Shown: positions 1 to 64,000 of the stretch, one piece after another
How positions within the stretch are numbered: position 1 is the stretch's first letter
Layout: each line of letters begins with the position of its first letter
Origin: Patescibacteria group bacterium
GTDB taxonomy: Bacteria > Patescibacteriota > Doudnabacteria > UBA920
Assembly (NCBI GenBank): GCA_013387205.1
Contig: WARV01000019.1
Coordinates: forward strand, 3,642 to 67,641
Direction of reading: 5' to 3'
Length of the DNA: 64,000 nucleotides
Program-made: the position numbers and the translations under genes
Notes under the pieces: model-generated
Databases searched by the model: none
What the model saw: only the letters and a program-made list of their open reading frames with translations
What the model was told of the DNA's origin: nothing

Positions 1-1
1 C

Positions 2-682
2 AACTTCCTGCAGCTCGGAGCAGGAGAGTATGCTACGGCAGTGGTCTCGTTGCCAAAGAAAGATTCGGTCAAATTCCTGGTAATGTCCACCAGAAACGGC
101 ATGATTAAAAAAGTGCCCCGCGAAGAATTTGCCAAAGTCAGAAGGTCCGGCATGATAGCCATTTCCTTAAAAGGGGATGATGAACTAGATTGGGTGGAAG
201 CCAGCTTCGGCGATGACCAAATCATGCTTTCTACCGAAAACGGCCAAGCAATTCGCTTTAGCGAAAAAGACGTGCGCCCAATGGGCAGGACTGCCGGCGG
301 CGTAACCGGCATGCGGCTGAAGAAAGGCGACAGGATAATCAGCATGGATGTGATTAGCAAATCGTGTGATGCAAAAAAACTGGCTGTATTAGTAATTACG
401 GAAAACGGTTTGGGCAAAAAGACTGAATTGTCTTATTACAAAATACAGAGGCGCGCCGGATCGGGCATTAAAACCTTAAAAGTCACGCCCAAAACCGGCA
501 AAATCGTTTCCATGTATATCTTAAGCACCGAAGAAGAACATGACTTAGTCATAATCTCCAGAAGCGGACAAACCATAAGGACGCCGCTTAACGCCGTATC
601 AATGCTCGGACGCGCCACCCAAGGCGTCAGAGTCATGCGCCTGGACGAAAGCGACAAAGTAGCCAGCGCAACTATTATTTAA
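2..682 (+). CDS. gyrA: DNA gyrase subunit A, C-terminal beta-pinwheel domain (5'-truncated by window edge)
   Basis: Translation shows GyrA CTD-like repeated blades (GRTAGGVTGMRL, GRATQGVRVMRL); the ORF runs in frame from the window start. Confidence 0.75.
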   Translation, partial: NFLQLGAGEYATAVVSLPKKDSVKFLVMSTRNGMIKKVPREEFAKVRRSGMIAISLKGDDELDWVEASFGDDQIMLSTENGQAIRFSEKDVRPMGRTAGGVTGMRLKKGDRIISMDVISKSCDAKKLAVLVITENGLGKKTELSYYKIQRRAGSGIKTLKVTPKTGKIVSMYILSTEEEHDLVIISRSGQTIRTPLNAVSMLGRATQGVRVMRLDESDKVASATII

Positions 683-707
683 TCTTTCGAAATAAAAAAC
701 GGCTAAA

Positions 708-744
708 ACCTAAATTTTCTAGGTTTTAGCCGTTTATGTTATGC
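708..744 (+). terminator. Hairpin terminator after gyrA (stem AACGGCTAAAACCTA / TAGGTTTTAGCCGTT, loop AATTTTC, flanked by A-run and T-run)
   Basis: Perfect 15-bp stem. The stem sequence belongs to a conserved hairpin family also seen at 43359 and 48029. Confidence 0.6.
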
Positions 745-1020
745 TACATTGCGGAGACTGTTTTGGATGTAAATCCGCATCCCAAGTCCACCACTGGCCG
801 GCTTCTTCAACAAGCTCTTTTCCGCAATGGATGCACATGGTTACTCCATGGGCGCCGGGAAATGCGGCACATCGTCCAGAAATGTCACAAGGCAAATCTT
901 CGCAAAGCCAATCCATATTTTACACTCCTTATAAAGTTAGGAATATTTTATAACAATCTGGGCAGAAAAGCAAAATCCTGCTTCCTAAAAAATTTGAAGT
1001 AAAACTGAAATAATAAAAAG

Positions 1021-1046
1021 ACCGTCTAATATTAGACGGTCTTTTT
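1021..1046. terminator. Bidirectional hairpin terminator ACCGTCTAAT/ATTAGACGGT with flanking A/T runs
   Basis: 20-bp perfect palindrome followed by CTTTTTAT on the plus strand and a T-run on the minus strand (after the tRNA). Confidence 0.6.
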
Positions 1047-1047
1047 A

Positions 1048-1124
1048 TGGTGGGCGTGCTAGGATTCGAACCTAGGACCCTCAAGGTATAAGCTTGATGC
1101 TCTAACCAGCTGAGCTACACGCCC
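1048..1124 (-). tRNA. tRNA-Ile with anticodon UAU (CCA encoded)
   Basis: Reverse complement folds as a canonical cloverleaf. Acceptor stem GGGCGTG/CACGCCC, D stem GCTC/GAGC, anticodon stem TCAAG/CTTGA with loop CTTATAC (anticodon TAT), T arm CTAGG-TTCGAAT-CCTAG, 3' ACCA. Confidence 0.8.
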
Positions 1125-1198
1125 TATCTAAATATTTTTAATGCCTACATATTATAATAAAAAACCAGAAAGCTATCAATAGCTAAATATTTGGCAAA

Positions 1199-2863
1199 AT
1201 GGCTGTTGTAGTTTATATTATAGATACAATGGACAATAAGGAAACCAAACCACTTTCAAACAGAAAAAAAATAGTTTATATTTCACTTCTCGGTTTGGCG
1301 CTGATTGCTTCAGCGGTTTTTGGTTTGCGCCAATACCAAAACCCCAATAACAATACGGACTTAACCCAGGAAGAACTGGCTACTTTGGTTAAACCTTCGG
1401 TTGTCAGGATAATCCAGCACGTCAGTGGAGAAATTTTTATACCGGCTTTCAGCATTGACCTGGCTTCTTTAAAAATCACCATCGAACCGAATAAGCCAGC
1501 TGTTAAACAAAAGATAGACGAATATTTGACCGGCGGCGGCGTAGTTATTAATACTGACGGTTATATTTTGACCAATTCCCATGTTATTTCCACGCAAACC
1601 ATAAAATATTTATATTTTGAAGAGGCCATAAAAGCAGTTTTGGAAGAAAAAATTAAAAACCTTCCCCAGGAAGATTTAGCGGGCGTATTAAAAAACGAGC
1701 AAAGGATCCTGGATTTATTGGAACAAAACAGGGAAGTGTTGGAACAACAAGGCAATTCCAAATTATCAGGATCCGTATTTGTACTAAAGCCATCCAGCAC
1801 TTCGGAAAGCCTGGAAAGCTTGCTTAACGAAGCCTACCAGGCGGAAATTATAAGCGCCAATGATAATTTTTTACAAGACGAAATTGATGTCGGAATTATA
1901 AAAATTAAGGCAAGCGGACTGCCTTCGTTGCCTCTTGGTGATTCTAAAAACATCAGTTCCGGCAGCAAAATTTTCGTTGCAGGCTTTCCTGCCACGGCGG
2001 AATTTAATTCCAGGAACCCGTTAGAGCCATCTTTTACCCAAGGGGTAATTAGTGCGGTAAAATATTCCCAAAGCAAAGATTTCAGCATATTGCAGACTGA
2101 CGCCAAAATCTCCCAAGGCTCCAGCGGCGGCCCGCTGTTTAATACCAAAGGGGAAGTGGTGGGAATCATTACTTTCCAAACCGACCAATCCATTGTCAAC
2201 CAGGGCGACAATTTTGCCTTTGCCATCCCTTCACAAGTTGCCAAAAATATCCTTTCTGGTAAAAATATTGCCAATACCCAAGGAAATTATTACGTGCATT
2301 TGGCTAGCGGACTGGAATTTATGAATGGACTGCACTGCCAAAAAGCCTTGGCAGAATTCAGCCTCAGCCAAACCAATTCTGATTTTGCCACGGAAAAATA
2401 TTTAAACCCCCTTAAAGACAAGTGCAACCAGCAAATAACGGACGGAAACTCTGTTGATGGAAATTTTCAGGAATTTTTGTCCCAAATTAAAAACGTAAAC
2501 GGCTTTGCCTGGTTTGTAGTCGTAGGGAGAATGGTGCTAATTGTTGCGGGGGTGTGTATTTTATGGCTTACCTTTAATCGCTTTAAAGATGACGAGTATG
2601 TATTAACCAACCTGTCAAAAAGTTTTCACGAGCAGCAGCTTTTATTCGAAGCTTTGGAAAAAAAGGGAATCATATTGCCCGAACCCGAACAAGAACTCCA
2701 TTCCGAAAAACGCCTAAACCTTTCCATTCCTCATCCGCATATAATTGACTACGTTAAAGAGGCGAGGGAAGTGGGATTAAAAGATTCCGACATTTCTGCA
2801 GAGCTTCTAAAAGCCGGCTGGAGCCACGAAGAAATTTCCCATGCTTTAAACTACAAAGAATAA
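1199..2863 (+). CDS. Membrane-anchored trypsin-like (S1 family) serine protease with an extended C-terminal region containing a second TM segment
   Basis: Catalytic triad context: TNSHV (His), DVGIIKI (Asp), GSSGGPLF (Ser). N-terminal TM helix. An alternative start at 1229 (MDNKETKP) is possible. Confidence 0.8.
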   Translation: MAVVVYIIDTMDNKETKPLSNRKKIVYISLLGLALIASAVFGLRQYQNPNNNTDLTQEELATLVKPSVVRIIQHVSGEIFIPAFSIDLASLKITIEPNKPAVKQKIDEYLTGGGVVINTDGYILTNSHVISTQTIKYLYFEEAIKAVLEEKIKNLPQEDLAGVLKNEQRILDLLEQNREVLEQQGNSKLSGSVFVLKPSSTSESLESLLNEAYQAEIISANDNFLQDEIDVGIIKIKASGLPSLPLGDSKNISSGSKIFVAGFPATAEFNSRNPLEPSFTQGVISAVKYSQSKDFSILQTDAKISQGSSGGPLFNTKGEVVGIITFQTDQSIVNQGDNFAFAIPSQVAKNILSGKNIANTQGNYYVHLASGLEFMNGLHCQKALAEFSLSQTNSDFATEKYLNPLKDKCNQQITDGNSVDGNFQEFLSQIKNVNGFAWFVVVGRMVLIVAGVCILWLTFNRFKDDEYVLTNLSKSFHEQQLLFEALEKKGIILPEPEQELHSEKRLNLSIPHPHIIDYVKEAREVGLKDSDISAELLKAGWSHEEISHALNYKE

Positions 2864-2893
2864 TTTGCGTCATATATTATACGTAAAACTAAA

Positions 2894-2933
2894 CCTAGGA
2901 CCAATTTTAACGGCCGTTAAAATTGGTCCTAGG
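2894..2933. repeat. 40-bp perfect palindrome CCTAGGACCAATTTTAACGG/CCGTTAAAATTGGTCCTAGG (ACGGCCGT-centred family)
   Basis: Exact reverse-complement symmetry. Lies between the convergent protease gene and the PaaX-like gene. Confidence 0.9.
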
Positions 2934-2942
2934 TCGCAATTA

Positions 2943-3524
2943 CTACTTTAGATTGTAGCGCTTTTTTAAATCAGCGTCGTCATCAATTTCATCAACTTTA
3001 ATAATTCTGATGTAATATATTAGCCTGGATTGTTTTAAGTATTCAACAGCCTCTCTGTTTAAAGGAAACGGGTTAATATACACGCTTGCCTGTAATTTAT
3101 AAAAACTATTCCGTTTTAGCAAATCTCGTAGCTGATTTCTCTTTTCTTTGCAGTCTTCCGGAATGTCGAATACTATCATTCTCCACTTTTTATCCCATTG
3201 TTGGGGAGCGGGCAGCCTGGCTTTTACAAGCAACGCCTCAAGTTCTCCATTTTTTGTTAATTTAATAAATCTTTCTGCGTCTTTATTGACAAACTTTATC
3301 CAGCCGCGCTTTTGCCATTTATACAAAGTCCTTCTATAACTTCCCTGATTGCCAAATAAAGCACGATTCCTTAATTTGTAAGGATTCATTAGAGGAATCA
3401 ATGTGTCTTCAGCAGCTAAAAGGGATAACAAAAGTTTGCTGGACATGGTTAGTTCCTTTTTTCCCATATGTTTTTTGTTAATGGTCTGTTGTGACCATTT
3501 TTTACGGCCGTTTAAAACGGTCAC
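2943..3524 (-). CDS. PaaX-family-like winged-helix transcriptional regulator
   Basis: Central motif WDKKWRMIVFDIPEDCKEKRNQLRDLLKRNSFYKLQASVYINPFP resembles the PaaX middle domain. The true start is probably an internal Met (MGKKELT or MSSKLL). Confidence 0.5.
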   Translation of the reverse strand: MTVLNGRKKWSQQTINKKHMGKKELTMSSKLLLSLLAAEDTLIPLMNPYKLRNRALFGNQGSYRRTLYKWQKRGWIKFVNKDAERFIKLTKNGELEALLVKARLPAPQQWDKKWRMIVFDIPEDCKEKRNQLRDLLKRNSFYKLQASVYINPFPLNREAVEYLKQSRLIYYIRIIKVDEIDDDADLKKRYNLK

Positions 3525-3526
3525 AA
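3489..3526. repeat. Imperfect palindrome TTGTGACCATTTTTTACGGCCGTTTAAAACGGTCACAA (ACGGCCGT family) in the promoter/5' region of the PaaX-like gene
   Basis: Centre ACGGCCGT with ~12/16 matching arms. Confidence 0.7.
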
Positions 3527-3576
3527 TAATATTTTAGCAAACTGTTAATGTGAAATAAAATTGCAGAAAAAGACTA

Positions 3577-3605
3577 GACAAAAATCCTAAAATCTGCTAT
3601 AATAC
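3577..3605 (+). promoter_or_regulatory. Near-consensus sigma70 promoter TAGACA-17-TGcTATAAT (extended -10)
   Basis: Hexamers and 17-nt spacing read directly. Points away from the PaaX-like gene. Confidence 0.55.
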
Positions 3606-3611
3606 CTATAG

Positions 3612-3800
3612 AAAAGTTAGTTCTTCATTTAGAAGAAACAAAAATAAAAAATAATTAAATATAAAAATCCAGGCAAGGACTCTTGCCTATCACCATCCTT
3701 ATTTTTTGGATGTTCGGCTGCAAGGTGATTCTTGCAGCTAACCCTAGCTTCTTCTAGCTTTTCTTAAAAACCCCTAAAATCACTTTCTAGGGGTTTTTAT
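3612..3800 (+). ncRNA. Candidate small RNA (~190 nt) between the consensus promoter and a hairpin terminator (AAAAACCCCTA...TAGGGGTTTTT)
   Basis: No ORF. Contains internal hairpins (GGCAAGGACTCTTGCC; CTGCAAGGTGATTCTTGCAG). Strong terminator at 3766-3800. Confidence 0.25.
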
Positions 3801-3842
3801 TTTGCGGAATTTAAGGTAAAATGTTTAAGAAAGCAATAAATA

Positions 3843-3934
3843 TAATCCGAATTACCCGAATAATATCCAAATGACCCGAATAGGGAAGGAATCATTTGGG
3901 GCATTCGGATACTAATTCGGGGCATTAGGATTAC
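3843..3934 (+). repeat. CCGAAT-rich ~90-bp inverted-repeat leader element, copy A (ends 6 nt before the ATG at 3941)
   Basis: TAATCCGAATTACCCGAAT...CCAAATGACCCGAATAGGGAA...TTTGGGGCATTCGGAT...ATTCGGGGCATTAGGATTAC. One of five homologous copies. Confidence 0.9.
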
Positions 3935-3940
3935 ATCTTT

Positions 3941-4219
3941 ATGGATAACGAAGAAATAAAGTCACTTTTTGAGGAAAAATACCAGGATAATTTAGGTATG
4001 TCTTTTGATCAGTGGCAGGAAAAAGGCCCGAAGACAGAAGAGCAAGCCTACGCCCGCTGCATGGAAATAGACCGCGAGCTCAACCGCACTTATGACGAAT
4101 GGTTCGAGGCCAAAGGAGATAAAAGGGACCAGCTCCAGGACCACCGCGACAAGCTAAAAGCAGAATATGATTTAATAGAAGACATTTACCATTTAGAAGC
4201 AAACGATCGCAACTGGTAA
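3941..4219 (+). CDS. Hypothetical acidic protein (92 aa)
   Basis: ORF directly downstream of leader-element copy A. No recognisable domain. Confidence 0.5.
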   Translation: MDNEEIKSLFEEKYQDNLGMSFDQWQEKGPKTEEQAYARCMEIDRELNRTYDEWFEAKGDKRDQLQDHRDKLKAEYDLIEDIYHLEANDRNW

Positions 4220-4307
4220 CACCTCTACGAAATACTAAATTATACGAAAGGTACGAAACTACAGATTTAGTATATTTAGTATTTATTAGTATTTAGTAGA
4301 AACATTT

Positions 4308-5075
4308 ATGAAGACTTTTATCACAAACCGCAAAGGGCAAAAAATTGCAGTGATTGTTGAAGAAATACCAAACGCCAAAGGTCTGGCTTTTGTCATGCAT
4401 GGGTTGAGTGGCAACAAAGAACAGGCTCATATTCAAACCTTTGCCAAAAGCTTTGTTGATTCCGGCTATACCACTGTACTATTTGATACCACCAACACTT
4501 TTGGAGAAAGCGATGGTAATTACGAAGATGCTACAGCTACCAATTATTACGAAGACCTGGAAGATGTGATTTCTTGGTCGAAAACCCAAAGCTGGTATCA
4601 AGAGCCGTTTTGTTTAGCAGGACACAGTTTGGGAGGATTATGCGTAGCGCTTTACGCCGAAAAGCATCCCGAACAAATAAAAGCGTTGGCACCAGCAGCC
4701 ACTGTGGTATCGGGTGAACTCAGCGAACAAAATAAGATGAGCAAAGGGGAACTGGAAAACTGGAAAAAAACCGGATGGAGAACAGAAACAAGTACCAACA
4801 TGCCAGGTTTAATCAAAAAATTAAAATGGTCGCATATGGAAGATCGTTTAAAATACGATCTGCTGCCGGAAGCCCGTAAGTTAACAATGCCTGTTTTGAT
4901 GATTGTCGGCAGCGAAGATAACAGCACTCCCCCAAAACACCAACAAATCCTTTTTGACGCTTTGCCGGGGAAAAAAGAATTGCATATCATTAAAGGCGCT
5001 CCGCATACTTTTAGGGAAGAAAACCATCTTAAAGAAATCAAAACCATTTTCAATGAATGGATTAAAAAAATATGA
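4308..5075 (+). CDS. Alpha/beta hydrolase (esterase/dienelactone-hydrolase-like)
   Basis: Nucleophile elbow GHSLGG, plus a C-terminal HTF motif likely carrying the catalytic His. Confidence 0.7.
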   Translation: MKTFITNRKGQKIAVIVEEIPNAKGLAFVMHGLSGNKEQAHIQTFAKSFVDSGYTTVLFDTTNTFGESDGNYEDATATNYYEDLEDVISWSKTQSWYQEPFCLAGHSLGGLCVALYAEKHPEQIKALAPAATVVSGELSEQNKMSKGELENWKKTGWRTETSTNMPGLIKKLKWSHMEDRLKYDLLPEARKLTMPVLMIVGSEDNSTPPKHQQILFDALPGKKELHIIKGAPHTFREENHLKEIKTIFNEWIKKI

Positions 5076-5428
5076 ACCAAGTTCTATATAAAATACTATC
5101 AATTGCGGTTTTGTTTTGCGGGGAGTTTTTAGCTATTTACGCCGAGCTTTATGCAGCCAGAGCATATGCCGACCAAAACCGGTTAGCTTCTGGCTTTGCC
5201 ATTAAAGCGGCAATTATTGCTACTGTCGCGGGCTTTTTTCTGGTAACAGGATACTTAACCGGATACAAACTATTTAAAAATATTTGGGTTGTCAGTGTTA
5301 TTTCTGTCACCTCGATTTTAATACTGGAACCGATAATGAACGTAACCATGTTCCATCAAACCCCAACCAAAGGAGCCGCAGTGGGTTTTGTTTTGGGAGT
5401 CTTAGGATTAATCGCGGCCATGCTTTAA
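5072..5428 (+). CDS. Small integral membrane protein (3 predicted TM helices)
   Basis: ATGA overlap with the upstream hydrolase stop. Hydrophobic segments. Confidence 0.5.
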   Translation: MNQVLYKILSIAVLFCGEFLAIYAELYAARAYADQNRLASGFAIKAAIIATVAGFFLVTGYLTGYKLFKNIWVVSVISVTSILILEPIMNVTMFHQTPTKGAAVGFVLGVLGLIAAML

Positions 5429-5430
5429 CT

Positions 5431-6099
5431 ATGCTTTACGTTGTAGCTACGCCTATCGGCAATTTAAAAGATATTACTTTGCGCGCCATAGAAACACTAA
5501 GGTCTTGCGATTTTGTGATTGCGGAAAACCCTGGGTACTCCAAACGGCTTTTGCAGCATATTGATGCCTGGCCTAAAGAAATTGTCCAGTTTGCGGAGTT
5601 TAACGAGCAGCAAGTGGTAAAAGAACTGGCGCGCAGGATGGTAAAAGGAGAAGGCTGCTTGATTACCGATGCAGGCACGCCGGGAATTTCTGACCCTGGT
5701 TTCAGACTGGTAAGGGAATGTGTGAAAGAAGGCGTTCAGGTCGTGCCAATACCTGGCGCTTCCGCGGCAGTTGCCGCGCTTTCGGCTTCCGGCCTGCCTA
5801 CTGACAGGTTTTTATTCTTAGGCTTCCTGCAAAAGACCGCTGCCAAAACCATTGGCGCTTTGCAAGCCGCGGCAGACACCGAAGCTACGGCAATATTTTA
5901 CGAATCACCGGAAAGAATTTACAAAACCATGGGTTATGTTGCCAATGCGTTTCCGGCCAGCCAAGTCGTAATAGCGCGCGAACTGACTAAAATGCACGAA
6001 GAATTTATCCGCGGCACAGCCGGAGAAGTCCTGGAAAAGCTTAAAGAAAAAACATCCATCAAAGGCGAATTTACCGTTCTGATTAGCTTCAAATCTTAA
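5431..6099 (+). CDS. rsmI: 16S rRNA (cytidine1402-2'-O)-methyltransferase RsmI (tetrapyrrole-methylase fold)
   Basis: MLYVVATPIGNLKDITLRAIETL...ENPGYSKRLL N-terminus typical of RsmI. Start chosen at the internal ATG of the 5284 ORF. Confidence 0.8.
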   Translation: MLYVVATPIGNLKDITLRAIETLRSCDFVIAENPGYSKRLLQHIDAWPKEIVQFAEFNEQQVVKELARRMVKGEGCLITDAGTPGISDPGFRLVRECVKEGVQVVPIPGASAAVAALSASGLPTDRFLFLGFLQKTAAKTIGALQAAADTEATAIFYESPERIYKTMGYVANAFPASQVVIARELTKMHEEFIRGTAGEVLEKLKEKTSIKGEFTVLISFKS

Positions 6100-6128
6100 T
6101 TCATAATTCTAAATTCTTAATTCTATTT

Positions 6129-6842
6129 ATGTCTGGACATTCAAAGTGGGCGCAAATTAAAAGAACCAAGGGAGTCCTTGACCAAAAGCGGGGGCTGTTG
6201 TTTTCAAAATTATCAAAAAAGATTTCCATAGCCGTCAAAGAAGGGGGGAGCGGAGATCCTTCCACTAACTACAAACTAAAATCCGCGGTGGAATACGCCA
6301 AAGACCAGGGAATGCCAAACGATAACATTGAGCGCGCCATTAAAAATACGGCCAATGCCGGGGAAATCAAGGAAGTGGTTTACGAAGGCTACGGGCCTTT
6401 TGGCACGGCTTTTTTAGTTGAAGCGGCAACAGACAACCCCAATCGCACCACCAACAACATTAAGCATATTTTTTCCAAAGCCGGCGGCAATATGGGCAGC
6501 CAGGGAAGCGTGGCCTGGCAGTTCATCACCAAAGGACAAATTCTTGTAGAAAGAGATAGGGAAGACTTGTCGGATTTGGAACTGGCAGCAATTGATGCCG
6601 GCGCAGAAGACGTGAGAGAATCGGAAGAAGGCCTGGAAGTATACACCTTGCCTTTAGACGTACAAAAAATCAAACAAGCTTTAATTACAGCCGGAGCAAA
6701 AATTGCCCGAGCGGATATAATTAAGGAGTCGTCGCAAGGAACGGATTTAACGGAAGAACAAAAACCGAAAGTAGACACGCTATTTGCTGAACTGGAAAAC
6801 GACGAAGACGTAATTGCGGTACACACCTCCGCAAACCTTTAA
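6129..6842 (+). CDS. YebC/PmpR-family transcriptional regulator
   Basis: MSGHSKWAQIKRTKG N-terminus is a YebC signature. Confidence 0.85.
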   Translation: MSGHSKWAQIKRTKGVLDQKRGLLFSKLSKKISIAVKEGGSGDPSTNYKLKSAVEYAKDQGMPNDNIERAIKNTANAGEIKEVVYEGYGPFGTAFLVEAATDNPNRTTNNIKHIFSKAGGNMGSQGSVAWQFITKGQILVERDREDLSDLELAAIDAGAEDVRESEEGLEVYTLPLDVQKIKQALITAGAKIARADIIKESSQGTDLTEEQKPKVDTLFAELENDEDVIAVHTSANL

Positions 6843-6915
6843 TTTTAAACATTCAAACATCTAAACATTTAAGCATTTTGCTGATGTTTATATGTTTACA
6901 TGCTTATATGTTTTT

Positions 6916-7422
6916 ATGATTATACTAGGTATTGACCCGGGAACAGCCACAACCGGATACGGAATTATCAAGCCAGCCAAAAGGCAAGGGGAGTTTGAAT
7001 TGGTGGATTTTGGCGTAATAACAACCAAAAAAGACTTGAGCGATGCCGCGAGGCTAGAAATTTTAGCAGGAGATTTGGAAAGCATTATAAAAAAATTCAA
7101 GCCAGATGCCGTGGGGGTGGAAAAACTTTTTCTAACCACCAACCAAAAAACCGTAATGACCGTGTCCCAAGCCAGGGGAGTGGTGCTGTTTATCTGCCAA
7201 AAGCATAAACTGCCAATTGCAGAATTCACGCCGCTGCAGGTAAAAAATTTCATTTGCGGTTATGGCAAAGCCGACAAAAAACAAGTGCAATACATCATTC
7301 AAAAAACTTTCAAACTAAAATCCGTCCCAAAGCCGGATGACGCGGCAGACGCTTTGGCTATTGCGGTCTGCACCGCTTACCGCCAGCAAAGAGAAAACAA
7401 TTTATCCACTAGACGAAGATAA
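6916..7422 (+). CDS. ruvC: Holliday junction resolvase RuvC
   Basis: MIILGIDPGTATTGYGII N-terminus and catalytic acidic residues. Start chosen at the internal ATG. Confidence 0.85.
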   Translation: MIILGIDPGTATTGYGIIKPAKRQGEFELVDFGVITTKKDLSDAARLEILAGDLESIIKKFKPDAVGVEKLFLTTNQKTVMTVSQARGVVLFICQKHKLPIAEFTPLQVKNFICGYGKADKKQVQYIIQKTFKLKSVPKPDDAADALAIAVCTAYRQQRENNLSTRRR

Positions 7423-7561
7423 ATGCGGCTGTTATAATTGGCCTAAGTCAAGCTCCTAATCAATTTAATCCCGGTTAGATACATCTAACAGGAAAGTTCC
7501 CCTAAAATTTGAGCCTGATAAACGGCCAAGGATTTTACGGAACTCAAGGAGAAACATAAAA

Positions 7562-7666
7562 ATGTTTTTTGATGACGAACAAACCACAACGCCAGCCGAT
7601 GACACAATGGCCGACACGCCAGAAGAAACACAGGAAGAAGAAACTGCTGGCGAAGAGCAAGTATAA
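7562..7666 (+). CDS. Possible small acidic protein (34 aa, MFFDDEQTTTPADDTMADTPEETQEEETAGEEQV)
   Basis: AGGAGA RBS 9 nt upstream. Followed immediately by a hairpin terminator. Not in the ORF track because it is under 60 aa. Confidence 0.25.
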   Translation: MFFDDEQTTTPADDTMADTPEETQEEETAGEEQV

Positions 7667-7670
7667 ACAA

Positions 7671-7700
7671 AAACCCTCCCGACCCCGGGAGGGTTTTATA
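7671..7700. terminator. Bidirectional terminator AAAACCCTCCCGACCCCGGGAGGGTTTT
   Basis: GC-rich stem CCCTCCCG/CGGGAGGG flanked by A and T runs. Lies between the small ORF and the tyrS 3' end. Confidence 0.7.
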
Positions 7701-7701
7701 A

Positions 7702-8883
7702 TTATAATATTTTTACAAACTTTCTTTTTCCAACCTGCAAGAGCAGGTTGTTTTTTTGCCCAATGTCCATCTTTTGTTCGTCTGCCGCCTGCTGGTTAAT
7801 TTTAACTCCTTTTTGGGCGATTAACCTTCTGGCTTCTGTTTTGCTGCCAGCTAATCCTGCTATAAAAACCAGTTCCGACAGCTGGTACTGCCCGGGTTTA
7901 ATTTTCATACTGGGGATTTCGGAAGGAAGCTCTCCTTTGGAAAACTGAGAAATAAAAGCCTGCTTGGCTTCTTCCGCTTTTTTATCCCCGTGATATAAAG
8001 CGGTAATGGCAAAAGCTAAGGCTATTTTTTGGTCCCTGGGATTCGGCAATTTCATAATTTTGCCGATTTCTTCCGTTTCCAGCCTGGTAGCCATAATAAA
8101 ATATTTTTCAATCAAGCTGTCATGTACAGACATGACTTTTCCGAACATATCCTTGTGCTCGTCCATGATATTTATGACATTGCCCCAGGAAGAGGACATC
8201 TTCCTGCCATCAGTTCCTTCTAAAAGCTTTGTTGTGATGATATCCTGCGGCTGCTGCCCGTAATTCGGCTGAATAGTTCTGCCAGCGAGCAAATTAAAGC
8301 GCTGGTCCGTGCCGCCAATTTCTACATCCGCCTTAACCGCCACGCTGTCATAGCCCTGCATCAACGGATAAAGCAGCTCGCGCAGGCTCACTCTTTTTCC
8401 CGCTTTGAGCCTTTTGGCAATGTTTTCCCTGGCTTCAAACTCGTGCAGTCCGAACAAGTCAGCCAACTTGCCGATTTCATGGAAGCCTAATTTTTTCAGC
8501 CACTTGGAATTATAATATGTCTCGGTTTTGCTTTTATCCAAAATTTTCAAAGCCTGGGAAAAATACGTTTTCAAATTGGCTTTCACCTGGGCTTCGGTCT
8601 GCATCGGCCTTTCTGCTTCTTTGTCCGAAGTATCGCCTATAAGTCCCGTAAAATCTCCGACAATAAACACCACCTTGTGGCCCATCTCCTGGAAAGCCTT
8701 AAGCTTCCACAAAACCACCGCCCTGCCAATATGGATATTCGGGCTGGTAGGGTCTATCCCAAGTTTTATTCGCAACTTTTTTCCGGAATTCAGCAAGGAC
8801 TCCAAATGCTCCCTGTCAATCACTTCTTCCACTCCTCGCGTTAAAAGTTCGTTAATTTTCGCCTGGTTTTTAGAAACGTTCAT
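7702..8883 (-). CDS. tyrS: Tyrosine--tRNA ligase
   Basis: Class I HIGH-like motif (HIGR), KMSSS (KMSKS) motif, C-terminal S4 domain. Confidence 0.8.
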   Translation of the reverse strand: MNVSKNQAKINELLTRGVEEVIDREHLESLLNSGKKLRIKLGIDPTSPNIHIGRAVVLWKLKAFQEMGHKVVFIVGDFTGLIGDTSDKEAERPMQTEAQVKANLKTYFSQALKILDKSKTETYYNSKWLKKLGFHEIGKLADLFGLHEFEARENIAKRLKAGKRVSLRELLYPLMQGYDSVAVKADVEIGGTDQRFNLLAGRTIQPNYGQQPQDIITTKLLEGTDGRKMSSSWGNVINIMDEHKDMFGKVMSVHDSLIEKYFIMATRLETEEIGKIMKLPNPRDQKIALAFAITALYHGDKKAEEAKQAFISQFSKGELPSEIPSMKIKPGQYQLSELVFIAGLAGSKTEARRLIAQKGVKINQQAADEQKMDIGQKNNLLLQVGKRKFVKIL

Positions 8884-9210
8884 AAATATGGCTGTTTTTT
8901 AAGTAAGAAGTAGTCTTGAAAAGCTGCTTTTCAGGCGATATTCCAGAATTTTGTGCCAAGATGCCAAAAATCTGGAATTGCAGCCAAAATGAGGTTTTGA
9001 GATTACTTCTAAAGCAACAGTGCTTACTGTTACCAAAAAATTACAATTTCGTCTTTTATATTATAGCACTTTTACTGTTGCGCCAGAATAATAACAACAA
9101 AAATTCGCTTATTTGCAAATTTTTTGAGGGGGTTTATCTATCCGGCTAAAAAAGCTATAATTAAATAGCAGTTTCTTATTATCAAACGTGTTTTTGTTAA
9201 TCCATAAACA

Positions 9211-12078
9211 ATGAAAATTTATAGCTACCAAAACAAGAATTCAACAGAAAGAAAACCTCCGGCAAAAAAAATTGGAAAATTCTGGAAAAAAATTGATGCA
9301 AAAACTTTTTTCACCTGGCTTTTTCGCTTGACAGCGCTTGGTGTTATTTTAATTGCCATTCTTTTTATTTACTACAGTAAAGACTTGCCTGATCCGAACA
9401 AGCTGATGGAGCGGAACGTGGTGGAGTCTACGAAAATTTTTGCCCGCGACAACTCGCTGCTTTACGAAATCCACGGCGAAACCAAACGCACCATGGTCAA
9501 TTTGGACCAGATAAACGACAACGTCAAACACGCCACAGTTGCGGTTGAAGACAAAAATTTTTACAGGCATGGCGGTATCTCCATAACCGGAATCGCCAGG
9601 GCGGTAATTGTCGACGTGCTGACCGGCAAAAAAAGCCAAGGCGGCAGCACCATTACCCAGCAATTCGTAAAAAACGCGATTCTATCGCGCGATAAATCTT
9701 TCGACAGGAAAATCCGCGAGGTAATTTTAGCCATGGCCATTGAAGCCAGGTTTTCCAAAGATGACATATTAAAACTTTATTTAAACGAGATCCCTTATGG
9801 CCGCAACGCTTACGGAATAGAAGCGGCCAGCCAATCCTATTTTGGCAAATCAGCTAAAGATTTAGATTTAGCCGAAAGCGCGTACCTGGCTTCCATCCCG
9901 CAAGCCCCAACTTACTACAACCCGTTTGGACCAAACCGCGCTGCTTTGGACAAAAGGAAAAATTTTGTTTTGCAGCAGATGAGGGAACAGGGATATATTA
10001 CCGCTGACCAGGAAAAAACCGCTGCCGCTGAAGAAGTGCAGTTTGAAAAAATCAAGACGGCAATAACCGCGCCGCACTTTGTCATGATGGTCCAGGATTA
10101 CCTGGCTCAAAAATACGGTGAAAAAACTTTGGAAGAAGGCGGACTGAAGGTGTATACAACCCTTGATCCGCGTTTACAGGAAATTGCGGAGCGAGCGGTA
10201 AAAGAGGGCGTGGACAAAGAAAGCACAAAATACAACGCAAACAACGCAGCTTTGGTAGCGATAGACCCAAAAACCGGCCAAATACTTGCCATGGTGGGCA
10301 GTAAAGATTATTTCGGCGAGCCCAGTCCGGCCGGTTGCACTCCCGGAAAAAATTGCTTGTTTGAACCAAATGTCAACGTGGCTTTATCCCAGCGCCAGCC
10401 GGGAAGCAGCTTTAAGCCTTACGTGTATGTCACAGCTTTTAAACCGGAATTCAAATACAGCCCGGCGAGTATGCTAATAGACGTAACCACAAATTTTGGC
10501 ACCTACGGCGGCAAAGATTACATCCCGCACAACTACAGCGGAACCAGTTACGGAGCCGTTTCCATGAGACAAGCCTTGGCCGGCAGCCTTAACGTGCCTG
10601 CGGTAAAAACTTTGGCCTTGGTTGGAGTGGATAACGCTGTCCAAACTGCCAGGAATTTAGGAATTACCAGCCCCTTGTCCGACTGCGGACTGTCTTTGGT
10701 TTTGGGCGGATGCGAAGTCAGGCTACTTGACCACGTTGCGGCTTTTAGCGCCATTGCCAATGAAGGTGTAAAAAATGCAGAAACTCCGATATTAAAAATT
10801 GAAGACCGCGGCGGTAATGTTTTGGAAGAATTCAAAGATGACCCCAAGCAAGTTTTAGACCCGCAGGCTGCTTACGAACTTATCAGCATTATGACTGATA
10901 ATAACGCCAGAAGCTTTGTTTTTGGCTCCAAATCACCGTTAATCTTGCCGGATAGGGTTGTGGCGGCAAAAACCGGCACCACCCAAAACTGGCACGACGG
11001 CTGGACAATTGGCTTTACTCCCAGCTTGACTGCCGGCGTCTGGGCAGGAAACAACGACGGTACGCTGCTGAAAAAAGGAGCGGACGGCGTTTTTGTCGCA
11101 GCTCCCATTTGGAACGCGTTTATGCAAGAAGCTTTGAAAAATACGCCGGCCGAAGATTTCAAAATTCCTGATGGAATACAAAATGTCACGGTAGATTCCG
11201 TTTCCGGAAAACTGCCAACAGACGTCACCCCATCGACCAAGACAGAAGTATTTGCCGACTATTCCGCGCCGACCGATTACGACAATGTCCATGTCAAAGT
11301 CGCCATAGACAGCACCACCGGACAGCCGGCAACTTCCTTAACCCCGCCGGATAAAATCACTTACCAAGTTTATACGGTCTATCACAGCGAAAAGAGAGAT
11401 AACCCCAACTGGGAAAGCCCGGTGGTAGCGTGGGCGCAGTCGCAAGGATATAGTTATCCTCCGAATGACAGCATCCAAATAACCGGCCAGGGCAATAACA
11501 ATAATACCACAAACAACAACGGCGAATTTTACGTTAACATAGTCGAACCCAACGATAACGCGACCATCTCGCGCCTGCCTTTTAGGCTGACTGCCTCTGC
11601 TGTGTCGGCAAACCAGATTTCCCGCATGGATTTATACATTGACGGGCAATTTGCATTAAGCACCCAATCCAACCCGCACACTTTTGACATTTACCAAAAC
11701 CTAAGCGACGGACTGCACACTTTTGCCATTAAAGCGGTGGATACGCAAGGTTCTTCTACAGACACTTCCGTTACTGTAAATTATTCCTTATCCACGCCAA
11801 TAAACATGGTCGAGCCGCAATCACAAAGCGCGCTTTCATTCCCTCAAAGCCTGATTGCCGAAAGCAGTAATTTTTACAACCAGGTAAATTTTTACTACCA
11901 AAACGATAAGGGTACGATAAAACTGATTGGCACGGCTTCCAACATCAACAGGCTTGGCGACAAATACCAATTTTCTTTCGATTGGGTTTTAGGTAGCTTG
12001 CCCAAGGGAACTTATAAAATTTACGCGCAAACCGACACTGGCGCCGTCACACCAAAAATAAAAGTGATTATACCTTAA
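9211..12078 (+). CDS. Class A penicillin-binding protein (glycosyltransferase + transpeptidase) with C-terminal extension
   Basis: N-terminal TM. GT51 motifs (EDKNFYRHGG, GGSTITQQ). Transpeptidase SxxK (GSSFKP), SxN-like and KTGT motifs. Confidence 0.85.
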   Translation: MKIYSYQNKNSTERKPPAKKIGKFWKKIDAKTFFTWLFRLTALGVILIAILFIYYSKDLPDPNKLMERNVVESTKIFARDNSLLYEIHGETKRTMVNLDQINDNVKHATVAVEDKNFYRHGGISITGIARAVIVDVLTGKKSQGGSTITQQFVKNAILSRDKSFDRKIREVILAMAIEARFSKDDILKLYLNEIPYGRNAYGIEAASQSYFGKSAKDLDLAESAYLASIPQAPTYYNPFGPNRAALDKRKNFVLQQMREQGYITADQEKTAAAEEVQFEKIKTAITAPHFVMMVQDYLAQKYGEKTLEEGGLKVYTTLDPRLQEIAERAVKEGVDKESTKYNANNAALVAIDPKTGQILAMVGSKDYFGEPSPAGCTPGKNCLFEPNVNVALSQRQPGSSFKPYVYVTAFKPEFKYSPASMLIDVTTNFGTYGGKDYIPHNYSGTSYGAVSMRQALAGSLNVPAVKTLALVGVDNAVQTARNLGITSPLSDCGLSLVLGGCEVRLLDHVAAFSAIANEGVKNAETPILKIEDRGGNVLEEFKDDPKQVLDPQAAYELISIMTDNNARSFVFGSKSPLILPDRVVAAKTGTTQNWHDGWTIGFTPSLTAGVWAGNNDGTLLKKGADGVFVAAPIWNAFMQEALKNTPAEDFKIPDGIQNVTVDSVSGKLPTDVTPSTKTEVFADYSAPTDYDNVHVKVAIDSTTGQPATSLTPPDKITYQVYTVYHSEKRDNPNWESPVVAWAQSQGYSYPPNDSIQITGQGNNNNTTNNNGEFYVNIVEPNDNATISRLPFRLTASAVSANQISRMDLYIDGQFALSTQSNPHTFDIYQNLSDGLHTFAIKAVDTQGSSTDTSVTVNYSLSTPINMVEPQSQSALSFPQSLIAESSNFYNQVNFYYQNDKGTIKLIGTASNINRLGDKYQFSFDWVLGSLPKGTYKIYAQTDTGAVTPKIKVIIP

Positions 12079-12255
12079 TTTATACATAGAATAATCATTC
12101 TGAGCGACCGTAAAATAAATTCCTAATTCCTAATTCTCAAGCTCTAAACAATTTCTAATTTCCCAATTTCTTAATTTCAAATAATTTAGGCATTGGGTCA
12201 TTGGGATTTATTTAAAATAATTAGGTTAATTAAAAATTAGGTTAATTTTATATTA

Positions 12256-13650
12256 ATGCCCTATCTTCTCGCTCTCACTCTTCTCCTCACCCCAGCCTAC
12301 GCTATTAGGTTAAGTCTTTTTGGCCTTCCAACCAACTTTTTTATGGTTTGGGTATTTTTGTTCTGGATAATATTCTTTGCTTACTTAATAGCAAAAAAAC
12401 GTGTGTTAATATTTTTAACGGCCGTTAAAAATATTGATAAAAAAGTTTTAATTTTAACATCTTTATTTTTACTGTCGGGATTAATTTCTTTGTCTGCCAA
12501 AGGAATTGCCCAGAAAAAAATCGGCCAGTTTATTGTCTTATTCTTGCAGCCGATAAGCATATTTTTAATTTCAATTTTCATCATCAAGCAGCAACCCAAG
12601 ACAAAATCCTTACTGCTTGCCACATGCTACTTGCTACTAGCCGCAAGCGGCCTGTATGCCATTTTCCAATATTTCACTCTTGTAGGACTGCCACCAGAAT
12701 GGTGGGGAAACAGCGTTGAGCCTAAGAGAGCAATAAGTTTTTTCAGCCACCCAAACTTTTATGCTCTTTTCACCGCACCTCTTTTGGCATTATTGATTCC
12801 GCATTTGTCCGGCGTCATTCTGAGCCGAAATGCATCCGCCAGTTCGACAAGCTCATGGCGCCCTGAGCAAAGTCGAATGGGCGACGGCGAAGAATCTCAA
12901 GCCAAGAAAGAGATCCTTTGCTCCGCTTCCCCCTCAGCTAAAACTACCGGGGACAAGCAGGATGACGCCAAATTTAAATACTTATTTCTGATTAGCTGGT
13001 CGGTCGGCGCTATCGGCCTGCTCTTGTCCATGTCGCGCGCCGGATGGCTTGGCCTGGCCGCTGCAATTGCGGTTTATGCTTTTGTGGCAGCAGATAAAGA
13101 AATCAGGAAGATAGTAATAGGAGCGGCCGCAATTCTTTTTATAATAGTCGCTATTGTCCCTAACTTGCGCTACAGAGTAACTTTGCCATTTTACGGGGAA
13201 AAGTCTACAGTCTCGCGCCTGTCTTTATGGAATACAGGAATTAAAGGAATAAAAGAATCGCCAATAACCGGCCTTGGCTTAACCGGCTTTGCCAACAACT
13301 GGCAAAAATTAAATACCGATCCAAACTTAGATACCCATAACTTTCCGCATAATATCTTTTTGGATCTTTGGGTGGAAACAGGAATCTTAGGACTTATAAG
13401 CCTTATAGGACTAATAGGACTAATAATCTACCGCGGCCTGCGGCATTCTCTCCTCCTGTCCCAGGAGGAGTACCCAGCTTCGCTGGGGGAGGTGGTAGAA
13501 GTTAAGGATAAAGGATTAAAAATTAAAGATTTACCTCTTGCCGTCTCCCTTTTCCTCATCGCCCTAATTTTCCAAGGCCTCATCGACAACCCGTACTTCA
13601 AAAATGACCTGGCGATGGTGTTTTGGATAATACTTTCTTTGGCAGTTTAA
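12256..13650 (+). CDS. O-antigen ligase (Wzy_C) family membrane protein carrying an in-frame repeat insertion
   Basis: Multiple TM helices. SRAGWLG signature. Residues ~186-238 are encoded by an RPE-like element. Confidence 0.65.
   Translation: MPYLLALTLLLTPAYAIRLSLFGLPTNFFMVWVFLFWIIFFAYLIAKKRVLIFLTAVKNIDKKVLILTSLFLLSGLISLSAKGIAQKKIGQFIVLFLQPISIFLISIFIIKQQPKTKSLLLATCYLLLAASGLYAIFQYFTLVGLPPEWWGNSVEPKRAISFFSHPNFYALFTAPLLALLIPHLSGVILSRNASASSTSSWRPEQSRMGDGEESQAKKEILCSASPSAKTTGDKQDDAKFKYLFLISWSVGAIGLLLSMSRAGWLGLAAAIAVYAFVAADKEIRKIVIGAAAILFIIVAIVPNLRYRVTLPFYGEKSTVSRLSLWNTGIKGIKESPITGLGLTGFANNWQKLNTDPNLDTHNFPHNIFLDLWVETGILGLISLIGLIGLIIYRGLRHSLLLSQEEYPASLGEVVEVKDKGLKIKDLPLAVSLFLIALIFQGLIDNPYFKNDLAMVFWIILSLAV
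12409..12434. repeat. 26-bp perfect palindrome ATATTTTTAACGG/CCGTTAAAAATAT inside the O-antigen ligase CDS
   Basis: Exact symmetry. Encodes IFLTAVKNI on both strands. Confidence 0.9.
12811..12969 (+). mobile_element. RPE-like MITE copy (159 bp, 53 codons) inserted in-frame in the O-antigen ligase gene
   Basis: Terminal inverted repeats GGCGTCATTCTGAGC / GCAGGATGACGCC. Near-identical to the GGCGTCATCCTGAACCCGAATGCATC segment at 51245. Confidence 0.6.
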
Positions 13651-13656
13651 AGACTA

Positions 13657-13682
13657 CACTTTTTCACGGCCGTGAAAAAGTG
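13657..13682. repeat. 26-bp perfect palindrome CACTTTTTCACGG/CCGTGAAAAAGTG (ACGGCCGT family; terminator position)
   Basis: Lies between the O-antigen ligase stop and the SDR gene start. Confidence 0.85.
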
Positions 13683-13744
13683 CGGTATTATCTGCAAAAT
13701 AAATAGGACGGTAGATTTTTAAATAACATTAATCAACTCTTAAA

Positions 13745-14473
13745 ATGCTACGAAATAAAACAATTTTCATTACTGGATCATCTAGGGGGATTGGAGCGGC
13801 AACTGCTAGGCTTGCAAAACAATACGGCGCTAAAGTAATCTTGCATGGGAAGGATAAAAGTGAAAGTTTGGAAAAGTTGGCACAAGAATTAGGAACTAAA
13901 TATTATCCATGTGACGTAATTGACTCGAAAATGGTGCAACAGACGGTTAATAATGCTATTGGAGATTACGGAAAAATCGATGCCTTAATCAACTGTGCTG
14001 GCATTGCACTACGGACAACCATTATGGATAATTCCGACGAACCCTGGCTAGATATGTTTAAAATCAACATATTAGGAACTTTGCATTTTTGCCAAGCAGT
14101 TTTCCCCCACATGCAAAAAGCGGGAAGTGGCCGTATAGTAAACACATCTTCCATTCGAGGCTTTACTGCAACCGCTGGCAAACCTGCTTATTCCGTATCA
14201 AAAGCAGGAATCGTCAACCTTACCGCAACCATGGCTAAAGAGTTTGCTCCATTCATTACGGTTAACGCTGTCGCCCCAGGTTTTACCGAAACGGATATGA
14301 GCAAAACCTGGGATGAACCAACACGAAAATTAGCAGAAAGTTGCTTGCTTAAAAGGACGGCGGATCCTAAAGAAATAGCCGAAGCATTGCTGTTTTTAGC
14401 TAGCGATAGAGCGAGTTTTATCACAGGACAAACATTTTTAGTTGACGGTGGTTATAGTATTTCAAACAAATAA
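13745..14473 (+). CDS. SDR-family oxidoreductase (3-oxoacyl-ACP reductase-like)
   Basis: TGSSRGIG cofactor motif. YxxxK active site (YSVSK). Confidence 0.8.
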   Translation: MLRNKTIFITGSSRGIGAATARLAKQYGAKVILHGKDKSESLEKLAQELGTKYYPCDVIDSKMVQQTVNNAIGDYGKIDALINCAGIALRTTIMDNSDEPWLDMFKINILGTLHFCQAVFPHMQKAGSGRIVNTSSIRGFTATAGKPAYSVSKAGIVNLTATMAKEFAPFITVNAVAPGFTETDMSKTWDEPTRKLAESCLLKRTADPKEIAEALLFLASDRASFITGQTFLVDGGYSISNK

Positions 14474-14486
14474 ATAACAGACTATA

Positions 14487-14512
14487 AAACCGCCCGTTTT
14501 GGGCGGTTTTTT
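14487..14512. terminator. Bidirectional terminator AAAACCGCCCGTTTTGGGCGGTTTTTT
   Basis: Lies between the convergent SDR and jag genes. Confidence 0.75.
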
Positions 14513-14523
14513 ATTTATAGATA

Positions 14524-14994
14524 CTATTTCTTGAGTTTTATTATTATTTTGCGGTGGGGTTCTTGGCCGATGCTTTCGGTGTAAACTTCCGGGCTGTGTT
14601 CCTGTAAATAAGCATGGACAAACCTGCGTTCGTAATTGGGCATTGGCTCTAAAGCCACCGGGCGGCCAGTGCGTTTTATCTGTTCCACCGCGCCTTTGGC
14701 GGTTTCTTTCAAAAACCATTCCCTTTTCCTTTTATAATCATCCACGTCAACAGTAAACCAGAAAGGTTCTGCAGATTGCAATTTCTTAGCAGCTAGGGCT
14801 TGGATTAATATCTGCAAAGAATGCAAAGTCGCGCCCTGCCGGCCAATAAGCAAATAAGAATCCTGGGAACTGATGTTAAAAATTAACCCCTTTGTAATAC
14901 TCTCCTCAAACTCCACACTGGCTTTAATCCCGCACTTATCCAGCAGCTCAATAATAATATTTTTTACTGTCTCGATTTTTTCGTAATCAGTCAT
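14524..14994 (-). CDS. jag: Jag/SpoIIIJ-associated RNA-binding protein (KH + R3H domains)
   Basis: IGRQGATL KH motif. R3H-like RRFVHAYLQEH. Downstream of yidC. Confidence 0.75.
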   Translation of the reverse strand: MTDYEKIETVKNIIIELLDKCGIKASVEFEESITKGLIFNISSQDSYLLIGRQGATLHSLQILIQALAAKKLQSAEPFWFTVDVDDYKRKREWFLKETAKGAVEQIKRTGRPVALEPMPNYERRFVHAYLQEHSPEVYTESIGQEPHRKIIIKLKK

Positions 14995-15058
14995 AACGTT
15001 AGAATTAAGAATTATGAATTAAGAATTATGAATTTTCATAATTCCTGATTCCTGCTTC

Positions 15059-15763
15059 CTAATTAGCAGGAGCGGACTGTTTGCGCATAATGTAATATTG
15101 CTGGGCGATGGCAAAAAGGGTGGTTACTATCCAGTATAAAGGAAGACCGGCCGGAAGCCTTATGGCTACAATTATACTAACGACTGGCAAAACATAAGTA
15201 GTTTGCAGGCTCATGGCTTTAGCCGTAGCATCCTGCTGCTGGCTGGCTTTTGGCATCATCATCTTTGACTGCCAGAATTGCGCCAAACCGGCCAAAACCC
15301 CTAAAACAATGCTAGGCTTGGCAAGGTTGATAAGGTTTAAAAAGTAAGGATCAATTGATCCGGGGTTATGGACAAAATTATACAAACCATTTAAGTTTCC
15401 TGCCAAAGCTTTATTAAAAACCTGGTAAAGAGCGATTAAAATCGGCAACTGGATCAGCAAAGGCAAGCAAGAAGACAGGGGATTAATTTTATATTCCCGG
15501 TATAAATCCATCATGGCCCTGGCCTGGCCTTCTTTGTCGTCTTTGTATTTTTCCCTGAGTTCGTTAAGCTTCGGCTGCAAATCGTTCATAGCCTTTTGGC
15601 TTTTAAGCGACTTGTGAAAGCTTGGAGCTAAAATGAGCCTGATAAGAATAGTTAGCAAAATAATCACAACTCCAATGTCATGCCCAGGAAGAATGTTGTA
15701 AAACATCACCAGCAAGTTCAGTAGAGGCCTGTAAATAATATCGTAATAAATAAAATGAAGCAT
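15059..15763 (-). CDS. yidC: Membrane protein insertase YidC (short form)
   Basis: YidC/Oxa1 core TM helices. Synteny rpmH-rnpA-yidD-yidC-jag. Confidence 0.85.
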   Translation of the reverse strand: MLHFIYYDIIYRPLLNLLVMFYNILPGHDIGVVIILLTILIRLILAPSFHKSLKSQKAMNDLQPKLNELREKYKDDKEGQARAMMDLYREYKINPLSSCLPLLIQLPILIALYQVFNKALAGNLNGLYNFVHNPGSIDPYFLNLINLAKPSIVLGVLAGLAQFWQSKMMMPKASQQQDATAKAMSLQTTYVLPVVSIIVAIRLPAGLPLYWIVTTLFAIAQQYYIMRKQSAPAN

Positions 15764-15786
15764 TAATTAATATGTTAATTTTATAT

Positions 15787-16062
15787 TTACTTGTTAGGGA
15801 CCAAGTCCACTCGCGGCTGAGCCCAAGGATTACATCTTGCAATTCTCTTGCCAGCTAAAAGACCGCCTTTTATCACACCATGTTTTTCTATGGCTTGTTT
15901 GCCGTATTCACTGCAAGAAGGATAATACTGGCAATAACCGTATGGATACCTGGCTTTAAACCAGCCGTGGTCAGGGGAAAGGGTTGCCTGGTAAAAACGG
16001 ATCAATAAAATTATTGACCTTTTAGGCAAGTTAACAATTATTTTATAAAACTTATTATCCAT
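15787..16062 (-). CDS. yidD: Membrane protein insertion efficiency factor YidD
   Basis: Conserved CxxxPxCSxY motif (CQYYPSCSEY). Synteny. Confidence 0.8.
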   Translation of the reverse strand: MDNKFYKIIVNLPKRSIILLIRFYQATLSPDHGWFKARYPYGYCQYYPSCSEYGKQAIEKHGVIKGGLLAGKRIARCNPWAQPRVDLVPNK

Positions 16063-16080
16063 ACTGGTATTATAACATTT

Positions 16081-16419
16081 TTAGATGCTAAATAACCGTG
16101 TCTTTTGGCCTAATTCTTTAAATTTTTCAACCAATTCTTTGTTTGGAAGCTTAGCAGCCTGCGGTTTTACCACAACCGCGTAGTCCCCAGGATGAAAAAT
16201 GCCTAAATTAAGCCTAATTGTTTCCCTTAACACCCTTTTCATCCTGTTTCTCTCAACTGCTTTTTTGGACACCTTTGTTGACACTACTACTGTAAAACGG
16301 ACACCTTCCGGCTTTTTCAGGTATTTAACAGTGAAATAAGGGTTAAAAAAAGGCCGTCCCCGCATGAAGACCAATTCAACATCTTTGGTTTTAGCGAGAC
16401 GGTTAGTTTTTTTAAACAT
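16081..16419 (-). CDS. rnpA: Ribonuclease P protein component
   Basis: Basic protein with KKAVERNRMKR RNR motif. Downstream of rpmH. Confidence 0.85.
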   Translation of the reverse strand: MFKKTNRLAKTKDVELVFMRGRPFFNPYFTVKYLKKPEGVRFTVVVSTKVSKKAVERNRMKRVLRETIRLNLGIFHPGDYAVVVKPQAAKLPNKELVEKFKELGQKTRLFSI

Positions 16420-16462
16420 AAATGATAATGGCGGCTGCGCAATTAAGGCAGCCGCCGCCTTT

Positions 16463-16600
16463 TTACACTACTGTTAATCTCTTGCGGCCCTTAGCTCTCC
16501 TGCTGGCCAGAACTTTTCTACCGGTTCTGGTTTGCATCCGCTTTAAGAACCCATGGCGTCTTTTTCTTCTTTTCACTTTTGGCTGGTATGTTCTCTTCAT
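16463..16600 (-). CDS. rpmH: 50S ribosomal protein L34
   Basis: Manual minus-strand translation gives [45 protein letters not shown]. Absent from the ORF track, which only lists ORFs of 60 aa or more. Confidence 0.9.
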
Positions 16601-16605
16601 TATAA

Positions 16606-16693
16606 AATCCTAATGCCCCGAATCAGCATCCGAATGCCCCAAACAATTCCCTTTCGGGTCATTTGGGTAAGAATTCGGGTAATTCGGATTATA
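16606..16693 (-). repeat. CCGAAT-rich leader element copy B (ends 5 nt before the rpmH ATG)
   Basis: Reverse complement is GTATAATCCGAATTACCCGAAT...CCAAATGACCCGAAAGGGAA...TTTGGGGCATTCGGATGCTGATTCGGGGCATTAGGATT. Confidence 0.9.
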
Positions 16694-16699
16694 CTTTTT

Positions 16700-16911
16700 A
16701 ATTTCTTGGTATATTATAAAGAAAAATAGAGGATTGGTCAATATTTCCCCTGACTTTTCTTTAATTTTCGCTAAGCACACTTTTTCCACAGCATATTCAC
16801 AGTATGTTAAAATTACCTTATAAACAAGCCTTAATTTTACTTGTTTACATGTTGATAACTCCCTGTTAAAATAAAAAAACACTGACAAACACAGATAAAA
16901 ACTAATTTTTT
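16700..16911. other. Candidate oriC part 1: DnaA-box-like motifs upstream of dnaA (TTTTCCACA at 16782; TTATCAACA reverse complement at 16852) in an AT-rich spacer
   Basis: 8/9 matches to TTATCCACA, read directly. Position between rpmH and dnaA. Confidence 0.4.
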
Positions 16912-18264
16912 ATGAACAACCAACAACTTTGGCAAGCTATCTTGGGAAGCCTGGAAGTATCACTAAGCAAAGCTAATTTTAACACTTGGTTTAAAAACAC
17001 CTCAATTGTAGAAAAAGGTGGGGATTTTATTATTGTCGGCGTCCCCAGCGCCTTTAACCGGGACTGGATCGCGGCAAAATACCACCAGGAAATGCTCAAA
17101 GCGTTAAAAACGCTGGCACCGGAAATTAAAGAAATAAAATACCAACTTGGAAACACTCCTTCGCCAGCACCCCAAAACACTCTTTCGCGCAATTCAGCCA
17201 AGCAGGAAGCCGTGAATTACAGCTATAAAGAAGTCCAGACCCTGCCAAATTCAGGCTTGAACCCCAAATACACTTTTGAAACCTTAATTATCGGGAAAAA
17301 TAACGAACTGGCGCACGCTGCCGCAATCGCTGTGGCAAAAAACCCAGGGGCCCAATATAACCCTTTGTTTATTTATGGGGGTGTTGGGCTTGGAAAAACC
17401 CACTTAATGCACGCGGTTGGCCACAAACTTCTGCAAAACAGCTATAAAAAGATTTTATACGTTACCAGCGAAAAATTCACCAACGATTACATAAACGCCA
17501 TCAGCCAAAAGAGGATGGAGGATTTTAAAAAGATCTACCGGGAAGTGGATGCGCTTTTGATTGACGACATCCAGTTTTTGGCCGGCAAAGAAGGGACACA
17601 GGAAGAATTTTTTCACACCTTCAATGAATTAAGGGATAAAGGAAAGCAGATAATTATAACTTCTGACAGGCCGCCAAAAGAAATCCCGGCTATTGAACAA
17701 AGGCTAATCTCCAGGTTTGAATGGGGGATGATAGCTGATATCCAGGCCCCGGATTTGGAAACCAGGATGGCGATTTTGCGCACCAAAATGGAAAAGCGGG
17801 GAGTGATGATTTCTGAAGAAATCCTGTTTTATATTGCGGAAAATATCCAAAGCAATGTCAGAGAATTAGAAGGTGCGCTTAACAGGCTGGCGGTTTACCA
17901 GCAAATGGAAAATAAAGGATTAATGCTCGAGCAGGCCAAAAGCATCCTTGCCAGTATTATCGGGGTAAAAAAGCGTGTGACTTCCATTAAGAAAATCGCC
18001 GAATCAGTCGCGGAGTTTTACAACATCACTGTAGACGACTTGCTTAAACAGTCGCGAAAAAAAGAATTTGTTAAACCCAGACAGATTGCCATGTATTTAA
18101 TCAGGAAAGAATTGGATAATTCTTTCCCTTCAATCGGGGAGTTTTTCGGCGGCCGCGACCACACCACCGTCATGCACGCTGTGGAGAAAGTGGAAAACAT
18201 GATTAGTGAAAAGGATAATTTTAAACAAGAAGTGGATTTAATTCTGGATAAGTTGTTTATATAA
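16912..18264 (+). CDS. dnaA: Chromosomal replication initiator DnaA
   Basis: Walker A GGVGLGKTHL, AAA+ domain, C-terminal DnaA-box-binding HTH. Confidence 0.95.
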   Translation: MNNQQLWQAILGSLEVSLSKANFNTWFKNTSIVEKGGDFIIVGVPSAFNRDWIAAKYHQEMLKALKTLAPEIKEIKYQLGNTPSPAPQNTLSRNSAKQEAVNYSYKEVQTLPNSGLNPKYTFETLIIGKNNELAHAAAIAVAKNPGAQYNPLFIYGGVGLGKTHLMHAVGHKLLQNSYKKILYVTSEKFTNDYINAISQKRMEDFKKIYREVDALLIDDIQFLAGKEGTQEEFFHTFNELRDKGKQIIITSDRPPKEIPAIEQRLISRFEWGMIADIQAPDLETRMAILRTKMEKRGVMISEEILFYIAENIQSNVRELEGALNRLAVYQQMENKGLMLEQAKSILASIIGVKKRVTSIKKIAESVAEFYNITVDDLLKQSRKKEFVKPRQIAMYLIRKELDNSFPSIGEFFGGRDHTTVMHAVEKVENMISEKDNFKQEVDLILDKLFI

Positions 18265-18517
18265 AGCTGGTGGTTTGTGGAAATTTTTAGTTTTGGATTT
18301 TTGGTTGGTGTTTGTGTTATAGTTACCAACTTAATAAACACATTGGTTTTAATAATAAATCCACAACTGAAAATTTCAAATATTGTTGATTTTATTACTG
18401 AATCAAACACCATCCACAAATCAACAAGTATTATTATAATTACTGATTATATAAATATATTTATATTAATAAAGAACAATAAGGCTTGAAAAAATTTCAA
18501 GCCAAAAGGCAAGGTTT
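18265..18517. other. Candidate oriC part 2: DnaA-box-like motifs (TTGTGGAAA at 18274, ATCCACAA at 18360 and 18413) plus an AT-rich unwinding-element-like stretch between dnaA and dnaN
   Basis: Motifs read directly. Classic dnaA-dnaN intergenic origin position. Confidence 0.45.
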
Positions 18518-19618
18518 ATGAAAGTAATATGCACCCAAGAAAATTTAAAATCCGGACTGGCCGCGGTGGGAAGAATAATTTCCTCTAACAGCAGTTTGCC
18601 GATTTTAAACAACATATTAATCAAAACCGAAAACGGGCTGCTTAAAATTTCTTCAACAAACCTGGAGATAGCCATTACCACACATATTAGATGCAAGGTT
18701 GAAGAAGAAGGTGAGACAACAGTGTTATCCAAAACAATAACCGATTTAATAAACAACCTGCCTAATAAAAACGTAGTTTTAACTGCAAAAGGCCCACAAA
18801 TGGATATTGAGGCGGAAAACTACCACACATCCATTAAAACACTTCCTGCCGAAGAGTTCCCATTAATCCCCAGTGTGGAAAATTCAGAAACTATATTAAT
18901 AGATTCCCAAAAAATAAAAGAAGCTATGGATCAGGTTGCTTTTGCGGCGTCAACCAACCAAACCCAGCCGGAAATTTCAGGAATCTTATTCAGCATTACC
19001 GGTGATGAAATGAAGGTTGTGGCTACTGACAGGTATAGGCTAGCGGAAAAAAAGACTAAGCTTTTAGAAAAACCCCACAAATCTTACGAGGTGATAGTTC
19101 CGCACAAAACCATCCAGGAATTATCAAGAATAATCGGCAGTCAAAAAGGTGTTGTGAATATGGTGTTCAGTGAAACCCAGGTGTCCATGTTCTTTAATGA
19201 CACGCAAATCATAAGCAGGTTGGTAGACGGCCAGTATCCGCCATACCAACAAATCATACCAACCGAGTTTATAACAACGGTTGTTGCCGATAAACAGGCG
19301 TTTATAAATGCCTTAAGGGCTGGAGGGGTGTTTAGCCAAGGAAGTAATAGTGTTAATTTAAGCTATGACAGCCAGAAGCAGATATTGACAGTGACATCTG
19401 AATCAAACGAGCTTGGTAAAAGCGTGGTGGAAGTACCGTCGCAGATCAAGGGGGACGCGGGAAGTTTGATACTTAACTACCATTACATCATTGATTGCCT
19501 GCAGAGCATTGAAACCCCGCAGGTAAAAATGGAAATTATAGACGACAGTTCTCCAAGCCTGATAGTGCCGATAGGTAAAAATGATTATACTTATTTAGTA
19601 ATGCCGATTAAAAGTTAA
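18518..19618 (+). CDS. dnaN: DNA polymerase III beta sliding clamp
   Basis: 366 aa. Three-domain beta-clamp pattern. Synteny after dnaA. Confidence 0.9.
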   Translation: MKVICTQENLKSGLAAVGRIISSNSSLPILNNILIKTENGLLKISSTNLEIAITTHIRCKVEEEGETTVLSKTITDLINNLPNKNVVLTAKGPQMDIEAENYHTSIKTLPAEEFPLIPSVENSETILIDSQKIKEAMDQVAFAASTNQTQPEISGILFSITGDEMKVVATDRYRLAEKKTKLLEKPHKSYEVIVPHKTIQELSRIIGSQKGVVNMVFSETQVSMFFNDTQIISRLVDGQYPPYQQIIPTEFITTVVADKQAFINALRAGGVFSQGSNSVNLSYDSQKQILTVTSESNELGKSVVEVPSQIKGDAGSLILNYHYIIDCLQSIETPQVKMEIIDDSSPSLIVPIGKNDYTYLVMPIKS

Positions 19619-19627
19619 ACAATAATA

Positions 19628-19719
19628 TAATCCGAATTATCCGAATATTGCAATCCAAATGCCCCGAATAGGGAACATTTGGGGTATTCGGGTAGTAATT
19701 CGGAGTATTAGGATTATAC
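19628..19719 (+). repeat. CCGAAT-rich leader element copy C (ends 3 nt before the recF ATG)
   Basis: TAATCCGAATTATCCGAAT...CCAAATGCCCCGAATAGGGAACATTTGGGGTATTCGGG...ATTCGGAGTATTAGGATTATAC. Confidence 0.9.
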
Positions 19720-19722
19720 TTC

Positions 19723-20808
19723 ATGAAAATAAGAAACATCCAAATTAAAAACTTCCGCAATTATCCAAGCTTAAACATAAGCATTAATAATGACGTGGTG
19801 GTTTTAAGCGGGCCAAACGCGGTTGGAAAAACCAACCTACTTGAATCCGTATATTTCGCCTCGTTATTTAAATCGTTCAGGGACGACACGGAATTCATCT
19901 TTTTGAAGGGCTGCGACAGTCTGGAATTGAAAATGACCGTTGAAAAAGAAGATGAAGAACATTTGCTGGAAGTTTTCTTGGAAAAAAGGGATAAGGTTTA
20001 TGCAAATTTCCTGATTGACGGAGTTAAAAAGAAGCGTAAAGAAGCACAGGGGTTTATGAGTGTTGTTATTTTCGACCCGACTGACGTGGATATGTTCAGT
20101 AAATCCCCGGATTCCAGAAGAAAATATTTGAACATGGTTTTGTCCCAGAAAAACTTAAACTACCTGGACGCTTTGGCAAATTATAAAAAAGCGTTATTCC
20201 AAAAAAACAAACTCCTTGCTGACATTAGAGCAGGAAGGGTGCAGAACACCGGCCTGGAAGAATGGAACGAGCAGCTTGTATCTTTTGGCAGCCAGATAAT
20301 TTTAGAAAGAAAGAAATTCATTAATTACCTGAATAACAGTATTGCGGATGTTTATACCACGATTTCCGGGTTCCATAGGCCGGTAGAAGTGTCTTACGAG
20401 ACATTGCCGGGAGATATTTTGGAAGAAATCCAGGACAGTTTCAGGCAGAAACTTGAAGCCTTAAAGAGTAAAGAAGCGATTTTAGCCAATTGCCTTGTCG
20501 GACCCCATCGAGACGACTTTTTCCTTAAGAGCGAAGGCTTGTTCTTGTCTCCATTTTCTTCCAGGGGAGAACTAAGGAGCCAGGTGTTGGCTTTAAAAGT
20601 CCTGGAGCTTGAATACTTAAGCAGGGAAAACAACAAGCCGATTCTGCTGCTTGATGATGTTTTGTCCGAGTTGGATGAAACCAGAAGGACCTTTTTACTG
20701 AAATATTTGCAAGGGAAATTCCAGACGTTTATAACCACCACACATCCTTTGGAAATGCCGGCACAGCACATCACCTTGACGCCGGCAACCCAGGAAGAAG
20801 AAGCTTGA
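19723..20808 (+). CDS. recF: DNA replication and repair protein RecF
   Basis: Walker A GPNAVGKTN and ABC-type signature region. Synteny dnaA-dnaN-recF. Confidence 0.9.
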   Translation: MKIRNIQIKNFRNYPSLNISINNDVVVLSGPNAVGKTNLLESVYFASLFKSFRDDTEFIFLKGCDSLELKMTVEKEDEEHLLEVFLEKRDKVYANFLIDGVKKKRKEAQGFMSVVIFDPTDVDMFSKSPDSRRKYLNMVLSQKNLNYLDALANYKKALFQKNKLLADIRAGRVQNTGLEEWNEQLVSFGSQIILERKKFINYLNNSIADVYTTISGFHRPVEVSYETLPGDILEEIQDSFRQKLEALKSKEAILANCLVGPHRDDFFLKSEGLFLSPFSSRGELRSQVLALKVLELEYLSRENNKPILLLDDVLSELDETRRTFLLKYLQGKFQTFITTTHPLEMPAQHITLTPATQEEEA

Positions 20809-20943
20809 TATCTACTAAATACTAAAAGGTACTAAATGTACTAAATATCATCAAATAGACTTAATTGATATCAGTACTGGTATATTACTTTAGTACCTTT
20901 CGTATATTTTAGTATTTAGTAGAAGAATTAGTAGAAAAACAAA

Positions 20944-21246
20944 ATGTACAAAAATTATTCTAAAATTGATAAGATTTTATCACTCGCTGCCAAACAATAT
21001 AAGCTTGAGCCTGCTTTGCACAAATACCAGGCAAGTAAACATTGGGAAAGCGTGCTGGTTGGATTTTTCAGCGAGGGCTCAAAAGGTAAAACCAAAGTAA
21101 TTGATTTAAAAGACGGCTTATTGGTAGTGGCCTGCCTTTGCAGGGATTTGGCTTACCAGATAAAATTATTGGCGCAAAAGATAATTCAGGCTTTAAACGA
21201 ATTGGTTGGTAGGAAGATAGTGTTTGCAATAAAAATAGAGTACTAA
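20944..21246 (+). CDS. DUF721 (DciA/YaaB-like) protein
   Basis: 100-aa protein after recF with the conserved DLKDGLLVVACLCRDLAYQIKLL pattern typical of DUF721. Confidence 0.5.
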   Translation: MYKNYSKIDKILSLAAKQYKLEPALHKYQASKHWESVLVGFFSEGSKGKTKVIDLKDGLLVVACLCRDLAYQIKLLAQKIIQALNELVGRKIVFAIKIEY

Positions 21247-21251
21247 ACAAA

Positions 21252-21285
21252 ACTACGATAAATGACGGCCGTCATTTATCGTAGT
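21252..21285. repeat. 34-bp perfect palindrome ACTACGATAAATGACGG/CCGTCATTTATCGTAGT (ACGGCCGT family)
   Basis: Shares a 22-bp core ATAAATGACGGCCGTCATTTAT with the palindrome at 42464. Confidence 0.9.
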
Positions 21286-21293
21286 ATATTAAT

Positions 21294-22022
21294 ATGTCGT
21301 ATTTTTTAAGCGGACAAAAATTACAGGCAGACAAGGAATATAAATTAGAAGGCGAAGAAGCCGGGCATGTTTTGCTTTCACGCCGTATTAAAAAAGGGGA
21401 GAAGGTGAACCTGCAAGGAGTCGATGAAAAAAGATATCTTGTCGAAGTGGTGCAGGTGGGGAAAAAAGATTTAGTTGTTAATGTCTTGGAAGAAATTCCG
21501 ACGCCGCAAGAGTTAAAAGCTGAACTGGTGTTATTGCAGTCAGCGGTTTCGGAAAAAGCTTTGGATTTTATTTTTCAAAAAAGCACGGAGTTGCAAGCGT
21601 CAAAAATTATTTTGTTCAATTCCCAAAACACTGCCACCAGGCTCACAAAGGAGCAGTTTGAAAAGAAATACCAGCGCTGGAATAAAATCCTTTGGGAGGC
21701 GGCAAAACAATCTGACCGCGTCCGTCCTCCAAAGCTGGAGTTTTTGGAAGGAGTTAGAGAAGTTTTGTCTGCGGCGTCAGGTTTTAATAAATTTATCCTG
21801 TTAGATCCGGAAGGTGATAGTTTTCGAAATTCAAAATTTGAAATTCAAAATTCCAATTCCTTCGGGATCGTCATTGGTCCCGAAGGCGGTTTTACCAGCC
21901 AGGAAGTTAGTCAATTCAAGAAATTGCCCAATTGCCAATTAGTATCTCTAGGTCCCATTCTCCTGCGCGCCGAAACCGCAGCCATTGCCAGTTTGGCAAT
22001 ATGCAAAACAATTCTTGAATAA
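21294..22022 (+). CDS. rsmE: 16S rRNA (uracil1498-N3)-methyltransferase RsmE
   Basis: GPEGGFT motif. PUA-like N-terminus. Confidence 0.75.
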   Translation: MSYFLSGQKLQADKEYKLEGEEAGHVLLSRRIKKGEKVNLQGVDEKRYLVEVVQVGKKDLVVNVLEEIPTPQELKAELVLLQSAVSEKALDFIFQKSTELQASKIILFNSQNTATRLTKEQFEKKYQRWNKILWEAAKQSDRVRPPKLEFLEGVREVLSAASGFNKFILLDPEGDSFRNSKFEIQNSNSFGIVIGPEGGFTSQEVSQFKKLPNCQLVSLGPILLRAETAAIASLAICKTILE

Positions 22023-22049
22023 TTACAAAACAATCTTATCAGGTGTTTT

Positions 22050-22079
22050 AAATGGCTCAACCGTACGGTTGAGCCATTT
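22050..22079. terminator. Bidirectional hairpin terminator AAATGGCTCAACC-GTAC-GGTTGAGCCATTT followed by a T-run (GAATGGCTCAACC hairpin family)
   Basis: 13-bp perfect stem between convergent genes. Confidence 0.75.
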
Positions 22080-22080
22080 T

Positions 22081-22530
22081 TTATCTTGCTTTTTCCAGCT
22101 TGGCTTCTTTAACTTTTTTTACTAATTCGCTTGAACTTTGGATCTTGCCACTTTTTCCTATATTGTAAACCATTTCAATTCCAAGCTTTTCACAAACCAT
22201 TACTTCCGGCACCGGGTCGCCGTCCGGTTTTCTGTCACCGCCGTTGGCAAAGACATCAGGTTTTAAAATTTCAAGCTCAGCGCTGACCGACATATCCTTA
22301 GGCTCTTCCGCGTGGTTGGTAATTAAAACCTCGTCAACATACTTAATAGCTTCAATTACCGCCTTGCGCTCCTTTTCATTCATGAACGCAAAGCCTTTTT
22401 TCTTTTTCAACCAGTTATCGTTATTTAAAATGACTACCAAGCGATCCCCTAACTCTTTAGCTTCCTTCATCATCTCGATATGGCCGATGTGTACCGGATC
22501 AAAGCCTCCGGAAATTGCGATTATTTTCAT
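22081..22530 (-). CDS. Cytidylyltransferase-like nucleotidyltransferase (HIGH-motif family)
   Basis: MKIIAISGGFDPVHIGHIEMM N-terminus. The track ORF extends to 22653, but the true start is at 22530, directly after the repeat element. Confidence 0.7.
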   Translation of the reverse strand: MKIIAISGGFDPVHIGHIEMMKEAKELGDRLVVILNNDNWLKKKKGFAFMNEKERKAVIEAIKYVDEVLITNHAEEPKDMSVSAELEILKPDVFANGGDRKPDGDPVPEVMVCEKLGIEMVYNIGKSGKIQSSSELVKKVKEAKLEKAR

Positions 22531-22534
22531 ATAT

Positions 22535-22612
22535 GTAATCCTAATGCCCCGAATTAGCATCCAATGTCCCAATAATATCCCTAAATTATTCGGGTCATTT
22601 GGATAATATTCA
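22535..22612 (-). repeat. CCGAAT-rich leader element copy D (partly degenerate at the distal end; ends 4 nt before the ATG at 22530)
   Basis: Proximal end ATTCGGGGCATTAGGATTACATAT-ATG on the minus strand. Confidence 0.8.
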
Positions 22613-22671
22613 GGGAAGATAACTGTTAGGTACAGCTTTTGACGTATCAGCAAACAAAAAATTGCTGTTTT

Positions 22672-23220
22672 TTAAACTTGTTTCCCTTCCTTGACGAAAT
22701 TGGAGTTCGATTCGTACAGGTCCAAAATAAGTTTTTCAATACTTGCCGGGTTGGGGACGTTGCAAAATTCAAATCTTTCCACTGTGCCTGCTGTCTGTAC
22801 GAACACTTCCCCGTAATTAAAAATAGTGCCTAAAATTCCCGTGGTTTGGCTGGTTACGTCCTCGATCTTATCGATATGCAGCTCGGATACGGTATGGGAG
22901 AAAAGTCCTACCTGGCTAATGTCCACAATGCGGATACTGGTGATGATCTGGATATTTAAATAATGGATGACCCAGATTAAAAACAGGCTTAATGCCAAAA
23001 ATAGGGTGTAGAGCTGGGTAAATAAGGTCGTGATTTGCCCGTAGCGGCCTTCGAACAGTAGGGGCAAGACTTCTTTCGCGTAGCGGTTAAACAAAATCAG
23101 GGCAGCGGCAAAGAACAGCCAGACAACCAGTTTTAGGGATAAATAAACCCAATGTTCGCGGACTACCAAATAAATGGTTTCGTCGGATAATTGGCTGGGG
23201 AACAATCTTTTTGTGAGCAT
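22672..23220 (-). CDS. Membrane protein with bacterial PH (YdbS/YdbT-like) domain
   Basis: Two N-terminal TM helices followed by a soluble domain. Weak family call. Confidence 0.4.
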   Translation of the reverse strand: MLTKRLFPSQLSDETIYLVVREHWVYLSLKLVVWLFFAAALILFNRYAKEVLPLLFEGRYGQITTLFTQLYTLFLALSLFLIWVIHYLNIQIITSIRIVDISQVGLFSHTVSELHIDKIEDVTSQTTGILGTIFNYGEVFVQTAGTVERFEFCNVPNPASIEKLILDLYESNSNFVKEGKQV

Positions 23221-23225
23221 GGGGT

Positions 23226-23450
23226 TTATAATATTGTTTTTAGGGTGGTATAGCTGTCAGCTAAAATTTTCAGGAAAAAAATGCTGTAAAACACGGCAAC
23301 AGAGAGCGATAACAGGGAATTTTTTCCATACCTTATTAAAGTATATAACCCAAACAGTGAGAAAAAAGTCAAAAAGCCGGCCAGTACATAATAAACACCG
23401 GCAATTAACAGGTTGGCGGGAGTAGAAAAGTCCATAAGTTTAATGAACAA
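23226..23450 (-). CDS. Small hydrophobic membrane protein (2 TM)
   Basis: ORF with two hydrophobic helices. Forms an operon with the upstream PH-domain protein. Confidence 0.4.
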   Translation of the reverse strand: MFIKLMDFSTPANLLIAGVYYVLAGFLTFFSLFGLYTLIRYGKNSLLSLSVAVFYSIFFLKILADSYTTLKTIL

Positions 23451-23460
23451 AAATAATAAA

Positions 23461-23543
23461 AATTAAAAAAATGACAAAAATGTAAAAATCGCCGCTAAGC
23501 AAGTATTTTTGATCATTTTTGTCATTTTCGTCGTTTTTGTCAT
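23461..23543. repeat. Tandem AATGACAAAAA / TTTTTGTCATT repeats in the spacer between ruvB and the small membrane gene
   Basis: The motif TTTTTGTCATTT occurs three times in one orientation and TGACAAAAATG occurs on the opposite strand. Confidence 0.6.
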
Positions 23544-24584
23544 TTATAATAATGTTTTTTGTTGCGCGGCTGGAGGAGTAAGTCCTAAATGCTTGTAAGC
23601 CGCTTCGGTGGCTTGTCTGCCTTTTGGTGTCCTGGATAATAATCCTGTTCGGATTAGAAACGGTTCGTGGACATCCGTGATAGTGTCTTCTTCCTCGCCG
23701 GTTGCAGCTGCCAGGGTAGAAAGCCCCACTGGCCCCCCGGAGAATTTGTTTACCAAAGCATCCAGGATGCGGCGGTCATTTTTATCCAAGCCTAAATTAT
23801 CAACTTCCAAAAGTTTCAGCGCTTCGTTCACTACATCTAAAGTAATTGTATCATGGCCGTGGACCTGGGCAAAATCCCTGACTCGCTTTAAAAGCCGGTT
23901 AGCAATGCGCGGGGTAAAGCGGCTGCGCTTGGCCAATTCCATGCTGGCAGAGTCTTCTATGGGTGCATTTAAAATTTTGGCCGAGCGACTGATTATTTTT
24001 TTTAATTCTTCAGCTGTGTAATATTCCAAACGGTACGTGGCGCCAAAGCGGTCTCGCAAAGGGGAAGAAATTAGGCCGATTCTGGTAGTGGCGCCAATGA
24101 GCGTAAATTTCGGCAAATCCATCCTAATGCTTCTGGCTCCGGGGCCCTTGCCCAAAACAATATCCAAAACATAATCTTCCATAGCCGGATACAAAACCTC
24201 TTCCACAACCTTATTTAAGCGGTGGATTTCATCCACGAATAAAACGTCGCCTTCGGCCAAATTGGTCAGTAGTGATGCCAAGTCTCCTGCCCTCTCAATT
24301 GCCGGACCGGATGTGACTTTAATATTTACGCCCATTTCCTTGGCCACAATGAATGCCAGCGTGGTTTTGCCCAGCCCAGGCGGCCCGTAAAACAGCAAGT
24401 GCTCGATGCGCTCTTTCCTTTTTTTTGCCGCTTCCATGACAATCTTTAAATTTTCCTTGACCGCGGTTTGGCCGACGTATTCGTCCAAAGACGACGGGCG
24501 GAGATTTTGTTCAATGACAATTTCTTCGTCATCCATGGAAGCGGAATCCAGCGGGGAAAGGTTTTCTTTTTTGGAGTCGATCAT
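23544..24584 (-). CDS. ruvB: Holliday junction branch migration ATPase RuvB
   Basis: Walker [12 protein letters not shown] and the RuvB AAA+ / winged-helix architecture. Confidence 0.95.
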
Positions 24585-24591
24585 ATAAATA

Positions 24592-24686
24592 TAATCCTAA
24601 TGACCCGAATAATATCCGAATTATCCAAATGTGCCAAAAGGGAGTTTTCGGGTCATTAGGATGCCGATTCGGGGTATTCGGATTAC
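24592..24686 (-). repeat. CCGAAT-rich leader element copy E (ends 7 nt before the ruvB ATG)
   Basis: Reverse complement GTAATCCGAATACCCCGAAT...CCTAATGACCCGAAAA...ATTCGGGTCATTAGGATTAT. Confidence 0.9.
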
Positions 24687-24692
24687 AATATC

Positions 24693-25892
24693 TTAATTAG
24701 TTTGTGAAGGAATTGGTGGTATAGCTGTCGGGGTTGTGGTGGAAACGAATTTTTCTTCCTTATGGAACAAGGCCGGCGGCTGGTAGATGGATTTAAACGT
24801 GGAAGTTGACGTCTCCCCGTCTTTGGTAACTACCCTGGTCCATAAGGCTTTCATGGATCCGTCTGTTTTTTTGTCATACTGGACCGGGTTTTCCAAAATG
24901 ACTTGCCTGCTGTCTTTGGTGCCGTAAAGTTCGAAAATCAATTTATACTTGTTTTCAAAATGCGGCCAGATAAGCAGATAGGACGGGGTGTCGTTTTTAA
25001 ATTTTAAATCCACTACTCCAGGGTAAATTGTCGCATCCGTGCCCTGGGGCGCGTAATATTGCACGGCGTAAGCGTGGTTGCGGCGCTCTCGTATGGGCAG
25101 GCCGGCTTGCATGGCCGCGCGAAAAACCGTGGATGACACTTGGCATAACCCGCCGCCGAATTCAGGTATGGTGCCTTCTTTTTTTATGACGAGCTCGGGC
25201 AAAAAACCATGTTTGCCGTCAACCGGCCCTAAATATTTATTAAAGCTGAATTCTTCGTTCGGCGCTACAATAATGCCTTTCATCCGTTCTACGCCGACTT
25301 CAATATTATGGATGCGGTTTTTTGGGCTGCCTGAAAAACTTGATTCGCCTTTGGCAACAAGTTCTTTTATTCCCAGTTCATTGGTGTCTGACAGCGTTGT
25401 TTGCGGGTGGGTTACATAAACCGGCAAGTCCATGGACTGCCTGCCTGAAGATAGGGCTGAGATGAGATTAAGGGAAGACTTGTAGATATCAACCTTAATT
25501 CCGTTTTGCGGCTGGATGAATTCCGTAGCAATGTTGTCCTTTATGGTCAGGCGCGGCTGGGTAACCGGCACGTCAATATTCTTTGCCGCCTCTTTCAAAT
25601 AGGAATAAACTTTATCCAGCCGGTACTGGTAGGTAATTATTTTTTCAGGCTTAACCTGCGGCTTGCCGAAAGACCTGAGCAGGGAAGCTTTTAAAGTCTC
25701 CTGGGTCGGGACAAAAATTTTACTTTGGCGGATTTTGGTTTGTCCCTTAAAAGAATTTACGGTTTCCTGGTCCAGCGTGATTTTTTGTTCCCCGTAAACC
25801 AAAGACATAGCCGGCTCACCGGCCGCTTTGATAACCTTTGGAGAGAAAGCCAAAAGTAACATGATAAGAATGGCAGCGTTTTTATGTCTCAT
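24693..25892 (-). CDS. VanW-family secreted protein
   Basis: Signal peptide. Conserved FSFNKYLGP...GGGLCQVSSTVFRAAMQAGL...ERRNHAYA VanW signature. Confidence 0.7.
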   Translation of the reverse strand: MRHKNAAILIMLLLAFSPKVIKAAGEPAMSLVYGEQKITLDQETVNSFKGQTKIRQSKIFVPTQETLKASLLRSFGKPQVKPEKIITYQYRLDKVYSYLKEAAKNIDVPVTQPRLTIKDNIATEFIQPQNGIKVDIYKSSLNLISALSSGRQSMDLPVYVTHPQTTLSDTNELGIKELVAKGESSFSGSPKNRIHNIEVGVERMKGIIVAPNEEFSFNKYLGPVDGKHGFLPELVIKKEGTIPEFGGGLCQVSSTVFRAAMQAGLPIRERRNHAYAVQYYAPQGTDATIYPGVVDLKFKNDTPSYLLIWPHFENKYKLIFELYGTKDSRQVILENPVQYDKKTDGSMKALWTRVVTKDGETSTSTFKSIYQPPALFHKEEKFVSTTTPTAIPPIPSQTN

Positions 25893-26302
25893 TAATGTTG
25901 GAATTCAATGATTCGGGTTTTTTTTGGAAGATGGCGCTTGATTTTATCAGCCCACTCAATGACTGTTACGGTGTCTTTTTTGCCCCAGAATTCGTGCAGT
26001 CCCAACTGATCGGCTTCGGCAAAACTTTTGGTCCTGTAAAGATCCAGATGGTAAAGCAGTATCGGTTTTTTTCCGCTTCCTGTTTTTGGCAGGCTGGCTT
26101 TGTAAAAATGCATTAAGGCAAAAGTCGGGCTGGGCATGTTTTTTTTAATTCCCAAACGCCTACCGAGCGCTTTTGTAAATGTGGTTTTGCCAGAGCCCAA
26201 GGGCCCGATTAAAGCCAAAACCTCGCCGCCTTTTAAGCCTTCGGCAACCTGCCTGGCAAAAGTCCTTGCATTTTTTAATTTAAGAATTTGATGCTTCTTC
26301 AT
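25892..26302 (-). CDS. tsaE: tRNA threonylcarbamoyladenosine biosynthesis ATPase TsaE
   Basis: P-loop GPLGSGKTTF and the HLDLYR motif. 1-nt overlap with the vanW-like start. Confidence 0.8.
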   Translation of the reverse strand: MKKHQILKLKNARTFARQVAEGLKGGEVLALIGPLGSGKTTFTKALGRRLGIKKNMPSPTFALMHFYKASLPKTGSGKKPILLYHLDLYRTKSFAEADQLGLHEFWGKKDTVTVIEWADKIKRHLPKKTRIIEFQH

Positions 26303-26420
26303 AAAACTAATGCGAATGATGCGAAATAGTATGCGAAAATCGCGAAATCTGCTGCAAACACTTTAATGTATTTTTCGCGTAATTCGCATAGCCTTTTGCG
26401 ATATTCGCATTATATATATT
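26303..26420. repeat. ~110-bp imperfect palindrome rich in TGCGAA(A/T) repeats in the divergent tsaE / DHH-gene spacer
   Basis: GCGAA repeated 5 times on the left half and TTCGC 5 times on the right half. The halves are approximately reverse complementary. Confidence 0.6.
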
Positions 26421-26432
26421 ATTTTACCCGGA

Positions 26433-26461
26433 TTGACGGATTAAGTAAAATTTTATATACT
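26433..26461 (+). promoter_or_regulatory. Sigma70-like promoter TTGACG-17-TATACT upstream of the DHH phosphoesterase gene
   Basis: Hexamers and 17-nt spacer read directly. Confidence 0.5.
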
Positions 26462-26480
26462 TTGGAATCGGACCCTTTAT

Positions 26481-27653
26481 ATGGAACAAAATATCGAGCA
26501 GCAAATTTTTGAGCAGTTCTCAAAAGCCAATAAAATTTTAATCGCTTTACCGGAAGCTGTCACCGCGGACGCCCTGGCCAGTTCTTTGGCTTTGGCGCTG
26601 TTTTTAAAACGTCTGGACAAGGATGTTGAAGTGCTGACTTCCGGGGTGTTGCCGGAAAATTTAAGCTTCCTTCCCGGCTACCAACTGATAAAATCCGACA
26701 TTAGCAGCGGCAAAAGCTTGGTTGTGACAGTGGATACCTCAGTTAAGAAATTGGATGAAATTAGCTATCAAGTACATGACGGCAAAGTCAGTATTTATCT
26801 TAAGCCCAAAGACGGAAGCTTTACCCCGGAGGACGTGTCTTTTTCCACGGAAAAATTTCCGGTAGATTTGCTGGTGGCCGTCGAGTGCCGGTCTTTGGAA
26901 TCCTTGGGGCAGCTTTTCGAGAAGCACGCGGACCTGCTGTTTGGAATCCCTAAGATAAATATAGACAACAAGGCCGGCAATGAGTATTTCGGCGCCATCA
27001 ATTTAATTGACATTAACGCCAGCTCGGTCGCGGAAATAATTTCTTCGCTGTTTGAAAAATACGAAACCCAGCTGGTCAACGAAGATATTGCCACCTGTTT
27101 GCTTACCGGAATTATTACCAAAACCGACAGTTTCCAGCATGTCCAAACCACGCCCAAGGCTTTTGTAAAAGCCTCTGAGCTGATAAGCTTGGGCGGCAGG
27201 CAGCAGGAAGTCATTAAGAATATTTATAAAACCAAATCCTTGCCCATGCTGAAATTGTGGGGCCGGGCCTTGGCCAGACTGAAAGTCAACGATAATTTGC
27301 AGGCCGCCTACTCGGCTTTAAATCTCGGCGATTTTGAAAAAGCCGGAGCCAGTGAAAAAGATTTGCCTGAAGTGCTAAAAGAACTTTTAGATAACATTTC
27401 CGGTTATCGTCTTGTCGCGCTTTTCAGTGAAAGGCCGGACGGAGGAGTTTCGGGTATACTTGCAGTCCATCCTCAAATTGACATGGATGTTTTGGTCCAG
27501 CAAATCCATGGATTGGATTTGTCTAAAGATGGAAACCTCGGGGCGTTTAAAGTCTGCCGGCTTGTTTTGCCAAAAACTTCCCTTCTTGAAGCCGAAACCA
27601 AGCTCGTTGACGCCTTAAGCAAAACCCATTCCGGATTTTTGCCGGAGATATAA
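26481..27653 (+). CDS. DHH-family phosphoesterase (NrnA-like, DHH + DHHA1)
   Basis: N-terminal DHH region and a C-terminal DHHA1-like region with a GGH-type motif. Confidence 0.65.
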   Translation: MEQNIEQQIFEQFSKANKILIALPEAVTADALASSLALALFLKRLDKDVEVLTSGVLPENLSFLPGYQLIKSDISSGKSLVVTVDTSVKKLDEISYQVHDGKVSIYLKPKDGSFTPEDVSFSTEKFPVDLLVAVECRSLESLGQLFEKHADLLFGIPKINIDNKAGNEYFGAINLIDINASSVAEIISSLFEKYETQLVNEDIATCLLTGIITKTDSFQHVQTTPKAFVKASELISLGGRQQEVIKNIYKTKSLPMLKLWGRALARLKVNDNLQAAYSALNLGDFEKAGASEKDLPEVLKELLDNISGYRLVALFSERPDGGVSGILAVHPQIDMDVLVQQIHGLDLSKDGNLGAFKVCRLVLPKTSLLEAETKLVDALSKTHSGFLPEI

Positions 27654-27672
27654 AATTATTCGATTAAATTAA

Positions 27673-27713
27673 TACAAGGATGCCCCCTGCGCAGCGCAGG
27701 GGGCATCCTTGTA
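27673..27713. terminator. Hairpin terminator TACAAGGATGCCCCCTGCG-CAG-CGCAGGGGGCATCCTTGTA followed by a T-run (AAGGATGCCCC hairpin family)
   Basis: 19-bp perfect stem. Confidence 0.8.
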
Positions 27714-27807
27714 TTTTAAGATTTTAATTTTTTGATGCCTATCCCAAAAAAATGTTATAATAAATGCACGCTTTGAGTAGAATCATTTTTTAGAAACCAA
27801 AAAACAA

Positions 27808-29460
27808 ATGTCCGTTCATAATTTTTTGCCAGGAACTGAAAAAGACCTTCAAAGGTCTTTGGATGACTTAAGCCGCAGGATGCAGGAAGACGAAGCTAAG
27901 GCTAAGGCTTCGGGTTTAGGCTTGCCTTACGTGGACTTGCATAATTTTCCCATAGATTTGAATGTGCTCGGGTTGTTTACCAAAGAAGAAGCGGAAAGCA
28001 GCGGAGCCGTGCCGTTTTTCAAGGATTTGACCGATTTAAGGATTGGCGCGACCGATCCGGAGAATCCGCTGCTTTTGGAGAAAATCGACGAGTTTTCCAA
28101 AAAACACAAAATCAGTTTGTACTTGATTTCCAAACCAAGCCTTGCCCAAGTCATGAAGTTTTACAGCAAAGTCCTGCGGCCTAAGCCTGGGCACGACGAG
28201 ACTGTTAGGGTAGAAACACAGGAAGAATATGGAAAAATACTCAAGCTGCTTGGGTCCGAAGAAGAGCAGGCAAAAAAAAGCGCCTCTGAACTTTTGGGGA
28301 TAATTTTCGGGGCCAGTATTTTTTTCAGCTCTTCCGATATCCATTTGGAGCCGGAAGATCATTTCGTCAAACTGCGCTACCGCATTGACGGCGTGTTACA
28401 GGACATGCTGCATTTTTCCAAAAGCCTGCAGCGCTCCATTGTTACCCGCATTAAAATAATTTCCAAGCTCAAGCTGAACGTGGAAAATGTTCCGCAAGAC
28501 GGCCGCATTACGTTTTATTATTTGGGAAAGCCCATAGATGTCCGCGTTTCAATTTTGCCGAGCGCTTACGGGGAGGAAATTGTCATGCGACTTTTGGGAA
28601 CCGGCGCGGTTAGCTTGAAACTTTCGGACTTAGGCCTGAGCCAGGATGACCAGGAAATCATAAACAGGCAGCTGGCCAAACCCAATGGCATGATAGTCAC
28701 CACCGGCCCGACCGGCAGCGGCAAGACCACGACTTTGTACGCGTTTATAAACGAACTCAACGAGCCTGGCGTAAAAATTATCACTTTGGAAGATCCGGTG
28801 GAATACAAGCTGGAAGGAATTGTGCAGACGCCAATCGACCATGGCGTGGATTTTGATTTTGCCAAAGGCCTGCGCGCAATTTTAAGGCAGGACCCTGACA
28901 TTGTCATGGTCGGCGAAATCCGCGACCAGGAAACTGCGGAAACTGCCATGCAGGCGGCATTGACCGGCCACTTGGTTTTGTCGACTTTGCACACCAATGA
29001 TGCGGCTGGCGCCATCCCGCGCTTGCTTAACATGGGAGTTAAGCCGTTTGTCATCGGTCCGGCGCTTTCGGCAGTTATTGCCCAAAGGCTGGTACGGAAA
29101 ATCTGCCAGAACTGCAAAACCAAAGCCGCGCTATCGCCGGCTGTAATGGAAAAAATCACTTTCCTGCTAAAGCAATTGCCAAAAAATAAAAAAGAAAAAT
29201 TGCCGAAAGCTTTGCAGTTTTACCATTCAACCGGCTGTGAGCAGTGTCATCATTTGGGATATAAAGGCAGGGTTGGCATTTACGAAGTTTTGGAAATTAC
29301 GCAAAAAGTACAGGATTTGATTATGAAAGATTCTGTCATGAGCGCGTACAAACAGGCTGGTGTTGGGCAAGGCATGATAACCATGGTCCAGGACGGGTTA
29401 CTTAAAGCCTTGGACGGAATTACGGATGTGGAAGAAGTGTTCAGGGTGGCAGGGGAGTGA
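27808..29460 (+). CDS. Type II secretion / type IV pilus assembly ATPase (GspE/PilB family)
   Basis: N-terminal GSPII_E_N-like domains, Walker A GPTGSGKTTTLYA, a Walker B region and a tetracysteine motif (CQNC...CEQC). Confidence 0.9.
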   Translation: MSVHNFLPGTEKDLQRSLDDLSRRMQEDEAKAKASGLGLPYVDLHNFPIDLNVLGLFTKEEAESSGAVPFFKDLTDLRIGATDPENPLLLEKIDEFSKKHKISLYLISKPSLAQVMKFYSKVLRPKPGHDETVRVETQEEYGKILKLLGSEEEQAKKSASELLGIIFGASIFFSSSDIHLEPEDHFVKLRYRIDGVLQDMLHFSKSLQRSIVTRIKIISKLKLNVENVPQDGRITFYYLGKPIDVRVSILPSAYGEEIVMRLLGTGAVSLKLSDLGLSQDDQEIINRQLAKPNGMIVTTGPTGSGKTTTLYAFINELNEPGVKIITLEDPVEYKLEGIVQTPIDHGVDFDFAKGLRAILRQDPDIVMVGEIRDQETAETAMQAALTGHLVLSTLHTNDAAGAIPRLLNMGVKPFVIGPALSAVIAQRLVRKICQNCKTKAALSPAVMEKITFLLKQLPKNKKEKLPKALQFYHSTGCEQCHHLGYKGRVGIYEVLEITQKVQDLIMKDSVMSAYKQAGVGQGMITMVQDGLLKALDGITDVEEVFRVAGE

Positions 29461-29499
29461 TTTCTACTAAATACTAAAAGATACGAAAAATACTAAATT

Positions 29500-29527
29500 A
29501 AAATACCGCTTGTTCAAGCGGTATTTT
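29500..29527 (+). terminator. Hairpin terminator AAAATACCGCTTG-TT-CAAGCGGTATTTT
   Basis: 13-bp stem followed by a T-run after the pilB-like gene. Confidence 0.75.
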
Positions 29528-29538
29528 AATTGTTACCC

Positions 29539-29567
29539 TTGACAAAATGGGCAAAAAGGTGTATAAT
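29539..29567 (+). promoter_or_regulatory. Perfect-consensus sigma70 promoter TTGACA-17-TATAAT
   Basis: Both hexamers match the consensus exactly and the spacer is 17 nt. ~175 nt upstream of the GC-rich gene at 29745. Confidence 0.65.
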
Positions 29568-29642
29568 AGCAAAACTATTATGCCAATGGCGTAGTAGTTG
29601 GTTTTTTGCCAAATTTAAGGGGGATATTAAAGAAGGAAAAAT

Positions 29643-29697
29643 ACTTTGGGCGGAAAAGCGCAGGGGTTAAATTGTCTTGCGCTTTTCCGCCCAAAGT
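29643..29697 (+). promoter_or_regulatory. 20-bp-stem hairpin in the 5' leader of the 29745 gene (ACTTTGGGCGGAAAAGCGCA...TGCGCTTTTCCGCCCAAAGT)
   Basis: Perfect 20-bp stem with a 15-nt loop. No T-run on the plus strand, so not a plain terminator. Confidence 0.55.
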
Positions 29698-29744
29698 AGC
29701 GGGCGCGAAGTTAACCGGGCAGCCCCCGGTAAAGGTGAAAGAAG

Positions 29745-30926
29745 ATGAAAAAGTATTTCTCAATCGTGCTTTTTGTGGTGGTTTTTACAGCCATCGCCGT
29801 AGCCCAGGAGACCACGGAACAGCGCCTTATGGCATTGGCGCGTAATGAAGCGGTGGTTTCGCAGATGGCTACTCGCGCCGCTAAAACGGCGCAGCCGCAA
29901 CCGCAGGCTATTAGCGTAACTTGCGACCAGCCACTGTTTTACGCGTCGCGTAGCACCGGCGACATCCGCACCTTGTGCGATGTTAACGGTGACGGCAAAG
30001 CCGACTTTGTCGGCAAGTTCTTCGACATTCCAAACGGAAGCGGGTATTTTGTGAGCGCCCTGTCATCGAATCGCGGCGGAAACCAGTTGTTTGCCGCAAC
30101 CGATGCCGGCAGCGTGTTTACACTTACAGATACGGATCGGAACGGTGTCGCGGACCCGCAATTCGTCCGGGAAAACCCTGGCCTGTCATACACCGAACGG
30201 TTGTTGCCGCTTTTTGACGGAACGATGAGTTACGTTTACACAGAGAACTCATCAACCGGCCGGTTTAATTTGTATAGGCTGGAGTCCACGCAGACCAGCG
30301 TGTCGTCAGGCGACGTGCCTAGGTACGCGCAACGCATTGCCGGATCTGTTATGGCCCGGGACGGCGTTTACACCATCGACACAGGAATGGATGCGGTGCG
30401 CAAAATCGGCTTCAATGGTGTTGGCTATCTTGACAACAAGAATAGCAGCAACGAAGTTTTATACAAAGGCGGCAGGATTACCAGCATTGCGCTGGACGAG
30501 AAGTTGGGATTGATGTTTGTCCTGCATGCTGGCGACTGTAACGACCAGCTGATTCCATCGGTTTCCGCCACTCCAGCGCCTTGCGCCGCCGCATCTGTGG
30601 TTGTGGTGAATTTGAACAAAGGTGTAATGGGGTCTGCAAGGGTTCTGGCAAACGGCCCGGAATTGAACGTGTATTATAGCTTCACCGCCCATTCAATGGT
30701 CGCGCGCAATGGCAAGTTGTATGTCGTCGTCAATAGCCCAGGAAACAACGGCCATTGCATTCTGGAATATCGGTATGACCAATTCAAAGGCCAGCCGGTA
30801 AACCCGGCGGTATTTGCGGATGCTGACCTGCTCGGAGAATGGGAATTTGTTGGCGCACTGTCGTTTTTCGACGGCGGGCCGATAAATAACAACGTTGCGG
30901 TTCCGGTAAATCCAGTAAATCCGTAG
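29745..30926 (+). CDS. Secreted protein with FG-GAP/Ca-binding-like DxNGDG repeats (GC-rich, probably horizontally acquired)
   Basis: Signal peptide. Repeats DVNGDGKAD and DTDRNGVAD. Local GC is visibly higher than in flanking genes. Confidence 0.55.
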   Translation: MKKYFSIVLFVVVFTAIAVAQETTEQRLMALARNEAVVSQMATRAAKTAQPQPQAISVTCDQPLFYASRSTGDIRTLCDVNGDGKADFVGKFFDIPNGSGYFVSALSSNRGGNQLFAATDAGSVFTLTDTDRNGVADPQFVRENPGLSYTERLLPLFDGTMSYVYTENSSTGRFNLYRLESTQTSVSSGDVPRYAQRIAGSVMARDGVYTIDTGMDAVRKIGFNGVGYLDNKNSSNEVLYKGGRITSIALDEKLGLMFVLHAGDCNDQLIPSVSATPAPCAAASVVVVNLNKGVMGSARVLANGPELNVYYSFTAHSMVARNGKLYVVVNSPGNNGHCILEYRYDQFKGQPVNPAVFADADLLGEWEFVGALSFFDGGPINNNVAVPVNPVNP

Positions 30927-30943
30927 TTTTCCTTCTTCTCGCG

Positions 30944-30979
30944 CGGGCGGTGATCGCAAGATTGCCGCCCGTGTTTTTT
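30944..30979 (+). terminator. Hairpin terminator CGGGCGG...CCGCCCG followed by a T-run
   Basis: 7-bp GC stem, TGTTTTTTA tail. Confidence 0.6.
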
Positions 30980-30995
30980 ATGATTGAAATTTTGG

Positions 30996-31038
30996 CAACA
31001 AGGGGCATCCTTGATCAGATCAAGGATGCCCCTTGTTG
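30996..31038. repeat. 43-bp near-perfect palindrome CAACAAGGGGCATCCTTGATC-A-GATCAAGGATGCCCCTTGTTG (AAGGATGCCCC family)
   Basis: Exact 21-bp arms. Shares the GGATGCCCC core with the hairpin at 27673. Confidence 0.85.
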
Positions 31039-31069
31039 AGTTGAAGTTTGTGTCGTAATAAAAATTTTA

Positions 31070-31098
31070 TGGACAAAAGCTGCAAAATTTGCTATAAT
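31070..31098 (+). promoter_or_regulatory. Sigma70 promoter TGGACA-17-TGcTATAAT (extended -10)
   Basis: Read directly. Upstream of the 31154 gene. Confidence 0.55.
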
Positions 31099-31153
31099 AT
31101 ATTTACACAATTAAATTTTTGAAACAAAAAAGAAAAATTTAAGAGGGAAAAAT

Positions 31154-31909
31154 ATGAATCCTTATACTTATCAGAGAAAAAGCCATCCAAAAAAGAAAAT
31201 GGCCAAAAGTGTTGCGCCCGGGTCTGCGATGTCTTTTATCAAGCATGTTGCCAATTACAATATCAGTCCGGCTATTGCTTTTTCATTCATTTTATTCGCG
31301 GCTTTTTCTTCCGTCTCTTTGACATTCGTGCTGTGGGCAGAAGCGCCTACCGTATATGATTCGCCAGTAACAGCGGTAAACGCCGTAAAATCATTTGCCA
31401 AAGCCGAAGGCGCAGTTTTAGGGCAAACAACGAAAGCTGATTTGAACAAAGTAGAATACCTGACTGTTCCGGGTAATAAGAAGCTTAAGTTAAAAATTCA
31501 AGCATCAAATTTTACGGACGGCAAATGGAGCTATAACGTATTTTGGAGCAAACCGGACGGACAAGGCGGCTCAATTTACATTAGGCCGTCTTACGATAAG
31601 AACAAAAACGTTTACAGTTTGGACAGTACTCAGGCTTTGGAAAAATATGGCAGCGGCAACATTACGACCGATGCGGTATTTATCCCAAGTACCAAATACG
31701 TTTTGGAGTTTTATTCCAAAGCTGATGGCAAAGGCAAGCTTCTCTTAAGGAAGTATTTTACAGCGGAAAAATCTCCTGTTGTTGAGGAGACGCCAAAAGA
31801 AAACATGGTTTTTTGCACCCAGGACGCAAAAATTTGCCCGGATGGGACAGCAGTCGGCAGGACTGGCCCCAAGTGCGAATTCGCCCCATGTCCGTCTACA
31901 ACAAAATAA
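31154..31909 (+). CDS. Membrane-anchored/secreted hypothetical protein with a Cys-rich C-terminus
   Basis: N-terminal TM/signal segment. C-terminal CTQDAKICPDG...CEFAPC. Confidence 0.5.
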   Translation: MNPYTYQRKSHPKKKMAKSVAPGSAMSFIKHVANYNISPAIAFSFILFAAFSSVSLTFVLWAEAPTVYDSPVTAVNAVKSFAKAEGAVLGQTTKADLNKVEYLTVPGNKKLKLKIQASNFTDGKWSYNVFWSKPDGQGGSIYIRPSYDKNKNVYSLDSTQALEKYGSGNITTDAVFIPSTKYVLEFYSKADGKGKLLLRKYFTAEKSPVVEETPKENMVFCTQDAKICPDGTAVGRTGPKCEFAPCPSTTK

Positions 31910-31924
31910 CATTAGATGAAATTT

Positions 31925-31957
31925 AACCCCGCCTTTCGCGAAGGGCGGGGTTTTTAG
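31925..31957 (+). terminator. Hairpin terminator AACCCCGCCCTT-TCGCG-AAGGGCGGGGTTTTT
   Basis: GC-rich stem plus T-run. Confidence 0.8.
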
Positions 31958-32044
31958 TCGACTATATAAAGGTTTTTGTTTATAATTAAACTAGTCCTAT
32001 ATGGTCAAAGAGCACCTTTGGCCAACATCAATAACACTATTTTT

Positions 32045-34864
32045 ATGGCCAAAACAGAAACACCAAAATACATGTTAGTTGACGGCAACGCGCTTATTCA
32101 TCGCGGTTATCACGCCATGCCCAATTTGTCCACGAAGAACGGCGAATTGACCGGCGCGGTCTACGGCTTTAGTTTGATATTGCTGCGTGCCATAGCCGAC
32201 ATTAAACCTACGCACATTGCCGTGACTTTCGATTTGGCTGCCCCGACTTTCAGGCATGTGGCTTACGCGGAATACAAAGCCACCAGGGTAAAAGCCGACC
32301 AGGAACTTTATGACCAGATCCCCCGGGTCAAAGAAGTGGTTAAGGCTTTAAACATCCCTATTTTTGAAAAAGAAGGCTACGAGGCCGATGACTTGCTGGG
32401 GACACTCGCTACGGATATTTGTAAGCACTGCAAAGGGCAGTGCGAAGTATTTATCGTTACCGGTGATTTGGATACTTTGCAACTGGTTAACGATTGCGTT
32501 AAAGTTTACACTCTTAAAAAAGGACTGGCTGACACTTTGGTTTACGATGAGCAGGCAGTAGTTAACCGCTATGGATTAAACCCTAACCAGATGGTGGATT
32601 ACCGCGCGCTTAAAGGCGATCCTTCCGACAACATCATTGGCGTAAAAGGAATTGGCGAAAAAACCGCGGCTGAACTGATAAGGAGATTTGGTAGCCTTGA
32701 TGAGTTATATAAGTTCGTTCACAAAGCTGCGAAGTCCCGTACCGAACCGCCAGGTTCTGGTACTGGGATTAAAGCCAAAAATAAACCAGAGGACATCAGG
32801 CCGAGAATTTTAGAGCTTTTGGAAAAACAGGAAGCTTCTGCCCGCCAGTCTTTTGAGTTATCCAGGATTATGTGCGAAGTGCCCGTAGAAACTAGTTTGC
32901 CCAAATACGAATTCGGCCAGGAAAATTTTGAAGCGGCTTTCAAGATGTTCCAGGATTTGGAATTTAAAAGCTTGATTGCCAAACTGCCGAAAACTTTTGC
33001 GCCAACGGTCAAGCCCGAAGAGTTTGAAGCGGCAGGCAGTACGGCAGAGCCTTTGCATAAAAAGCCGAGCAAGCAGAAATATATTTTGGTGGAATCGGAA
33101 AACCAGCTTAAAGAAGCATTGAAAGATTTCCATAAACAGCCGGAAATTGCCATTGATACGGAAACGGACAATGTGAATCCCATTGACGCCAAAGTCATAG
33201 GCGTATCTTTGTGCTGCATTGACGGCAGTGCTTACTATATTCCTGCGCCGCTGGCTTTGGAAAATCCTGAACTAAAAAAAATAATTGAAGGACATGCCAA
33301 AAAAGTAGGGCATAATTTGAAGTTTGATTATCTGGCTTTAGAAAATGCCAAGATTAATTTAGCCAGTTTGTCTTTCGATACCATGGTGGCTTCGTATCTT
33401 TTAAATCCCGGAACACGCCAGCACAATTTGGACGCTTTGGCTTTTAGCGAACTTGGCTACCATATGGAGCCGATTGAGGAACTGATTGGTAAAGGCAAAA
33501 AGCAGATAACTATGGACCAGGTGCCGCTGGATCGCGTGGCGCATCATGCCTGCGAAGACGTGGATATGACTTACCGCCTTAAGAGCCTTTATGAGCCGGA
33601 ACTGAAAAAATCCGGCTTGAGCGGGATCTTTTACAATATTGAAATGCCGCTCGTAGAAGTTTTAGCCAACATGGAAAGGTGGGGAATTGAACTCGATGTG
33701 GAGTTTTTGGCTGAACTGTCAGGCCAGGCTGAAAAAGAAATTAACAAACTGGAAAAAGAAATCCACGACTTGACCGGCGAGCCGGAATTGAATATAAATT
33801 CACCTTTGCAGCTAAAAAAAGTTTTGTTTGAAAAGTTAAAATTGGAGCCTGTTAATAACAGAAAAACGAAAACCGGCTTGTCCACTGCCGCTTCGGAACT
33901 GGAAAAAATTATTGGACAGCACCCGGTTATTGAAAAACTTTTGGATTACCGCGAGCTTTCCAAACTGCAGTCCACATACTTGTTGGCCATGTCCGAGCTG
34001 GTCAATAATAAAACCGGCCGACTGCACACTAGCTTTAATCAAACCGTGACAGCGACAGGAAGATTATCGTCATCTGACCCCAACTTGCAGAACATTCCAG
34101 TCAGGGGTACGGGTTTGGGCAGCCAAATTCGCAAGGCTTTTAAGCCGGCCAAAGGCTTTAAGCTTTTGTCTTTGGATTATTCCCAAATCGAGCTAAGGAT
34201 TGTGGCGCATTTGGCCCAAGACCAAAAAATGATGGCCGTGTTTAAGAACGAAGAAGATATCCATACCAAAACTGCCATGGAAATTTTTGGCGTTAAGGAA
34301 GAAGATGTAACCAAAGACATGAGGCGCGATGCCAAAACCATCAATTTTGGAATTTTATACGGCTTGTCGAGTTTTGGGTTGTCTAACCGGATTGGGCAGG
34401 TAAGCCGAGCCGAGGCTAAAGAGTTCATTAATAAATACTTTGCCGCGTATCCGAGAATTAACGATTATATAGAAAACATCGTCAAGGTCGCGCACGAACA
34501 GGGGTTTGTCACCAATGAGCTGGGCCGGGTCAGGAAGTTCCCCGAAATCCATGCTAGGCAGTGGGCGGTCCGGGCAGCGGCTGAGCGCGCAGCTATAAAT
34601 TTTCCCATACAGTCTTTGGCAGCCGACGTAATCAAGGTGGCCATGGTTGATATATATAAAGAAGTTAGAAGCAAGAATCAAGAAGTTAGGATGTTATTGC
34701 AAGTACATGACGAATTAGTTTTCGAAGTACGTGAAGATTTGGTGGAGTTTTACGCGAAGAAATTTATTCCTTTAATGGAGAACTCTATAAAATTATCAGT
34801 TCCTGTTAGAGTGGAAGCCAAGGCAGGGGATAATTGGGGAGAGATGGATCAGGTTAGTTTATAG
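32045..34864 (+). CDS. polA: DNA polymerase I (5'-3' exonuclease, 3'-5' exo-like domain, polymerase)
   Basis: N-terminal MLVDGNALIHRGYHAM FEN domain. Polymerase motif A (LSLDYSQIELR), motif B (RRDAKTINFGILYG) and motif C (QVHDELVFE). Start chosen at the internal ATG. Confidence 0.95.
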   Translation: MAKTETPKYMLVDGNALIHRGYHAMPNLSTKNGELTGAVYGFSLILLRAIADIKPTHIAVTFDLAAPTFRHVAYAEYKATRVKADQELYDQIPRVKEVVKALNIPIFEKEGYEADDLLGTLATDICKHCKGQCEVFIVTGDLDTLQLVNDCVKVYTLKKGLADTLVYDEQAVVNRYGLNPNQMVDYRALKGDPSDNIIGVKGIGEKTAAELIRRFGSLDELYKFVHKAAKSRTEPPGSGTGIKAKNKPEDIRPRILELLEKQEASARQSFELSRIMCEVPVETSLPKYEFGQENFEAAFKMFQDLEFKSLIAKLPKTFAPTVKPEEFEAAGSTAEPLHKKPSKQKYILVESENQLKEALKDFHKQPEIAIDTETDNVNPIDAKVIGVSLCCIDGSAYYIPAPLALENPELKKIIEGHAKKVGHNLKFDYLALENAKINLASLSFDTMVASYLLNPGTRQHNLDALAFSELGYHMEPIEELIGKGKKQITMDQVPLDRVAHHACEDVDMTYRLKSLYEPELKKSGLSGIFYNIEMPLVEVLANMERWGIELDVEFLAELSGQAEKEINKLEKEIHDLTGEPELNINSPLQLKKVLFEKLKLEPVNNRKTKTGLSTAASELEKIIGQHPVIEKLLDYRELSKLQSTYLLAMSELVNNKTGRLHTSFNQTVTATGRLSSSDPNLQNIPVRGTGLGSQIRKAFKPAKGFKLLSLDYSQIELRIVAHLAQDQKMMAVFKNEEDIHTKTAMEIFGVKEEDVTKDMRRDAKTINFGILYGLSSFGLSNRIGQVSRAEAKEFINKYFAAYPRINDYIENIVKVAHEQGFVTNELGRVRKFPEIHARQWAVRAAAERAAINFPIQSLAADVIKVAMVDIYKEVRSKNQEVRMLLQVHDELVFEVREDLVEFYAKKFIPLMENSIKLSVPVRVEAKAGDNWGEMDQVSL

Positions 34865-34955
34865 CTTTTAGTATTCAAAAAATCGGCAAAAGGCCTTCGC
34901 CAGCTGGCGAATTTTTGCTATGATATAGGAAAGGCAAACTTAAGACTTTAAAGTT

Positions 34956-35558
34956 ATGGCATTATCTACTTTTCATCAAAAACAAAAGAATTTAACGAGC
35001 GAAGAAATCCAAAGCCTTATTAGCAGGAGAGAGTTTGAGTTGGAGCAGGTGTTCCAGCAGGTCGAGGTTAAGTCGCCGAACACTCCGTTAAGGATTGCAG
35101 TGCTAGGCTGCGGGGATATTAGGATTGTCGACCCGTACAGGAAAATATTCGCCGGGCTTTTAAACAGGCAGGTCAGTATAAATATTTTTGACATTACGAT
35201 TGAACATTTAAAAGGCGAGAGCAATGTTTATGAATTTGACGCAACCCAGCCGGTGCCCGAAGGCCCTTATGATATTGCTTATGCCAACGAACTGTTAAAG
35301 TTCATTGAGACAGAAAGGCAGTGGTATGCCATTGAAAATTCCTACGGAGCGTTAAACGACAACGGCGTGGCTATCCATATTTTAGACAACCAGGATTTTG
35401 ACGAATCTATTCCTGCCGCAGAAGGGTTTTATAAAGTGCCTCTGGAAATGTGGAAGAGGAACATGTATATGCAGGGTATTCAATTTTACGAAATTCCGCT
35501 GTTTACCGGTCCCAAGAGAAAGGTGGAAGAAGCTTTGGCTTTAGTGCTGGTTAAATAA
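34956..35558 (+). CDS. Small class I SAM-dependent methyltransferase-like protein
   Basis: Motif I-like IAVLGCGD, then acidic FDIT, then YDIAYANELL, then LNDNGVAIHIL, in the order expected for a Rossmann methyltransferase. Confidence 0.4.
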   Translation: MALSTFHQKQKNLTSEEIQSLISRREFELEQVFQQVEVKSPNTPLRIAVLGCGDIRIVDPYRKIFAGLLNRQVSINIFDITIEHLKGESNVYEFDATQPVPEGPYDIAYANELLKFIETERQWYAIENSYGALNDNGVAIHILDNQDFDESIPAAEGFYKVPLEMWKRNMYMQGIQFYEIPLFTGPKRKVEEALALVLVK

Positions 35559-35642
35559 TATTTTAATTTTATCCACAATTGTTGACAAAAGGTGGACAAA
35601 CGTATACCATAATATTATAGATAATACTTAAAGTATACGCAT

Positions 35643-36656
35643 ATGCCAGAAACAAATATCAACGAACAAATAAAAGGCGAGATAATAATTTACAAAGCTG
35701 CCGAAGGCCCGGAAGTCTTAGTTAATTTTGATAATGATGATGTTTGGGTAACTCAAGCAGATATTGCCAATCTGTTTCAAACAGAACGAAGCGTCATAAC
35801 CAAACACGTCGGCAATATTTTTAAATCCGCAGAACTAAGCGAGAATTCAGTATGTGCAAATTTTGCACATACTGCCGCTGACGGAAAAACATATAAAGTT
35901 AAGTATTATAATCTTGATGTAGTAATTTCTGTTGGGTATAGGGTAAATTCAAAAAAAGCCACGTTATTCAGGAAATGGGCAACTCAGAAACTAAAAGAAT
36001 TGATGGTAAAAGGCTATACTGTCCAAGCAAAAACTTTGAAAGAGCAGCATAATTTCCAGTTAAAGGAATTACAACAGACGGTTAAGTTGTTCCAGAATGT
36101 TTTAGACCAGCAAAGGGCCGAGGGATACGAAAAGGATTTGCTGAATATTATTACGGACTACGCTGGAACGTGGGCGATTTTAAACAAGTATGACGAAGGC
36201 GAGCTGCGGATAGAAGATGTCACCAAAAAGACTGCCAAAAAAATCGGCCATGAAGAAATTGGGAAAATTATTGAAAAATTCCGGGCGCGGTTAGTTGCCA
36301 AAGGCCAGGCCAGCGGGTTTTTCGGACAGCAGTCCCCGGGCAAACTCCAAGCGGTTTTGGGTAGTATTTTCCAAACTTACGAAGGAAAAGAATTGTATCC
36401 GTCCTTGGAAGAGAAAGCGGCTCACTTGTTTTATTTCTTGATTAAAGACCATCCTTTTGTGGACGGTAACAAGCGGATTGCCTCTTTGGTGTTTTTGCTG
36501 TTCTTAGTTGAAAACCGGTTTTTAATAAACAGGAAAGGCGAGCGCAAAGTCAACGACAGCGCCTTGGCGGCGTTGGCATTGCTGGTGGCTGAAAGCAAGC
36601 CGGAGCAAAAGGATGTCATGGTCAAACTGGTAGTGAACATGATAAATAAAAAATAA
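35643..36656 (+). CDS. RhuM-family N-terminal domain fused to a Doc/Fic-family toxin domain
   Basis: N-terminal region resembles RhuM/KilA-N-like proteins (YKVKYYNLDVVISVGYRVNSKKATLFRKWA). C-terminal HPFVDGNKRIASLVF Doc-type motif. Confidence 0.65.
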   Translation: MPETNINEQIKGEIIIYKAAEGPEVLVNFDNDDVWVTQADIANLFQTERSVITKHVGNIFKSAELSENSVCANFAHTAADGKTYKVKYYNLDVVISVGYRVNSKKATLFRKWATQKLKELMVKGYTVQAKTLKEQHNFQLKELQQTVKLFQNVLDQQRAEGYEKDLLNIITDYAGTWAILNKYDEGELRIEDVTKKTAKKIGHEEIGKIIEKFRARLVAKGQASGFFGQQSPGKLQAVLGSIFQTYEGKELYPSLEEKAAHLFYFLIKDHPFVDGNKRIASLVFLLFLVENRFLINRKGERKVNDSALAALALLVAESKPEQKDVMVKLVVNMINKK

Positions 36657-36669
36657 TAAAATAATATTT

Positions 36670-36758
36670 AAAACCCGCCCTTCGACCTGTTCGGGTTTGC
36701 TCAGGGTCGCCTCGAGTGAAATCGAGACGGCGACAAGCTTGAGGGCGGGTTTTGTTTT
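36670..36758 (+). terminator. Extended nested stem-loop (AAAACCCGCCC...GGGCGGGTTTT enclosing GTCGCC...GGCGAC) plus T-run
   Basis: 11-bp outer stem with an internal hairpin, after the Doc-like gene. Confidence 0.6.
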
Positions 36759-36843
36759 GCCCTTGAAAAATACCTGTTTTTTTGGTAAACTCAAGCATCA
36801 GCCGTGTAAGCTGTTATTTTTATACCAACTTTTGGGAGGATTA

Positions 36844-37206
36844 ATGGCAAGCTTGCAGTATACATTTGAGTCTGTTCTGTTGGAGTTGCAGGACTGGTGC
36901 GATAAAATAAGGCAGATTGAGAAAGGTCTGCCAACTGGCGTACCAAGAAACCAAAGAACTGGGAAGCAAAAAAAGAAAATGAAACTGGGGCTGGATAAAA
37001 TCCGCAACCACATGCCTGAGTTCAATAAGATTTGCTTAAAGATAGAAACCCTGGCCAGAAACGGAGAAAATCCGTGCAGGATGGCGAGTGCTCTGGTGGA
37101 GTTTCGCGAAAAGCAGCGCGTGTTGGCCATGAACGGGGGAGATTCCAATCCTTTGACTAGATTCATCAACAGGCATTATTTCTCTCGGGAAACCGTTGCT
37201 GTATAG
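36844..37206 (+). CDS. Hypothetical protein (121 aa)
   Basis: ORF with a plausible start MASLQYT. No recognisable domain. Confidence 0.4.
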   Translation: MASLQYTFESVLLELQDWCDKIRQIEKGLPTGVPRNQRTGKQKKKMKLGLDKIRNHMPEFNKICLKIETLARNGENPCRMASALVEFREKQRVLAMNGGDSNPLTRFINRHYFSRETVAV

Positions 37207-37207
37207 C

Positions 37208-37262
37208 GCGGCGGCGCAAAGCTTGAAAGCGAGCGGTGGCTATTTGGGCCGCCGCTTTTTTT
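37208..37262 (+). terminator. Hairpin terminator GCGGCGGC...GCCGCCGC followed by T7
   Basis: 8-bp GC stem, long loop, T-run. Confidence 0.6.
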
Positions 37263-37556
37263 GTGGATAATGTTTTGTTATTGCTGTTTTTGCTTTTAGG
37301 AATAAGGGAAAATATTTTTTTGGTATTTAAAAATTACTGCTATAATAAATTAAAGAAACGTTTCAAAAAACAACCTAAATCTAAATAAAGATAAAATTTC
37401 GATGGCGGCCATAGCTACAAAAAGTTATGGCCGTTTAAGTTAACCTAATTATGGATAAAATTGCAAAAAAGATTGAAATTGGACTAAGCTGGTTTGTTCA
37501 CACTGTTGCCAAGCTGTTTTTGGAATGAGAAGCGCTTTAAATAACAACAATTATCT

Positions 37557-37592
37557 CCGCCTTACAGCATTGCTGTAAGGCGGGATTTTTTT
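37557..37592 (+). terminator. Hairpin terminator CCGCCTTACAGCA-T-TGCTGTAAGGCGG followed by T7
   Basis: 13-bp perfect stem plus T-run. Ends a short transcript from the extended -10 TGcTATAAT at 37338-37346. Confidence 0.7.
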
Positions 37593-37704
37593 AAGTTTAC
37601 AGCAATATTTTAGTCAATTAATATGCTTTTTGGGGCAGTCTCTTGTTTTTGGGGAAATTAACCCTGATATTTAAGGCGGCCTTTTTGGCAGAGGAGAGTA
37701 TTTT

Positions 37705-40700
37705 ATGTCCAAAATCAGTATACTTAAATTTTTAATTTTTGGATTTTTTTTGTTTTTTGGTTTATTTCCTATAAAGCATGCGCTGGCCGCGCCCTTTTTA
37801 ACTTTGAGTCCGTTTAGCGGGCACGCGGGCGCAATCAGCGTGAGTGGCGGCGGGTTTTCCTCCGGGGAAGAAGTAAAAATCTTTTTAAGAGATTCAGCAG
37901 GATTGCCAGCTGCTACGGTCAAGGCCAAGGCCAACTCGCTGTTCGGTCCGGTAACGGTTAATATTCCCGGCGATACCACCCAGGGCAATATTATGGTTAC
38001 TGCCGTAGGTTCCACGAGCGGTACGACAGCCTCTAATACTTATTATGTTGTGCCTTTTGCTCCGGTGCTTGATGTAAAATCTAGCGGGAACACGCCAGGG
38101 ACGGTTATTACTTTGTCTGGTACAGGTTTTGCTCCGGGAGAACAAGTAAATTTCTTTATGGGCGGGGCTGGCGGCGGATCGACAAAGGCTGACGGCAAGG
38201 GAAATTTTTCCAAATTTTCTTTTACCATCCCGAGCCTCACTCCCGACACTTACCAGATAGAAGCCAAAGGCGAAACTTCTGGCAGCACGGCAAAAAATTA
38301 TTTTTATGTCGGTACTTTCTATCCCGTAGCATCGCCTTCTTCGTATTATGTCATGCCAGGCCAGGCAATAACGTTTAACGGTTACAATTTTGTACCGGGC
38401 GAACAGGTTAGTGTGGTGATGGGGGAAGGGCAGCAGCCGGTGGGCACTATAACTGTGTCAGGCAAAGGTGATTTTAAAAATGCCGGCAGCTTTACGCCTT
38501 CGGTTGACTTAGCCGGGCAAATATTGTCATTCCATTTAAAGAGTTCCAAGTCGGCAGCTGATATTCCGGCCACGGTATCCATCGGCCAGTTTAATTCTTT
38601 GGTCACTCCTTCGGCTTATTACTTAATTCCGGGGCAAACTTTGGATTTTTACGGCAAGGGCTTTGCCCCTAACGAAACCATCCAAATATACCAAGGTTCT
38701 GCTGCTGACAGCTTGAGCCCGACAAATACCATCACTGCCGATAAAAATGGCGGCTTTACCAAAGCGGGCAGCCTGGTTATTCCGTATTCGGCTGCAAATT
38801 CCAGTTTGGTTTTTAAGTTTGTCGGACAGAGCAGTAATACTTCTTCCAGTTTGTCAGTTTCGGTCGGTGCGTTTATTCCGGAAATCCACCCTTCGGAATA
38901 CTACCTGACGCCGGGCAAAACTTTTACAGTTTGGGGCAAGGGCTTTGCCGCGGGTGAAAAAGTTACAGTTACGGCCGGGCAGGAATCGGTTACGGTCGCT
39001 ACGGACAAGTTTGGCGTGTTTAAAACCGCCGGGCCGTTTACCGCGCCATATGAGCCAGGTACTAAAGTCGTGGTTACCGCCACAGGGCAAAGTAGCAGTG
39101 CTAGCATCAGCGTAACTTTGGGAGTCGGCAGTTTGCACCCGAATATTATCCCGGACAGTTACTATATAACTCCCGGAGACCAGGTTAAATTGTCCGGATA
39201 CGGGTTTGCGCCAGGCGAAGATGTTTTGCTGCAAAACGGTCAGCAAGAAACTTTGGCAACCATAAAGACCGACAAATACGGAAACTTCACGAACTATTCG
39301 GTATCCACGCCTTTTAGCGGTGTAAAAACTTTGGGCTTTAATTTTGTCGGCGCCAAGAGCGGAGCTGTGGGTACGGTTTCAGTCAGTATTGCCACGCTCC
39401 ATCCTTTGGTAATTCCTGATACTTATTACGTTGTGCCGGGTTCAACTATTAGGGTGATGGGTACCGGCTTTTCCAGAGGCGAGCCTATTACCATAACTGG
39501 CGGCACTACGGCTTTGACAGTCAATGCCACCAAAGACGGCTATACCCCCTGGATGCCGGTGACTTTGCCGATGGATTTGCTGGCCAAGGAAATTACCATT
39601 ACGTTTACGGGCAATGCCACGGGAGCGAGTAATTCCGCGGTTATCGGACTGGCTCCGTTTTTGCCTCAAATTTATCCGAGCACGTATTACACCGCTCCGG
39701 GAAGCCTTATAAACCTTAAAGGTACGGGTTTTGCCGCCGGAGAAAAAATAAATATTTTGTTCAACAAGGAAAACGCCACATCCACGACAGCGGATTTGAG
39801 CGGCGCGTTTTCCATCCAAGGGTTTAAAATTCCCATTACGTCTGATACTGCCTATTTTAATTTTGCAGGCGTCAGGAGCCAGGCTAGCGCATCTTTGAAT
39901 ATCGCCTTAGCTCCGTTTAACCCGCAAATCTACCCGAGTACGTATTACGCGGCGCCGGGCCAGACCGTGGATTTCTCCGGCGTCGGGTTTGCCCCGGGGG
40001 AGTCGGTTGATATTGCCATGAACAGCCAGCCGGTTGAATCCGATGCGGTAAATGACCAGGGCCGGTTTGCCACCAAGAAAATCACCATCCCGATAGACGC
40101 TACCAAGGCAGCTGTATTCACGTTCACCAGCCCAATCTCACACGCCAGCGCAACCATTACAGTAGCCTTGTCCGCGTTCCAGCCGCAAATCTACCCGAGC
40201 CAATATTTCTCGTCTCCAGGCACGCCTTTGTCGTTTAAAGGTTTTGGCTTTGCGCCGGGCGAAAAAATATCCATCATTTATAACGAACAAGAAGTGGCCA
40301 CAGCCACAGCCGATGCCAAGGGCAACTTCCTGTCAGATAAAATTAATTTGCCGATGGGCGTAACCAAGGCGCACTTTACTTTTGACAGCTCGATTTCCCA
40401 TTACAGCAATCCGATTGATGTTTCTGTGGGTGCCTTAAGTCCGGTGGTGACTTTGAGCAGTTATTACGAAGCCGGCGGCAAGCCGCTGACAGTTTACGGT
40501 ATGGGCTTTGCTTCCAAAGAGCAGGTTGCAATAACGTTTGATAATAACCAGCTCGGGACAGTTACCGCGGACCAGTATGGAAGTTTTTCTTTTAAAACCA
40601 CAGTGCCGTTTGTCGAAGCCGGAGAAAAACAGGTCCAAGCCACAGGACAGACAAGCGGTGTCAGTTCTTCAGCCACGTTTGGCTTGCCGCAAGCGTTCAC

Positions 40701-40974
40701 TAACGTGCAGCTTAAAGCTTACGCCGGAGCGCCGGGCAGTGCGGTAACTTTTGTTGGCAGCGGTTTTTCGCCATCGGAAACCGTAAATATCACCACTGAC
40801 AAGACAGGGGAGGCGGCAGTTTACAGTTTTAAGGCGGACGCCAAAGGAAACTTTAATAATTCCGGGTTTGTCATTCCGGCTAACTTTAAAGGCGGGCAGT
40901 TAATCATTACCCTAAAAGGCGAACACAGCCTGGCAGCGAGCAAGATTACTTATTATGTGACAGGAGCACAATAG
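37705..40974 (+). CDS. Large cell-surface protein (1089 aa) with ~12 tandem ~85-aa Ig-like repeats
   Basis: N-terminal signal/TM. The periodic motif P-S-YY-(V/L)-x-PG-x-x-(I/L)-x-x-x-G-x-GF-A-PGE-x-V recurs about every 85-90 aa. Confidence 0.8.
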   Translation: MSKISILKFLIFGFFLFFGLFPIKHALAAPFLTLSPFSGHAGAISVSGGGFSSGEEVKIFLRDSAGLPAATVKAKANSLFGPVTVNIPGDTTQGNIMVTAVGSTSGTTASNTYYVVPFAPVLDVKSSGNTPGTVITLSGTGFAPGEQVNFFMGGAGGGSTKADGKGNFSKFSFTIPSLTPDTYQIEAKGETSGSTAKNYFYVGTFYPVASPSSYYVMPGQAITFNGYNFVPGEQVSVVMGEGQQPVGTITVSGKGDFKNAGSFTPSVDLAGQILSFHLKSSKSAADIPATVSIGQFNSLVTPSAYYLIPGQTLDFYGKGFAPNETIQIYQGSAADSLSPTNTITADKNGGFTKAGSLVIPYSAANSSLVFKFVGQSSNTSSSLSVSVGAFIPEIHPSEYYLTPGKTFTVWGKGFAAGEKVTVTAGQESVTVATDKFGVFKTAGPFTAPYEPGTKVVVTATGQSSSASISVTLGVGSLHPNIIPDSYYITPGDQVKLSGYGFAPGEDVLLQNGQQETLATIKTDKYGNFTNYSVSTPFSGVKTLGFNFVGAKSGAVGTVSVSIATLHPLVIPDTYYVVPGSTIRVMGTGFSRGEPITITGGTTALTVNATKDGYTPWMPVTLPMDLLAKEITITFTGNATGASNSAVIGLAPFLPQIYPSTYYTAPGSLINLKGTGFAAGEKINILFNKENATSTTADLSGAFSIQGFKIPITSDTAYFNFAGVRSQASASLNIALAPFNPQIYPSTYYAAPGQTVDFSGVGFAPGESVDIAMNSQPVESDAVNDQGRFATKKITIPIDATKAAVFTFTSPISHASATITVALSAFQPQIYPSQYFSSPGTPLSFKGFGFAPGEKISIIYNEQEVATATADAKGNFLSDKINLPMGVTKAHFTFDSSISHYSNPIDVSVGALSPVVTLSSYYEAGGKPLTVYGMGFASKEQVAITFDNNQLGTVTADQYGSFSFKTTVPFVEAGEKQVQATGQTSGVSSSATFGLPQAFTNVQLKAYAGAPGSAVTFVGSGFSPSETVNITTDKTGEAAVYSFKADAKGNFNNSGFVIPANFKGGQLIITLKGEHSLAASKITYYVTGAQ

Positions 40975-41016
40975 GAATTAAGAATTTAGAATTATGAATT
41001 AAGAATTTGGCAGTAA

Positions 41017-41058
41017 CAATTCCCGGATTTCGAGCGATCGCTCGAAATCCGGGAATTG
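41017..41058. repeat. 42-bp perfect palindrome CAATTCCCGGATTTCGAGCGA/TCGCTCGAAATCCGGGAATTG
   Basis: Exact reverse-complement symmetry, centre CGATCG. Downstream of the giant surface-protein gene. Confidence 0.9.
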
Positions 41059-41083
41059 ATAAAAGTTAATAAATATAGGTTTT

Positions 41084-41113
41084 TGAATGGCTCAATCGGG
41101 GTTGAGCCATTCA
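41084..41113. repeat. Hairpin TGAATGGCTCAA-TCGGGG-TTGAGCCATTCA (GAATGGCTCAACC family)
   Basis: 12-bp stem. Same stem sequence as the hairpins at 22050 and 56296. Confidence 0.8.
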
Positions 41114-41121
41114 GGGCATTT

Positions 41122-41150
41122 AAAAACCCCCGTTAACGGGGGTTTTATAA
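41122..41150. terminator. Bidirectional terminator AAAACCCCCGTTAACGGGGGTTTT
   Basis: 24-bp perfect GC-rich palindrome flanked by A and T runs. Immediately downstream of rpsT on the minus strand. Confidence 0.85.
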
Positions 41151-41151
41151 T

Positions 41152-41415
41152 TTATTTGATTTTAGCGATTGCTAAAGCCAGACGGGATTTCTTCCTGGAG
41201 GCGGTGTTTTTCTTGATTACGTTCTTTTTGGCGGCTTTGTCCAAGGCTGACATGACTTTTTTCATGGCTTCCATGGCTTCGTTTTTTTTGCCTTCGGCAA
41301 TCAGCTTCTTGACTTTTTTGACTTCGGACTTAAAAGCATCTTTGGATTTGATGTTTCTGGCTTTGCGGCGGAGAGACTGTCTCATGGCTTTGGCCGCGGA
41401 CTTGGTGTTTGGCAT
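41152..41415 (-). CDS. rpsT: 30S ribosomal protein S20
   Basis: MPNTKSAAKAMRQSLRRKARN N-terminus typical of S20. 87 aa, basic. Confidence 0.9.
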   Translation of the reverse strand: MPNTKSAAKAMRQSLRRKARNIKSKDAFKSEVKKVKKLIAEGKKNEAMEAMKKVMSALDKAAKKNVIKKNTASRKKSRLALAIAKIK

Positions 41416-41422
41416 TTATTAA

Positions 41423-41510
41423 ACCTTTGACATTTGACCTTTGACTTTAGGATGTCAATTGTCAGATGTTAATTGTCAATTGTAATGAAATTAATTTGAC
41501 ACGGCCTTGA
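41423..41510 (-). promoter_or_regulatory. rpsT 5' region with three tandem GTCAAAGG repeats and several TTGACA boxes
   Basis: Minus strand reads CAATTGACAATTAACATCTGACAATTGACATCCTAAAGTCAAAGGTCAAATGTCAAAGGTTTAATAA-ATG. Confidence 0.5.
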
Positions 41511-41574
41511 TAGATTTTTGCAGCAGGTTCTATTAAGGTAAAATTATTTTATCAAAATTCGGGGGAAAAAGCAA

Positions 41575-41604
41575 GGGGCGGAATTGCTTAAGCAATTCCG
41601 CCCC
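41575..41604. terminator. 30-bp perfect palindrome GGGGCGGAATTGCTT/AAGCAATTCCGCCCC, terminator of the minus-strand gene ending at 41612
   Basis: GC-rich stem flanked by A and T runs. Confidence 0.75.
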
Positions 41605-41611
41605 AAAGATT

Positions 41612-42355
41612 TCATCGAGAGTAAAATAGTCCAGCGCGGTATTCCGGCTTGCCGTGCAACAGTAACATGGCCGCAATGCCAAAACCTTTTTTGAATTTGA
41701 TTGCCAGCCGCGGTCCGCCTTTGCGCTCTTCTTCCAGGCCGTGGTTGGCTAAAGCTAAGGCGGCACCGAACTCTACCCGGCCGGTTTTGATGCTGGCGTG
41801 GGAGCCGTCGGAATAAAAATTCCTCCGGCCGTTGGTGGCTAGCAGGGTTTGCAGAAAAGCCCCTTCGCTGACAAGTCCCACGCCTTCTTCGCCGAGTTCA
41901 AGCTTCCAGCGGATGCTGTAGGCCGGCTCGAGCACGCGGTATTTTTCTGTCTCGTTTTTGGCGTGAACCGCCTCTTTGGTGGCTGGTTCGCTTTCGTGCC
42001 CGCCGATGCTGTCGATGAACGCGGCATTCAGTCCAGGAGATATCCGCAAAATGTGCTTGTAGCGGAAGTTCTTGGCTACGCCAAATGCCCCCACCCGGTA
42101 AGTTTCGGAGCCGTAATACAAGGCGCCGATGCCGGCCCTGCCTCGGGCAACGCCCAAATCCAGCGAAGCGCTATGCACCCTTTCGGAAAAAACAAGTTCC
42201 GTGCTTTCCAGTTCCGCTGCAGCTTTTCTTTCTGCCACAGCCTCATGCCTGCCGCTGGTTTTGTCGACAGGTTCACTGTCACTTGCCAGAAGCGCCGGTA
42301 AGCCAATTAGGCATAAAAAAAATACTCTCTTTCCCATCATTCCTCCCTTTTTCAA
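41612..42355 (-). CDS. GC-rich secreted protein, possibly beta-rich/porin-like (probably horizontally acquired)
   Basis: Signal peptide. GC clearly above the window background. No confident family assignment. Confidence 0.45.
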   Translation of the reverse strand: MKKGGMMGKRVFFLCLIGLPALLASDSEPVDKTSGRHEAVAERKAAAELESTELVFSERVHSASLDLGVARGRAGIGALYYGSETYRVGAFGVAKNFRYKHILRISPGLNAAFIDSIGGHESEPATKEAVHAKNETEKYRVLEPAYSIRWKLELGEEGVGLVSEGAFLQTLLATNGRRNFYSDGSHASIKTGRVEFGAALALANHGLEEERKGGPRLAIKFKKGFGIAAMLLLHGKPEYRAGLFYSR

Positions 42356-42463
42356 TCTTATCGAGACTACAAAACAGCCCCAAGATTTCCAGTAAAATTT
42401 ACACTATTTTACTGCTTTGGTCAAGATTTTAGATAATTGCTATTATAAGTTACGTAATAAAAA

Positions 42464-42505
42464 TTACTCCTCTATAAATGACGGCCGTCATTTATAGAGG
42501 AGTAA
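42464..42505. repeat. 42-bp perfect palindrome TTACTCCTCTATAAATGACGG/CCGTCATTTATAGAGGAGTAA (ACGGCCGT family)
   Basis: Exact symmetry. 22-bp core identical to the palindrome at 21252. Confidence 0.9.
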
Positions 42506-42703
42506 CAAAACGTTATATTTTCAACTCTTCAAAGATTTTGTAAATTAAAACGCCTGTCGTAGAGTAAGGGTTTTGCTCCTCCTATTCGCGCGAATAAGAG
42601 AATGGTTAGGATTTTTATAACGTGGCTTAAGCCCTAGAAATTATACAAAATCAAAGAATAAAAAAAAGGCGGGACGCGTGATTGCGTCCCGCTTTCGCGG
42701 TTG

Positions 42704-43048
42704 CTATAAGAGCTTTTTCATCCAGTCTGGACAGGTAAGAATCTGAGCGTTGCGGCCGTCGCTGAATTCGACTCTGATTTCCTCCTTGTTGGCTGTGACC
42801 CTTCTTGCCCCTAGCCGATCCAGAAGAAATGCCCCCACATACTCGCTGTTGGAAAACAGGGGCTGTTTGAGCTGGGAGACGAAATCCCGAAAATCCGCTT
42901 GGACAACAGGGCTGGATAAATCAGGCAAATCTTGAACCAAAGTTCTTCCAGGATGAAGTCCTGAAACTTCAATGTTCATCTCAAAATGCGGTATCATAAG
43001 TCCCTCCTTAACCTTTCTCCTTTCCCAGCGATTATAGCAGATGGCCAT
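42704..43048 (-). CDS. Hypothetical protein (~97-114 aa)
   Basis: ORF followed by the hairpin terminator GCGGGACGC...GCGTCCCGC at 42669-42694. No recognisable domain. Confidence 0.4.
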   Translation of the reverse strand: MAICYNRWERRKVKEGLMIPHFEMNIEVSGLHPGRTLVQDLPDLSSPVVQADFRDFVSQLKQPLFSNSEYVGAFLLDRLGARRVTANKEEIRVEFSDGRNAQILTCPDWMKKLL

Positions 43049-43154
43049 AAAAAAACAAGAGAGAGTAATTAGGAAGCTCTTAAGAATAATCTCTCCATTA
43101 ATTTGTGAGACTCTTCGTTGTTCGACTCCTTAAGAATGACGCCTGGATATATAA

Positions 43155-43305
43155 GATTGCTTCGGAAACAAGCCAAAGCCCTTGTTTCCTCGCAATGACA
43201 TCCTTTGTTTCCTGTCATCGCGAGGAGCCCGCAGGGCGACGTGGCGATCCTTAACCAAGGAAAGATTGCTTCGTCGTCAGATGCATTCCTCCTCGCAATG
43301 ACAAG
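43155..43305. mobile_element. RPE-like MITE, ~1.5 tandem copies (intergenic)
   Basis: TGTCATCGCGAGGAGC...AGATTGCTTCG...CCTCGCAATGACA with an extra upstream right-end fragment AGATTGCTTCGG...CCTCGCAATGACA. Confidence 0.6.
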
Positions 43306-43358
43306 ATGTGATCGATATTGGCCAAAGTTACTCTTTGACCATAAAAATAACGGCTAAA

Positions 43359-43395
43359 TCCTAGGAAATTCAGGATTTAGCCGTTAAAAATATAT
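43359..43395. repeat. Hairpin AACGGCTAAATCCT-AGGAAATTC-AGGATTTAGCCGTT (AACGGCTAAAWCCTA family), downstream of uvrB
   Basis: 14-bp perfect stem flanked by A and T runs. Confidence 0.8.
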
Positions 43396-43509
43396 TAATT
43401 TATCTTTGTTTGGTTTTTAATCTTTTCAACTGCTATCCTATCACGTAAGCGCGCGGCAACCTCGCCCCAGTAGTAGAACCTTCGGTTCACTACGGGGCTT
43501 CGCCCAAAG

Positions 43510-45591
43510 TTAACTTTTTACAAGACGCTTAATTTTTTTAATTTCATTAAGCCTGTCCCGAAGTTTTGCAGCCAGCTCGAATTCCAGGTTCTTTGCAGCC
43601 AGTTCCATTTGTTCATCAAGCTCGTCCATGTAAAACTTCAGTTCATTTTTATCCATCTTGGTTATGTCGGCATTAAACCGGCTTTCTGCTTCGGTGATAG
43701 ATTCGGCAGATCTTTGTCCTGCCAAGCGCGTATCGGCAATGGCTTTCTTTATAGATTGAGGAGTGATGCCGTGGGTCTTGTTGTATTTTTCCTGTATGGC
43801 TCTCCTTCTATTGGTTTCATCAATTGCCCGTTTCATTGATCCGGTAATTTTGTCCGCGTATAACACAGTGTGCCCGTTTAAGTGGCGGGCGGCGCGGCCC
43901 ATCATTTGCATGAAAAAAGTTTCTGATCTTAAAAATCCTTCCTTGTCAGCATCCAAAATTGTCACCAAAGAAACTTCGGGCAAATCCAATCCTTCGCGCA
44001 ACAGGTTAATGCCAACCAGCACGTCGTAAACGCCAAGGCGCAAGTCGCGCAGAGTTTCCAAGCGGTCAAAAGTATCCACGTCAGAATGCACGTAGTGCAC
44101 CTTAATGCCGTTTTCTTTCAGGTATTCACTCAGTTCTTCTGCCATGCGCTTGGTTAAGGTGGCAACTAAAACGCGCTCTTTGGCGGATATTCTTTCTTTG
44201 ATTCTTTCTATCAAGTCATCAACTTGGTTTTTTATTGGTTTAATTTCTATGGTTGGATCTATTAATCCCGTGGGGCGGATGATTTGTTCTATTATAGCCT
44301 CTTCATTTTTCCCTCTCCCTTGAGGGAGAGGGGGAGGGGTGAGGGGGATTAATCTTTTCGGTTTAAAATCTGCTTTTTGGTTCAGGCTGGCTTCAATTTC
44401 AAAATTGGCCGGCGTGGCGGAAACGAACACGGCCTGGCTGATTTTCTTTTCGAACTCGGCAAATTTTAACGGGCGGTTGTCGAGCGCAGAAGGCAGCCTA
44501 AAACCATAATCCACCAAAGTGGTTTTGCGCGACTTGTCGCCTTCGAACATGGCGCCGATTTGCGGTATGGTCTGGTGTGATTCGTCAATAAACAGCAAAA
44601 AGTCATCCGGAAAATAATCAATCAGCGTGGAAGGCGGTTCGCCCGCGCTGCGGCCGTCCAAATGCCTGGAGTAGTTTTCTATGCCGCTGACAAAACCGGT
44701 GTTGGTCAGCATTTCCAAATCAAAATTCGTGCGCTGCTCAAGGCGCTGGGCTTCCAAAAGCTTGCCCTGGGCTTTTAATTCTTTCAGCCTTTCCGCCAGT
44801 TCCAGCCGAACATTTTCCATGGCTTTTTGCAACTGGTCTTCGGGCGTGACAAAGTGCTTGGCCGGGAAAATAGTAAAGCTTTCCAAATTTTCCAGCTTTT
44901 CGCCAGTCAACGCGTCGAGTCTTTCTATTTTTTCAATTTCGTCGCCGAAAAAATCCATGCGGACGATGGTGTCTTCGGAAGACAGGATGATATCTAAAAT
45001 ATCTCCTTGCACCCTGAACGTGCCGCGCTGCAAATCGTAATCATTGCGGTGGTATTGCAAATCAGTCAGGCGGCGCAGCAGCTTGTCGCGCTTAAAGCCC
45101 ATGCCTTTTTTAATTTCCAAAGACAGTTCCAAATAATTGCCCGGGTTACCCAAGCCGTAAATGCAGGATACCGATGCGACTATTAATACGTCTTTGCGCG
45201 ACAGCAAAGATTGCGTGGCAGCGTTGCGCAAGCGGTCGATTTCTTCGTTTATTTGGGTTTCTTTTTCTATATAGGTATCGGAGCGGGGGATGTAAGCTTC
45301 GGGCTGGTAGTAATCGTAATAGGAAACGAAATAGTGGACCGCATTGTTTGGGAAAAATTCCTGGAATTCGCTGGCCAGCTGCGCTGCCAAAGTTTTGTTG
45401 TGGGAGATGACCAGGGTCGGTTTTTGCAAAGTTTCAACAACATTAGCCATGGTAAAAGTTTTGCCTGATCCGGTCACGCCCAAAAGCGTCTGGTATTTGC
45501 GTCCAGTTTGCAAAGATTTAATCAAGCCTTCAATTGCTGCAGGCTGGTCACCTGCTGGCTTAAATTTTGAATTTAAAATAAATTTTTCCAT
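43510..45591 (-). CDS. uvrB: Excinuclease ABC subunit B
   Basis: Walker A GVTGSGKTFT, helicase motifs, the beta-hairpin region and a C-terminal UvrB/UvrC-interaction domain. 693 aa. Confidence 0.95.
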   Translation of the reverse strand: MEKFILNSKFKPAGDQPAAIEGLIKSLQTGRKYQTLLGVTGSGKTFTMANVVETLQKPTLVISHNKTLAAQLASEFQEFFPNNAVHYFVSYYDYYQPEAYIPRSDTYIEKETQINEEIDRLRNAATQSLLSRKDVLIVASVSCIYGLGNPGNYLELSLEIKKGMGFKRDKLLRRLTDLQYHRNDYDLQRGTFRVQGDILDIILSSEDTIVRMDFFGDEIEKIERLDALTGEKLENLESFTIFPAKHFVTPEDQLQKAMENVRLELAERLKELKAQGKLLEAQRLEQRTNFDLEMLTNTGFVSGIENYSRHLDGRSAGEPPSTLIDYFPDDFLLFIDESHQTIPQIGAMFEGDKSRKTTLVDYGFRLPSALDNRPLKFAEFEKKISQAVFVSATPANFEIEASLNQKADFKPKRLIPLTPPPLPQGRGKNEEAIIEQIIRPTGLIDPTIEIKPIKNQVDDLIERIKERISAKERVLVATLTKRMAEELSEYLKENGIKVHYVHSDVDTFDRLETLRDLRLGVYDVLVGINLLREGLDLPEVSLVTILDADKEGFLRSETFFMQMMGRAARHLNGHTVLYADKITGSMKRAIDETNRRRAIQEKYNKTHGITPQSIKKAIADTRLAGQRSAESITEAESRFNADITKMDKNELKFYMDELDEQMELAAKNLEFELAAKLRDRLNEIKKIKRLVKS

Positions 45592-45687
45592 AAAATATAG
45601 GACTAATAGGGCAGATACGACTTATTAGCCATCTTTAATCATAACAGATTTATTTTTACCTTGTCTATACATTAAGATATGAAAAAA

Positions 45688-46110
45688 GCCACGGATGCAT
45701 CCCAAGTCCGTGGCTTCTTTGGAGAATCATCCGTTTGGCCAACGAATGAAATTTTTGAGGAGGGCAGCCAGGCGGCTGCCCCTGCCGTTATTACCAGAAT
45801 GCCGATTGGAATTCTGGTTTTTGCTGGTCCTTAAGGAAAGGACGCGCGCTTGCGGGAGCGGCAACTAAAAATCGCTTCAAGAAGGTTTGCGGATATTTTG
45901 TAGGATAGTCCACGCGCGTTCTTTGGCAATCTTTAGTCCTCGAACTTAAAAATCCTCTTTATTATTGCTGGTGGGTGAAAACGCTGCTGAGGCTTTCTTC
46001 ATCAGAGGAACAGAATTGGCCAAGGACTGGCCTTGTGGACTGCCAGGGGTTTTGTGTTGCGGATCCAGCGTTTTCACCCATTTGAGTTAAATTCAGATTA
46101 CTTAATTAAG
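45688..46110. other. GC-rich, highly structured ~420-bp non-coding region between uvrB and ruvA
   Basis: No ORF. Hairpin GCCACGGAT...CCGTGGC at 45690-45722 with a T6 run on the minus strand. A 14-bp inverted repeat GGGTGAAAACGCTG / CAGCGTTTTCACCC encloses ~95 nt with internal hairpins. Candidate ncRNA or MITE. Confidence 0.35.
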
Positions 46111-46116
46111 GTTTTT

Positions 46117-46145
46117 TTGTCAATAAGCGCGAGAATTGGTAAAAT
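46117..46145 (+). promoter_or_regulatory. Sigma70-like promoter TTGTCA-17-TAAAAT for ruvA, followed by a ~100-nt leader with ACGCGGA direct repeats and TTATC(T/C)GCG motifs
   Basis: Read directly. A TTGACA on the opposite strand shares the same -35 position. Confidence 0.45.
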
Positions 46146-46248
46146 ATAAATGCCGCGGAACAGACGCGGATAGCAACGCGGATTCCTCGCTGACAACCGC
46201 TTTCTGCGTGTTATCTGCGTAGTTATCCGCGAATAATCAGCGGTATAT

Positions 46249-46809
46249 ATGATTGCATTTTTAAAAGGCACAATTTTAGAGAAGGGGCTGACTTATATCA
46301 TCCTGGAAAACAACGGGATTGGGTATAAGGTTTTTGTCACGCCGGAAACTTTGGAATTAAAACAGGGAGACGAGGCAGCGCTTTACACGTACTTAAAGGT
46401 TTCCGACGACGGGCAATCTTTGTTCGGGCTTTCCGATTTTGCCACGCTGCAGTTTTTTGAAATGCTGATAACGGTTTCCGGAGTCGGGCCCAAAGTGGCT
46501 TTGGCAATTTTGTCCGCAGCTAAAGTTGATACAATCAAACAGGCCATAGCCAACCAGGACGCGGGCGTGTTCACGCGCATTTCCGGCGTGGGCAATAAAA
46601 CAGCGGAAAGGATAATATTGGAGCTCAAAAACAAAGTGGGAACCATTGAAGTTTCCGCAGGTGTGGCTGGCAGCAGCGAAGTGTTTGAAGCTTTGGTATC
46701 TTTGGGTTATAACCAAAAAGAAGTCAGGGAAGCGCTAAAGCGGGTGAATACCACTTTGCCGGTGCAGGAACAATTGAAGCAGGCATTGCAAGTTTTAGGC
46801 AAGGCTTAA
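46249..46809 (+). CDS. ruvA: Holliday junction DNA helicase RuvA
   Basis: MIAFLKGTI N-terminus, OB fold, and two HhH motifs (GVGPKVA and GVGNKTA). Confidence 0.9.
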   Translation: MIAFLKGTILEKGLTYIILENNGIGYKVFVTPETLELKQGDEAALYTYLKVSDDGQSLFGLSDFATLQFFEMLITVSGVGPKVALAILSAAKVDTIKQAIANQDAGVFTRISGVGNKTAERIILELKNKVGTIEVSAGVAGSSEVFEALVSLGYNQKEVREALKRVNTTLPVQEQLKQALQVLGKA

Positions 46810-46936
46810 AATTAAATTGATCTAATTATTTTAATTTCTAATTGACCTAAATAAACCCCAATCCCTAAATCCCAATTAGACATTAGATATTATTTAAAAT
46901 AATTAGATCAATTAGGTTAATTAGGAATTTGCAAAC

Positions 46937-47974
46937 GTGAAATTAATTGAGATTAAAGACAATCAGAAAAGTGATTACAACCGTTTCGTAATGAATTGTG
47001 AAACGGGTTCTTTTTTGCAGTCCTGGGAATGGGGGAAGTGGCAGGAGAAAATAGGCCGGGAGGTTTACAGGTTTTTTTGCGAAGATGGCGATAAGGTTGT
47101 CGCATCGCTGCAACTAGAACAAAGGCCTCTGCCAATGGGGCAGTATTATTTGTATTGTCCGTATGGACCAGTGGTAGATTTAGGATTTAAGATCGAAGAT
47201 TTAAGAATTATCTTAGAACAATTAAGGCAAAAATTTCCTAAAGCAATATTTATCCGCATTGAGCCAAAAAATCTTAGCAACTTACAACTTACAACTCACA
47301 ACTCGCCTATAATTAAATCGGCAAATATACAACCGGCAAAGACGCTTATTGTCGATTTAACCAGACCTGAAGAACAGGTGCTTTCCGAAATGCACCATAA
47401 GACGCGTTACAACATCAGGCTTGCCCAAAAACACGGAGTAAAAATCCAGGACGAATTCTGTATTAGCATTGGCAACGGCTTGTTTTTTAAGGAAGCGGTT
47501 GATTTAATTTTGCAAACTGCGCAAAGGCAAAGCTTTAATACTTATCCGGCAAAATATTACGACGGCTTGATTAATGCCTTGGCTTTGAATAATCGCAACG
47601 GCGATTTAAGGCTTCATGTTTATAAGGCAGTTTACAAAAACCAGCTTTTGTCCGCAGCGATAATGCTGGATTTTGGCAAAACCAGGACATTTTTGTTTGG
47701 CGGTTCGTCGATGGAGCACAAAAATGTCATGGCTCCGTACTTACTCCACTTCCAAGCCATGGCTGACGCAAAAAAGCAGGGGATGGAGCAGTATGATTTT
47801 TGGGGGATTGAGACATCCAGCGGCGAGACTCCGGGTTTTGTCAGGTTCAAGCTTGGTTTTGGCGGAAAAGCCGTAGAATATCCTGGAGCTTATGATATTG
47901 TACAAAATAAATTTGTATACGAATTGTATAAAGTTTTCAGAAAAATCCATCGGCTGGCAAATCGAGCTAAATAA
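46937..47974 (+). CDS. FemAB-family peptidoglycan peptide-bridge aminoacyltransferase (GTG start)
   Basis: FemAB/FemX-like duplicated GNAT fold. Motifs YLLHFQAM and FWGIE. Confidence 0.7.
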   Translation: MKLIEIKDNQKSDYNRFVMNCETGSFLQSWEWGKWQEKIGREVYRFFCEDGDKVVASLQLEQRPLPMGQYYLYCPYGPVVDLGFKIEDLRIILEQLRQKFPKAIFIRIEPKNLSNLQLTTHNSPIIKSANIQPAKTLIVDLTRPEEQVLSEMHHKTRYNIRLAQKHGVKIQDEFCISIGNGLFFKEAVDLILQTAQRQSFNTYPAKYYDGLINALALNNRNGDLRLHVYKAVYKNQLLSAAIMLDFGKTRTFLFGGSSMEHKNVMAPYLLHFQAMADAKKQGMEQYDFWGIETSSGETPGFVRFKLGFGGKAVEYPGAYDIVQNKFVYELYKVFRKIHRLANRAK

Positions 47975-47977
47975 TAA

Positions 47978-48012
47978 AGAGACCCTTTGCTTAGAGCAAA
48001 GGGTCTCTTTGG
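47978..48012 (+). terminator. Hairpin terminator AAAGAGACCCTTTGC-TTAGA-GCAAAGGGTCTCTTT
   Basis: 15-bp perfect stem. Confidence 0.8.
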
Positions 48013-48028
48013 TTATAATGGAGATTTT

Positions 48029-48065
48029 AACGGCTAAATCCTAGATATTTTAGGATTTAGCCGTT
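48029..48065. repeat. Hairpin AACGGCTAAATCCTA-GATATTT-TAGGATTTAGCCGTT (AACGGCTAAAWCCTA family)
   Basis: 15-bp perfect stem between the convergent FemAB and Clp genes. Confidence 0.8.
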
Positions 48066-48079
48066 TAATTTATAGTTTA

Positions 48080-50740
48080 TTACTTAACCACTAATTCACC
48101 GTCAACTAAATCTATTGTGACATTGGAACCCCTTGGAAGTTTTTGGCCGAGCAGGAGCTTGGAGATGAATCCTTCCACATGGTCTTGGATATAGCGGCGG
48201 ATGGGGCGGGCGCCGAGCAGGGGATCGTAAGCATTTTTTGAAATATCATCAATGATATTTTGGGAGAATTCCAGTTTGATTCCTTTTTCTTTAAGTTTTT
48301 CCCGCAAATATTCCAGTTGCAGGAAAGAGATGCGTTGGACTTCTTCCCTGCTTAACGGATTGAACAGGATTATGCTGTCAAAACGATTTAATAGTTCTGG
48401 CGGGAAAATTGACGTTAGGGTCTGGTTAAAAAGCCGGGTCTTTATCTGGTCTAAGGTCAGTCCCGTTCTTATCCCTTCCTGGATTTCCTTGGTGCCGGCG
48501 TTGGACGTGGCGATAATTAGCGCGTGGGTGACGTCCAGCGTTTCACCCTTTCCCGTCGTCAACCTGCCGTCTTCCAAAACCTCCAAAAAGATATTTAAAA
48601 TTTCCGGGCTGGCTTTTTCGAATTCATCCAGCAAAAGCAGGCAGAACGGGTAATTTTTTAAGTGTTTTACTAAAGCCGTATCAACACTGCTTCCGGCGTT
48701 TCCTAAAAGCTTGCCTAAGCCTTCCTGGCCGCGATATTCAGACATATCCAAACGCAGCAGGTATTGTTCGCCTTTGGCGCTGTCTTGTCCAAAGTAAACC
48801 CTGGCTAAAGTTTTGGCAATTTCGGTCTTGCCAACGCCGGTTGGGCCCAAAAACAGAAACGATGCCAGCGGCCTGGTGGACGCGGTAAGCCCGCTGCGCG
48901 AGCGCCTTAAGCCTTCTGCTATGGCTTTGACCGCCTGGCTTTGGCCGACAATGTATTTGGCCATGGTCTGTTCAAGATTTAGCAGTTTCTCCGCTTCGGT
49001 TTTATTGAAAGCCTGGGAAGGGATATGCGTCCTTTCGCTGACTATTTTTTGGATTAATTCTTCGCCGATAATTTTTATTTTGAAATTTTTTGCCCGTGTC
49101 GCGGCTTCCACCAAAACGCTTATGGCCTTTTGCGGCTGGTCAGCGCCTTTTACGTACAAGTCCGTAGTTTCGACCGCTTGTTTAATGGCCTGGTATTTAT
49201 AGAAGCACTGGCTTTTTCCTTCCAGCAAGGTGGCTTTAACGCAGCAAGCCAGCATAATCCCTTCGTGGCTCAAGTGGCTTAATTCGTAAGATACGAAAGT
49301 GCTGTCAAAATTGGCGGTGTCGCGCAAGTATTCGGTATAATCTTCCAGAGTCGTGGTGCCAATGGCCAGTAGGTGGCTGTTTTCCAAAAAATTAACCAGC
49401 AGTTCCAGAAGGCTTAATCCCGAAGATGAAGAGGTGCGGGCTAAGTCGTGCATATCTTCAATCACCAAAATAATGTTCCCGGAATTCTCCGCTTCCTTGA
49501 GCGCCTGTACTAGCACGTTTTCCGCTTTTCCGCTGTTGCCTAAAATGGCCGAAGTTTCCAGCTTGACCAAACGCTTGTCCTGCAAAACTTCGGGAACCTG
49601 TTCCGTAGCCATTTTGTAAGCCAGTTCGTTTACGACAGTGGTGCGTCCGGATCCCTTTGGCCCTTTAATGATGATATTTTTTCCGCCGTCGCTTACTAGC
49701 GAAAAAATTTCGTGCAAATCCAAACCCCTGCCCAAAGCCAGAGGCAACGCGCCGTTCTTGGCCAAAAATGTCAGGTCCTGGCTGAAGTGGTCAAGATAGG
49801 GAGAAGGCAGGGAGGTTAGCCCTTTGTTTATTTCGTTGTCCGGTTTGAGTTTGGAAAGCTTTTTAAAAACCCGCAAGTCTTCCCGCAGCAAACGGATGTT
49901 AAACACCCAAGCGGCAATTATTTCCAAATCTTCCAAAGACAAATTGATGTTAAAGAAAATTGCCTGGATAAAATGATCCTGGGGCAACGCAATTGCCAGC
50001 GCGCACAGCAGCATTAGCGGGTCAAGCTGCCGGTTGTGGAGCTTGACGCTTTCCGAAAACGCCACAAAAGGGATTTGCAGGAGTTCGCCTTTTAAAGCTA
50101 TTGTGTTGACTATGGCATATTCTGACAAAAGCGTTTTAATATCCTCGATATTTATACCAAGCCGCATGAATACCAAAATCACTTCCTTGTCTTCAAGCAA
50201 AGCCGAGAGTAAATCTAAGGCCGTAACAGAGCCGTTACTTTTCCCGTCCAAATTTAATTTTTCCCGCTGCCTGCTTCTTTGTTTGGCCAGTTCAAAAGAT
50301 TTGTTCCAGCATCTTTTGGCTTCGGGGCTGAAAAATTCGTAAATGTCCAGGCTGGCCTTTTTTCCTTCGGCTGCCTGCTGCTGGCTCCAGTTGAGCAGGT
50401 TTATCTTGTCGCGGTCCAATTCCTGCTGTTTGCGTTTGGCCCATAAATAGCAGCAGCTGAATGCGGCTACCCAGACAGAAAGGGACAAGTATGACCTGTC
50501 GAAAATATCAGGAAGCGTGCCGGTATTTAAAGACATCCAGACCACAAAAGCCAAAGAAAAAAAACCCAGCGCCACGAAGACCCATAGCGCTAAATTGACA
50601 GCCTTATCGGCAAATAATTCTATGTTTTCATTGCTTATCCTGTCCTCGGAAAAGCTGCCGGAGAAGGTTAGTTCCACTCCGTCTGCTTGCGATTTTACCG
50701 GCCATTCGTTTTTTGTTTTTTTGTATTCGTGGTTGATCAT
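48080..50740 (-). CDS. ClpA/ClpB/ClpC-family double-AAA+ ATPase with an N-terminal membrane anchor (2 TM helices)
   Basis: Two Walker A motifs (GPKGSGRTTV and GPTGVGKTEIAK). Sensor-2 GARPIRRYIQ. N-terminal hydrophobic helices LALWVFVALGFFSLAFVVWM and LSVWVAAFSCCYLW. Confidence 0.8.
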   Translation of the reverse strand: MINHEYKKTKNEWPVKSQADGVELTFSGSFSEDRISNENIELFADKAVNLALWVFVALGFFSLAFVVWMSLNTGTLPDIFDRSYLSLSVWVAAFSCCYLWAKRKQQELDRDKINLLNWSQQQAAEGKKASLDIYEFFSPEAKRCWNKSFELAKQRSRQREKLNLDGKSNGSVTALDLLSALLEDKEVILVFMRLGINIEDIKTLLSEYAIVNTIALKGELLQIPFVAFSESVKLHNRQLDPLMLLCALAIALPQDHFIQAIFFNINLSLEDLEIIAAWVFNIRLLREDLRVFKKLSKLKPDNEINKGLTSLPSPYLDHFSQDLTFLAKNGALPLALGRGLDLHEIFSLVSDGGKNIIIKGPKGSGRTTVVNELAYKMATEQVPEVLQDKRLVKLETSAILGNSGKAENVLVQALKEAENSGNIILVIEDMHDLARTSSSSGLSLLELLVNFLENSHLLAIGTTTLEDYTEYLRDTANFDSTFVSYELSHLSHEGIMLACCVKATLLEGKSQCFYKYQAIKQAVETTDLYVKGADQPQKAISVLVEAATRAKNFKIKIIGEELIQKIVSERTHIPSQAFNKTEAEKLLNLEQTMAKYIVGQSQAVKAIAEGLRRSRSGLTASTRPLASFLFLGPTGVGKTEIAKTLARVYFGQDSAKGEQYLLRLDMSEYRGQEGLGKLLGNAGSSVDTALVKHLKNYPFCLLLLDEFEKASPEILNIFLEVLEDGRLTTGKGETLDVTHALIIATSNAGTKEIQEGIRTGLTLDQIKTRLFNQTLTSIFPPELLNRFDSIILFNPLSREEVQRISFLQLEYLREKLKEKGIKLEFSQNIIDDISKNAYDPLLGARPIRRYIQDHVEGFISKLLLGQKLPRGSNVTIDLVDGELVVK

Positions 50741-50753
50741 TTTAAAAATAAAG

Positions 50754-51083
50754 TTACGGCAGCAGCTGGAAAATTATCATGGCGACAATAAAAGGGAGGA
50801 TAAAAAAGTAAAACAAATCAAATATTGCCAAAAATAAAAGTTTTACGGCAAAGATTACGGACTTCGCTGCCAGCAGAAATATCCTAATGAAAAAACTGAT
50901 AACCATTCCCGAGCGGGTGTAATCTTTGTATAATGGTTCGCCGAAGTGGCGGGCCAAAGCGACCAGGCCGGTTTTTTGCAGGTAGTAATGGTATTTTCTT
51001 TTGTTCCAGGAAAACAAGATGGCCGCACCCGTGGTGTACCACCAGTAAGGCAGGGTTAAAAGGTTTAGGGGAAAGTTTTGCAT
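50754..51083 (-). CDS. Small polytopic membrane protein, co-directional and 13 bp upstream of the Clp ATPase
   Basis: 109 aa with 3 hydrophobic segments. Confidence 0.45.
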   Translation of the reverse strand: MQNFPLNLLTLPYWWYTTGAAILFSWNKRKYHYYLQKTGLVALARHFGEPLYKDYTRSGMVISFFIRIFLLAAKSVIFAVKLLFLAIFDLFYFFILPFIVAMIIFQLLP

Positions 51084-51177
51084 TGTCTAGATGTTTTTGT
51101 TTCTTGTAGTGCTTTGATAATTTTATTATACAATATTTTTCTAAGATTTGCTATTTTTGTAGAATGGTCAATGTACA

Positions 51178-51385
51178 ATGTCATTGCGAACGAGTGCCTC
51201 AAAGAGGCCTCTTTGGGGCATCCGAGCGCGGCAATCTTAACGCCTTTAGGCGTCATCCTGAACCCGAATGCATCTGAGGGTGAAGGATCTTTAAATAGAT
51301 TGCTTCCCCCTTCGCCAAGGCTTCCGAACTTCGCTAAAGCTACGTCGGACAAGTCGGAGGACAGGTCGGATGCACTCGCAATGAC
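51178..51385. mobile_element. RPE-like MITE, largest copy (~208 bp) with TIRs GTCATTGCGAACGAGTGC / GCACTCGCAATGAC
   Basis: Contains the AGATTGCTTCCCCCTTCGCCAAGGCTTC block shared with the copy at 55724 and the GGCGTCATCCTGAACCCGAATGCATC block shared with 12811. Confidence 0.7.
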
Positions 51386-51453
51386 GATACTTGTGGTCAA
51401 AGGCGCTCTTTAACCAGGACTGTTTTCAACAGCTTTTATCCTGTATAATAGGT

Positions 51454-52809
51454 ATGATGAATTCGATTAAAATTTTAATTAAAAAATATTTAATTCCGGA
51501 AAGCCTGCTTAAAGTACTGCGCCCCTTTTACCATGGCGCTATAGCTTTGGCCGGGCATTGGTGTTTTGGCAAACCGAGCGAAAAAATGGTCGTGATTGGC
51601 GTAACCGGCACTAACGGCAAATCAACCACGGTTAATTTGATCGCGCGGATTTTGCAGGAAGCCGGAAATAAAGTTGGCTACACTTCCACGGTTACGGTTA
51701 ATTTCGGGAGCTTGGAGAGTTTGAATAAGTTAAAAATGACCATGCCCAGTGGCTGGCTTTTGCATAAATGGATGAAGCAGATGGTAAATGCAGGGTGCAA
51801 GTATGCGGTTTTGGAAGTGTCCAGCGAAGGCTTGGCGCAGAACCGTCATTTGGGGATAAATTTTGACGTTGCGGTTTTTACCAACCTTACGCCTGAGCAT
51901 TTGGATTCGCATGGCGGGTTTGAGCCGTACAAATTGGCCAAAGCAAGGCTTTTTAAAGCAATTTCCAAGAACCAAGAAACAAGAGCCAAACAAATAATAA
52001 ATTCCAAATTACAAAAAACAATTATTGTTAATGCAGACGACAAGTCATCGGAATATTACAGAAACCTCAAGGCTGATAAATATTTTTCTTATGGCGTAAA
52101 GGATCGGTCCACGGACTTTGCCGCGAAAGATATCAAATACTCTCCAAGCGGGATAGGCTATACGCTGAACGCTTTACGCTATACGCTCAAACTCAAAGGG
52201 CAATTTGACGTTTATAATTCCTTGGCTGCAATTGCCACGGCGCAATCGCAAAACATTTCTTTGGAAGTTTGCAAAGCCGCTTTGGAAAAGGTGGAAGTGG
52301 TGCCTGGCCGCGTGGAAGTAATTAAACAAGAGCCTTTTACAGTTGTGGTAGATTACGCGTATGAGCCTGAGGAAATGAGGCAGCTTTACGAAACAATCTC
52401 CCGCTGGCCGCATAACAAGATTATCCAGGTAATGGGCGCAACCGGAGGCGGCAGGGATAAGAACAGGATTTTTACATTAGGGGAAATGGCCGGCAAATTC
52501 GCATCCGCGGTTTTTATTACCACCGATGACCCTTACGATGACGATCCGAAAATTTTAAGCCAGCCCATGGTGGAAGGCGCAGAAAAAAGCGGCAAGCAAT
52601 TGGAACAAAATTTGTTTTGCGAATACGGCCGCCGCGCTGCCATCGGCCGCGCTGTTTGCATGGCGCAAACCGGGGATTTGGTTTTAATTACCGGCAAAGG
52701 TGCGGACCAAAAAATGGCTTTGGCCAATGGGCAATATATTGATTGGGATGATAGAGTAGTAGTGAAAGAAGAATTAGCTAAGTTGCCATCCTTGATTCAT
52801 AATTCTTAA
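51454..52809 (+). CDS. Mur ligase family protein (MurE-like UDP-MurNAc-tripeptide synthetase)
   Basis: P-loop GVTGTNGKSTT and the Mur ligase middle/C-terminal domain pattern (DYAYEPEE). Start chosen at ATG 51454, 5 nt after the TGtTATAAT at 51442-51449. Confidence 0.75.
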   Translation: MMNSIKILIKKYLIPESLLKVLRPFYHGAIALAGHWCFGKPSEKMVVIGVTGTNGKSTTVNLIARILQEAGNKVGYTSTVTVNFGSLESLNKLKMTMPSGWLLHKWMKQMVNAGCKYAVLEVSSEGLAQNRHLGINFDVAVFTNLTPEHLDSHGGFEPYKLAKARLFKAISKNQETRAKQIINSKLQKTIIVNADDKSSEYYRNLKADKYFSYGVKDRSTDFAAKDIKYSPSGIGYTLNALRYTLKLKGQFDVYNSLAAIATAQSQNISLEVCKAALEKVEVVPGRVEVIKQEPFTVVVDYAYEPEEMRQLYETISRWPHNKIIQVMGATGGGRDKNRIFTLGEMAGKFASAVFITTDDPYDDDPKILSQPMVEGAEKSGKQLEQNLFCEYGRRAAIGRAVCMAQTGDLVLITGKGADQKMALANGQYIDWDDRVVVKEELAKLPSLIHNS

Positions 52810-52812
52810 TTC

Positions 52813-53157
52813 ATGATTTTATTCATCGATACATCTGATTTTAATAAAGTGACTTTTGCTCTGGTTGGCAAAAAAGTTTTAAAGAAGTCTTACCGTATCA
52901 ATCCGCGCGAGAGCCACGAGACTTTAAAAAAACTGGACGAGTTTTTAAAGTCGGTTAAATGTCAAAGGTCAGATGTCAAAGGTGTTTATGTTTGCAGCGG
53001 GCCGGGCAGTTATACGGGCGTCAGGATTGGCGTGACTGCGGCGCAGGCTTTGGGCTTTGCTTGGCAAATACCGGTTACAGCTTTGGAAAAAGAAAAAGTT
53101 CCAGTCAGCCTTTTGGATCTAGCTAAGGTTAAAGGAAAGAGGTTGTATAGGCCGTAA
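52813..53157 (+). CDS. tsaB: Truncated TsaB (YeaZ)-like protein, N-terminal half only (114 aa)
   Basis: MILFIDTSDFNKVTFAL...GPGSYTGVRIGVTAAQALGF matches the TsaB N-terminal core. Contains the 23-nt GTCAAAGGTCAGATGTCAAAGGT motif at 52961-52983. Confidence 0.55.
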   Translation: MILFIDTSDFNKVTFALVGKKVLKKSYRINPRESHETLKKLDEFLKSVKCQRSDVKGVYVCSGPGSYTGVRIGVTAAQALGFAWQIPVTALEKEKVPVSLLDLAKVKGKRLYRP

Positions 53158-53319
53158 AAGTTAGAGTTAAGAAATAAGTCGCCTCGTCGGCGATCCGCCG
53201 CTTGTCTGCCTAGAGGTGGGGAGAGGCGGGGGTAAGATTGTAGGGGCGGCTTTGAAAGCCACCCTTTAATTATCTGATAAGGCTTATAGGTCATATGGGG
53301 TTTATTGGACTTGTAGGAC

Positions 53320-53348
53320 GAATAACTCAACCTATGGTTGAGTTATTC
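53320..53348. repeat. Hairpin GAATAACTCAACC-TATG-GGTTGAGTTATTC (variant of the GAATGGCTCAACC family), followed by a second small hairpin and T7
   Basis: 12-bp perfect stem. Confidence 0.7.
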
Positions 53349-53403
53349 AAAACTGCTTAAATAAGCGGTATTTTTTTGTCCATTTTTCACATGTTATAAT
53401 AAA

Positions 53404-53997
53404 ATGGCTATGACAAAAAACAAAAAAATATATTTCATCACATTTATTATCATATTTATAGCTGCCGCTGCCGGGTTTGGGTTGTATCTGAAAAATAATA
53501 AAAAAGTTATTCAGGATCCGGAAAGCGATATTAGCGGAATGTCCGCAAGCCCTGAACAAGCAAAAGAAAACAACAGGATAATCAACGAGCCGTTGAAGGA
53601 AGCGGAGGTTTACAGGAATCTCGATCCGCTGTTTTCTTTTTCTTATCCTAAAGGCTTGAAAGTCGGGGAATTTGAAGAAGGGGAGAGCGGCCAGACAATC
53701 TTAATCCAAAAACCGGGAACGAAAATCGGCATCCAAATTTATTACAGCCCGTTTGATGAAGATGTCACTTTAACTGCCGACCGCATCAAAAAAGATTTGC
53801 CGGATACTAAGATGGATAGTGTGGAAACCTGGAACGTGGGAGCCCTGCAGGCTGTTTCTTTTGTCAGCGAAAATTCTTCTTTCGGCAAAACCCGCGAGGT
53901 TTGGTTTGTTTACGACAAAAACCTTTATCAGATTACGACCTATTTCGAACTCAGCGATTTTTTGAAACAAATTTTGGCAACTTGGAAGTTTGATTAA
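53404..53997 (+). CDS. Membrane-anchored hypothetical protein (197 aa)
   Basis: N-terminal TM helix. No recognisable domain. Confidence 0.45.
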   Translation: MAMTKNKKIYFITFIIIFIAAAAGFGLYLKNNKKVIQDPESDISGMSASPEQAKENNRIINEPLKEAEVYRNLDPLFSFSYPKGLKVGEFEEGESGQTILIQKPGTKIGIQIYYSPFDEDVTLTADRIKKDLPDTKMDSVETWNVGALQAVSFVSENSSFGKTREVWFVYDKNLYQITTYFELSDFLKQILATWKFD

Positions 53998-54017
53998 AAC
54001 AACGGATTCACACTAAT

Positions 54018-54046
54018 AAAGCCCCAGGCCGAAGGCCTGGGGCTTT
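54018..54046. terminator. Bidirectional terminator AAAGCCCCAGGCC-GAA-GGCCTGGGGCTTT
   Basis: 13-bp GC-rich stem between convergent genes. Confidence 0.8.
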
Positions 54047-54093
54047 TAAAATCCGTGTTTATCAGTTCTTAATCCGTGTCTATCCGTTTGTTT

Positions 54094-54837
54094 TTACTCT
54101 TTTAACTTAAACACTTTAAAAGTAATTATCAGTATAGCAATGAGCCAGAGGCCTAAAAATAAAATATCAATTCCAATAGCGTGAAAATTGAACGGGAACA
54201 AATAAGCTTGGCGCAAACCGTCAGCCAAATAAGTAATTGGCAAGACTTTGGCGATTTTTTGTATTGGCTCGGGCAAAACGCTTAAAGGATAAAAAACATT
54301 GCTTAAAAAGGTTAAGGGCAAGCCGACCGCCGAAGTAATCGGCGCGGCTGCGTCGTAGCTTTTGGCATAGTTGGAAATGAGCAGGCCTATAGTCAAAAAA
54401 ATCGCTCCGCCGAGCAGTACCAGCGCAAAGGTGGAAATAATATTGCCGGAGAATTGCGCTTTAAAAACAAATATTCCAAGCAGGGTTAAAATTACGGCTT
54501 GGATGACTACAATCACCAGTCTGGCCAAAACCAAACTTGATACCAATTGCCATTGCTTAAGCGGCGTGGCCAGCATCCTTTTGGTAATGCCGCGCGCTTT
54601 TAAGTCAACCATCCAGTAGGCCAGCGAATAAATGCCGCCCTGCATAATGGTTAAGGCTATAATGCCAGGCAGGACAAAGCTGGAATAAATGGTTGTGGAA
54701 TTGGTTATTTTGCCTACCGGAATAATAGACAGGGCAATGTAAATCATGGCCGGCATCAGCACGGTCCAATAAAACCCTTCCTTTTCCCGGTAGAACATTT
54801 TAAAATTTGCGAGGAACAATTGATAGAAACTGTTCAT
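54094..54837 (-). CDS. ABC-2 type transporter permease
   Basis: Six hydrophobic helices. Downstream of the ABC ATPase gene. Confidence 0.75.
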   Translation of the reverse strand: MNSFYQLFLANFKMFYREKEGFYWTVLMPAMIYIALSIIPVGKITNSTTIYSSFVLPGIIALTIMQGGIYSLAYWMVDLKARGITKRMLATPLKQWQLVSSLVLARLVIVVIQAVILTLLGIFVFKAQFSGNIISTFALVLLGGAIFLTIGLLISNYAKSYDAAAPITSAVGLPLTFLSNVFYPLSVLPEPIQKIAKVLPITYLADGLRQAYLFPFNFHAIGIDILFLGLWLIAILIITFKVFKLKE

Positions 54838-55085
54838 AATTTATTTAAATATTATTTAAAAAACATGGTTGTAAATTGACCTAATTAACCTAATTAACCT
54901 AATTTCCGCCAGCTGGCGGACTAAACAAACCCCAATTCCCAATTCCTAATACTAACTCCCTCTGTCTCCCTCTTTAGAAAAGAGGGAGAACATGCTAAGA
55001 AAGGCTATAGCCTTGCTTAGCTGGTTCCTTCTCTTTTTCTAAAGAGAAGGGCAGGATGAGTTAATAATAATTAGAATAATTTTTT

Positions 55086-56111
55086 CTACTCTTCTTCAAA
55101 CTCATGCCCCGTTAAGTCCAAATATACGTCTTCGAGCGTTGCGGTTTTGACCATAAAGCCGTAAAAGACAATATTGTTTTGTTTAAGCAGGCTAATTACC
55201 GCGCTGACTTTATCTAAATTGGTAATTTCTAAAATCACCTTGGGATAGCTGGCGTGGATTTTTTTTATTTCCGGCAAAGTTTTAAAGAGTTCCTGGTTTA
55301 TCTGGCTTTCCGTAAAAAAGGAAATCTGCGTAGTTTCAGACAAGCGGTCAATTAATTTTTTCGGTTCATCGATTTCCAAAATTTTTCCCGAATCCATTAT
55401 GGCAACGCGATTGCACAAAAATTCCGCCTCTTCCATGTAGTGGGTGGTTAAAATAATGGTTATGCCCTGCTTGTTGATGTTTTTTACTAATTGCCAAAGG
55501 TTCCTGCGGGCGGAAGGGTCAAGGCCGGTAGTCGGTTCGTCCAAAAATAAAATGTCGGGATTATGGACCAAAGAGGTGGCTATGGTAAAGCGCTGTTTTT
55601 GCCCGCCGGAAAGCTTGCTGACCAATTCATGCTCTTTGTCTTCCAGGTTGACGAGTTTAAGGAGGGCTTTTCTTCTGTCATCGCGAGGGAGCGCATCCGA
55701 CCGTGGCGATCTGTTTATAGATTGCTTCCCCCTTCGCCAAGGCTTCGGAGGACAGGTCGGCTGCACTCGCAATGACATCGGGTAAAGTGATGCGAATAAA
55801 TCCAGCAGTTCTCCCAGAGTCAAGTGATGCAAATATTCGCTCGATTGCAGCTGAATGCCAATGCGCTCTTTGACCTTGTCGGCATTTTCTAGATTATCAA
55901 ACCCCAAAACATTGATTGTGCCCGAGGTTTGTGCCCGGAGGCCTTCAATGATTTCCAAAGTCGTGGTTTTACCAGCCCCGTTGGGCCCGAGTATTCCAAA
56001 AATCTCGCCTTTTTGCACGGAAAAGCTAACCCCATTAACCGCTTCAAAGGCGTTTTTCTTACCCTGGTTATAAGTTTTCTTTAAGTCTTTGACTTCAATA
56101 ACATTTTGCAT
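55086..56111 (-). CDS. ABC transporter ATP-binding protein carrying a 36-aa in-frame insertion derived from an RPE-like element
   Basis: Walker A GPNGAGKTT, signature LSGGQKQR, Walker B ILFLDEPT. The Pro/Arg-rich insert LRVQPTCPPKPWRRGKQSINRSPRSDALPRDDRRKA lies between the Q-loop and the signature motif. Confidence 0.85.
   Translation of the reverse strand: MQNVIEVKDLKKTYNQGKKNAFEAVNGVSFSVQKGEIFGILGPNGAGKTTTLEIIEGLRAQTSGTINVLGFDNLENADKVKERIGIQLQSSEYLHHLTLGELLDLFASLYPMSLRVQPTCPPKPWRRGKQSINRSPRSDALPRDDRRKALLKLVNLEDKEHELVSKLSGGQKQRFTIATSLVHNPDILFLDEPTTGLDPSARRNLWQLVKNINKQGITIILTTHYMEEAEFLCNRVAIMDSGKILEIDEPKKLIDRLSETTQISFFTESQINQELFKTLPEIKKIHASYPKVILEITNLDKVSAVISLLKQNNIVFYGFMVKTATLEDVYLDLTGHEFEEE
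55677..55777. mobile_element. RPE-like MITE copy inserted in-frame in the ABC ATPase gene
   Basis: TIRs TGTCATCGCGAGGGAGCGCATCCGACC / GGTCGGCTGCACTCGCAATGACA. Internal AGATTGCTTCCCCCTTCGCCAAGGCTTCGGAGGACAGGTCGG matches the copy at 51296. Confidence 0.7.
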
Positions 56112-56173
56112 GGTTTAATTATATCACGATTTTCCCTTATTTTAAGAGGTGTTTAAAAACAGGCTTATTTATA

Positions 56174-56287
56174 CCCTTAATACAAAATTCGATATGGCCA
56201 GCTAATCAAAACATCGATTTTTAACCTAGTTTAAGCTGTTTTTTAGAGCTTTGCAATCTGACAGAATCGAATGTTGTTTTGCGGGGT
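56174..56287. repeat. ~115-bp inverted-repeat element upstream of rpoB (CCCTTAATACAAAATTCGATATGG ... CAGAATCGAATGTTG...CGGGGTA)
   Basis: Homologous to the element at 60367-60482 upstream of rpoC. Confidence 0.7.
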
Positions 56288-56295
56288 ATGCGGAA

Positions 56296-56329
56296 TTGAA
56301 TGGCTTGAGCCTTAGGTTGAGCCATTCAA
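56296..56329. repeat. Imperfect hairpin TTGAATGGCTTGAGCC-TTAG-GTTGAGCCATTCAA (GAATGGCTCAACC family)
   Basis: Conserved stem with a few mismatches. Confidence 0.65.
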
Positions 56330-56522
56330 AATATCTAATTTTATGGGTATTTTCAAGGGGGGCACCTTGAATTAATCAAAGGTGTGAATAAAAAAGAAAG
56401 AAGTCAAAAAAATCCGCTTATTTTAGGGGATTTTGATTAATTTTGTAAGTATATGCTATTTGTGCTATCATCAGTATATAATCAAGACTTTGGGAGGATT
56501 CGCATATTAGTGGATTTAGGAC

Positions 56523-56550
56523 TTGACAAAAATATCTTGACAGGTATAAT
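56523..56550 (+). promoter_or_regulatory. Sigma70 promoter TTGACA-16-TATAAT upstream of rpoB (~235-nt leader)
   Basis: Hexamers read directly. A second TTGACA overlaps the spacer. Confidence 0.5.
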
Positions 56551-56787
56551 CCAAATATGCACAATTTTATAAGATTTTAAGCCTAAAGCTAAACGGCCTT
56601 TTTTGCGTATGCGGAAAAGGGTGATGTTTTATGCTCTGCTATCACGAATTTGGGGAGATCGTGGGCAAAAAACATCATTTTAGTCGAGCAGCGGCTTAAC
56701 TTGAGGTCTGTAATTTGAGTTTACAGGCCTGATAAGGTTTATCATTAACAGCCTTTAAAGCAGATTTAAAGGTAAGGATCTTGTTTA

Positions 56788-59700
56788 ATGCAAACTAAAG
56801 CCAAGTCCATAAGTATCGCCGCAGCGCACAGCGCCAAGGCACAAGTCGCGCAGAGGAAATTTTTCAACAAATTCCACGAAGTTTCCCTGGTGCCGAACTT
56901 AATAGAGATCCAGCTGAATTCCTACCGCTGGTTTTTGGAAAAAGGACTCAAGGAACTGCTTGGGGAAATAAACCCCATCCGTGATTTCACGGGAAAGAAT
57001 TTGGAACTGTATTTTGGCGATTATTTTTTTGATAAAGCCAAGTACGACGAATTCACATCGCGCGAGCGCAATACCACTTTCGAAGCTCCGCTGTACGTGT
57101 CCGCCAAACTGGTCAACAAGGTAACCGGCAAGACCAAAACCCAAGATGTCTATTTTGGGGATTTCCCTTTGATGACTCCACGCGGCACGTTCATTATTAA
57201 CGGCGTGGAGCGCGTGGTGGTTAACCAGCTCATTAAGTCTCCGGGCGTGTTCTTTACCGCGGAAAATATCCGCGGCAAAAAGCTCTACGGCGCCAAAATT
57301 ATCCCAAACCGCGGCGCGTGGCTGGAACTGGATACTGACGCAGCCGGCGTGATTGGCGTTAAAATCGACCGCAAGAGAAGGATACCGATTACGGCTTTGC
57401 TTCGCGTGTTCGGGCTGTCTTCCAACGAAGAAATTTTGGCAAAGTTTTCTGATGTCGACACTGACCCGGACACCAAATTCATCCAGAACACTTTGGAAAA
57501 AGACGCATCCACCAATTCCGACGAAGGCTACAAAGAAGTTTACAAGAGAATCCGCCCCGGCGATTTGGCCACTGTAGACAACGCCAAGTCCTTGATTTCC
57601 GGCATGTTCTTTAACGCCGAGCGCTACGATTTGTCCGATGTCGGCCGCTACAAGTTCAACCAGAGAATGAATGTTACTGAAAAGAGCCAGATTTTAACTG
57701 TTGATGATTTGGCCCGGGTTGTTAAGGAAGTTATCCGCTTGAACAATACTCAGGAAATGGAAGATGATATTGACCACTTGGCCAACCGCCGCGTACGCGC
57801 TGTCGGGGAATTAATCCAAACCCGCTTCCGCGTGGGCTTAGCCCGCATGGCCAGGATTGCCAAGGACCGTATGAGCCTTGCTGATTTAGACACTGTTACC
57901 CCGGCCCAGCTTATCCATGTCCGCCCGATTGTTGCTACCATGCAGGAATTTTTCTCCTCTTCCCAATTGTCCCAGTTCATGGACCAGACCAATCCTTTGG
58001 CCGAACTCGAACACAAGAGAAGGCTTAGCGCCATGGGTCCCGGCGGGTTGTCCCGCGAGCGCGCGGGCTTTGAAGTTCGCGACGTGCACCGCTCCCACTA
58101 CGGACGCTTGTGTCCGATTACCACTCCGGAAGGCCCGAACATCGGTTTGGTTGCCCACTTGTCCACTTACGCCAGAGTCAACGATTTCGGATTCATTGAA
58201 ACCCCTTACCGCTTAGTCAAAAAGTTTGCCAAGAATAATGGCAAAGACGGTGTTGGAGAAATTCCGCTGTTTGACGTTAAAGGCGCAGATGGCAAAACAT
58301 TAGCCAAAGCCGGCGAAGTCATTTCCGAAAAACAGGCTAAGGATTTATCCAAAGACGACCAGGTTTTAGAATTCAGGATAAAGCCGCGCGTGACTGACGA
58401 AATTATCAGCCTGGACGCTTATGAAGAAGAAAGGCTGGTCATCGGCCAGTCTAATATAGAGATAGACGAAAACGGCTACTTTACCGAAGCCCGCTCTTCG
58501 GTTAGGGTGCATTCTTCCCCGAGCATTGCCGATACCAATGACATTGACTGTTTGGACGTCTCGCCCAAGCAGATTATTTCCGTTACCACTTCCTTAATTC
58601 CGTTTTTGGAACACGACGACGCTAACCGCGCTTTGATGGGATCCAACATGCAACGCCAGGCCGTGTCCTGCATCAGGCCGGACGCGCCGATTGTCGGCAC
58701 CGGCATGGAAATGAAATCCGCCAGGGATTCCGGGCAGGTGGTTATTGCCGAAGAAGACGGCGAAGTCACTTCTGTTTCCGGCGACAAAATTGTCGTGGTT
58801 GGCGACAAAGGCAAGAAGAAAGAATACCATTTGTTGAAATTCCTGCGCACCAACAGCGCCACTTCCATTAACCAGATTGCGCGCGTTAACAAGGGTGCAA
58901 AAGTCAAAAAAGGCGATCTTTTAGCCGATGGCGCGTCCACGCAGAACGGCGAACTGGCACTCGGCCAAAACGTTTTGGTGGCATTTATGTCCTGGGAAGG
59001 CGGCAACTACGAAGACGCCGTGCTGGTTTCCGAACGCGTGGTGCAGAGAGATTTATATTCCTCCATCCACATTGATGATTTTAAAATAGATGTGCGCGAC
59101 ACCAAGCTCGGGGCCGAGCAGATTACCCGTGACATCCCGAATGTCGGCGAAGAAAAACTTAAAGACTTGGACGATAGCGGAATTATCCGCATCGGCGCGC
59201 AGGTCAAAGCTGGCGATATTTTAGTAGGTAAAATTACGCCTAAAGGCGAAACCGATTTGACTGCGGAAGAAAAACTTTTGCGCGTGATATTCGGCGAAAA
59301 GTCCCGCGACGTTAAAGATACTTCCTTAACTTTGCCTCACGGCGAATACGGGAAAGTCGTTAACATCCGCCAGTTCACCAGGGAGGCCGGCGATAAGTTG
59401 CCCTCGGGCGTTATCCGTTCCATCCAGGTTTCAGTAGCAGTTTTGCGCAAAATCCAGGTTGGCGACAAGATGGCCGGCAGGCACGGGAACAAAGGTGTTA
59501 TCTCTAAAATTATTCCAGTTGAAGATTTGCCATTTATGGCAGACGGTACCCCGGTGGATATTGTACTGAATCCTTTGGGTGTCGTGTCCCGTATGAACTT
59601 GGGTCAGATTTTAGAAACCCACTTGGGCATGGCAGCTTTCAAACAAGGTTTCCGCGTTGCCACGCCAGTGCTCGACGGTGTTACGGAAAAACAAATTAAA

Positions 59701-60288
59701 GAAGAATTGACCAAGGCAGAAATCCCGACAGATGGCAAGGTTGTGCTTTATGACGGCAAGACCGGCGAACAGTTTGACGAGAAAGTCACTGTAGGTATTA
59801 TGTACTTCTTAAAACTGCACCACTTGGTTGATGACAAGATGCATGCCCGCTCCACTGGTCCGTACTCGCTTATCACCCAGCAGCCACTCGGCGGTAAAGC
59901 CCAGTTCGGCGGACAGAGATTCGGGGAAATGGAAGTTTGGGCCCTTGAAGGTTACGGCGCTGCCCACACTTTGCAGGAAATGCTGACCATCAAGTCCGAT
60001 GACGTGGTCGGCAGAAGCAAGACCTACGAAGCCATTGTCAAAGGCGAGCCGATTAAGAAGCCGAATGTTCCGGAATCTTTCCGCGTGTTGGTCAAGGAAT
60101 TGCAGTCGCTTTGCCTTGACGTTGAGCTGCTCGGCGCCGGCGGAGAAATTACCAGCGCCTCGCAGGAATCTGACGTGACTGCCGGAATGGATTTGCCTAA
60201 AGAGCCGGTAGCTGTGCCGGATGCCGCATCGTTATTTGCCGACGAACCGAAGAAAGAGAAGAAAAAGAAGGATAAAAAGTCGAAGTAA
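56788..60288 (+). CDS. rpoB: DNA-directed RNA polymerase subunit beta
   Basis: 1166 aa. Conserved RpoB blocks ([36 protein letters not shown]). Confidence 0.97.
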
Positions 60289-60366
60289 ATCTATATAAAA
60301 ATCTTTTAAAATTCAACTTTTTATCATTCAAAAATTAACCTAATTCCTAATTAACCTAATTTCTAA

Positions 60367-60482
60367 ACCCCGTAATACAACATTCGATATGGTTAGTAAT
60401 ATCAATATGTTGATAATATTAAAGGCTTAGTGGTTATCAATACTTGGTAAAGCAACAGAATCAAATGTTGATATACGGGGTA
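60367..60482. repeat. ~115-bp inverted-repeat element upstream of rpoC (CCCCGTAATACAACATTCGATATGG ... CAGAATCAAATGTTGATATACGGGG)
   Basis: Terminal inverted repeats CCCCGTAATACAACATTCGAT / ATCAAATGTTGATATACGGGG. Copy of the element at 56174. Confidence 0.7.
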
Positions 60483-60581
60483 AACAAACCCCAAATCCTA
60501 ATATCTAAACATTAGAAATTGGGAATTAGACATTATTTAGGTCAATTAGAGCAATTAGAATAATTAGAATAATTTATCTCT

Positions 60582-63500
60582 ATGTTAACCCAAACTGAGG
60601 ATTTCAAAGGCGTAAGGCTGAAACTGGCTAGCCCGGACACCATCTTAAACTGGTCCCATGGCGAAGTCACCAAGCCTGAAACCATCAACTATCGCACCCA
60701 GCGTCCGGAAAAGGACGGCTTGTTCGACGAAAAGATTTTCGGGCCTATTAAGGACTGGGAATGCTATTGCGGCAAATACAAGCGTATCCGCTACAAGGGG
60801 ATTGTCTGCGACAAGTGCGGCGTGGAAGTGACTAAGTCTTCCGTCCGCCGCGAGCGCATGGGTCATATTAAATTGTCCGTGCCCGTAGCCCATATTTGGT
60901 TTTTGCGCGGCGTACCGTCCAGACTTGGTCTTATGCTCGATTTAGGCGTGCAGGAACTGGAAAAAGTCGTCTACTTTGCCGCTTATATCATTTCCCATGT
61001 GGATGAAGAAGCCAGGACTAATACGGTTGACCAGATTGAACGCGAATTCAAAGCCAAGAAGAAAGCTATTGAAGAAAAATACGAAACTTTAATCGGCAAA
61101 ACCAAGTCTGCTTTGCAGCAAAAGAGCGGCAAAGTTGACGAGGATGTTTTGCAGGCGGAAATCGACGCGGAAATTACCAGGTTGAAAGACGCTTGGAGCA
61201 AGGAACTCGATGCGCTGGAATCCATCCGCGACCAGGCCAGGAGCGAACTTAAGTCTATCAAGAAATTGCAGATTATTTCCGAACTCCAATACCGCGATTT
61301 GTCCTTAAAGTACGGACCGGTTTTCACTGCGGGAATCGGCGCTGAAGCCTTAAAAGGATTGCTTGAAGAAGTTAATCTGGAAGAAATAGCTAAAGAGCTT
61401 GAAACCGAACTGCCGGATTTGGAAGGCCAGGCCGAGAGGAAAGTTTTAAAGCGCTTAAAGCTTATCAAGTCCTTAATTTTATCAGGTCTTCGCCCTGAAT
61501 GGATGCTTATTACCCATTTGCCGGTTATTCCTCCGGATTTGCGCCCTATGGTCCAGCTCGATGGTGGCCGCTTTGCCGCGTCTGACTTGAACGACTTGTA
61601 CCGCCGCGTGATTAACCGCAACAACCGCTTAAAGAAGCTTTTGGAAATCAAGGCTCCCGAAGTCATTACCAGGAACGAAAAGCGCATGCTGCAGGAAGCT
61701 GTTGATGCGTTAATTGACAATTCCATTCGCCACGGCAAGGAAGTCACCGCTTCCACCGGGCAAAAGAGAAAACTGCGCAGCTTGGCCGATATGCTCAAAG
61801 GCAAACAGGGCAGGTTCCGCCAGAACTTGCTCGGTAAGCGCGTGGACTACTCCGGCCGCTCCGTCATTGTCGTCGGCCCGCACTTGAAATTGCACCAGTG
61901 CGGTTTGCCGAAATTCATGGCGCTTGAATTGTTCAAGCCGTTCGTGATTTCCAAACTCATTGGCCGTGAGTATGCCCATAACGTCCGCAGCGCTAACCGT
62001 CTTATTGAACAAGGCCGCACCGAAGTTTATGATATTTTGGAAGAAGTCACCAAAGACCATTATGTTTTGCTTAACCGCGCCCCGACTTTGCACCGCTTGG
62101 GCTTCCAGGCTTTCCAGCCGGTATTGATAGAAGGAAAAGCCATCCAGTTGCATCCCATGGTTTGCGCCGCGTTTAACGCAGACTTTGACGGTGACCAGAT
62201 GGCTGTGCACGTGCCTTTGACCGAAGCCGCCCAAAAAGAAGCGCGCGAAATAATGGTCTCCGCCCACAACCTGCTTAAGCCGGCATCCGGCGATCCGGTT
62301 ATGACCCCGGACAAAGACGTGGTGGTCGGCTGCTACTACATCACCAAAATCCGCTCTGGCCTCAAAGGCGAAGGCAAGGTGTTTGCCAGCCCTCAGGAAG
62401 CCATTTTGGCTTACAATAACAAGTTCGTTAACATCCAGGCTAAAATTAAAGTCCGCTTGGACAATGGCGAAATTGTGGAAACATCCGTGGGCCGTTTGAT
62501 TTTCAACCGCATCGTTCCAAAAGAGTTCGGCTACAGAAACGAGCATTTTGACAAAAAGAAATTACAGGCTCTGGTCCGCGAAGCGCACCGCTTGTTCGGC
62601 AATAAGCAGACCGCCGAACTTATCGACGAAATCAAGCGCGTCGGCTACACCTATATGAAGCAATCGGGAATTTCCTGGGGTATGGATGACTTGCGCGTAC
62701 CGGACAGCAAGTACGAATTGTTCGGTCAAGCTGACAAGGAAGTGGAAACCACTTACCAGCAATACCGCGAAGGTTTGTTGACCGATGAAGAACGCAAGAA
62801 CCGCATTGTGGAAATTTGGGCAGACACCGGCGAAAAATTAGCTAAAGACGTGGCCCAGACAGTGGAAGACCACAGCTCAGTCAACTACATCTTTACTTCC
62901 GGAGGCAGGGGATCCATGTCGCAGATAAACCAGATGTCAGGTATGAAGGGCTTGGTGGTTAACCCGGCCGGTGACGTTATTGAATTGCCGGTTCGCGGCA
63001 GCTTTAAGGAAGGCTTGGCAGTTTTGGAATATTTCATTTCCACTCACGGCTCCCGTAAAGGTATGTCCGATACCGCTTTAAGGACCGCTGACGCCGGATA
63101 TTTGACCCGCCGCCTTGTCGACGTGGCCCAGGATATCGTGATTAACGCCGAAGATTGCGGCACTGAAGATTATGACATTGTGACTTTGGCTGACAGCCAG
63201 AGGATGAACAAGCCGTTGGACCGCAGGCTGTTCGGCCGCGTGGCCGCCGAAGACGTTAAAGGCAAAGACGGCAAAGTGATTGTCGAGAAAAATTCCGGCA
63301 TTAACGACGAGCAGGCCAAGATGATTATGGATGCCGGCGTGACCGAAGTTAAATGCAGGAGCGTATTAAAGTGCAAACTGTCGCGCGGCATTTGCCGTTT
63401 GTGCTACGGTTACGATTTGGGCTTTAACGATATGGTTAAGCTCGGCGCCGCTGTCGGGATTGTGGCCGCTCAGGCCATTGGTGAGCCGGGAACCCAGCTG

Positions 63501-64000
63501 ACCATGAGAACCTTCCACACCGGAGGTTCAGCGTCCGTTAAGGATATTACCCAAGGTTTGCCCAGAGTCGAAGAATTGTTTGAAGCCAGGGAACCTAAAG
63601 GGCAGGCGACCGTGGCCGAAGCGGACGGGCAAATTTACATTTCAAAGCCCAACAACAAGGAATACGTGGTCCGCATCCAAAGCCAGGACGTGGCTAAGGA
63701 TGTTTACCATTTAGGCAACGCCCGCTCTGCCATCAAAGACGGCAGTGCCGTGAATTCCGGCGACACCTTGTATATCGACGAGTCCGGCCAGAACATAAAA
63801 GCCAAGAGCAACGGCATTGTCAAAGTGGAAAAAGACAAAATCACTGTTATCCACGAAAGCGAAGACATGAAGGAATACGTCATCCCGGCTTCGTTCTCTT
63901 TGCTCGTTAAAGACGGCGACCTGGTGGTTAAAGGCCAGCAGCTGACCGAAGGTAACCTGAACCCGGGCCAGATTATGAATTTGAGGGGATTGGAACCAGC
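60582..64000 (+). CDS. rpoC: DNA-directed RNA polymerase subunit beta' (3'-truncated by window edge)
   Basis: Manual translation gives MLTQTEDFKGVRLKLASPDTILNWSHGEV...CYCGKYKRIRYKGIVCDKCGVEV (zinc finger), NADFDGDQMAVH (catalytic motif). The frame is open to the end of the window. Confidence 0.95.
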   Translation, partial: MLTQTEDFKGVRLKLASPDTILNWSHGEVTKPETINYRTQRPEKDGLFDEKIFGPIKDWECYCGKYKRIRYKGIVCDKCGVEVTKSSVRRERMGHIKLSVPVAHIWFLRGVPSRLGLMLDLGVQELEKVVYFAAYIISHVDEEARTNTVDQIEREFKAKKKAIEEKYETLIGKTKSALQQKSGKVDEDVLQAEIDAEITRLKDAWSKELDALESIRDQARSELKSIKKLQIISELQYRDLSLKYGPVFTAGIGAEALKGLLEEVNLEEIAKELETELPDLEGQAERKVLKRLKLIKSLILSGLRPEWMLITHLPVIPPDLRPMVQLDGGRFAASDLNDLYRRVINRNNRLKKLLEIKAPEVITRNEKRMLQEAVDALIDNSIRHGKEVTASTGQKRKLRSLADMLKGKQGRFRQNLLGKRVDYSGRSVIVVGPHLKLHQCGLPKFMALELFKPFVISKLIGREYAHNVRSANRLIEQGRTEVYDILEEVTKDHYVLLNRAPTLHRLGFQAFQPVLIEGKAIQLHPMVCAAFNADFDGDQMAVHVPLTEAAQKEAREIMVSAHNLLKPASGDPVMTPDKDVVVGCYYITKIRSGLKGEGKVFASPQEAILAYNNKFVNIQAKIKVRLDNGEIVETSVGRLIFNRIVPKEFGYRNEHFDKKKLQALVREAHRLFGNKQTAELIDEIKRVGYTYMKQSGISWGMDDLRVPDSKYELFGQADKEVETTYQQYREGLLTDEERKNRIVEIWADTGEKLAKDVAQTVEDHSSVNYIFTSGGRGSMSQINQMSGMKGLVVNPAGDVIELPVRGSFKEGLAVLEYFISTHGSRKGMSDTALRTADAGYLTRRLVDVAQDIVINAEDCGTEDYDIVTLADSQRMNKPLDRRLFGRVAAEDVKGKDGKVIVEKNSGINDEQAKMIMDAGVTEVKCRSVLKCKLSRGICRLCYGYDLGFNDMVKLGAAVGIVAAQAIGEPGTQLTMRTFHTGGSASVKDITQGLPRVEELFEAREPKGQATVAEADGQIYISKPNNKEYVVRIQSQDVAKDVYHLGNARSAIKDGSAVNSGDTLYIDESGQNIKAKSNGIVKVEKDKITVIHESEDMKEYVIPASFSLLVKDGDLVVKGQQLTEGNLNPGQIMNLRGLEP

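Follow-up and report, generated by a model that had tools for sequence, protein, structure and literature searches.

What is carried by the 657-base spacer (positions 45592-46248) between the uvrB and ruvA genes of a Doudnabacteria-like bacterium of the candidate phyla radiation? Bacteria of this radiation have tiny genomes and, to our knowledge, almost nothing is known of their non-coding RNAs. We studied the spacer within a 64-kb window, meaning the whole stretch of DNA that was analysed, and in the equivalent loci of related genomes. Pfam searches identified the flanking genes as those encoding UvrB (43510-45591, minus strand) and RuvA (46249-46809, plus strand), with a FemAB-family gene (46937-47974) approximately 860 nt away. 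We give about an even chance to the proposal that the spacer is an independent, unannotated gene for a stable RNA, read from the minus strand and organised on a tRNA-operon frame. The best reading of its origin is that the gene is lineage-specific and derived from a tRNA operon.

All the sequence features named in the initial annotation of this DNA exist in the spacer, as established by direct reading and repeat finding, including the GC palindromes GGGCAGCC-AGGC-GGCTGCCC at 45763-45782 and ACCAGAATGCC/GGAATTCTGGT at 45793-45818. The summary description of a GC-rich, ORF-free and highly structured region fared unevenly. The GC content is 44.3 %, against 44.0 % for the 64-kb window, which does not justify the term GC-rich; the value lies at the high end of the intergenic gaps (range 0.30 to 0.51). 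ORFs of 40-57 aa do exist, but none of them is conserved. Strong structure was borne out: folded whole, the spacer has a z-score of -7.5 as the plus strand and of -8.8 as the minus strand. Among 852 scanned windows of 150 nt, the pair covering 45642-45941 on the minus strand scored z=-5.8 and z=-6.2, both within the top 2 % or so.

By its sequence anatomy, the spacer read on the minus strand is a complete putative transcription unit. Direct reading gives a candidate promoter at 46123-46095, with TTGACA (46123-46118), a 17 nt gap and TAATCT (46100-46095), from which transcription would start at about 46088. The -10 hexamer is a poor match, agreeing with the consensus at 3/6 positions, and for this reason the promoter was not listed by our consensus scan. 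On the minus strand, 24 of the 34 distinct spacers contain TTGACAAA; on the plus strand, none of them does. At the other end, the hairpin GCCACGGA...TCCGTGGC at 45688-45714 is preceded by A6 on the plus strand, which is T6 after the hairpin on the minus strand. With its A/T extension, the hairpin spans 45682-45720 (inverted repeat I4, AAAGAAGCCACGGA-CUUGGGAUGCA-UCCGUGGCUUUUUU) at 93 % complementarity. Read from 45720 to 45682, it has the make-up of an intrinsic terminator, with an 8-bp GC-rich core stem, 14 pairs including the extension, and then U6. It forms in the minus-strand minimum free energy (MFE) fold, and the T-run is present on the minus strand only; the consensus scan missed it because the loop exceeds 8 nt. 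The earlier suggestion that the hairpin is a minus-strand terminator insulating uvrB is supported, with the uvrB promoter as the part shielded, by the same arrangement in relatives, in which the T-run is seen in 18 spacers on the minus strand as against 3 on the plus strand and leads into TGTTATGAT.

Short motifs and a second promoter complete this end of the unit. The motif GAUUCUCC (45721-45728, minus strand) lies directly 5′ of the terminator, as it also does in the relatives L253, L088, L089 and L254, and the sequences ATTCTC (11 spacers on the minus strand versus 2 on the plus strand) and CTCCTC (18 versus 1) show a matching strand preference. The sequence TGTTATGAT is kept immediately behind the terminator in relatives. 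The uvrB promoter (45638-45667, minus strand) reads TAGACA, 18 nt, TG-n-TATGAT, and was found by the consensus scan at 10/12 positions plus the TG. A conserved 5′ UTR extends from this promoter to the ATG at 45591, and promoter and UTR together are 83 % identical to those of L253 over 83 nt.

On the ruvA side, the promoter-like site of the initial annotation was found at 46117-46145 on the plus strand: TTGTCA-17-TAAAAT with an upstream TG, scored 10/12 plus TG by the consensus scan. Its -35 element overlaps that of the putative minus-strand promoter, producing the palindrome TTGTCAA, and weak blastn matches in several relatives recover this part of the spacer and no other. The CGCGGA repeats reported in the ruvA leader (46146-46250, plus strand) are also present, within a 48-nt imperfect palindrome (inverted repeat I1). 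The palindrome is built from units of about 12 nt, CGCGGAWA on one arm and TTATCYGCG on the other, in a tandem repeat of period 12. As RNA, the leader is predicted to form a long 5′ hairpin up to the AUG (-47 kcal/mol, z=-5.9); it is not conserved among the relatives. The practical result is a corrected map, in which two back-to-back promoters are followed on the minus strand by an RNA unit, a terminator and the uvrB promoter.

The first part of the putative RNA is a 112-nt element, X (45969-46080, minus strand; inverted repeat I2), in which a perfect 15-bp closing stem is followed by an A-CCA 3′ end. The inverted repeat TGGGTGAAAACGCTG/CAGCGTTTTCACCCA had been described here as a 14-bp repeat enclosing some 95 nt and ending at 46094; it is present and 100 % complementary, but its arms (45972-45986 and 46066-46080) are 15 bp long, enclose 79 nt and end at 46080. 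Positions 46079-45969 have the form of a tRNA acceptor, GGGUGAA/UUCACCC (7 bp), A and CCA, with the acceptor-type pairs G1-C72, G2-C71 and G3-C70 and with A73. The -10 element ends 15 nt upstream of this acceptor-like stem, leaving a short leader. The 3′ end of X is CACCCACCA; the real tRNA-Ile of the same window ends CACGCCCACCA. On these sequence features, X is a candidate tRNA-acceptor mimic. A cloverleaf tRNA was rejected, as ARAGORN (default and relaxed) and the Rfam tRNA model found no tRNA or tmRNA in the spacer, a relaxed ARAGORN search allowing introns yielded noise only, and X has no cloverleaf and no D, anticodon or T arm. The predicted fold makes the interior a 79-nt branched domain rather than a continuous hairpin; the fold of X has a z-score of -3.1, and the plus strand folds at least equally well.

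In L009, a tRNA-Lys lies exactly at the place of X, with the same trailer behind it (CCA-GCAAUAWUAAAGAGGAUU). The element of L088 at this site has the same ends (UGGGUG...CCCACCA) and a different interior, and its stem differs from that of X by three A-U to G-C double changes that keep the pairing. The X elements of L088, L161 and the window were compared by eye, as MAFFT did not register their stems. The ACCA end is not universal among the X domains of relatives. In L082, L092 and L096, double changes have left a 10-bp closing stem of the X-type domain intact; a covariance model of that domain matched only its three sources and nothing in the window, and the X domains of different genera therefore do not form one family.

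Behind X lies a trailer, GCAAUAAUAAAGAGGAUUUUU (summary form GCAAUAAUAAAGAGGAUUUU; 45948-45968, minus strand), common to L009 (after tRNA-Lys), L088, the second unit of L081 and L253 (after a tRNA-like gene). The trailer holds a Shine-Dalgarno-like motif without a start codon at a usable distance; in L084 and L096 a tRNA, not an ORF, follows this motif. AAAGAGG favours the minus strand, with 10 spacers carrying it there and 3 on the plus strand. The remainder of the unit, Y (45729-45947, minus strand), is a putative structured RNA body of approximately 220 nt with several predicted hairpins, including GGGGCAGCC/GGCUGCCCU and CCAGAAUKCC/GGMAUUCUGG, and a long-range helix, AAAGAACGCGCG/CGCGCGUCCUUU. 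Folding of 45676-45968 gave -107.7 kcal/mol (z=-6.9) on the minus strand and -102.2 kcal/mol (z=-3.3) on the plus strand, and the whole RNA unit showed the same preference (z=-6.6 versus -3.7). The minus strand is also the more structured in 22 of 25 units of relatives. The GAGGAU motif on the 5′ side could pair with AUUCUC on the 3′ side, but such a bracketing helix was not significant (control fraction 0.19 in the window, median 0.21 over 14 units).

Comparison with relatives shows a conserved frame with a changing content. The uvrB-ruvA synteny and the same minus-strand promoter/terminator frame were found in about 35 relatives, and the order of promoter, structured part, GGAGGAUU-type motif, structured part, terminator and TGTTATGAT is common to the window and relatives. 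Nine of them (L008, L009, L012, L021, L084, L093, L096, L253 and L254) have minus-strand tRNAs or aberrant tRNA-like genes in the frame, with Lys, Gln, Thr, Trp, Asn and Arg identities, some visibly damaged. L253 is the only relative with a clear anticodon-less tRNA-Ala-like gene, in which a closed hairpin replaces the anticodon loop; its RNA has G3.U70, A73 and CCA, and the gene gives a sub-threshold Rfam tmRNA match.

The interior of the unit is a different matter. A blastn search of the spacer against 160 loci gave no match at E 0.01; the best matches at E≤1 reached 0.044 and concerned a 21-mer beside the tRNA-Lys of L009 and the ruvA promoter. Against four further spacers there was one real match, to L253, which covered the uvrB promoter and leader only and left the RNA unit uncovered. 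The comparators L161, L164, L253 and L254, taken from eight close RuvA homologues, contain no orthologue of X or Y. For the equivalent region, gene calls in L164 and L253 place a 115-aa ORF without a Pfam match on the opposite strand. No relative above approximately 78-80 % RuvA identity was found by searching genomes, metagenomes and protein clusters. The alignment with syntenic regions suggested as a check for covariation succeeded in one subgroup of relatives, in that the related, roughly 450-nt RNA of L087, L004 and L003 shows compensatory double changes in 25 of 152 predicted pairs. Otherwise the interior sequence does not align from one genus to another, and the window's interior aligns with nothing. 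Lacking both a closer relative and an alignable interior, the window's own fold therefore has no covariation support.

The known RNA families proposed in the initial annotation (RNase P, 6S, tmRNA and SRP RNA) were not borne out. An Rfam search at gathering score gave no match in the spacer, and the models of these four RNAs found nothing at E≤10 on either strand of 45500-46350 (851 nt). Searches of 25 loci of relatives at gathering and permissive (E≤5) thresholds returned tRNAs only, beside the sub-threshold match in L253. The resemblance of AGGAAAGG...ACAGAA to RNase P lies on the plus strand, whereas the evidence favours the minus strand, and no complementary partner for the P4 strands (GGAAAGUCC ... 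ACAGAA-N-CCGGCUUA) was found in the spacer sequence. We rejected 6S RNA on the lack of a covariance-model match and on predicted folds that are multi-branched rather than one long irregular hairpin. A tmRNA was rejected on negative ARAGORN results in the window, the negative Rfam result, and the G3-C70 pair and missing T arm of X. For SRP RNA, neither Bacteria_small_SRP nor Bacteria_large_SRP matched at E≤10, and no domain IV motif was seen. A replication origin was also discarded: there is no skew switch at the spacer, and DnaA-box-like sites cluster at 16-19 kb instead. When the spacers were compared by tblastx, the matches contained stop codons in every frame, and five candidate peptides used as tblastn queries found nothing. 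The broader proposal of a structured ncRNA of a kind not yet described is supported by strong strand-biased folding, the lack of an Rfam family and the lack of a coding signal.

In the model that we propose, transcription would start at about 46088 from a promoter of the sigma-70 type (46123-46095), placed back to back with that of ruvA. A leader of approximately 8 nt would be followed by X (46080-45969), with its 15-bp stem and 3′ ACCA imitating a tRNA acceptor end, then by the conserved trailer with its Shine-Dalgarno-like motif, the multi-hairpin Y of approximately 220 nt and GAUUCUCC. The strong terminator (45720-45682) would halt transcription just ahead of the separate uvrB promoter, giving a primary transcript of perhaps 400 nt. 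Tentatively, X would be excised by tRNA-processing enzymes, with RNase P cutting at G46079 and 3′ trimming to the CCA, and one or two folded RNAs would be freed to act in trans. The unit would have taken the place of real tRNAs that are still present in the same frame of relatives.

The same observations could describe a decaying tRNA operon whose tRNAs were moved or lost, leaving transcribed junk, still rich in GC and in hairpins, without a function of its own. Relatives do keep real tRNAs of many identities in this frame, together with damaged ones; spacer length ranges from 86 to 2839 nt; and the interior cannot be aligned even to L253, despite the 83 % identical uvrB UTR, a pattern equally compatible with function and with weak constraint or turnover. 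We nevertheless think this relic unlikely: the folding is well above that of shuffled controls and biased to one strand in 22/25 units, the 15-bp stem is perfect and its pairing was kept through double changes in the L088 counterpart, and the trailer and GAUUCUCC persist amid changed surroundings. Candidate phyla radiation genomes are compact, and most relatives nonetheless retain 400-800 nt here. A mobile origin for X alone appears improbable. It would make 45972-46080 a MITE-like element with 15-bp terminal inverted repeats, and the ACCA a coincidence or the leftover of a lost tRNA. The MITE proposed in the initial annotation gains from the perfect 15-bp inverted repeat around 79 nt, and the window contains other inverted repeats with long spacers, one of which (46815-46913) has partial copies elsewhere in it. 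Yet neither arm of X, nor the unit, nor any other portion of the spacer has a second copy in the 64 kb, and the flanks (...gctgg / tttga...) form no direct repeat and hence no target-site duplication. The 87 matches of one of its arms to viral contigs involve that single arm and are about as many as chance is estimated to yield for a 15-mer, whilst L088 shares the terminal sequences at the same site with a different interior. The spacer showed no similarity to phage and plasmid collections.

On another reading, the unit is a long regulated leader of uvrB: transcripts begun at the upstream promoter would run on through X and Y, with the terminator serving as a conditional attenuator to tune uvrB expression. 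In its favour, the unit invariably lies immediately upstream of uvrB and in the same orientation. We hold this reading to be decidedly improbable, as uvrB has its own conserved extended -10 promoter right behind the T-run, the terminator is strong, and no anti-terminator pairing is evident in the MFE or centroid folds; moreover, the units of relatives hold real tRNA genes, each yielding a product in itself, and the interior is not conserved, in contrast to ligand-binding leaders. Translation is a fainter prospect still. Shine-Dalgarno-like motifs might serve one or more very small proteins, such as the ORFs of 40-45 aa or a basic 31-aa ORF whose TTG start, at 45929, follows GAGGA, and L001 has a plausible 54-aa ORF behind the motif. 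Neither the window nor most relatives, however, have a start codon 4-10 nt past the conserved motif, tRNAs follow it in L084 and L096, and the tblastx stop codons and empty tblastn searches point the same way. Scarcely credible, finally, is a divergent RNase P RNA, 6S RNA, tmRNA or SRP RNA, suggested by length, structure and the loose plus-strand AGGAAAGG/ACAGAA resemblance. Escherichia coli 4.5S RNA, a hairpin of approximately 114 nt with a tRNA-like 3′ end, is similar to X in size and in that end. No model matched at E≤10 in the region or at E≤5 in the spacers of relatives, X has G3-C70 and not the G3.U70 of tmRNA, and there is neither an SRP domain IV motif nor a set of P4 partners.

If the preferred reading of a stable-RNA gene on a tRNA-operon frame is correct, a clade-wide gap of several hundred bases holding a strongly folded, fast-changing RNA on that frame would constitute a new class of lineage-specific RNA genes, and the locus could show the rarely seen conversion of tRNA genes into something else. 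The analysis also flags unannotated sequence of a kind that gene callers skip or mis-call. A very improbable extension would make the spacer, in Doudnabacteria, a nursery of non-decoding tRNA derivatives, acting as dedicated aminoacyl carriers for the FemAB-family peptidoglycan transferase encoded just beyond ruvA. The series would run from the anticodon-less, putatively chargeable tRNA-like RNA of L253 to bare acceptor-mimic hairpins such as X, and it would keep cell-wall amino-acid transfer separate from translation. Were the tRNA-like products to be charged and employed for purposes other than translation, this would have a bearing on how these organisms build their cell walls.

Several known systems share parts of this design. 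Small RNAs are released from tRNA operon transcripts in E. coli, for example, the RtT RNA of the tyrT operon and the 3′ external transcribed spacer of glyW-cysT-leuZ. As in those operons, the spacer places a structured non-tRNA segment behind a tRNA position within one promoter-to-terminator unit, a likeness of gene layout alone, and by analogy release by tRNA-processing nucleases would be expected. The differences are that there is no sequence or Rfam relation, that a hairpin mimic replaces the tRNA, and that the downstream RNA is much longer. RNase P also cleaves hairpins with a tRNA-like end, including the E. coli 4.5S precursor, acceptor minihelices and, in eukaryotes, the mascRNA of MALAT1. 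X presents the minimal feature set that these substrates share with tRNA, namely a long helix (12 bp or more) that ends in a 3′ RCCA overhang and is preceded by a short 5′ leader. Unlike the 4.5S precursor, X has no Bacteria_small_SRP match and a branched 79-nt interior, and its cleavage by RNase P is a prediction.

Non-decoding relatives of tRNA offer another parallel, among them the staphylococcal ‘non-proteogenic’ tRNA-Gly used by Fem transferases (PMC7826273, PMC2655667). The transferase FemXWv reads mainly the G2-C71 pair of the acceptor arm (PMC2655667). X has G2-C71, and its link to the FemAB-family gene is one of position only. In common with the tRNA-like domain of tmRNA and the non-proteogenic tRNA-Gly, X would combine an acceptor helix and CCA with the lack of a working anticodon. 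It is, however, without a T arm and without G3.U70, and no aminoacyl-tRNA synthetase can therefore be assigned to it. Orphan structured RNAs have been sought in long, comparatively GC-rich intergenic regions (PMC6429828, PMC8632094). Such RNAs are recognised by covariation among numerous representatives, whereas our spacer is a sequence singleton that shares only its frame and short motifs with relatives; it resembles them in its long gap, its coding-like GC content and its strong folding.

On its minus strand, the 657-nt gap between uvrB and ruvA (45592-46248) reads as a single transcription unit. From the sequence, this unit comprises a promoter (TTGACA 46123-46118, 17 nt, TAATCT 46100-46095), a leader of about 8 nt, a hairpin element, X (46080-45969), composed of UGGGUGAAAACGCUG, 79 nt, CAGCGUUUUCACCCA and then CCA, a directly adjoining trailer, GCAAUAAUAAAGAGGAUUUUU, a folded RNA body, Y (45729-45947), of about 220 nt of hairpins, a pre-terminator motif, GAUUCUCC, and a terminator, AAAGAAGCCACGGA...UCCGUGGCUUUUUU (45720-45682). 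A promoter scan places a uvrB promoter, TAGACA-18-TG-TATGAT, on the same strand at 45667-45638. X terminates in the form of a tRNA acceptor end (GGGUGAA/UUCACCC, A, CCA); the genuine tRNA-Ile of the window ends in CACGCCCACCA, followed by a terminator. Our best explanation, held with about as much doubt as confidence, is a stable-RNA gene descended from a tRNA operon, the transcript of which would be processed at the tRNA-like end of X to give products acting in trans, while the terminator would insulate the uvrB promoter.

The source organism is a Candidatus Doudnabacteria-like member of the candidate phyla radiation; MAGs of that group supply the best RuvA relatives. Pfam assigns the neighbouring products as UvrB (43510-45591, minus strand), RuvA (46249-46809, plus strand), a FemAB-family protein (46937-47974) and a ClpB-type ATPase (48080-50740). 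All of the features listed by the initial annotation were found in the gap, some with minor adjustments. A perfect inverted repeat of 15 bp encloses 79 nt (45972-46080), rather than 14 bp enclosing about 95 nt; at 44.3% GC versus 44.0% for the window, the gap is GC-rich only by the standard of most other gaps, and it is not free of ORFs, as ORFs of 40-57 aa occur.

The claim of high structure was borne out, with whole-spacer fold z-scores of -7.5 and -8.8 on the two strands. Across 852 scanned windows of 150 nt, z averaged -0.7 (sd 1.9), against -5.8 for 45642-45791 and -6.2 for 45792-45941, both on the minus strand. Y folds at -107.7 kcal/mol (z -6.9) on the minus strand and -102.2 kcal/mol (z -3.3) on the plus strand, an advantage that stands although shuffled plus-strand sequence averages better folding. 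Folding of X alone gives no discrimination between strands, and the proposed pairing between GAGGAU (5') and AUUCUC (3') is statistically weak. Elsewhere, the most extreme fold of the window (30942-31091, z about -16) is a terminator beside a perfect 21-bp palindrome, CAACAAGGGGCATCCTTGATC / GATCAAGGATGCCCCTTGTTG, and uvrB, clpB and a third gene each have at the 3' end a member of a family of near-identical terminator-like palindromes (AACGGCTAAAnCCT...AGGnTTTAGCCGTT; 43338-43394, 48025-48076 and 697-745).

Some 35 distinct loci of genome and metagenome collections retain the order uvrB-ruvA-femAB, with spacers of 86-2839 nt, mostly 400-800 nt; the collections searched held no relative with RuvA identity above 78-80%. 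The spacer aligns with those of relatives only at the promoters, at a 21-mer in the related locus L009 and at the uvrB leader of L253. The promoter-to-terminator frame is conserved and strand-specific. The motif TTGACAAA occurs on the minus strand of 24 of 34 spacers and on the plus strand of none, and CTTTTTTT in 18 versus 3; minus- and plus-strand counts are 18 and 1 for CTCCTC, 11 and 2 for ATTCTC, and 10 and 3 for AAAGAGG. GAUUCUCYC immediately 5' of the terminator is common to the window and its nearest group (L253, L088, L089 and L254). The uvrB promoter and 5' UTR (45596-45677, ...CTGTTATGATTAAAGATGGCTAATAAGTCGTATCTGCCCTATTAGTCCTATA) are 83% identical to L253, where the adjoining RNA unit is unalignable, and may be a regulatory leader.

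Within the frame, minus-strand genes for tRNAs or tRNA-like RNAs are present in nine relatives: real tRNAs in L009 (Lys and Gln), L012 (Lys), L093 (Thr), L096 (Trp) and L254 (Arg and Asn), and aberrant tRNA-like genes in L008, L021, L084 and L253. The tRNA-Lys of L009 ends in ...CUCCA followed by GCAAUAUUAAAGAGGAUU, the same trailer as that behind X and behind an 80-nt X-like element in L088; X thus sits in a tRNA slot. Among the aberrant genes, L021 (3387-4000, minus strand) has one tRNA with a 10-nt anticodon loop and another whose D loop contains an inserted hairpin of about 46 nt, and the anticodon loop of an L084 tRNA has 6 nt.

Fold z-scores were more negative on the minus strand in 22 of 25 relatives' units, typically -5 to -10. 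The one subgroup that aligns (minus strands of L087 594-1172, L004 1872-2449 and L003 3469-4000) shares an RNA of about 450 nt without an Rfam match, in which changes on both sides preserve pairing at 25 of 152 predicted pairs; its conserved blocks are CAGAYAAGCGUAAG, CCCCGGGUGGCG and CGCCACCCGCACCAUCUUGGGUGCCACAC. A second, tRNA-sized type of X domain (L082 530-631, L092 2743-2828 and L096 744-832, minus strands) has the form GGnnGCGG-UCCCnUnnGGGA...UUCGA-like loop...CCGCnnCC, with a 10-bp closing stem and adjacent hairpin maintained via double changes. A model of this domain found no member beyond these three loci; with relaxed settings, ARAGORN reports the L092 copy as a tRNA. Compared by eye, the X closing stem of the window (UGGGUG-AAA.../...UUU-CACCCA) and that of L088 (UGGG(U)G-GGG.../...CCC-CCCCA) are set apart by three double changes, A-U to G-C. 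These data support selection on structure at the uvrB-ruvA locus, short of proof for the window's own Y.

A functionless relic of a tRNA operon is unlikely. That X is a MITE insertion has a low but real probability, since other palindromic repeats exist in the window, including a MITE-like, AT-rich element between ruvA and the FemAB gene (46813-46934; perfect 20-nt inverted repeats 59 nt apart). No part of the spacer has a second copy within the window or among phage and plasmid records, and viral contigs hold no two-armed copy of the inverted-repeat unit. Partial copies of the 46813-46934 element lie at 60481-60576, 54869-54906, 60332-60366 and 12219-12249. We give rather little credence to a uvrB attenuator, in which the terminator would act on uvrB itself; the predicted uvrB promoter lies beyond it.

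That the spacer encodes small proteins is very improbable. Short ORFs exist; tblastx and tblastn found no peptide in common, and in the window and most relatives no start codon lies at usable distance from the Shine-Dalgarno-like motif, which in L084 and L096 is upstream of a tRNA. A 115-aa ORF without a Pfam match, present in public gene calls directly upstream of ruvA (plus strands of L164 735-1082 and L253 1445-1792), lies opposite the structured RNA unit in L164 and upstream of the unit's promoter in L253; the L164 call, at least, may be spurious. Hardly credible is a divergent universal RNA. RNase P and 6S, suggested initially, gave no match at permissive thresholds across 45500-46350, and neither did tmRNA or SRP; weak, chance-level matches there came mostly from the terminator hairpin. 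Rfam 15 placed no family on the spacer at gathering score (the sole match in the window is a tRNA at 1051-1124), ARAGORN found no tRNA or tmRNA there, and relatives' spacers held no known Rfam family apart from tRNAs. A replication origin in the spacer was rejected, as GC skew and DnaA-box-like sites indicate 16-19 kb instead: seven such sites (<=1 mismatch) cluster at the lowest cumulative GC skew (16055-18882), with a 450-aa ORF at 16912-18264, and this may be the oriC/dnaA region.

On the ruvA side, the predicted promoter (46117-46145, plus strand) has a palindromic -35 (TTGTCAA) in common with the RNA promoter, and the GAATTGGTAARAT part is better conserved than anything else in the spacer. 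The 97-nt ruvA leader (46146-46250) is a 48-nt imperfect palindrome of units of about 12 nt, CGCGGAWA on one arm and TTATCYGCG on the other, with a fold (-47 kcal/mol, z -5.9) extending to the AUG. Lineage-specific among the spacers compared, it may serve as a hairpin acting on translation or stability, or as an operator array. An obvious Shine-Dalgarno sequence is absent from both ruvA and uvrB.

The 87-nt tRNA-Ala-like gene of L253 (1246-1332, minus strand) has intact acceptor (G3.U70, A73, CCA), D arm and T arm, the anticodon arm being replaced by a closed hairpin of 6+4 bp with a 4-nt loop; against the Rfam tmRNA model it reaches 36.6 bits, under the gathering score of 47. Another tRNA-like gene of L253, at 1137-1210, is degenerate. 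A FemAB-family gene adjoins ruvA across the whole clade, which together with the L253 gene makes it conceivable that non-decoding aminoacyl carriers come from this locus. For X itself, which is without G3.U70 and a T arm, such a role is speculative and remote. The analogy is with the Fem transferases, which take amino acids from aminoacyl-tRNA, reading mainly the acceptor arm (PMC2655667), and for which staphylococci retain special non-proteogenic tRNAs (PMC7826273).

Follow-up and report, generated by a model that had tools for sequence, protein, structure and literature searches.

In the 64,000-nt stretch of DNA analysed here (the window), from an uncultured bacterium of the Patescibacteria (CPR), rpoB and rpoC are separated by a gap of 293 bp, and a palindromic repeat occurs once upstream of each gene. 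The question raised by this locus is whether the repeat provides an independent rpoC promoter or regulatory leader, or whether a core operon was invaded by MITE-type elements. The two-copy repeat itself is a real but fairly ordinary observation. We consider it probable that both belong to a small, non-coding palindromic repeat of MITE type, restricted to this Patescibacteria lineage, which arrived in two separate insertions.

The claimed length of the gap agreed with the ORF limits at 60288 and 60582. Ahead of rpoB lies a control region conserved in relatives L001 and L013 and partly in L014. The gene layout was as follows:

56788-60288, + strand: rpoB coding sequence, a Pfam-confirmed ORF.
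60289-60581: rpoB-rpoC spacer, 293 bp.
60582-64000, + strand: rpoC coding sequence, Pfam-confirmed, starting with ATG at 60582 and continuing past the window end.
56443-56630, + strand: conserved rpoB control region downstream of copy 1 of the element, with a 12/12 promoter match and a terminator-like hairpin.
56443-56471, + strand: rpoB promoter P1, TTGTAA-17-TGnTATCAT, conserved among relatives.
56523-56550, + strand: rpoB promoter P2, TTGACA-16-TATAAT, conserved among relatives.
56597-56630, + strand: rpoB leader hairpin plus U-tract, conserved among relatives.

The conserved rpoB leader (promoter, then hairpin with U-tract) occupies 56557-56787 and is distinct from the palindromic element. 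The promoter/terminator scan found no terminator after rpoB. RpoB and RpoC were each 86% identical to their L001 counterparts, and this equal identity rules out the import of rpoB alone between the repeats.

Both copies of the element were delimited, together with a small repeat adjoining the first:

56174-56286, + strand: copy 1, more decayed; 5' arm 56174-56197, 3' arm 56261-56286; 130 bits with the covariance model.
60368-60480, + strand: copy 2, a near-perfect long hairpin; 5' arm 60368-60392, 3' arm 60455-60480; 139 bits with the covariance model.
56299-56326, unstranded: separate short palindrome (AATGGCTTGAGCC..GGTTGAGCCATT) adjoining copy 1, a member of another small repeat family that has related copies near 22050-22078 and near 53320-53345.

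The bit scores refer to a covariance model for which both copies themselves served as input. With refined limits, both copies were exactly 113 nt long, from CCC to GGGG. The word TAATACAAMATTCGATATGG was present at 56178 and 60373 and nowhere else in the window, against a chance expectation of 0.01, and ACAGAATCRAATGTTG occurred exactly at 56261 and 60455. Each copy forms an imperfect hairpin: the outer stem CCCCG/CGGGG is followed inwards by an internal loop, then by a stem of 11 bp, CAACATTCGAT/ATCGAATGTTG, which encloses an interior that varies. The terminal inverted repeats CCCCGTAATACAACATTCGAT / ATCAAATGTTGATATACGGGG pair and reach the element ends, which bears out the claim of inverted termini for both copies. 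Within the element, ATCRAT/TTGATA words are repeated. Coding capacity was absent, the sole ORFs from the shared ATG being 3 and 13 codons long and not conserved between copies; a non-coding element of this size is within the MITE limit (under about 600 bp).

The copies flank rpoB in the same orientation. The original prediction had each gene preceded by an inverted-repeat copy of about 115 bp; the two copies are real, but copy 1 is not directly before rpoB. It ends 501 nt from the rpoB ATG, 157 nt from P1 and 237 nt from P2, between the ABC-transporter and rpoB promoters, which point away from each other. Since it lies upstream of the conserved P1, P2 and leader, copy 1 is probably outside the rpoB transcript.

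Conservation between the copies was uneven. The arms (~25-26 nt) were 87% identical (45/52 positions), and their unpaired parts TAATA, ATATGG and ACAGA were conserved far better than the interior. The interiors, of nearly constant length (63 and 62 nt), matched at 35/63 positions (55%), barely above shuffled sequences (p about 0.05) and close to random. Good conservation is thus confined to the arms, with their exact words found twice. Similarity between the copies stopped exactly at the palindrome ends. This boundary and the much greater divergence of the interiors argue against a simple segmental duplication.

Fold prediction returned a hairpin for both copies, strong for copy 2 (−39.3 kcal/mol, z −6.4) and weak for copy 1 (−27.3 kcal/mol, z −1.9 on the + strand; z −3.8 on the − strand), and neither strand was consistently the better folder. 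The whole rpoB-rpoC spacer folded as a nested hairpin (−66.9 kcal/mol, z −5.9). In the 11-bp stem, both differences between the copies break pairs (A.G in copy 1, C.A in copy 2) and none is compensatory, in a comparison of n = 2 sequences; RNAalifold did not recover the arm helix, an outcome that is uninformative with two sequences.

The flanks of the copies and the spacer that holds copy 2 carry the following features:

60364-60367, unstranded: TAAA direct repeat left of copy 2, a putative 4-bp target-site duplication, repeated on the right.
60481-60484, unstranded: TAAA direct repeat right of copy 2, read from the sequence.
56170-56173, unstranded: TATA left of copy 1, a possible degraded 4-bp target duplication; the right flank, 56287-56290, is TATG (3/4 match).
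60320-60581, + strand: host spacer, of a recurrent palindromic spacer family, holding the nested copy 2; CCTAATT words in the left arm, AAACAAACCCCAA in the middle, AATTAG words in the right arm.

The AATTAG word repeats noted in the spacer were present, as AATTAG/CCTAATT. When the element and one TAAA were removed, the spacer was colinear across the junction with the paralogous spacers at 46810-46936, 54850-54975 and 12100-12255 (local-alignment z against shuffles of 10.4, 8.8 and 9.2), and each of these three carries a single CTAAA at the insertion point. Copy 2 thus lies nested in a spacer of a different family, between directly repeated TAAA words, which is what an insertion leaves behind. 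The putative target duplications stand in short, AT-rich flanks with boundaries chosen after sequence inspection, and that of copy 1 is ambiguous because TATA is itself palindromic. A search for an empty site of copy 1 found none.

In nine relatives (RpoB 84-87% identical), the element was absent at both positions according to BLAST and the covariance model, and the same searches found no copy elsewhere in their loci (about 128 kb). Their rpoB-rpoC spacers measured 29, 52, 52, 73, 97, 101, 214, 540 and 690 bp and carried other inserts, unrelated to the element, which suggests that this junction tolerates insertions.

Further copies were sought more widely. Exact words and the covariance model revealed none in the 64-kb window beyond the two. 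A repeat confined to the two sites as a simple local duplication had been named as a refuting outcome; no third site is known so far, but the element is not a simple duplication. Rfam at gathering thresholds matched one tRNA only in the whole window, and nothing relevant in 56000-60700 at E values up to 10. A two-arm pattern, ATTCGATATGG-N50-80-CAGAATCNAAT, requires arms 50-80 nt apart and is hence blind to a full-length insertion sequence; it gave 9 matches in 596 Gb of GTDB species-representative genomes (the source genome not among them) and 13 in JGI metagenomes. All of these were attributed to chance because the arms do not extend past the pattern. Single-arm patterns in viral contigs gave 2 chance matches for one arm and 0 for the other, and BLAST against plasmids and phages gave no match. 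Pfam identified no transposase in the window. No publication on MITEs or on palindromic repeats between genes of Patescibacteria/CPR emerged from full-text literature searches.

Several other explanations were weighed against two insertions of a mobile-type repeat. The expectation of an independent rpoC promoter or regulatory leader found no support, and it is very unlikely that the element or the surrounding AT-rich words act as such a promoter. With its 293 bp the spacer is long, it is rich in A and T, and Correia-type repeats can create promoters at their ends; however, a sigma-70 scan of 60289-60581 found no + strand site of at least 9/12, and promoter-like sites there were on the − strand only. 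The spacing from TTGATA at 60468 to TAATAT at 60499 is 25 nt, which is too far. Furthermore, rpoB is followed by no terminator in the scan, and relatives whose spacers measure 29-101 bp do without a promoter of this kind. A leader function is further opposed by the lack of conservation in relatives, the position of copy 1 upstream of the rpoB promoters and leader, and the stem differences that break pairs. Functional RNA or DNA signals tied to rpoB, whether original or derived from a co-opted mobile repeat, would be double-strand RNase stems bracketing the rpoB message, or sites for a regulator or RNA polymerase that balance beta and beta-prime. We regard this as improbable. With about 50 intergenic regions in the window, a second copy would fall in a region adjoining the first by chance in roughly 4% of cases, and this adjacency, in the same orientation, hints at local hopping or a link to rpoB and counts against the MITE reading. 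The identical 113-nt length, the conservation of the arms including their unpaired parts, and the very stable fold of copy 2 in a presumably transcribed spacer also favour signals of this kind. They are nevertheless at odds with the absence of the element from both positions in nine relatives, the probable exclusion of copy 1 from the rpoB mRNA, its poor sense-strand fold (z −1.9), and the lack of compensatory changes and of an Rfam match. Small-RNA genes, in which conserved scaffold arms would enclose a fixed-length variable segment of about 62 nt in the manner of guide RNAs, are hardly credible: conserved arms and a variable interior of nearly constant length (63 and 62 nt) would suit them, but no convincing promoter or terminator brackets either copy, no associated effector gene is nearby, and no relatives appeared in any searched collection.

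The remaining alternatives concern the spacers of this genome in general. Most gaps between its co-directional genes are filled by "word-hairpin" spacers, long palindromes of short AT-rich words. The element may be one more such family that did not transpose but was spread by recombination, gene conversion or slippage, and was perhaps kept for cistron separation, mRNA stability or presentation of the ribosome-binding site; we find this doubtful. At least six such families, with recurrent copies of about 100-130 nt, were present in the window, and the element too contains repeated ATCRAT/TTGATA words. In one family (3836, 16601, 19619, 22530 and 24585), the spacer invariably finishes with TAGGATTA, 5-9 nt short of a start codon, and this constant placement suggests function over random insertion. 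The element departs from these spacers in three respects: copy 1 lies between divergent promoters rather than co-transcribed genes, copy 2 is nested in a different spacer family with a direct TAAA duplication, and the arms are not made of tandem words, unlike those of the other families. Also unlikely is an undescribed, clade-wide intercistronic RNA-hairpin system of reduced Patescibacteria genomes, in which nearly every spacer would be a word palindrome of ~100-130 nt, some with a ribosome-binding site. A mobile member would then have been kept to the left and right of rpoB for the sake of its conserved arms. These would be the target of a factor, be it a double-strand RNase, RNA polymerase or a nucleoid protein, through which rpoB expression is set without regard to rpoC.

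The MITE-type reading, that is, invasion of a core operon, fits the terminal inverted repeats, the 4-bp duplication, the paralogous empty sites, the absence from nine relatives and the lack of coding capacity. Conserved termini with a free interior, as seen in the two aligned copies, are the usual MITE pattern. Two independent insertions would have occurred, apparently with duplication of 4 bp of target. Copy 1 would have entered the untranscribed stretch that separates the divergent promoters of the ABC transporter and of rpoB, and copy 2 the apical part of the pre-existing palindromic rpoB-rpoC spacer. Movement would have depended on a transposase encoded elsewhere or since lost. An IS1380-type element, which we take to have termini starting with CC and a 4-5-bp duplication, is a candidate partner. 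With 87% identity in the arms but only 55% in the interiors, the copies presumably stem from two or more subfamilies. Copy 2 is likely co-transcribed with rpoBC, in which case it would add a stable hairpin of roughly −39 kcal/mol to the mRNA. By analogy with Correia and ERIC elements, this hairpin could serve as a double-strand RNase site or stability element, but it would be a by-product of insertion and not a conserved regulator.

Some observations weigh against this interpretation. There is no known autonomous element whose termini match, the window contains no transposase, the duplication at copy 1 is imperfect, and the many other hairpin spacers of the genome may arise by a different process. 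Two known copies, the lack of an autonomous partner and the null scans leave the dispersed multi-copy state that defines a MITE unproven.

If the reading is correct, even a CPR genome as small and streamlined as this one accommodates palindromic repeats of mobile type within its most conserved operon, and the rpoB-rpoC junction is a recurrent landing site in this clade, with spacers of 29-690 bp. For annotation, a separate rpoC promoter should not be assumed from a long distance between rpoB and rpoC in these genomes. The result would add to the record of Patescibacteria mobile elements and leaves knowledge of RNA polymerase regulation unchanged. A lead of greater interest may be the broader pattern of hairpin spacers composed of words.

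Among known systems, the E. coli rplL-rpoB attenuator/RNase III site and the ribosomal-protein or rpoB leaders likewise place structured RNA in the rpoBC transcription unit, but in this clade the conserved leader (56557-56787) is separate and the 113-nt element is not conserved. Integron attC sites are also imperfect palindromes (about 60-140 nt) whose ends are conserved and whose centre varies, and here two direct-orientation copies bracket a gene. However, the element matches the attC end boxes at only 5-6/7 positions (ATACAAC and ATACAAA versus RYYYAAC; GTTGATA and GTTGTTT versus GTTRRRY), and its box-like motifs are internal, with the extra CCCCG/CGGGG stem outside. An attC/integron origin was rejected given these partial internal boxes, the absence of an integrase from the window (Pfam) and a "cassette" that would be the essential rpoB. 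REP/BIME repeats, which RAYT (Y1) transposases move, resemble the element as palindromic extragenic repeats that accumulate between genes; they are single hairpins of 20-40 nt, clustered and without target duplication, whereas the element forms one unit of 113 nt bounded by terminal inverted repeats. REP/RAYT and IS200/IS605-derived palindromic elements were judged unlikely. Pfam found no Y1 transposase in the window. A Y1 transposase gene is located near rpoB in L001.

Closer parallels are ERIC/IRU of Enterobacteria and RUP of Streptococcus pneumoniae, imperfect palindromes of about 107-127 bp that occupy transcribed intergenic spacers and whose presence at a given locus varies between relatives. 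They are conserved over their full length in many copies, in contrast to the conservation at the termini only and the two copies known in the window. Correia elements of Neisseria (CREE/NEMIS) are co-transcribed, and RNase III cleaves the hairpin that they form. They have no detectable sequence relationship to the element, whose host phylum is Patescibacteria, and they number hundreds of copies and duplicate TA, compared with two known copies and an apparent 4-bp TAAA here. The two share the architecture of non-coding palindromes (about 100-155 bp in Correia elements) with terminal inverted repeats of ~26 bp, a short A/T target duplication and an intergenic location that includes operons. The best reading of the element is a new, low-copy repeat comparable to Correia, ERIC and RUP elements.

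The original prediction of a paired inverted-repeat element at rpoB and rpoC was confirmed: within the window, 56178 and 60373 are the only sites of the 20-mer TAATACAAMATTCGATATGG (chance expectation 0.01), and exact matches to ACAGAATCRAATGTTG lie only at 56261 and 60455. The ORF limits likewise bore out the 293-bp gap between the two genes. The features of the region are as follows.

56174-56286, element copy 1 (113 nt, CCC to GGGG)
56443-56471, first rpoB promoter
56523-56550, second rpoB promoter (perfect TTGACA-16-TATAAT)
56597-56630, hairpin with U-tract downstream of both rpoB promoters
56788-60288, rpoB ORF
60368-60480, element copy 2 (113 nt, CCC to GGGG)
60582, rpoC start (ATG)

The DNA of the window comes from the core chromosome of an uncultured Patescibacteria (CPR) bacterium. 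Core genes on it include gyrA, rnpA, yidC, dnaA, dnaN, recF, ruvABC, polA, uvrB and clpB, and no transposase is present among the genes of the 64 kb. The best identity to RpoB in the protein collection was at most 87%, with matches named 'Patescibacteria group bacterium' and Candidatus Doudnabacteria. A tRNA-Ile (anticodon TAT) was found by ARAGORN at 1048-1124 on the minus strand (74 bits with the Rfam tRNA model). No recognisable Shine-Dalgarno sequence precedes the rpoC ATG (60560-60584) or the rpoC starts of relatives L002, L012, L013 and L014.

Both element copies share an outer CCCCG/CGGGG stem with a 5x5 internal loop inside it, an 11-bp stem (CAACATTCGAT/ATCGAATGTTG) and a conserved ATGG/CAGA loop. 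Two differences separate the copies within the 11-bp stem: A.G in copy 1 and C.A in copy 2. Each disrupts a pair formed by the consensus, which is decay of a once perfect palindrome and not covariation. The RNA fold of copy 2 is very stable (-39.3 kcal/mol, z -6.4), the sense-strand fold of copy 1 is weak (z -1.9), and neither strand folds consistently better across copies. Rfam contained no match for the element.

On balance, we favour a MITE-type repeat inserted into a core operon, the better supported of the two readings originally proposed. The two copies resemble each other up to their inverted termini and no farther. A direct TAAA/TAAA flanks copy 2, which is not inverted-repeat sequence (that would need TTTA at the left), and TATA/TATG flanks copy 1. 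The most telling evidence for insertion of copy 2 comes from its host spacer, which belongs to a spacer family that recurs in the genome and is built of CCTAATT words followed by AAACAAACCCCAA and AATTAGG words. Once the element and one TAAA are taken out, this spacer aligns without interruption over the junction with 46810-46936, 54850-54975 and 12100-12255 (local-alignment z 10.4, 8.8 and 9.2, respectively); in each of these the junction carries only one CTAAA. The fold of the whole rpoB-rpoC spacer (-66.9 kcal/mol, z -5.9) is nested, the element hairpin being enclosed by the long stem of the spacer itself.

The other reading, a regulatory leader or an independent rpoC promoter, was unsupported. 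Neither BLAST nor a covariance model derived from the two copies detected the element at the rpoB locus of any of nine relatives (RpoB 84-87% identical). Their rpoB-rpoC spacers measure 29, 52, 52, 73, 97, 101, 214, 540 and 690 bp, and what fills the longer of them is unrelated to the element: L001 has a GC-rich hairpin plus a repeat with TGTCATTGCGAG...CTCGCAATGACA as its bounds, and L031 a small antisense ORF. A promoter scan found no plus-strand site in the rpoB-rpoC spacer here, nor was a terminator found downstream of rpoB; the simplest expectation would be that rpoB and rpoC are transcribed together through copy 2. By analogy with Correia, ERIC and RUP-type repeats, copy 2 probably does no more than add a stable hairpin to the rpoBC message. 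Copy 1 lies upstream of the whole rpoB control region, in the interval that separates the rpoB promoters from the promoter of the divergent ABC transporter. The distance from the ABC-transporter -10 box to the first rpoB promoter is ~310 nt here versus ~25 nt in L001. The rpoB mRNA is thus unlikely to include copy 1. The promoters and U-tract hairpin are a conserved feature distinct from the element, common to L001, L013 and partly L014.

In this control region (window 56443-56787; L001 3790-4000; L013 ~1530-1905; L014 ~2800-3000), a ATATGCACAATTTNATAAG stretch is conserved and a hairpin GGCCTTTTTTG...CAAAAAAGG precedes GATGTTTT; the arrangement resembles a leader attenuator. In L001 the region is immediately followed by the rpoB start codon, which lies 150-250 nt farther on here and in L013. 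Import of rpoB between the repeats left no sign, RpoB and RpoC being equally distant from L001 (86% identity each). In L031, the interval from the ABC-transporter ATPase gene to rpoB (1262-9087) contains a complete Cas12a-Cas4-Cas1-Cas2 locus together with a PemK toxin gene and an IS3-type transposase, so the region upstream of rpoB is a hotspot for insertions in the clade.

Only two copies of the element are known. In species-representative genomes (596 Gb) and JGI metagenomes, the two-arm pattern, which is blind to a full-length insertion sequence with these termini, matched only by chance, and no element was found in viral contigs, plasmids or phages. Neutral decay of two copies from one source should leave even divergence along their length. 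Here the arms are identical at 45/52 positions (87%) versus 35/63 (55%) for the 62-63-nt interiors, hardly above shuffled sequence (p ~0.05); this implies either that the copies derive from two source subfamilies, with further copies elsewhere, or that the arms are under selection where they stand. Both copies flank one gene in the same orientation; the window has about 50 intergenic regions, which puts the chance of a second copy falling beside the first at roughly 4%. Local hopping would account for both positions, and a link of the element to rpoB itself is conceivable.

Almost all short spacers in the window are ~100-130-nt hairpins of short AT-rich words and fall into recurrent families. 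Between co-directional genes, most short spacers are whole-spacer hairpins, with tandem 7-10-nt words (including TACTAAA, GAATTAAGAATTA, ATGCGAA, TTGACA and CCTAATT) on one arm and complements on the other, and the families recur in both orientations. Groups and single cases, with a further five-copy family, are as follows.

4220-4307, 20809-20943, 29461-29507, word-hairpin group
6091-6125, 14995-15058, 40975-41022, 52788-52826, word-hairpin group
12079-12255, 46810-46936, 54860-54950, word-hairpin group
26303-26420, word-hairpin spacer
41423-41490, word-hairpin spacer
3836-3946, 16601-16707, 19619-19722, 22530-22617, 24585-24692, five-copy ~105-nt hairpin family

The same style with other words occurs in L001, L013, L014, L015 and L031; we found no description of such spacers in the literature. 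The five-copy family is composed of ATCCGAAT/ATTCGGG words (z -6.7 for the one copy folded, 19619-19725) and always has TAGGATTA at its end, with a start codon 5-9 nt farther on. All five gene-facing ends read TTAGGATTA(Y)A (rpmH, recF, ruvB and others), so the palindrome holds a Shine-Dalgarno-like AGGA and its complement. Some of its words (TTATCCGAA) are similar to DnaA boxes, and dnaA-dnaN is flanked by two of the copies. A ~120-nt palindrome (TAATACTAACTCCCTCTGTCTCCCTCTTTAGAAAAGAGGGAG...) at 54947-55069 separates the two ABC-transporter genes, which overlap in L002 and L033, and so is another lineage-specific hairpin insertion within an operon. Repeats bounded by TGTCATYGCGAGG/CCTCGCAATGACA, with internal GATTGCTTCG/CGAAGCAATC, occur at 43140-43320 and in the L001 rpoB-rpoC spacer (7600-7850); they appear to be of a type common to different genomes, an observation made by eye that BLAST did not link. 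The three-copy hairpin TAACGGCTAAATCCTAG...CTAGGATTTAGCCGTTA at gene ends (697-743, 43348-43394, 48028-48074) is probably a recurrent terminator-like palindrome.

This genome-wide word-hairpin pattern may be of more interest than the element flanking rpoB. A short palindrome present in three copies (56299-56326, ~22050-22078, ~53320-53345), AATRRCTCAACC-loop-GGTTGAGYYATT and then YAAAA, directly adjoins element copy 1 at one of its sites and is similar to a REP element. The closest known systems to the rpoB-flanking element itself are the Correia, ERIC and RUP-type palindromic repeats.
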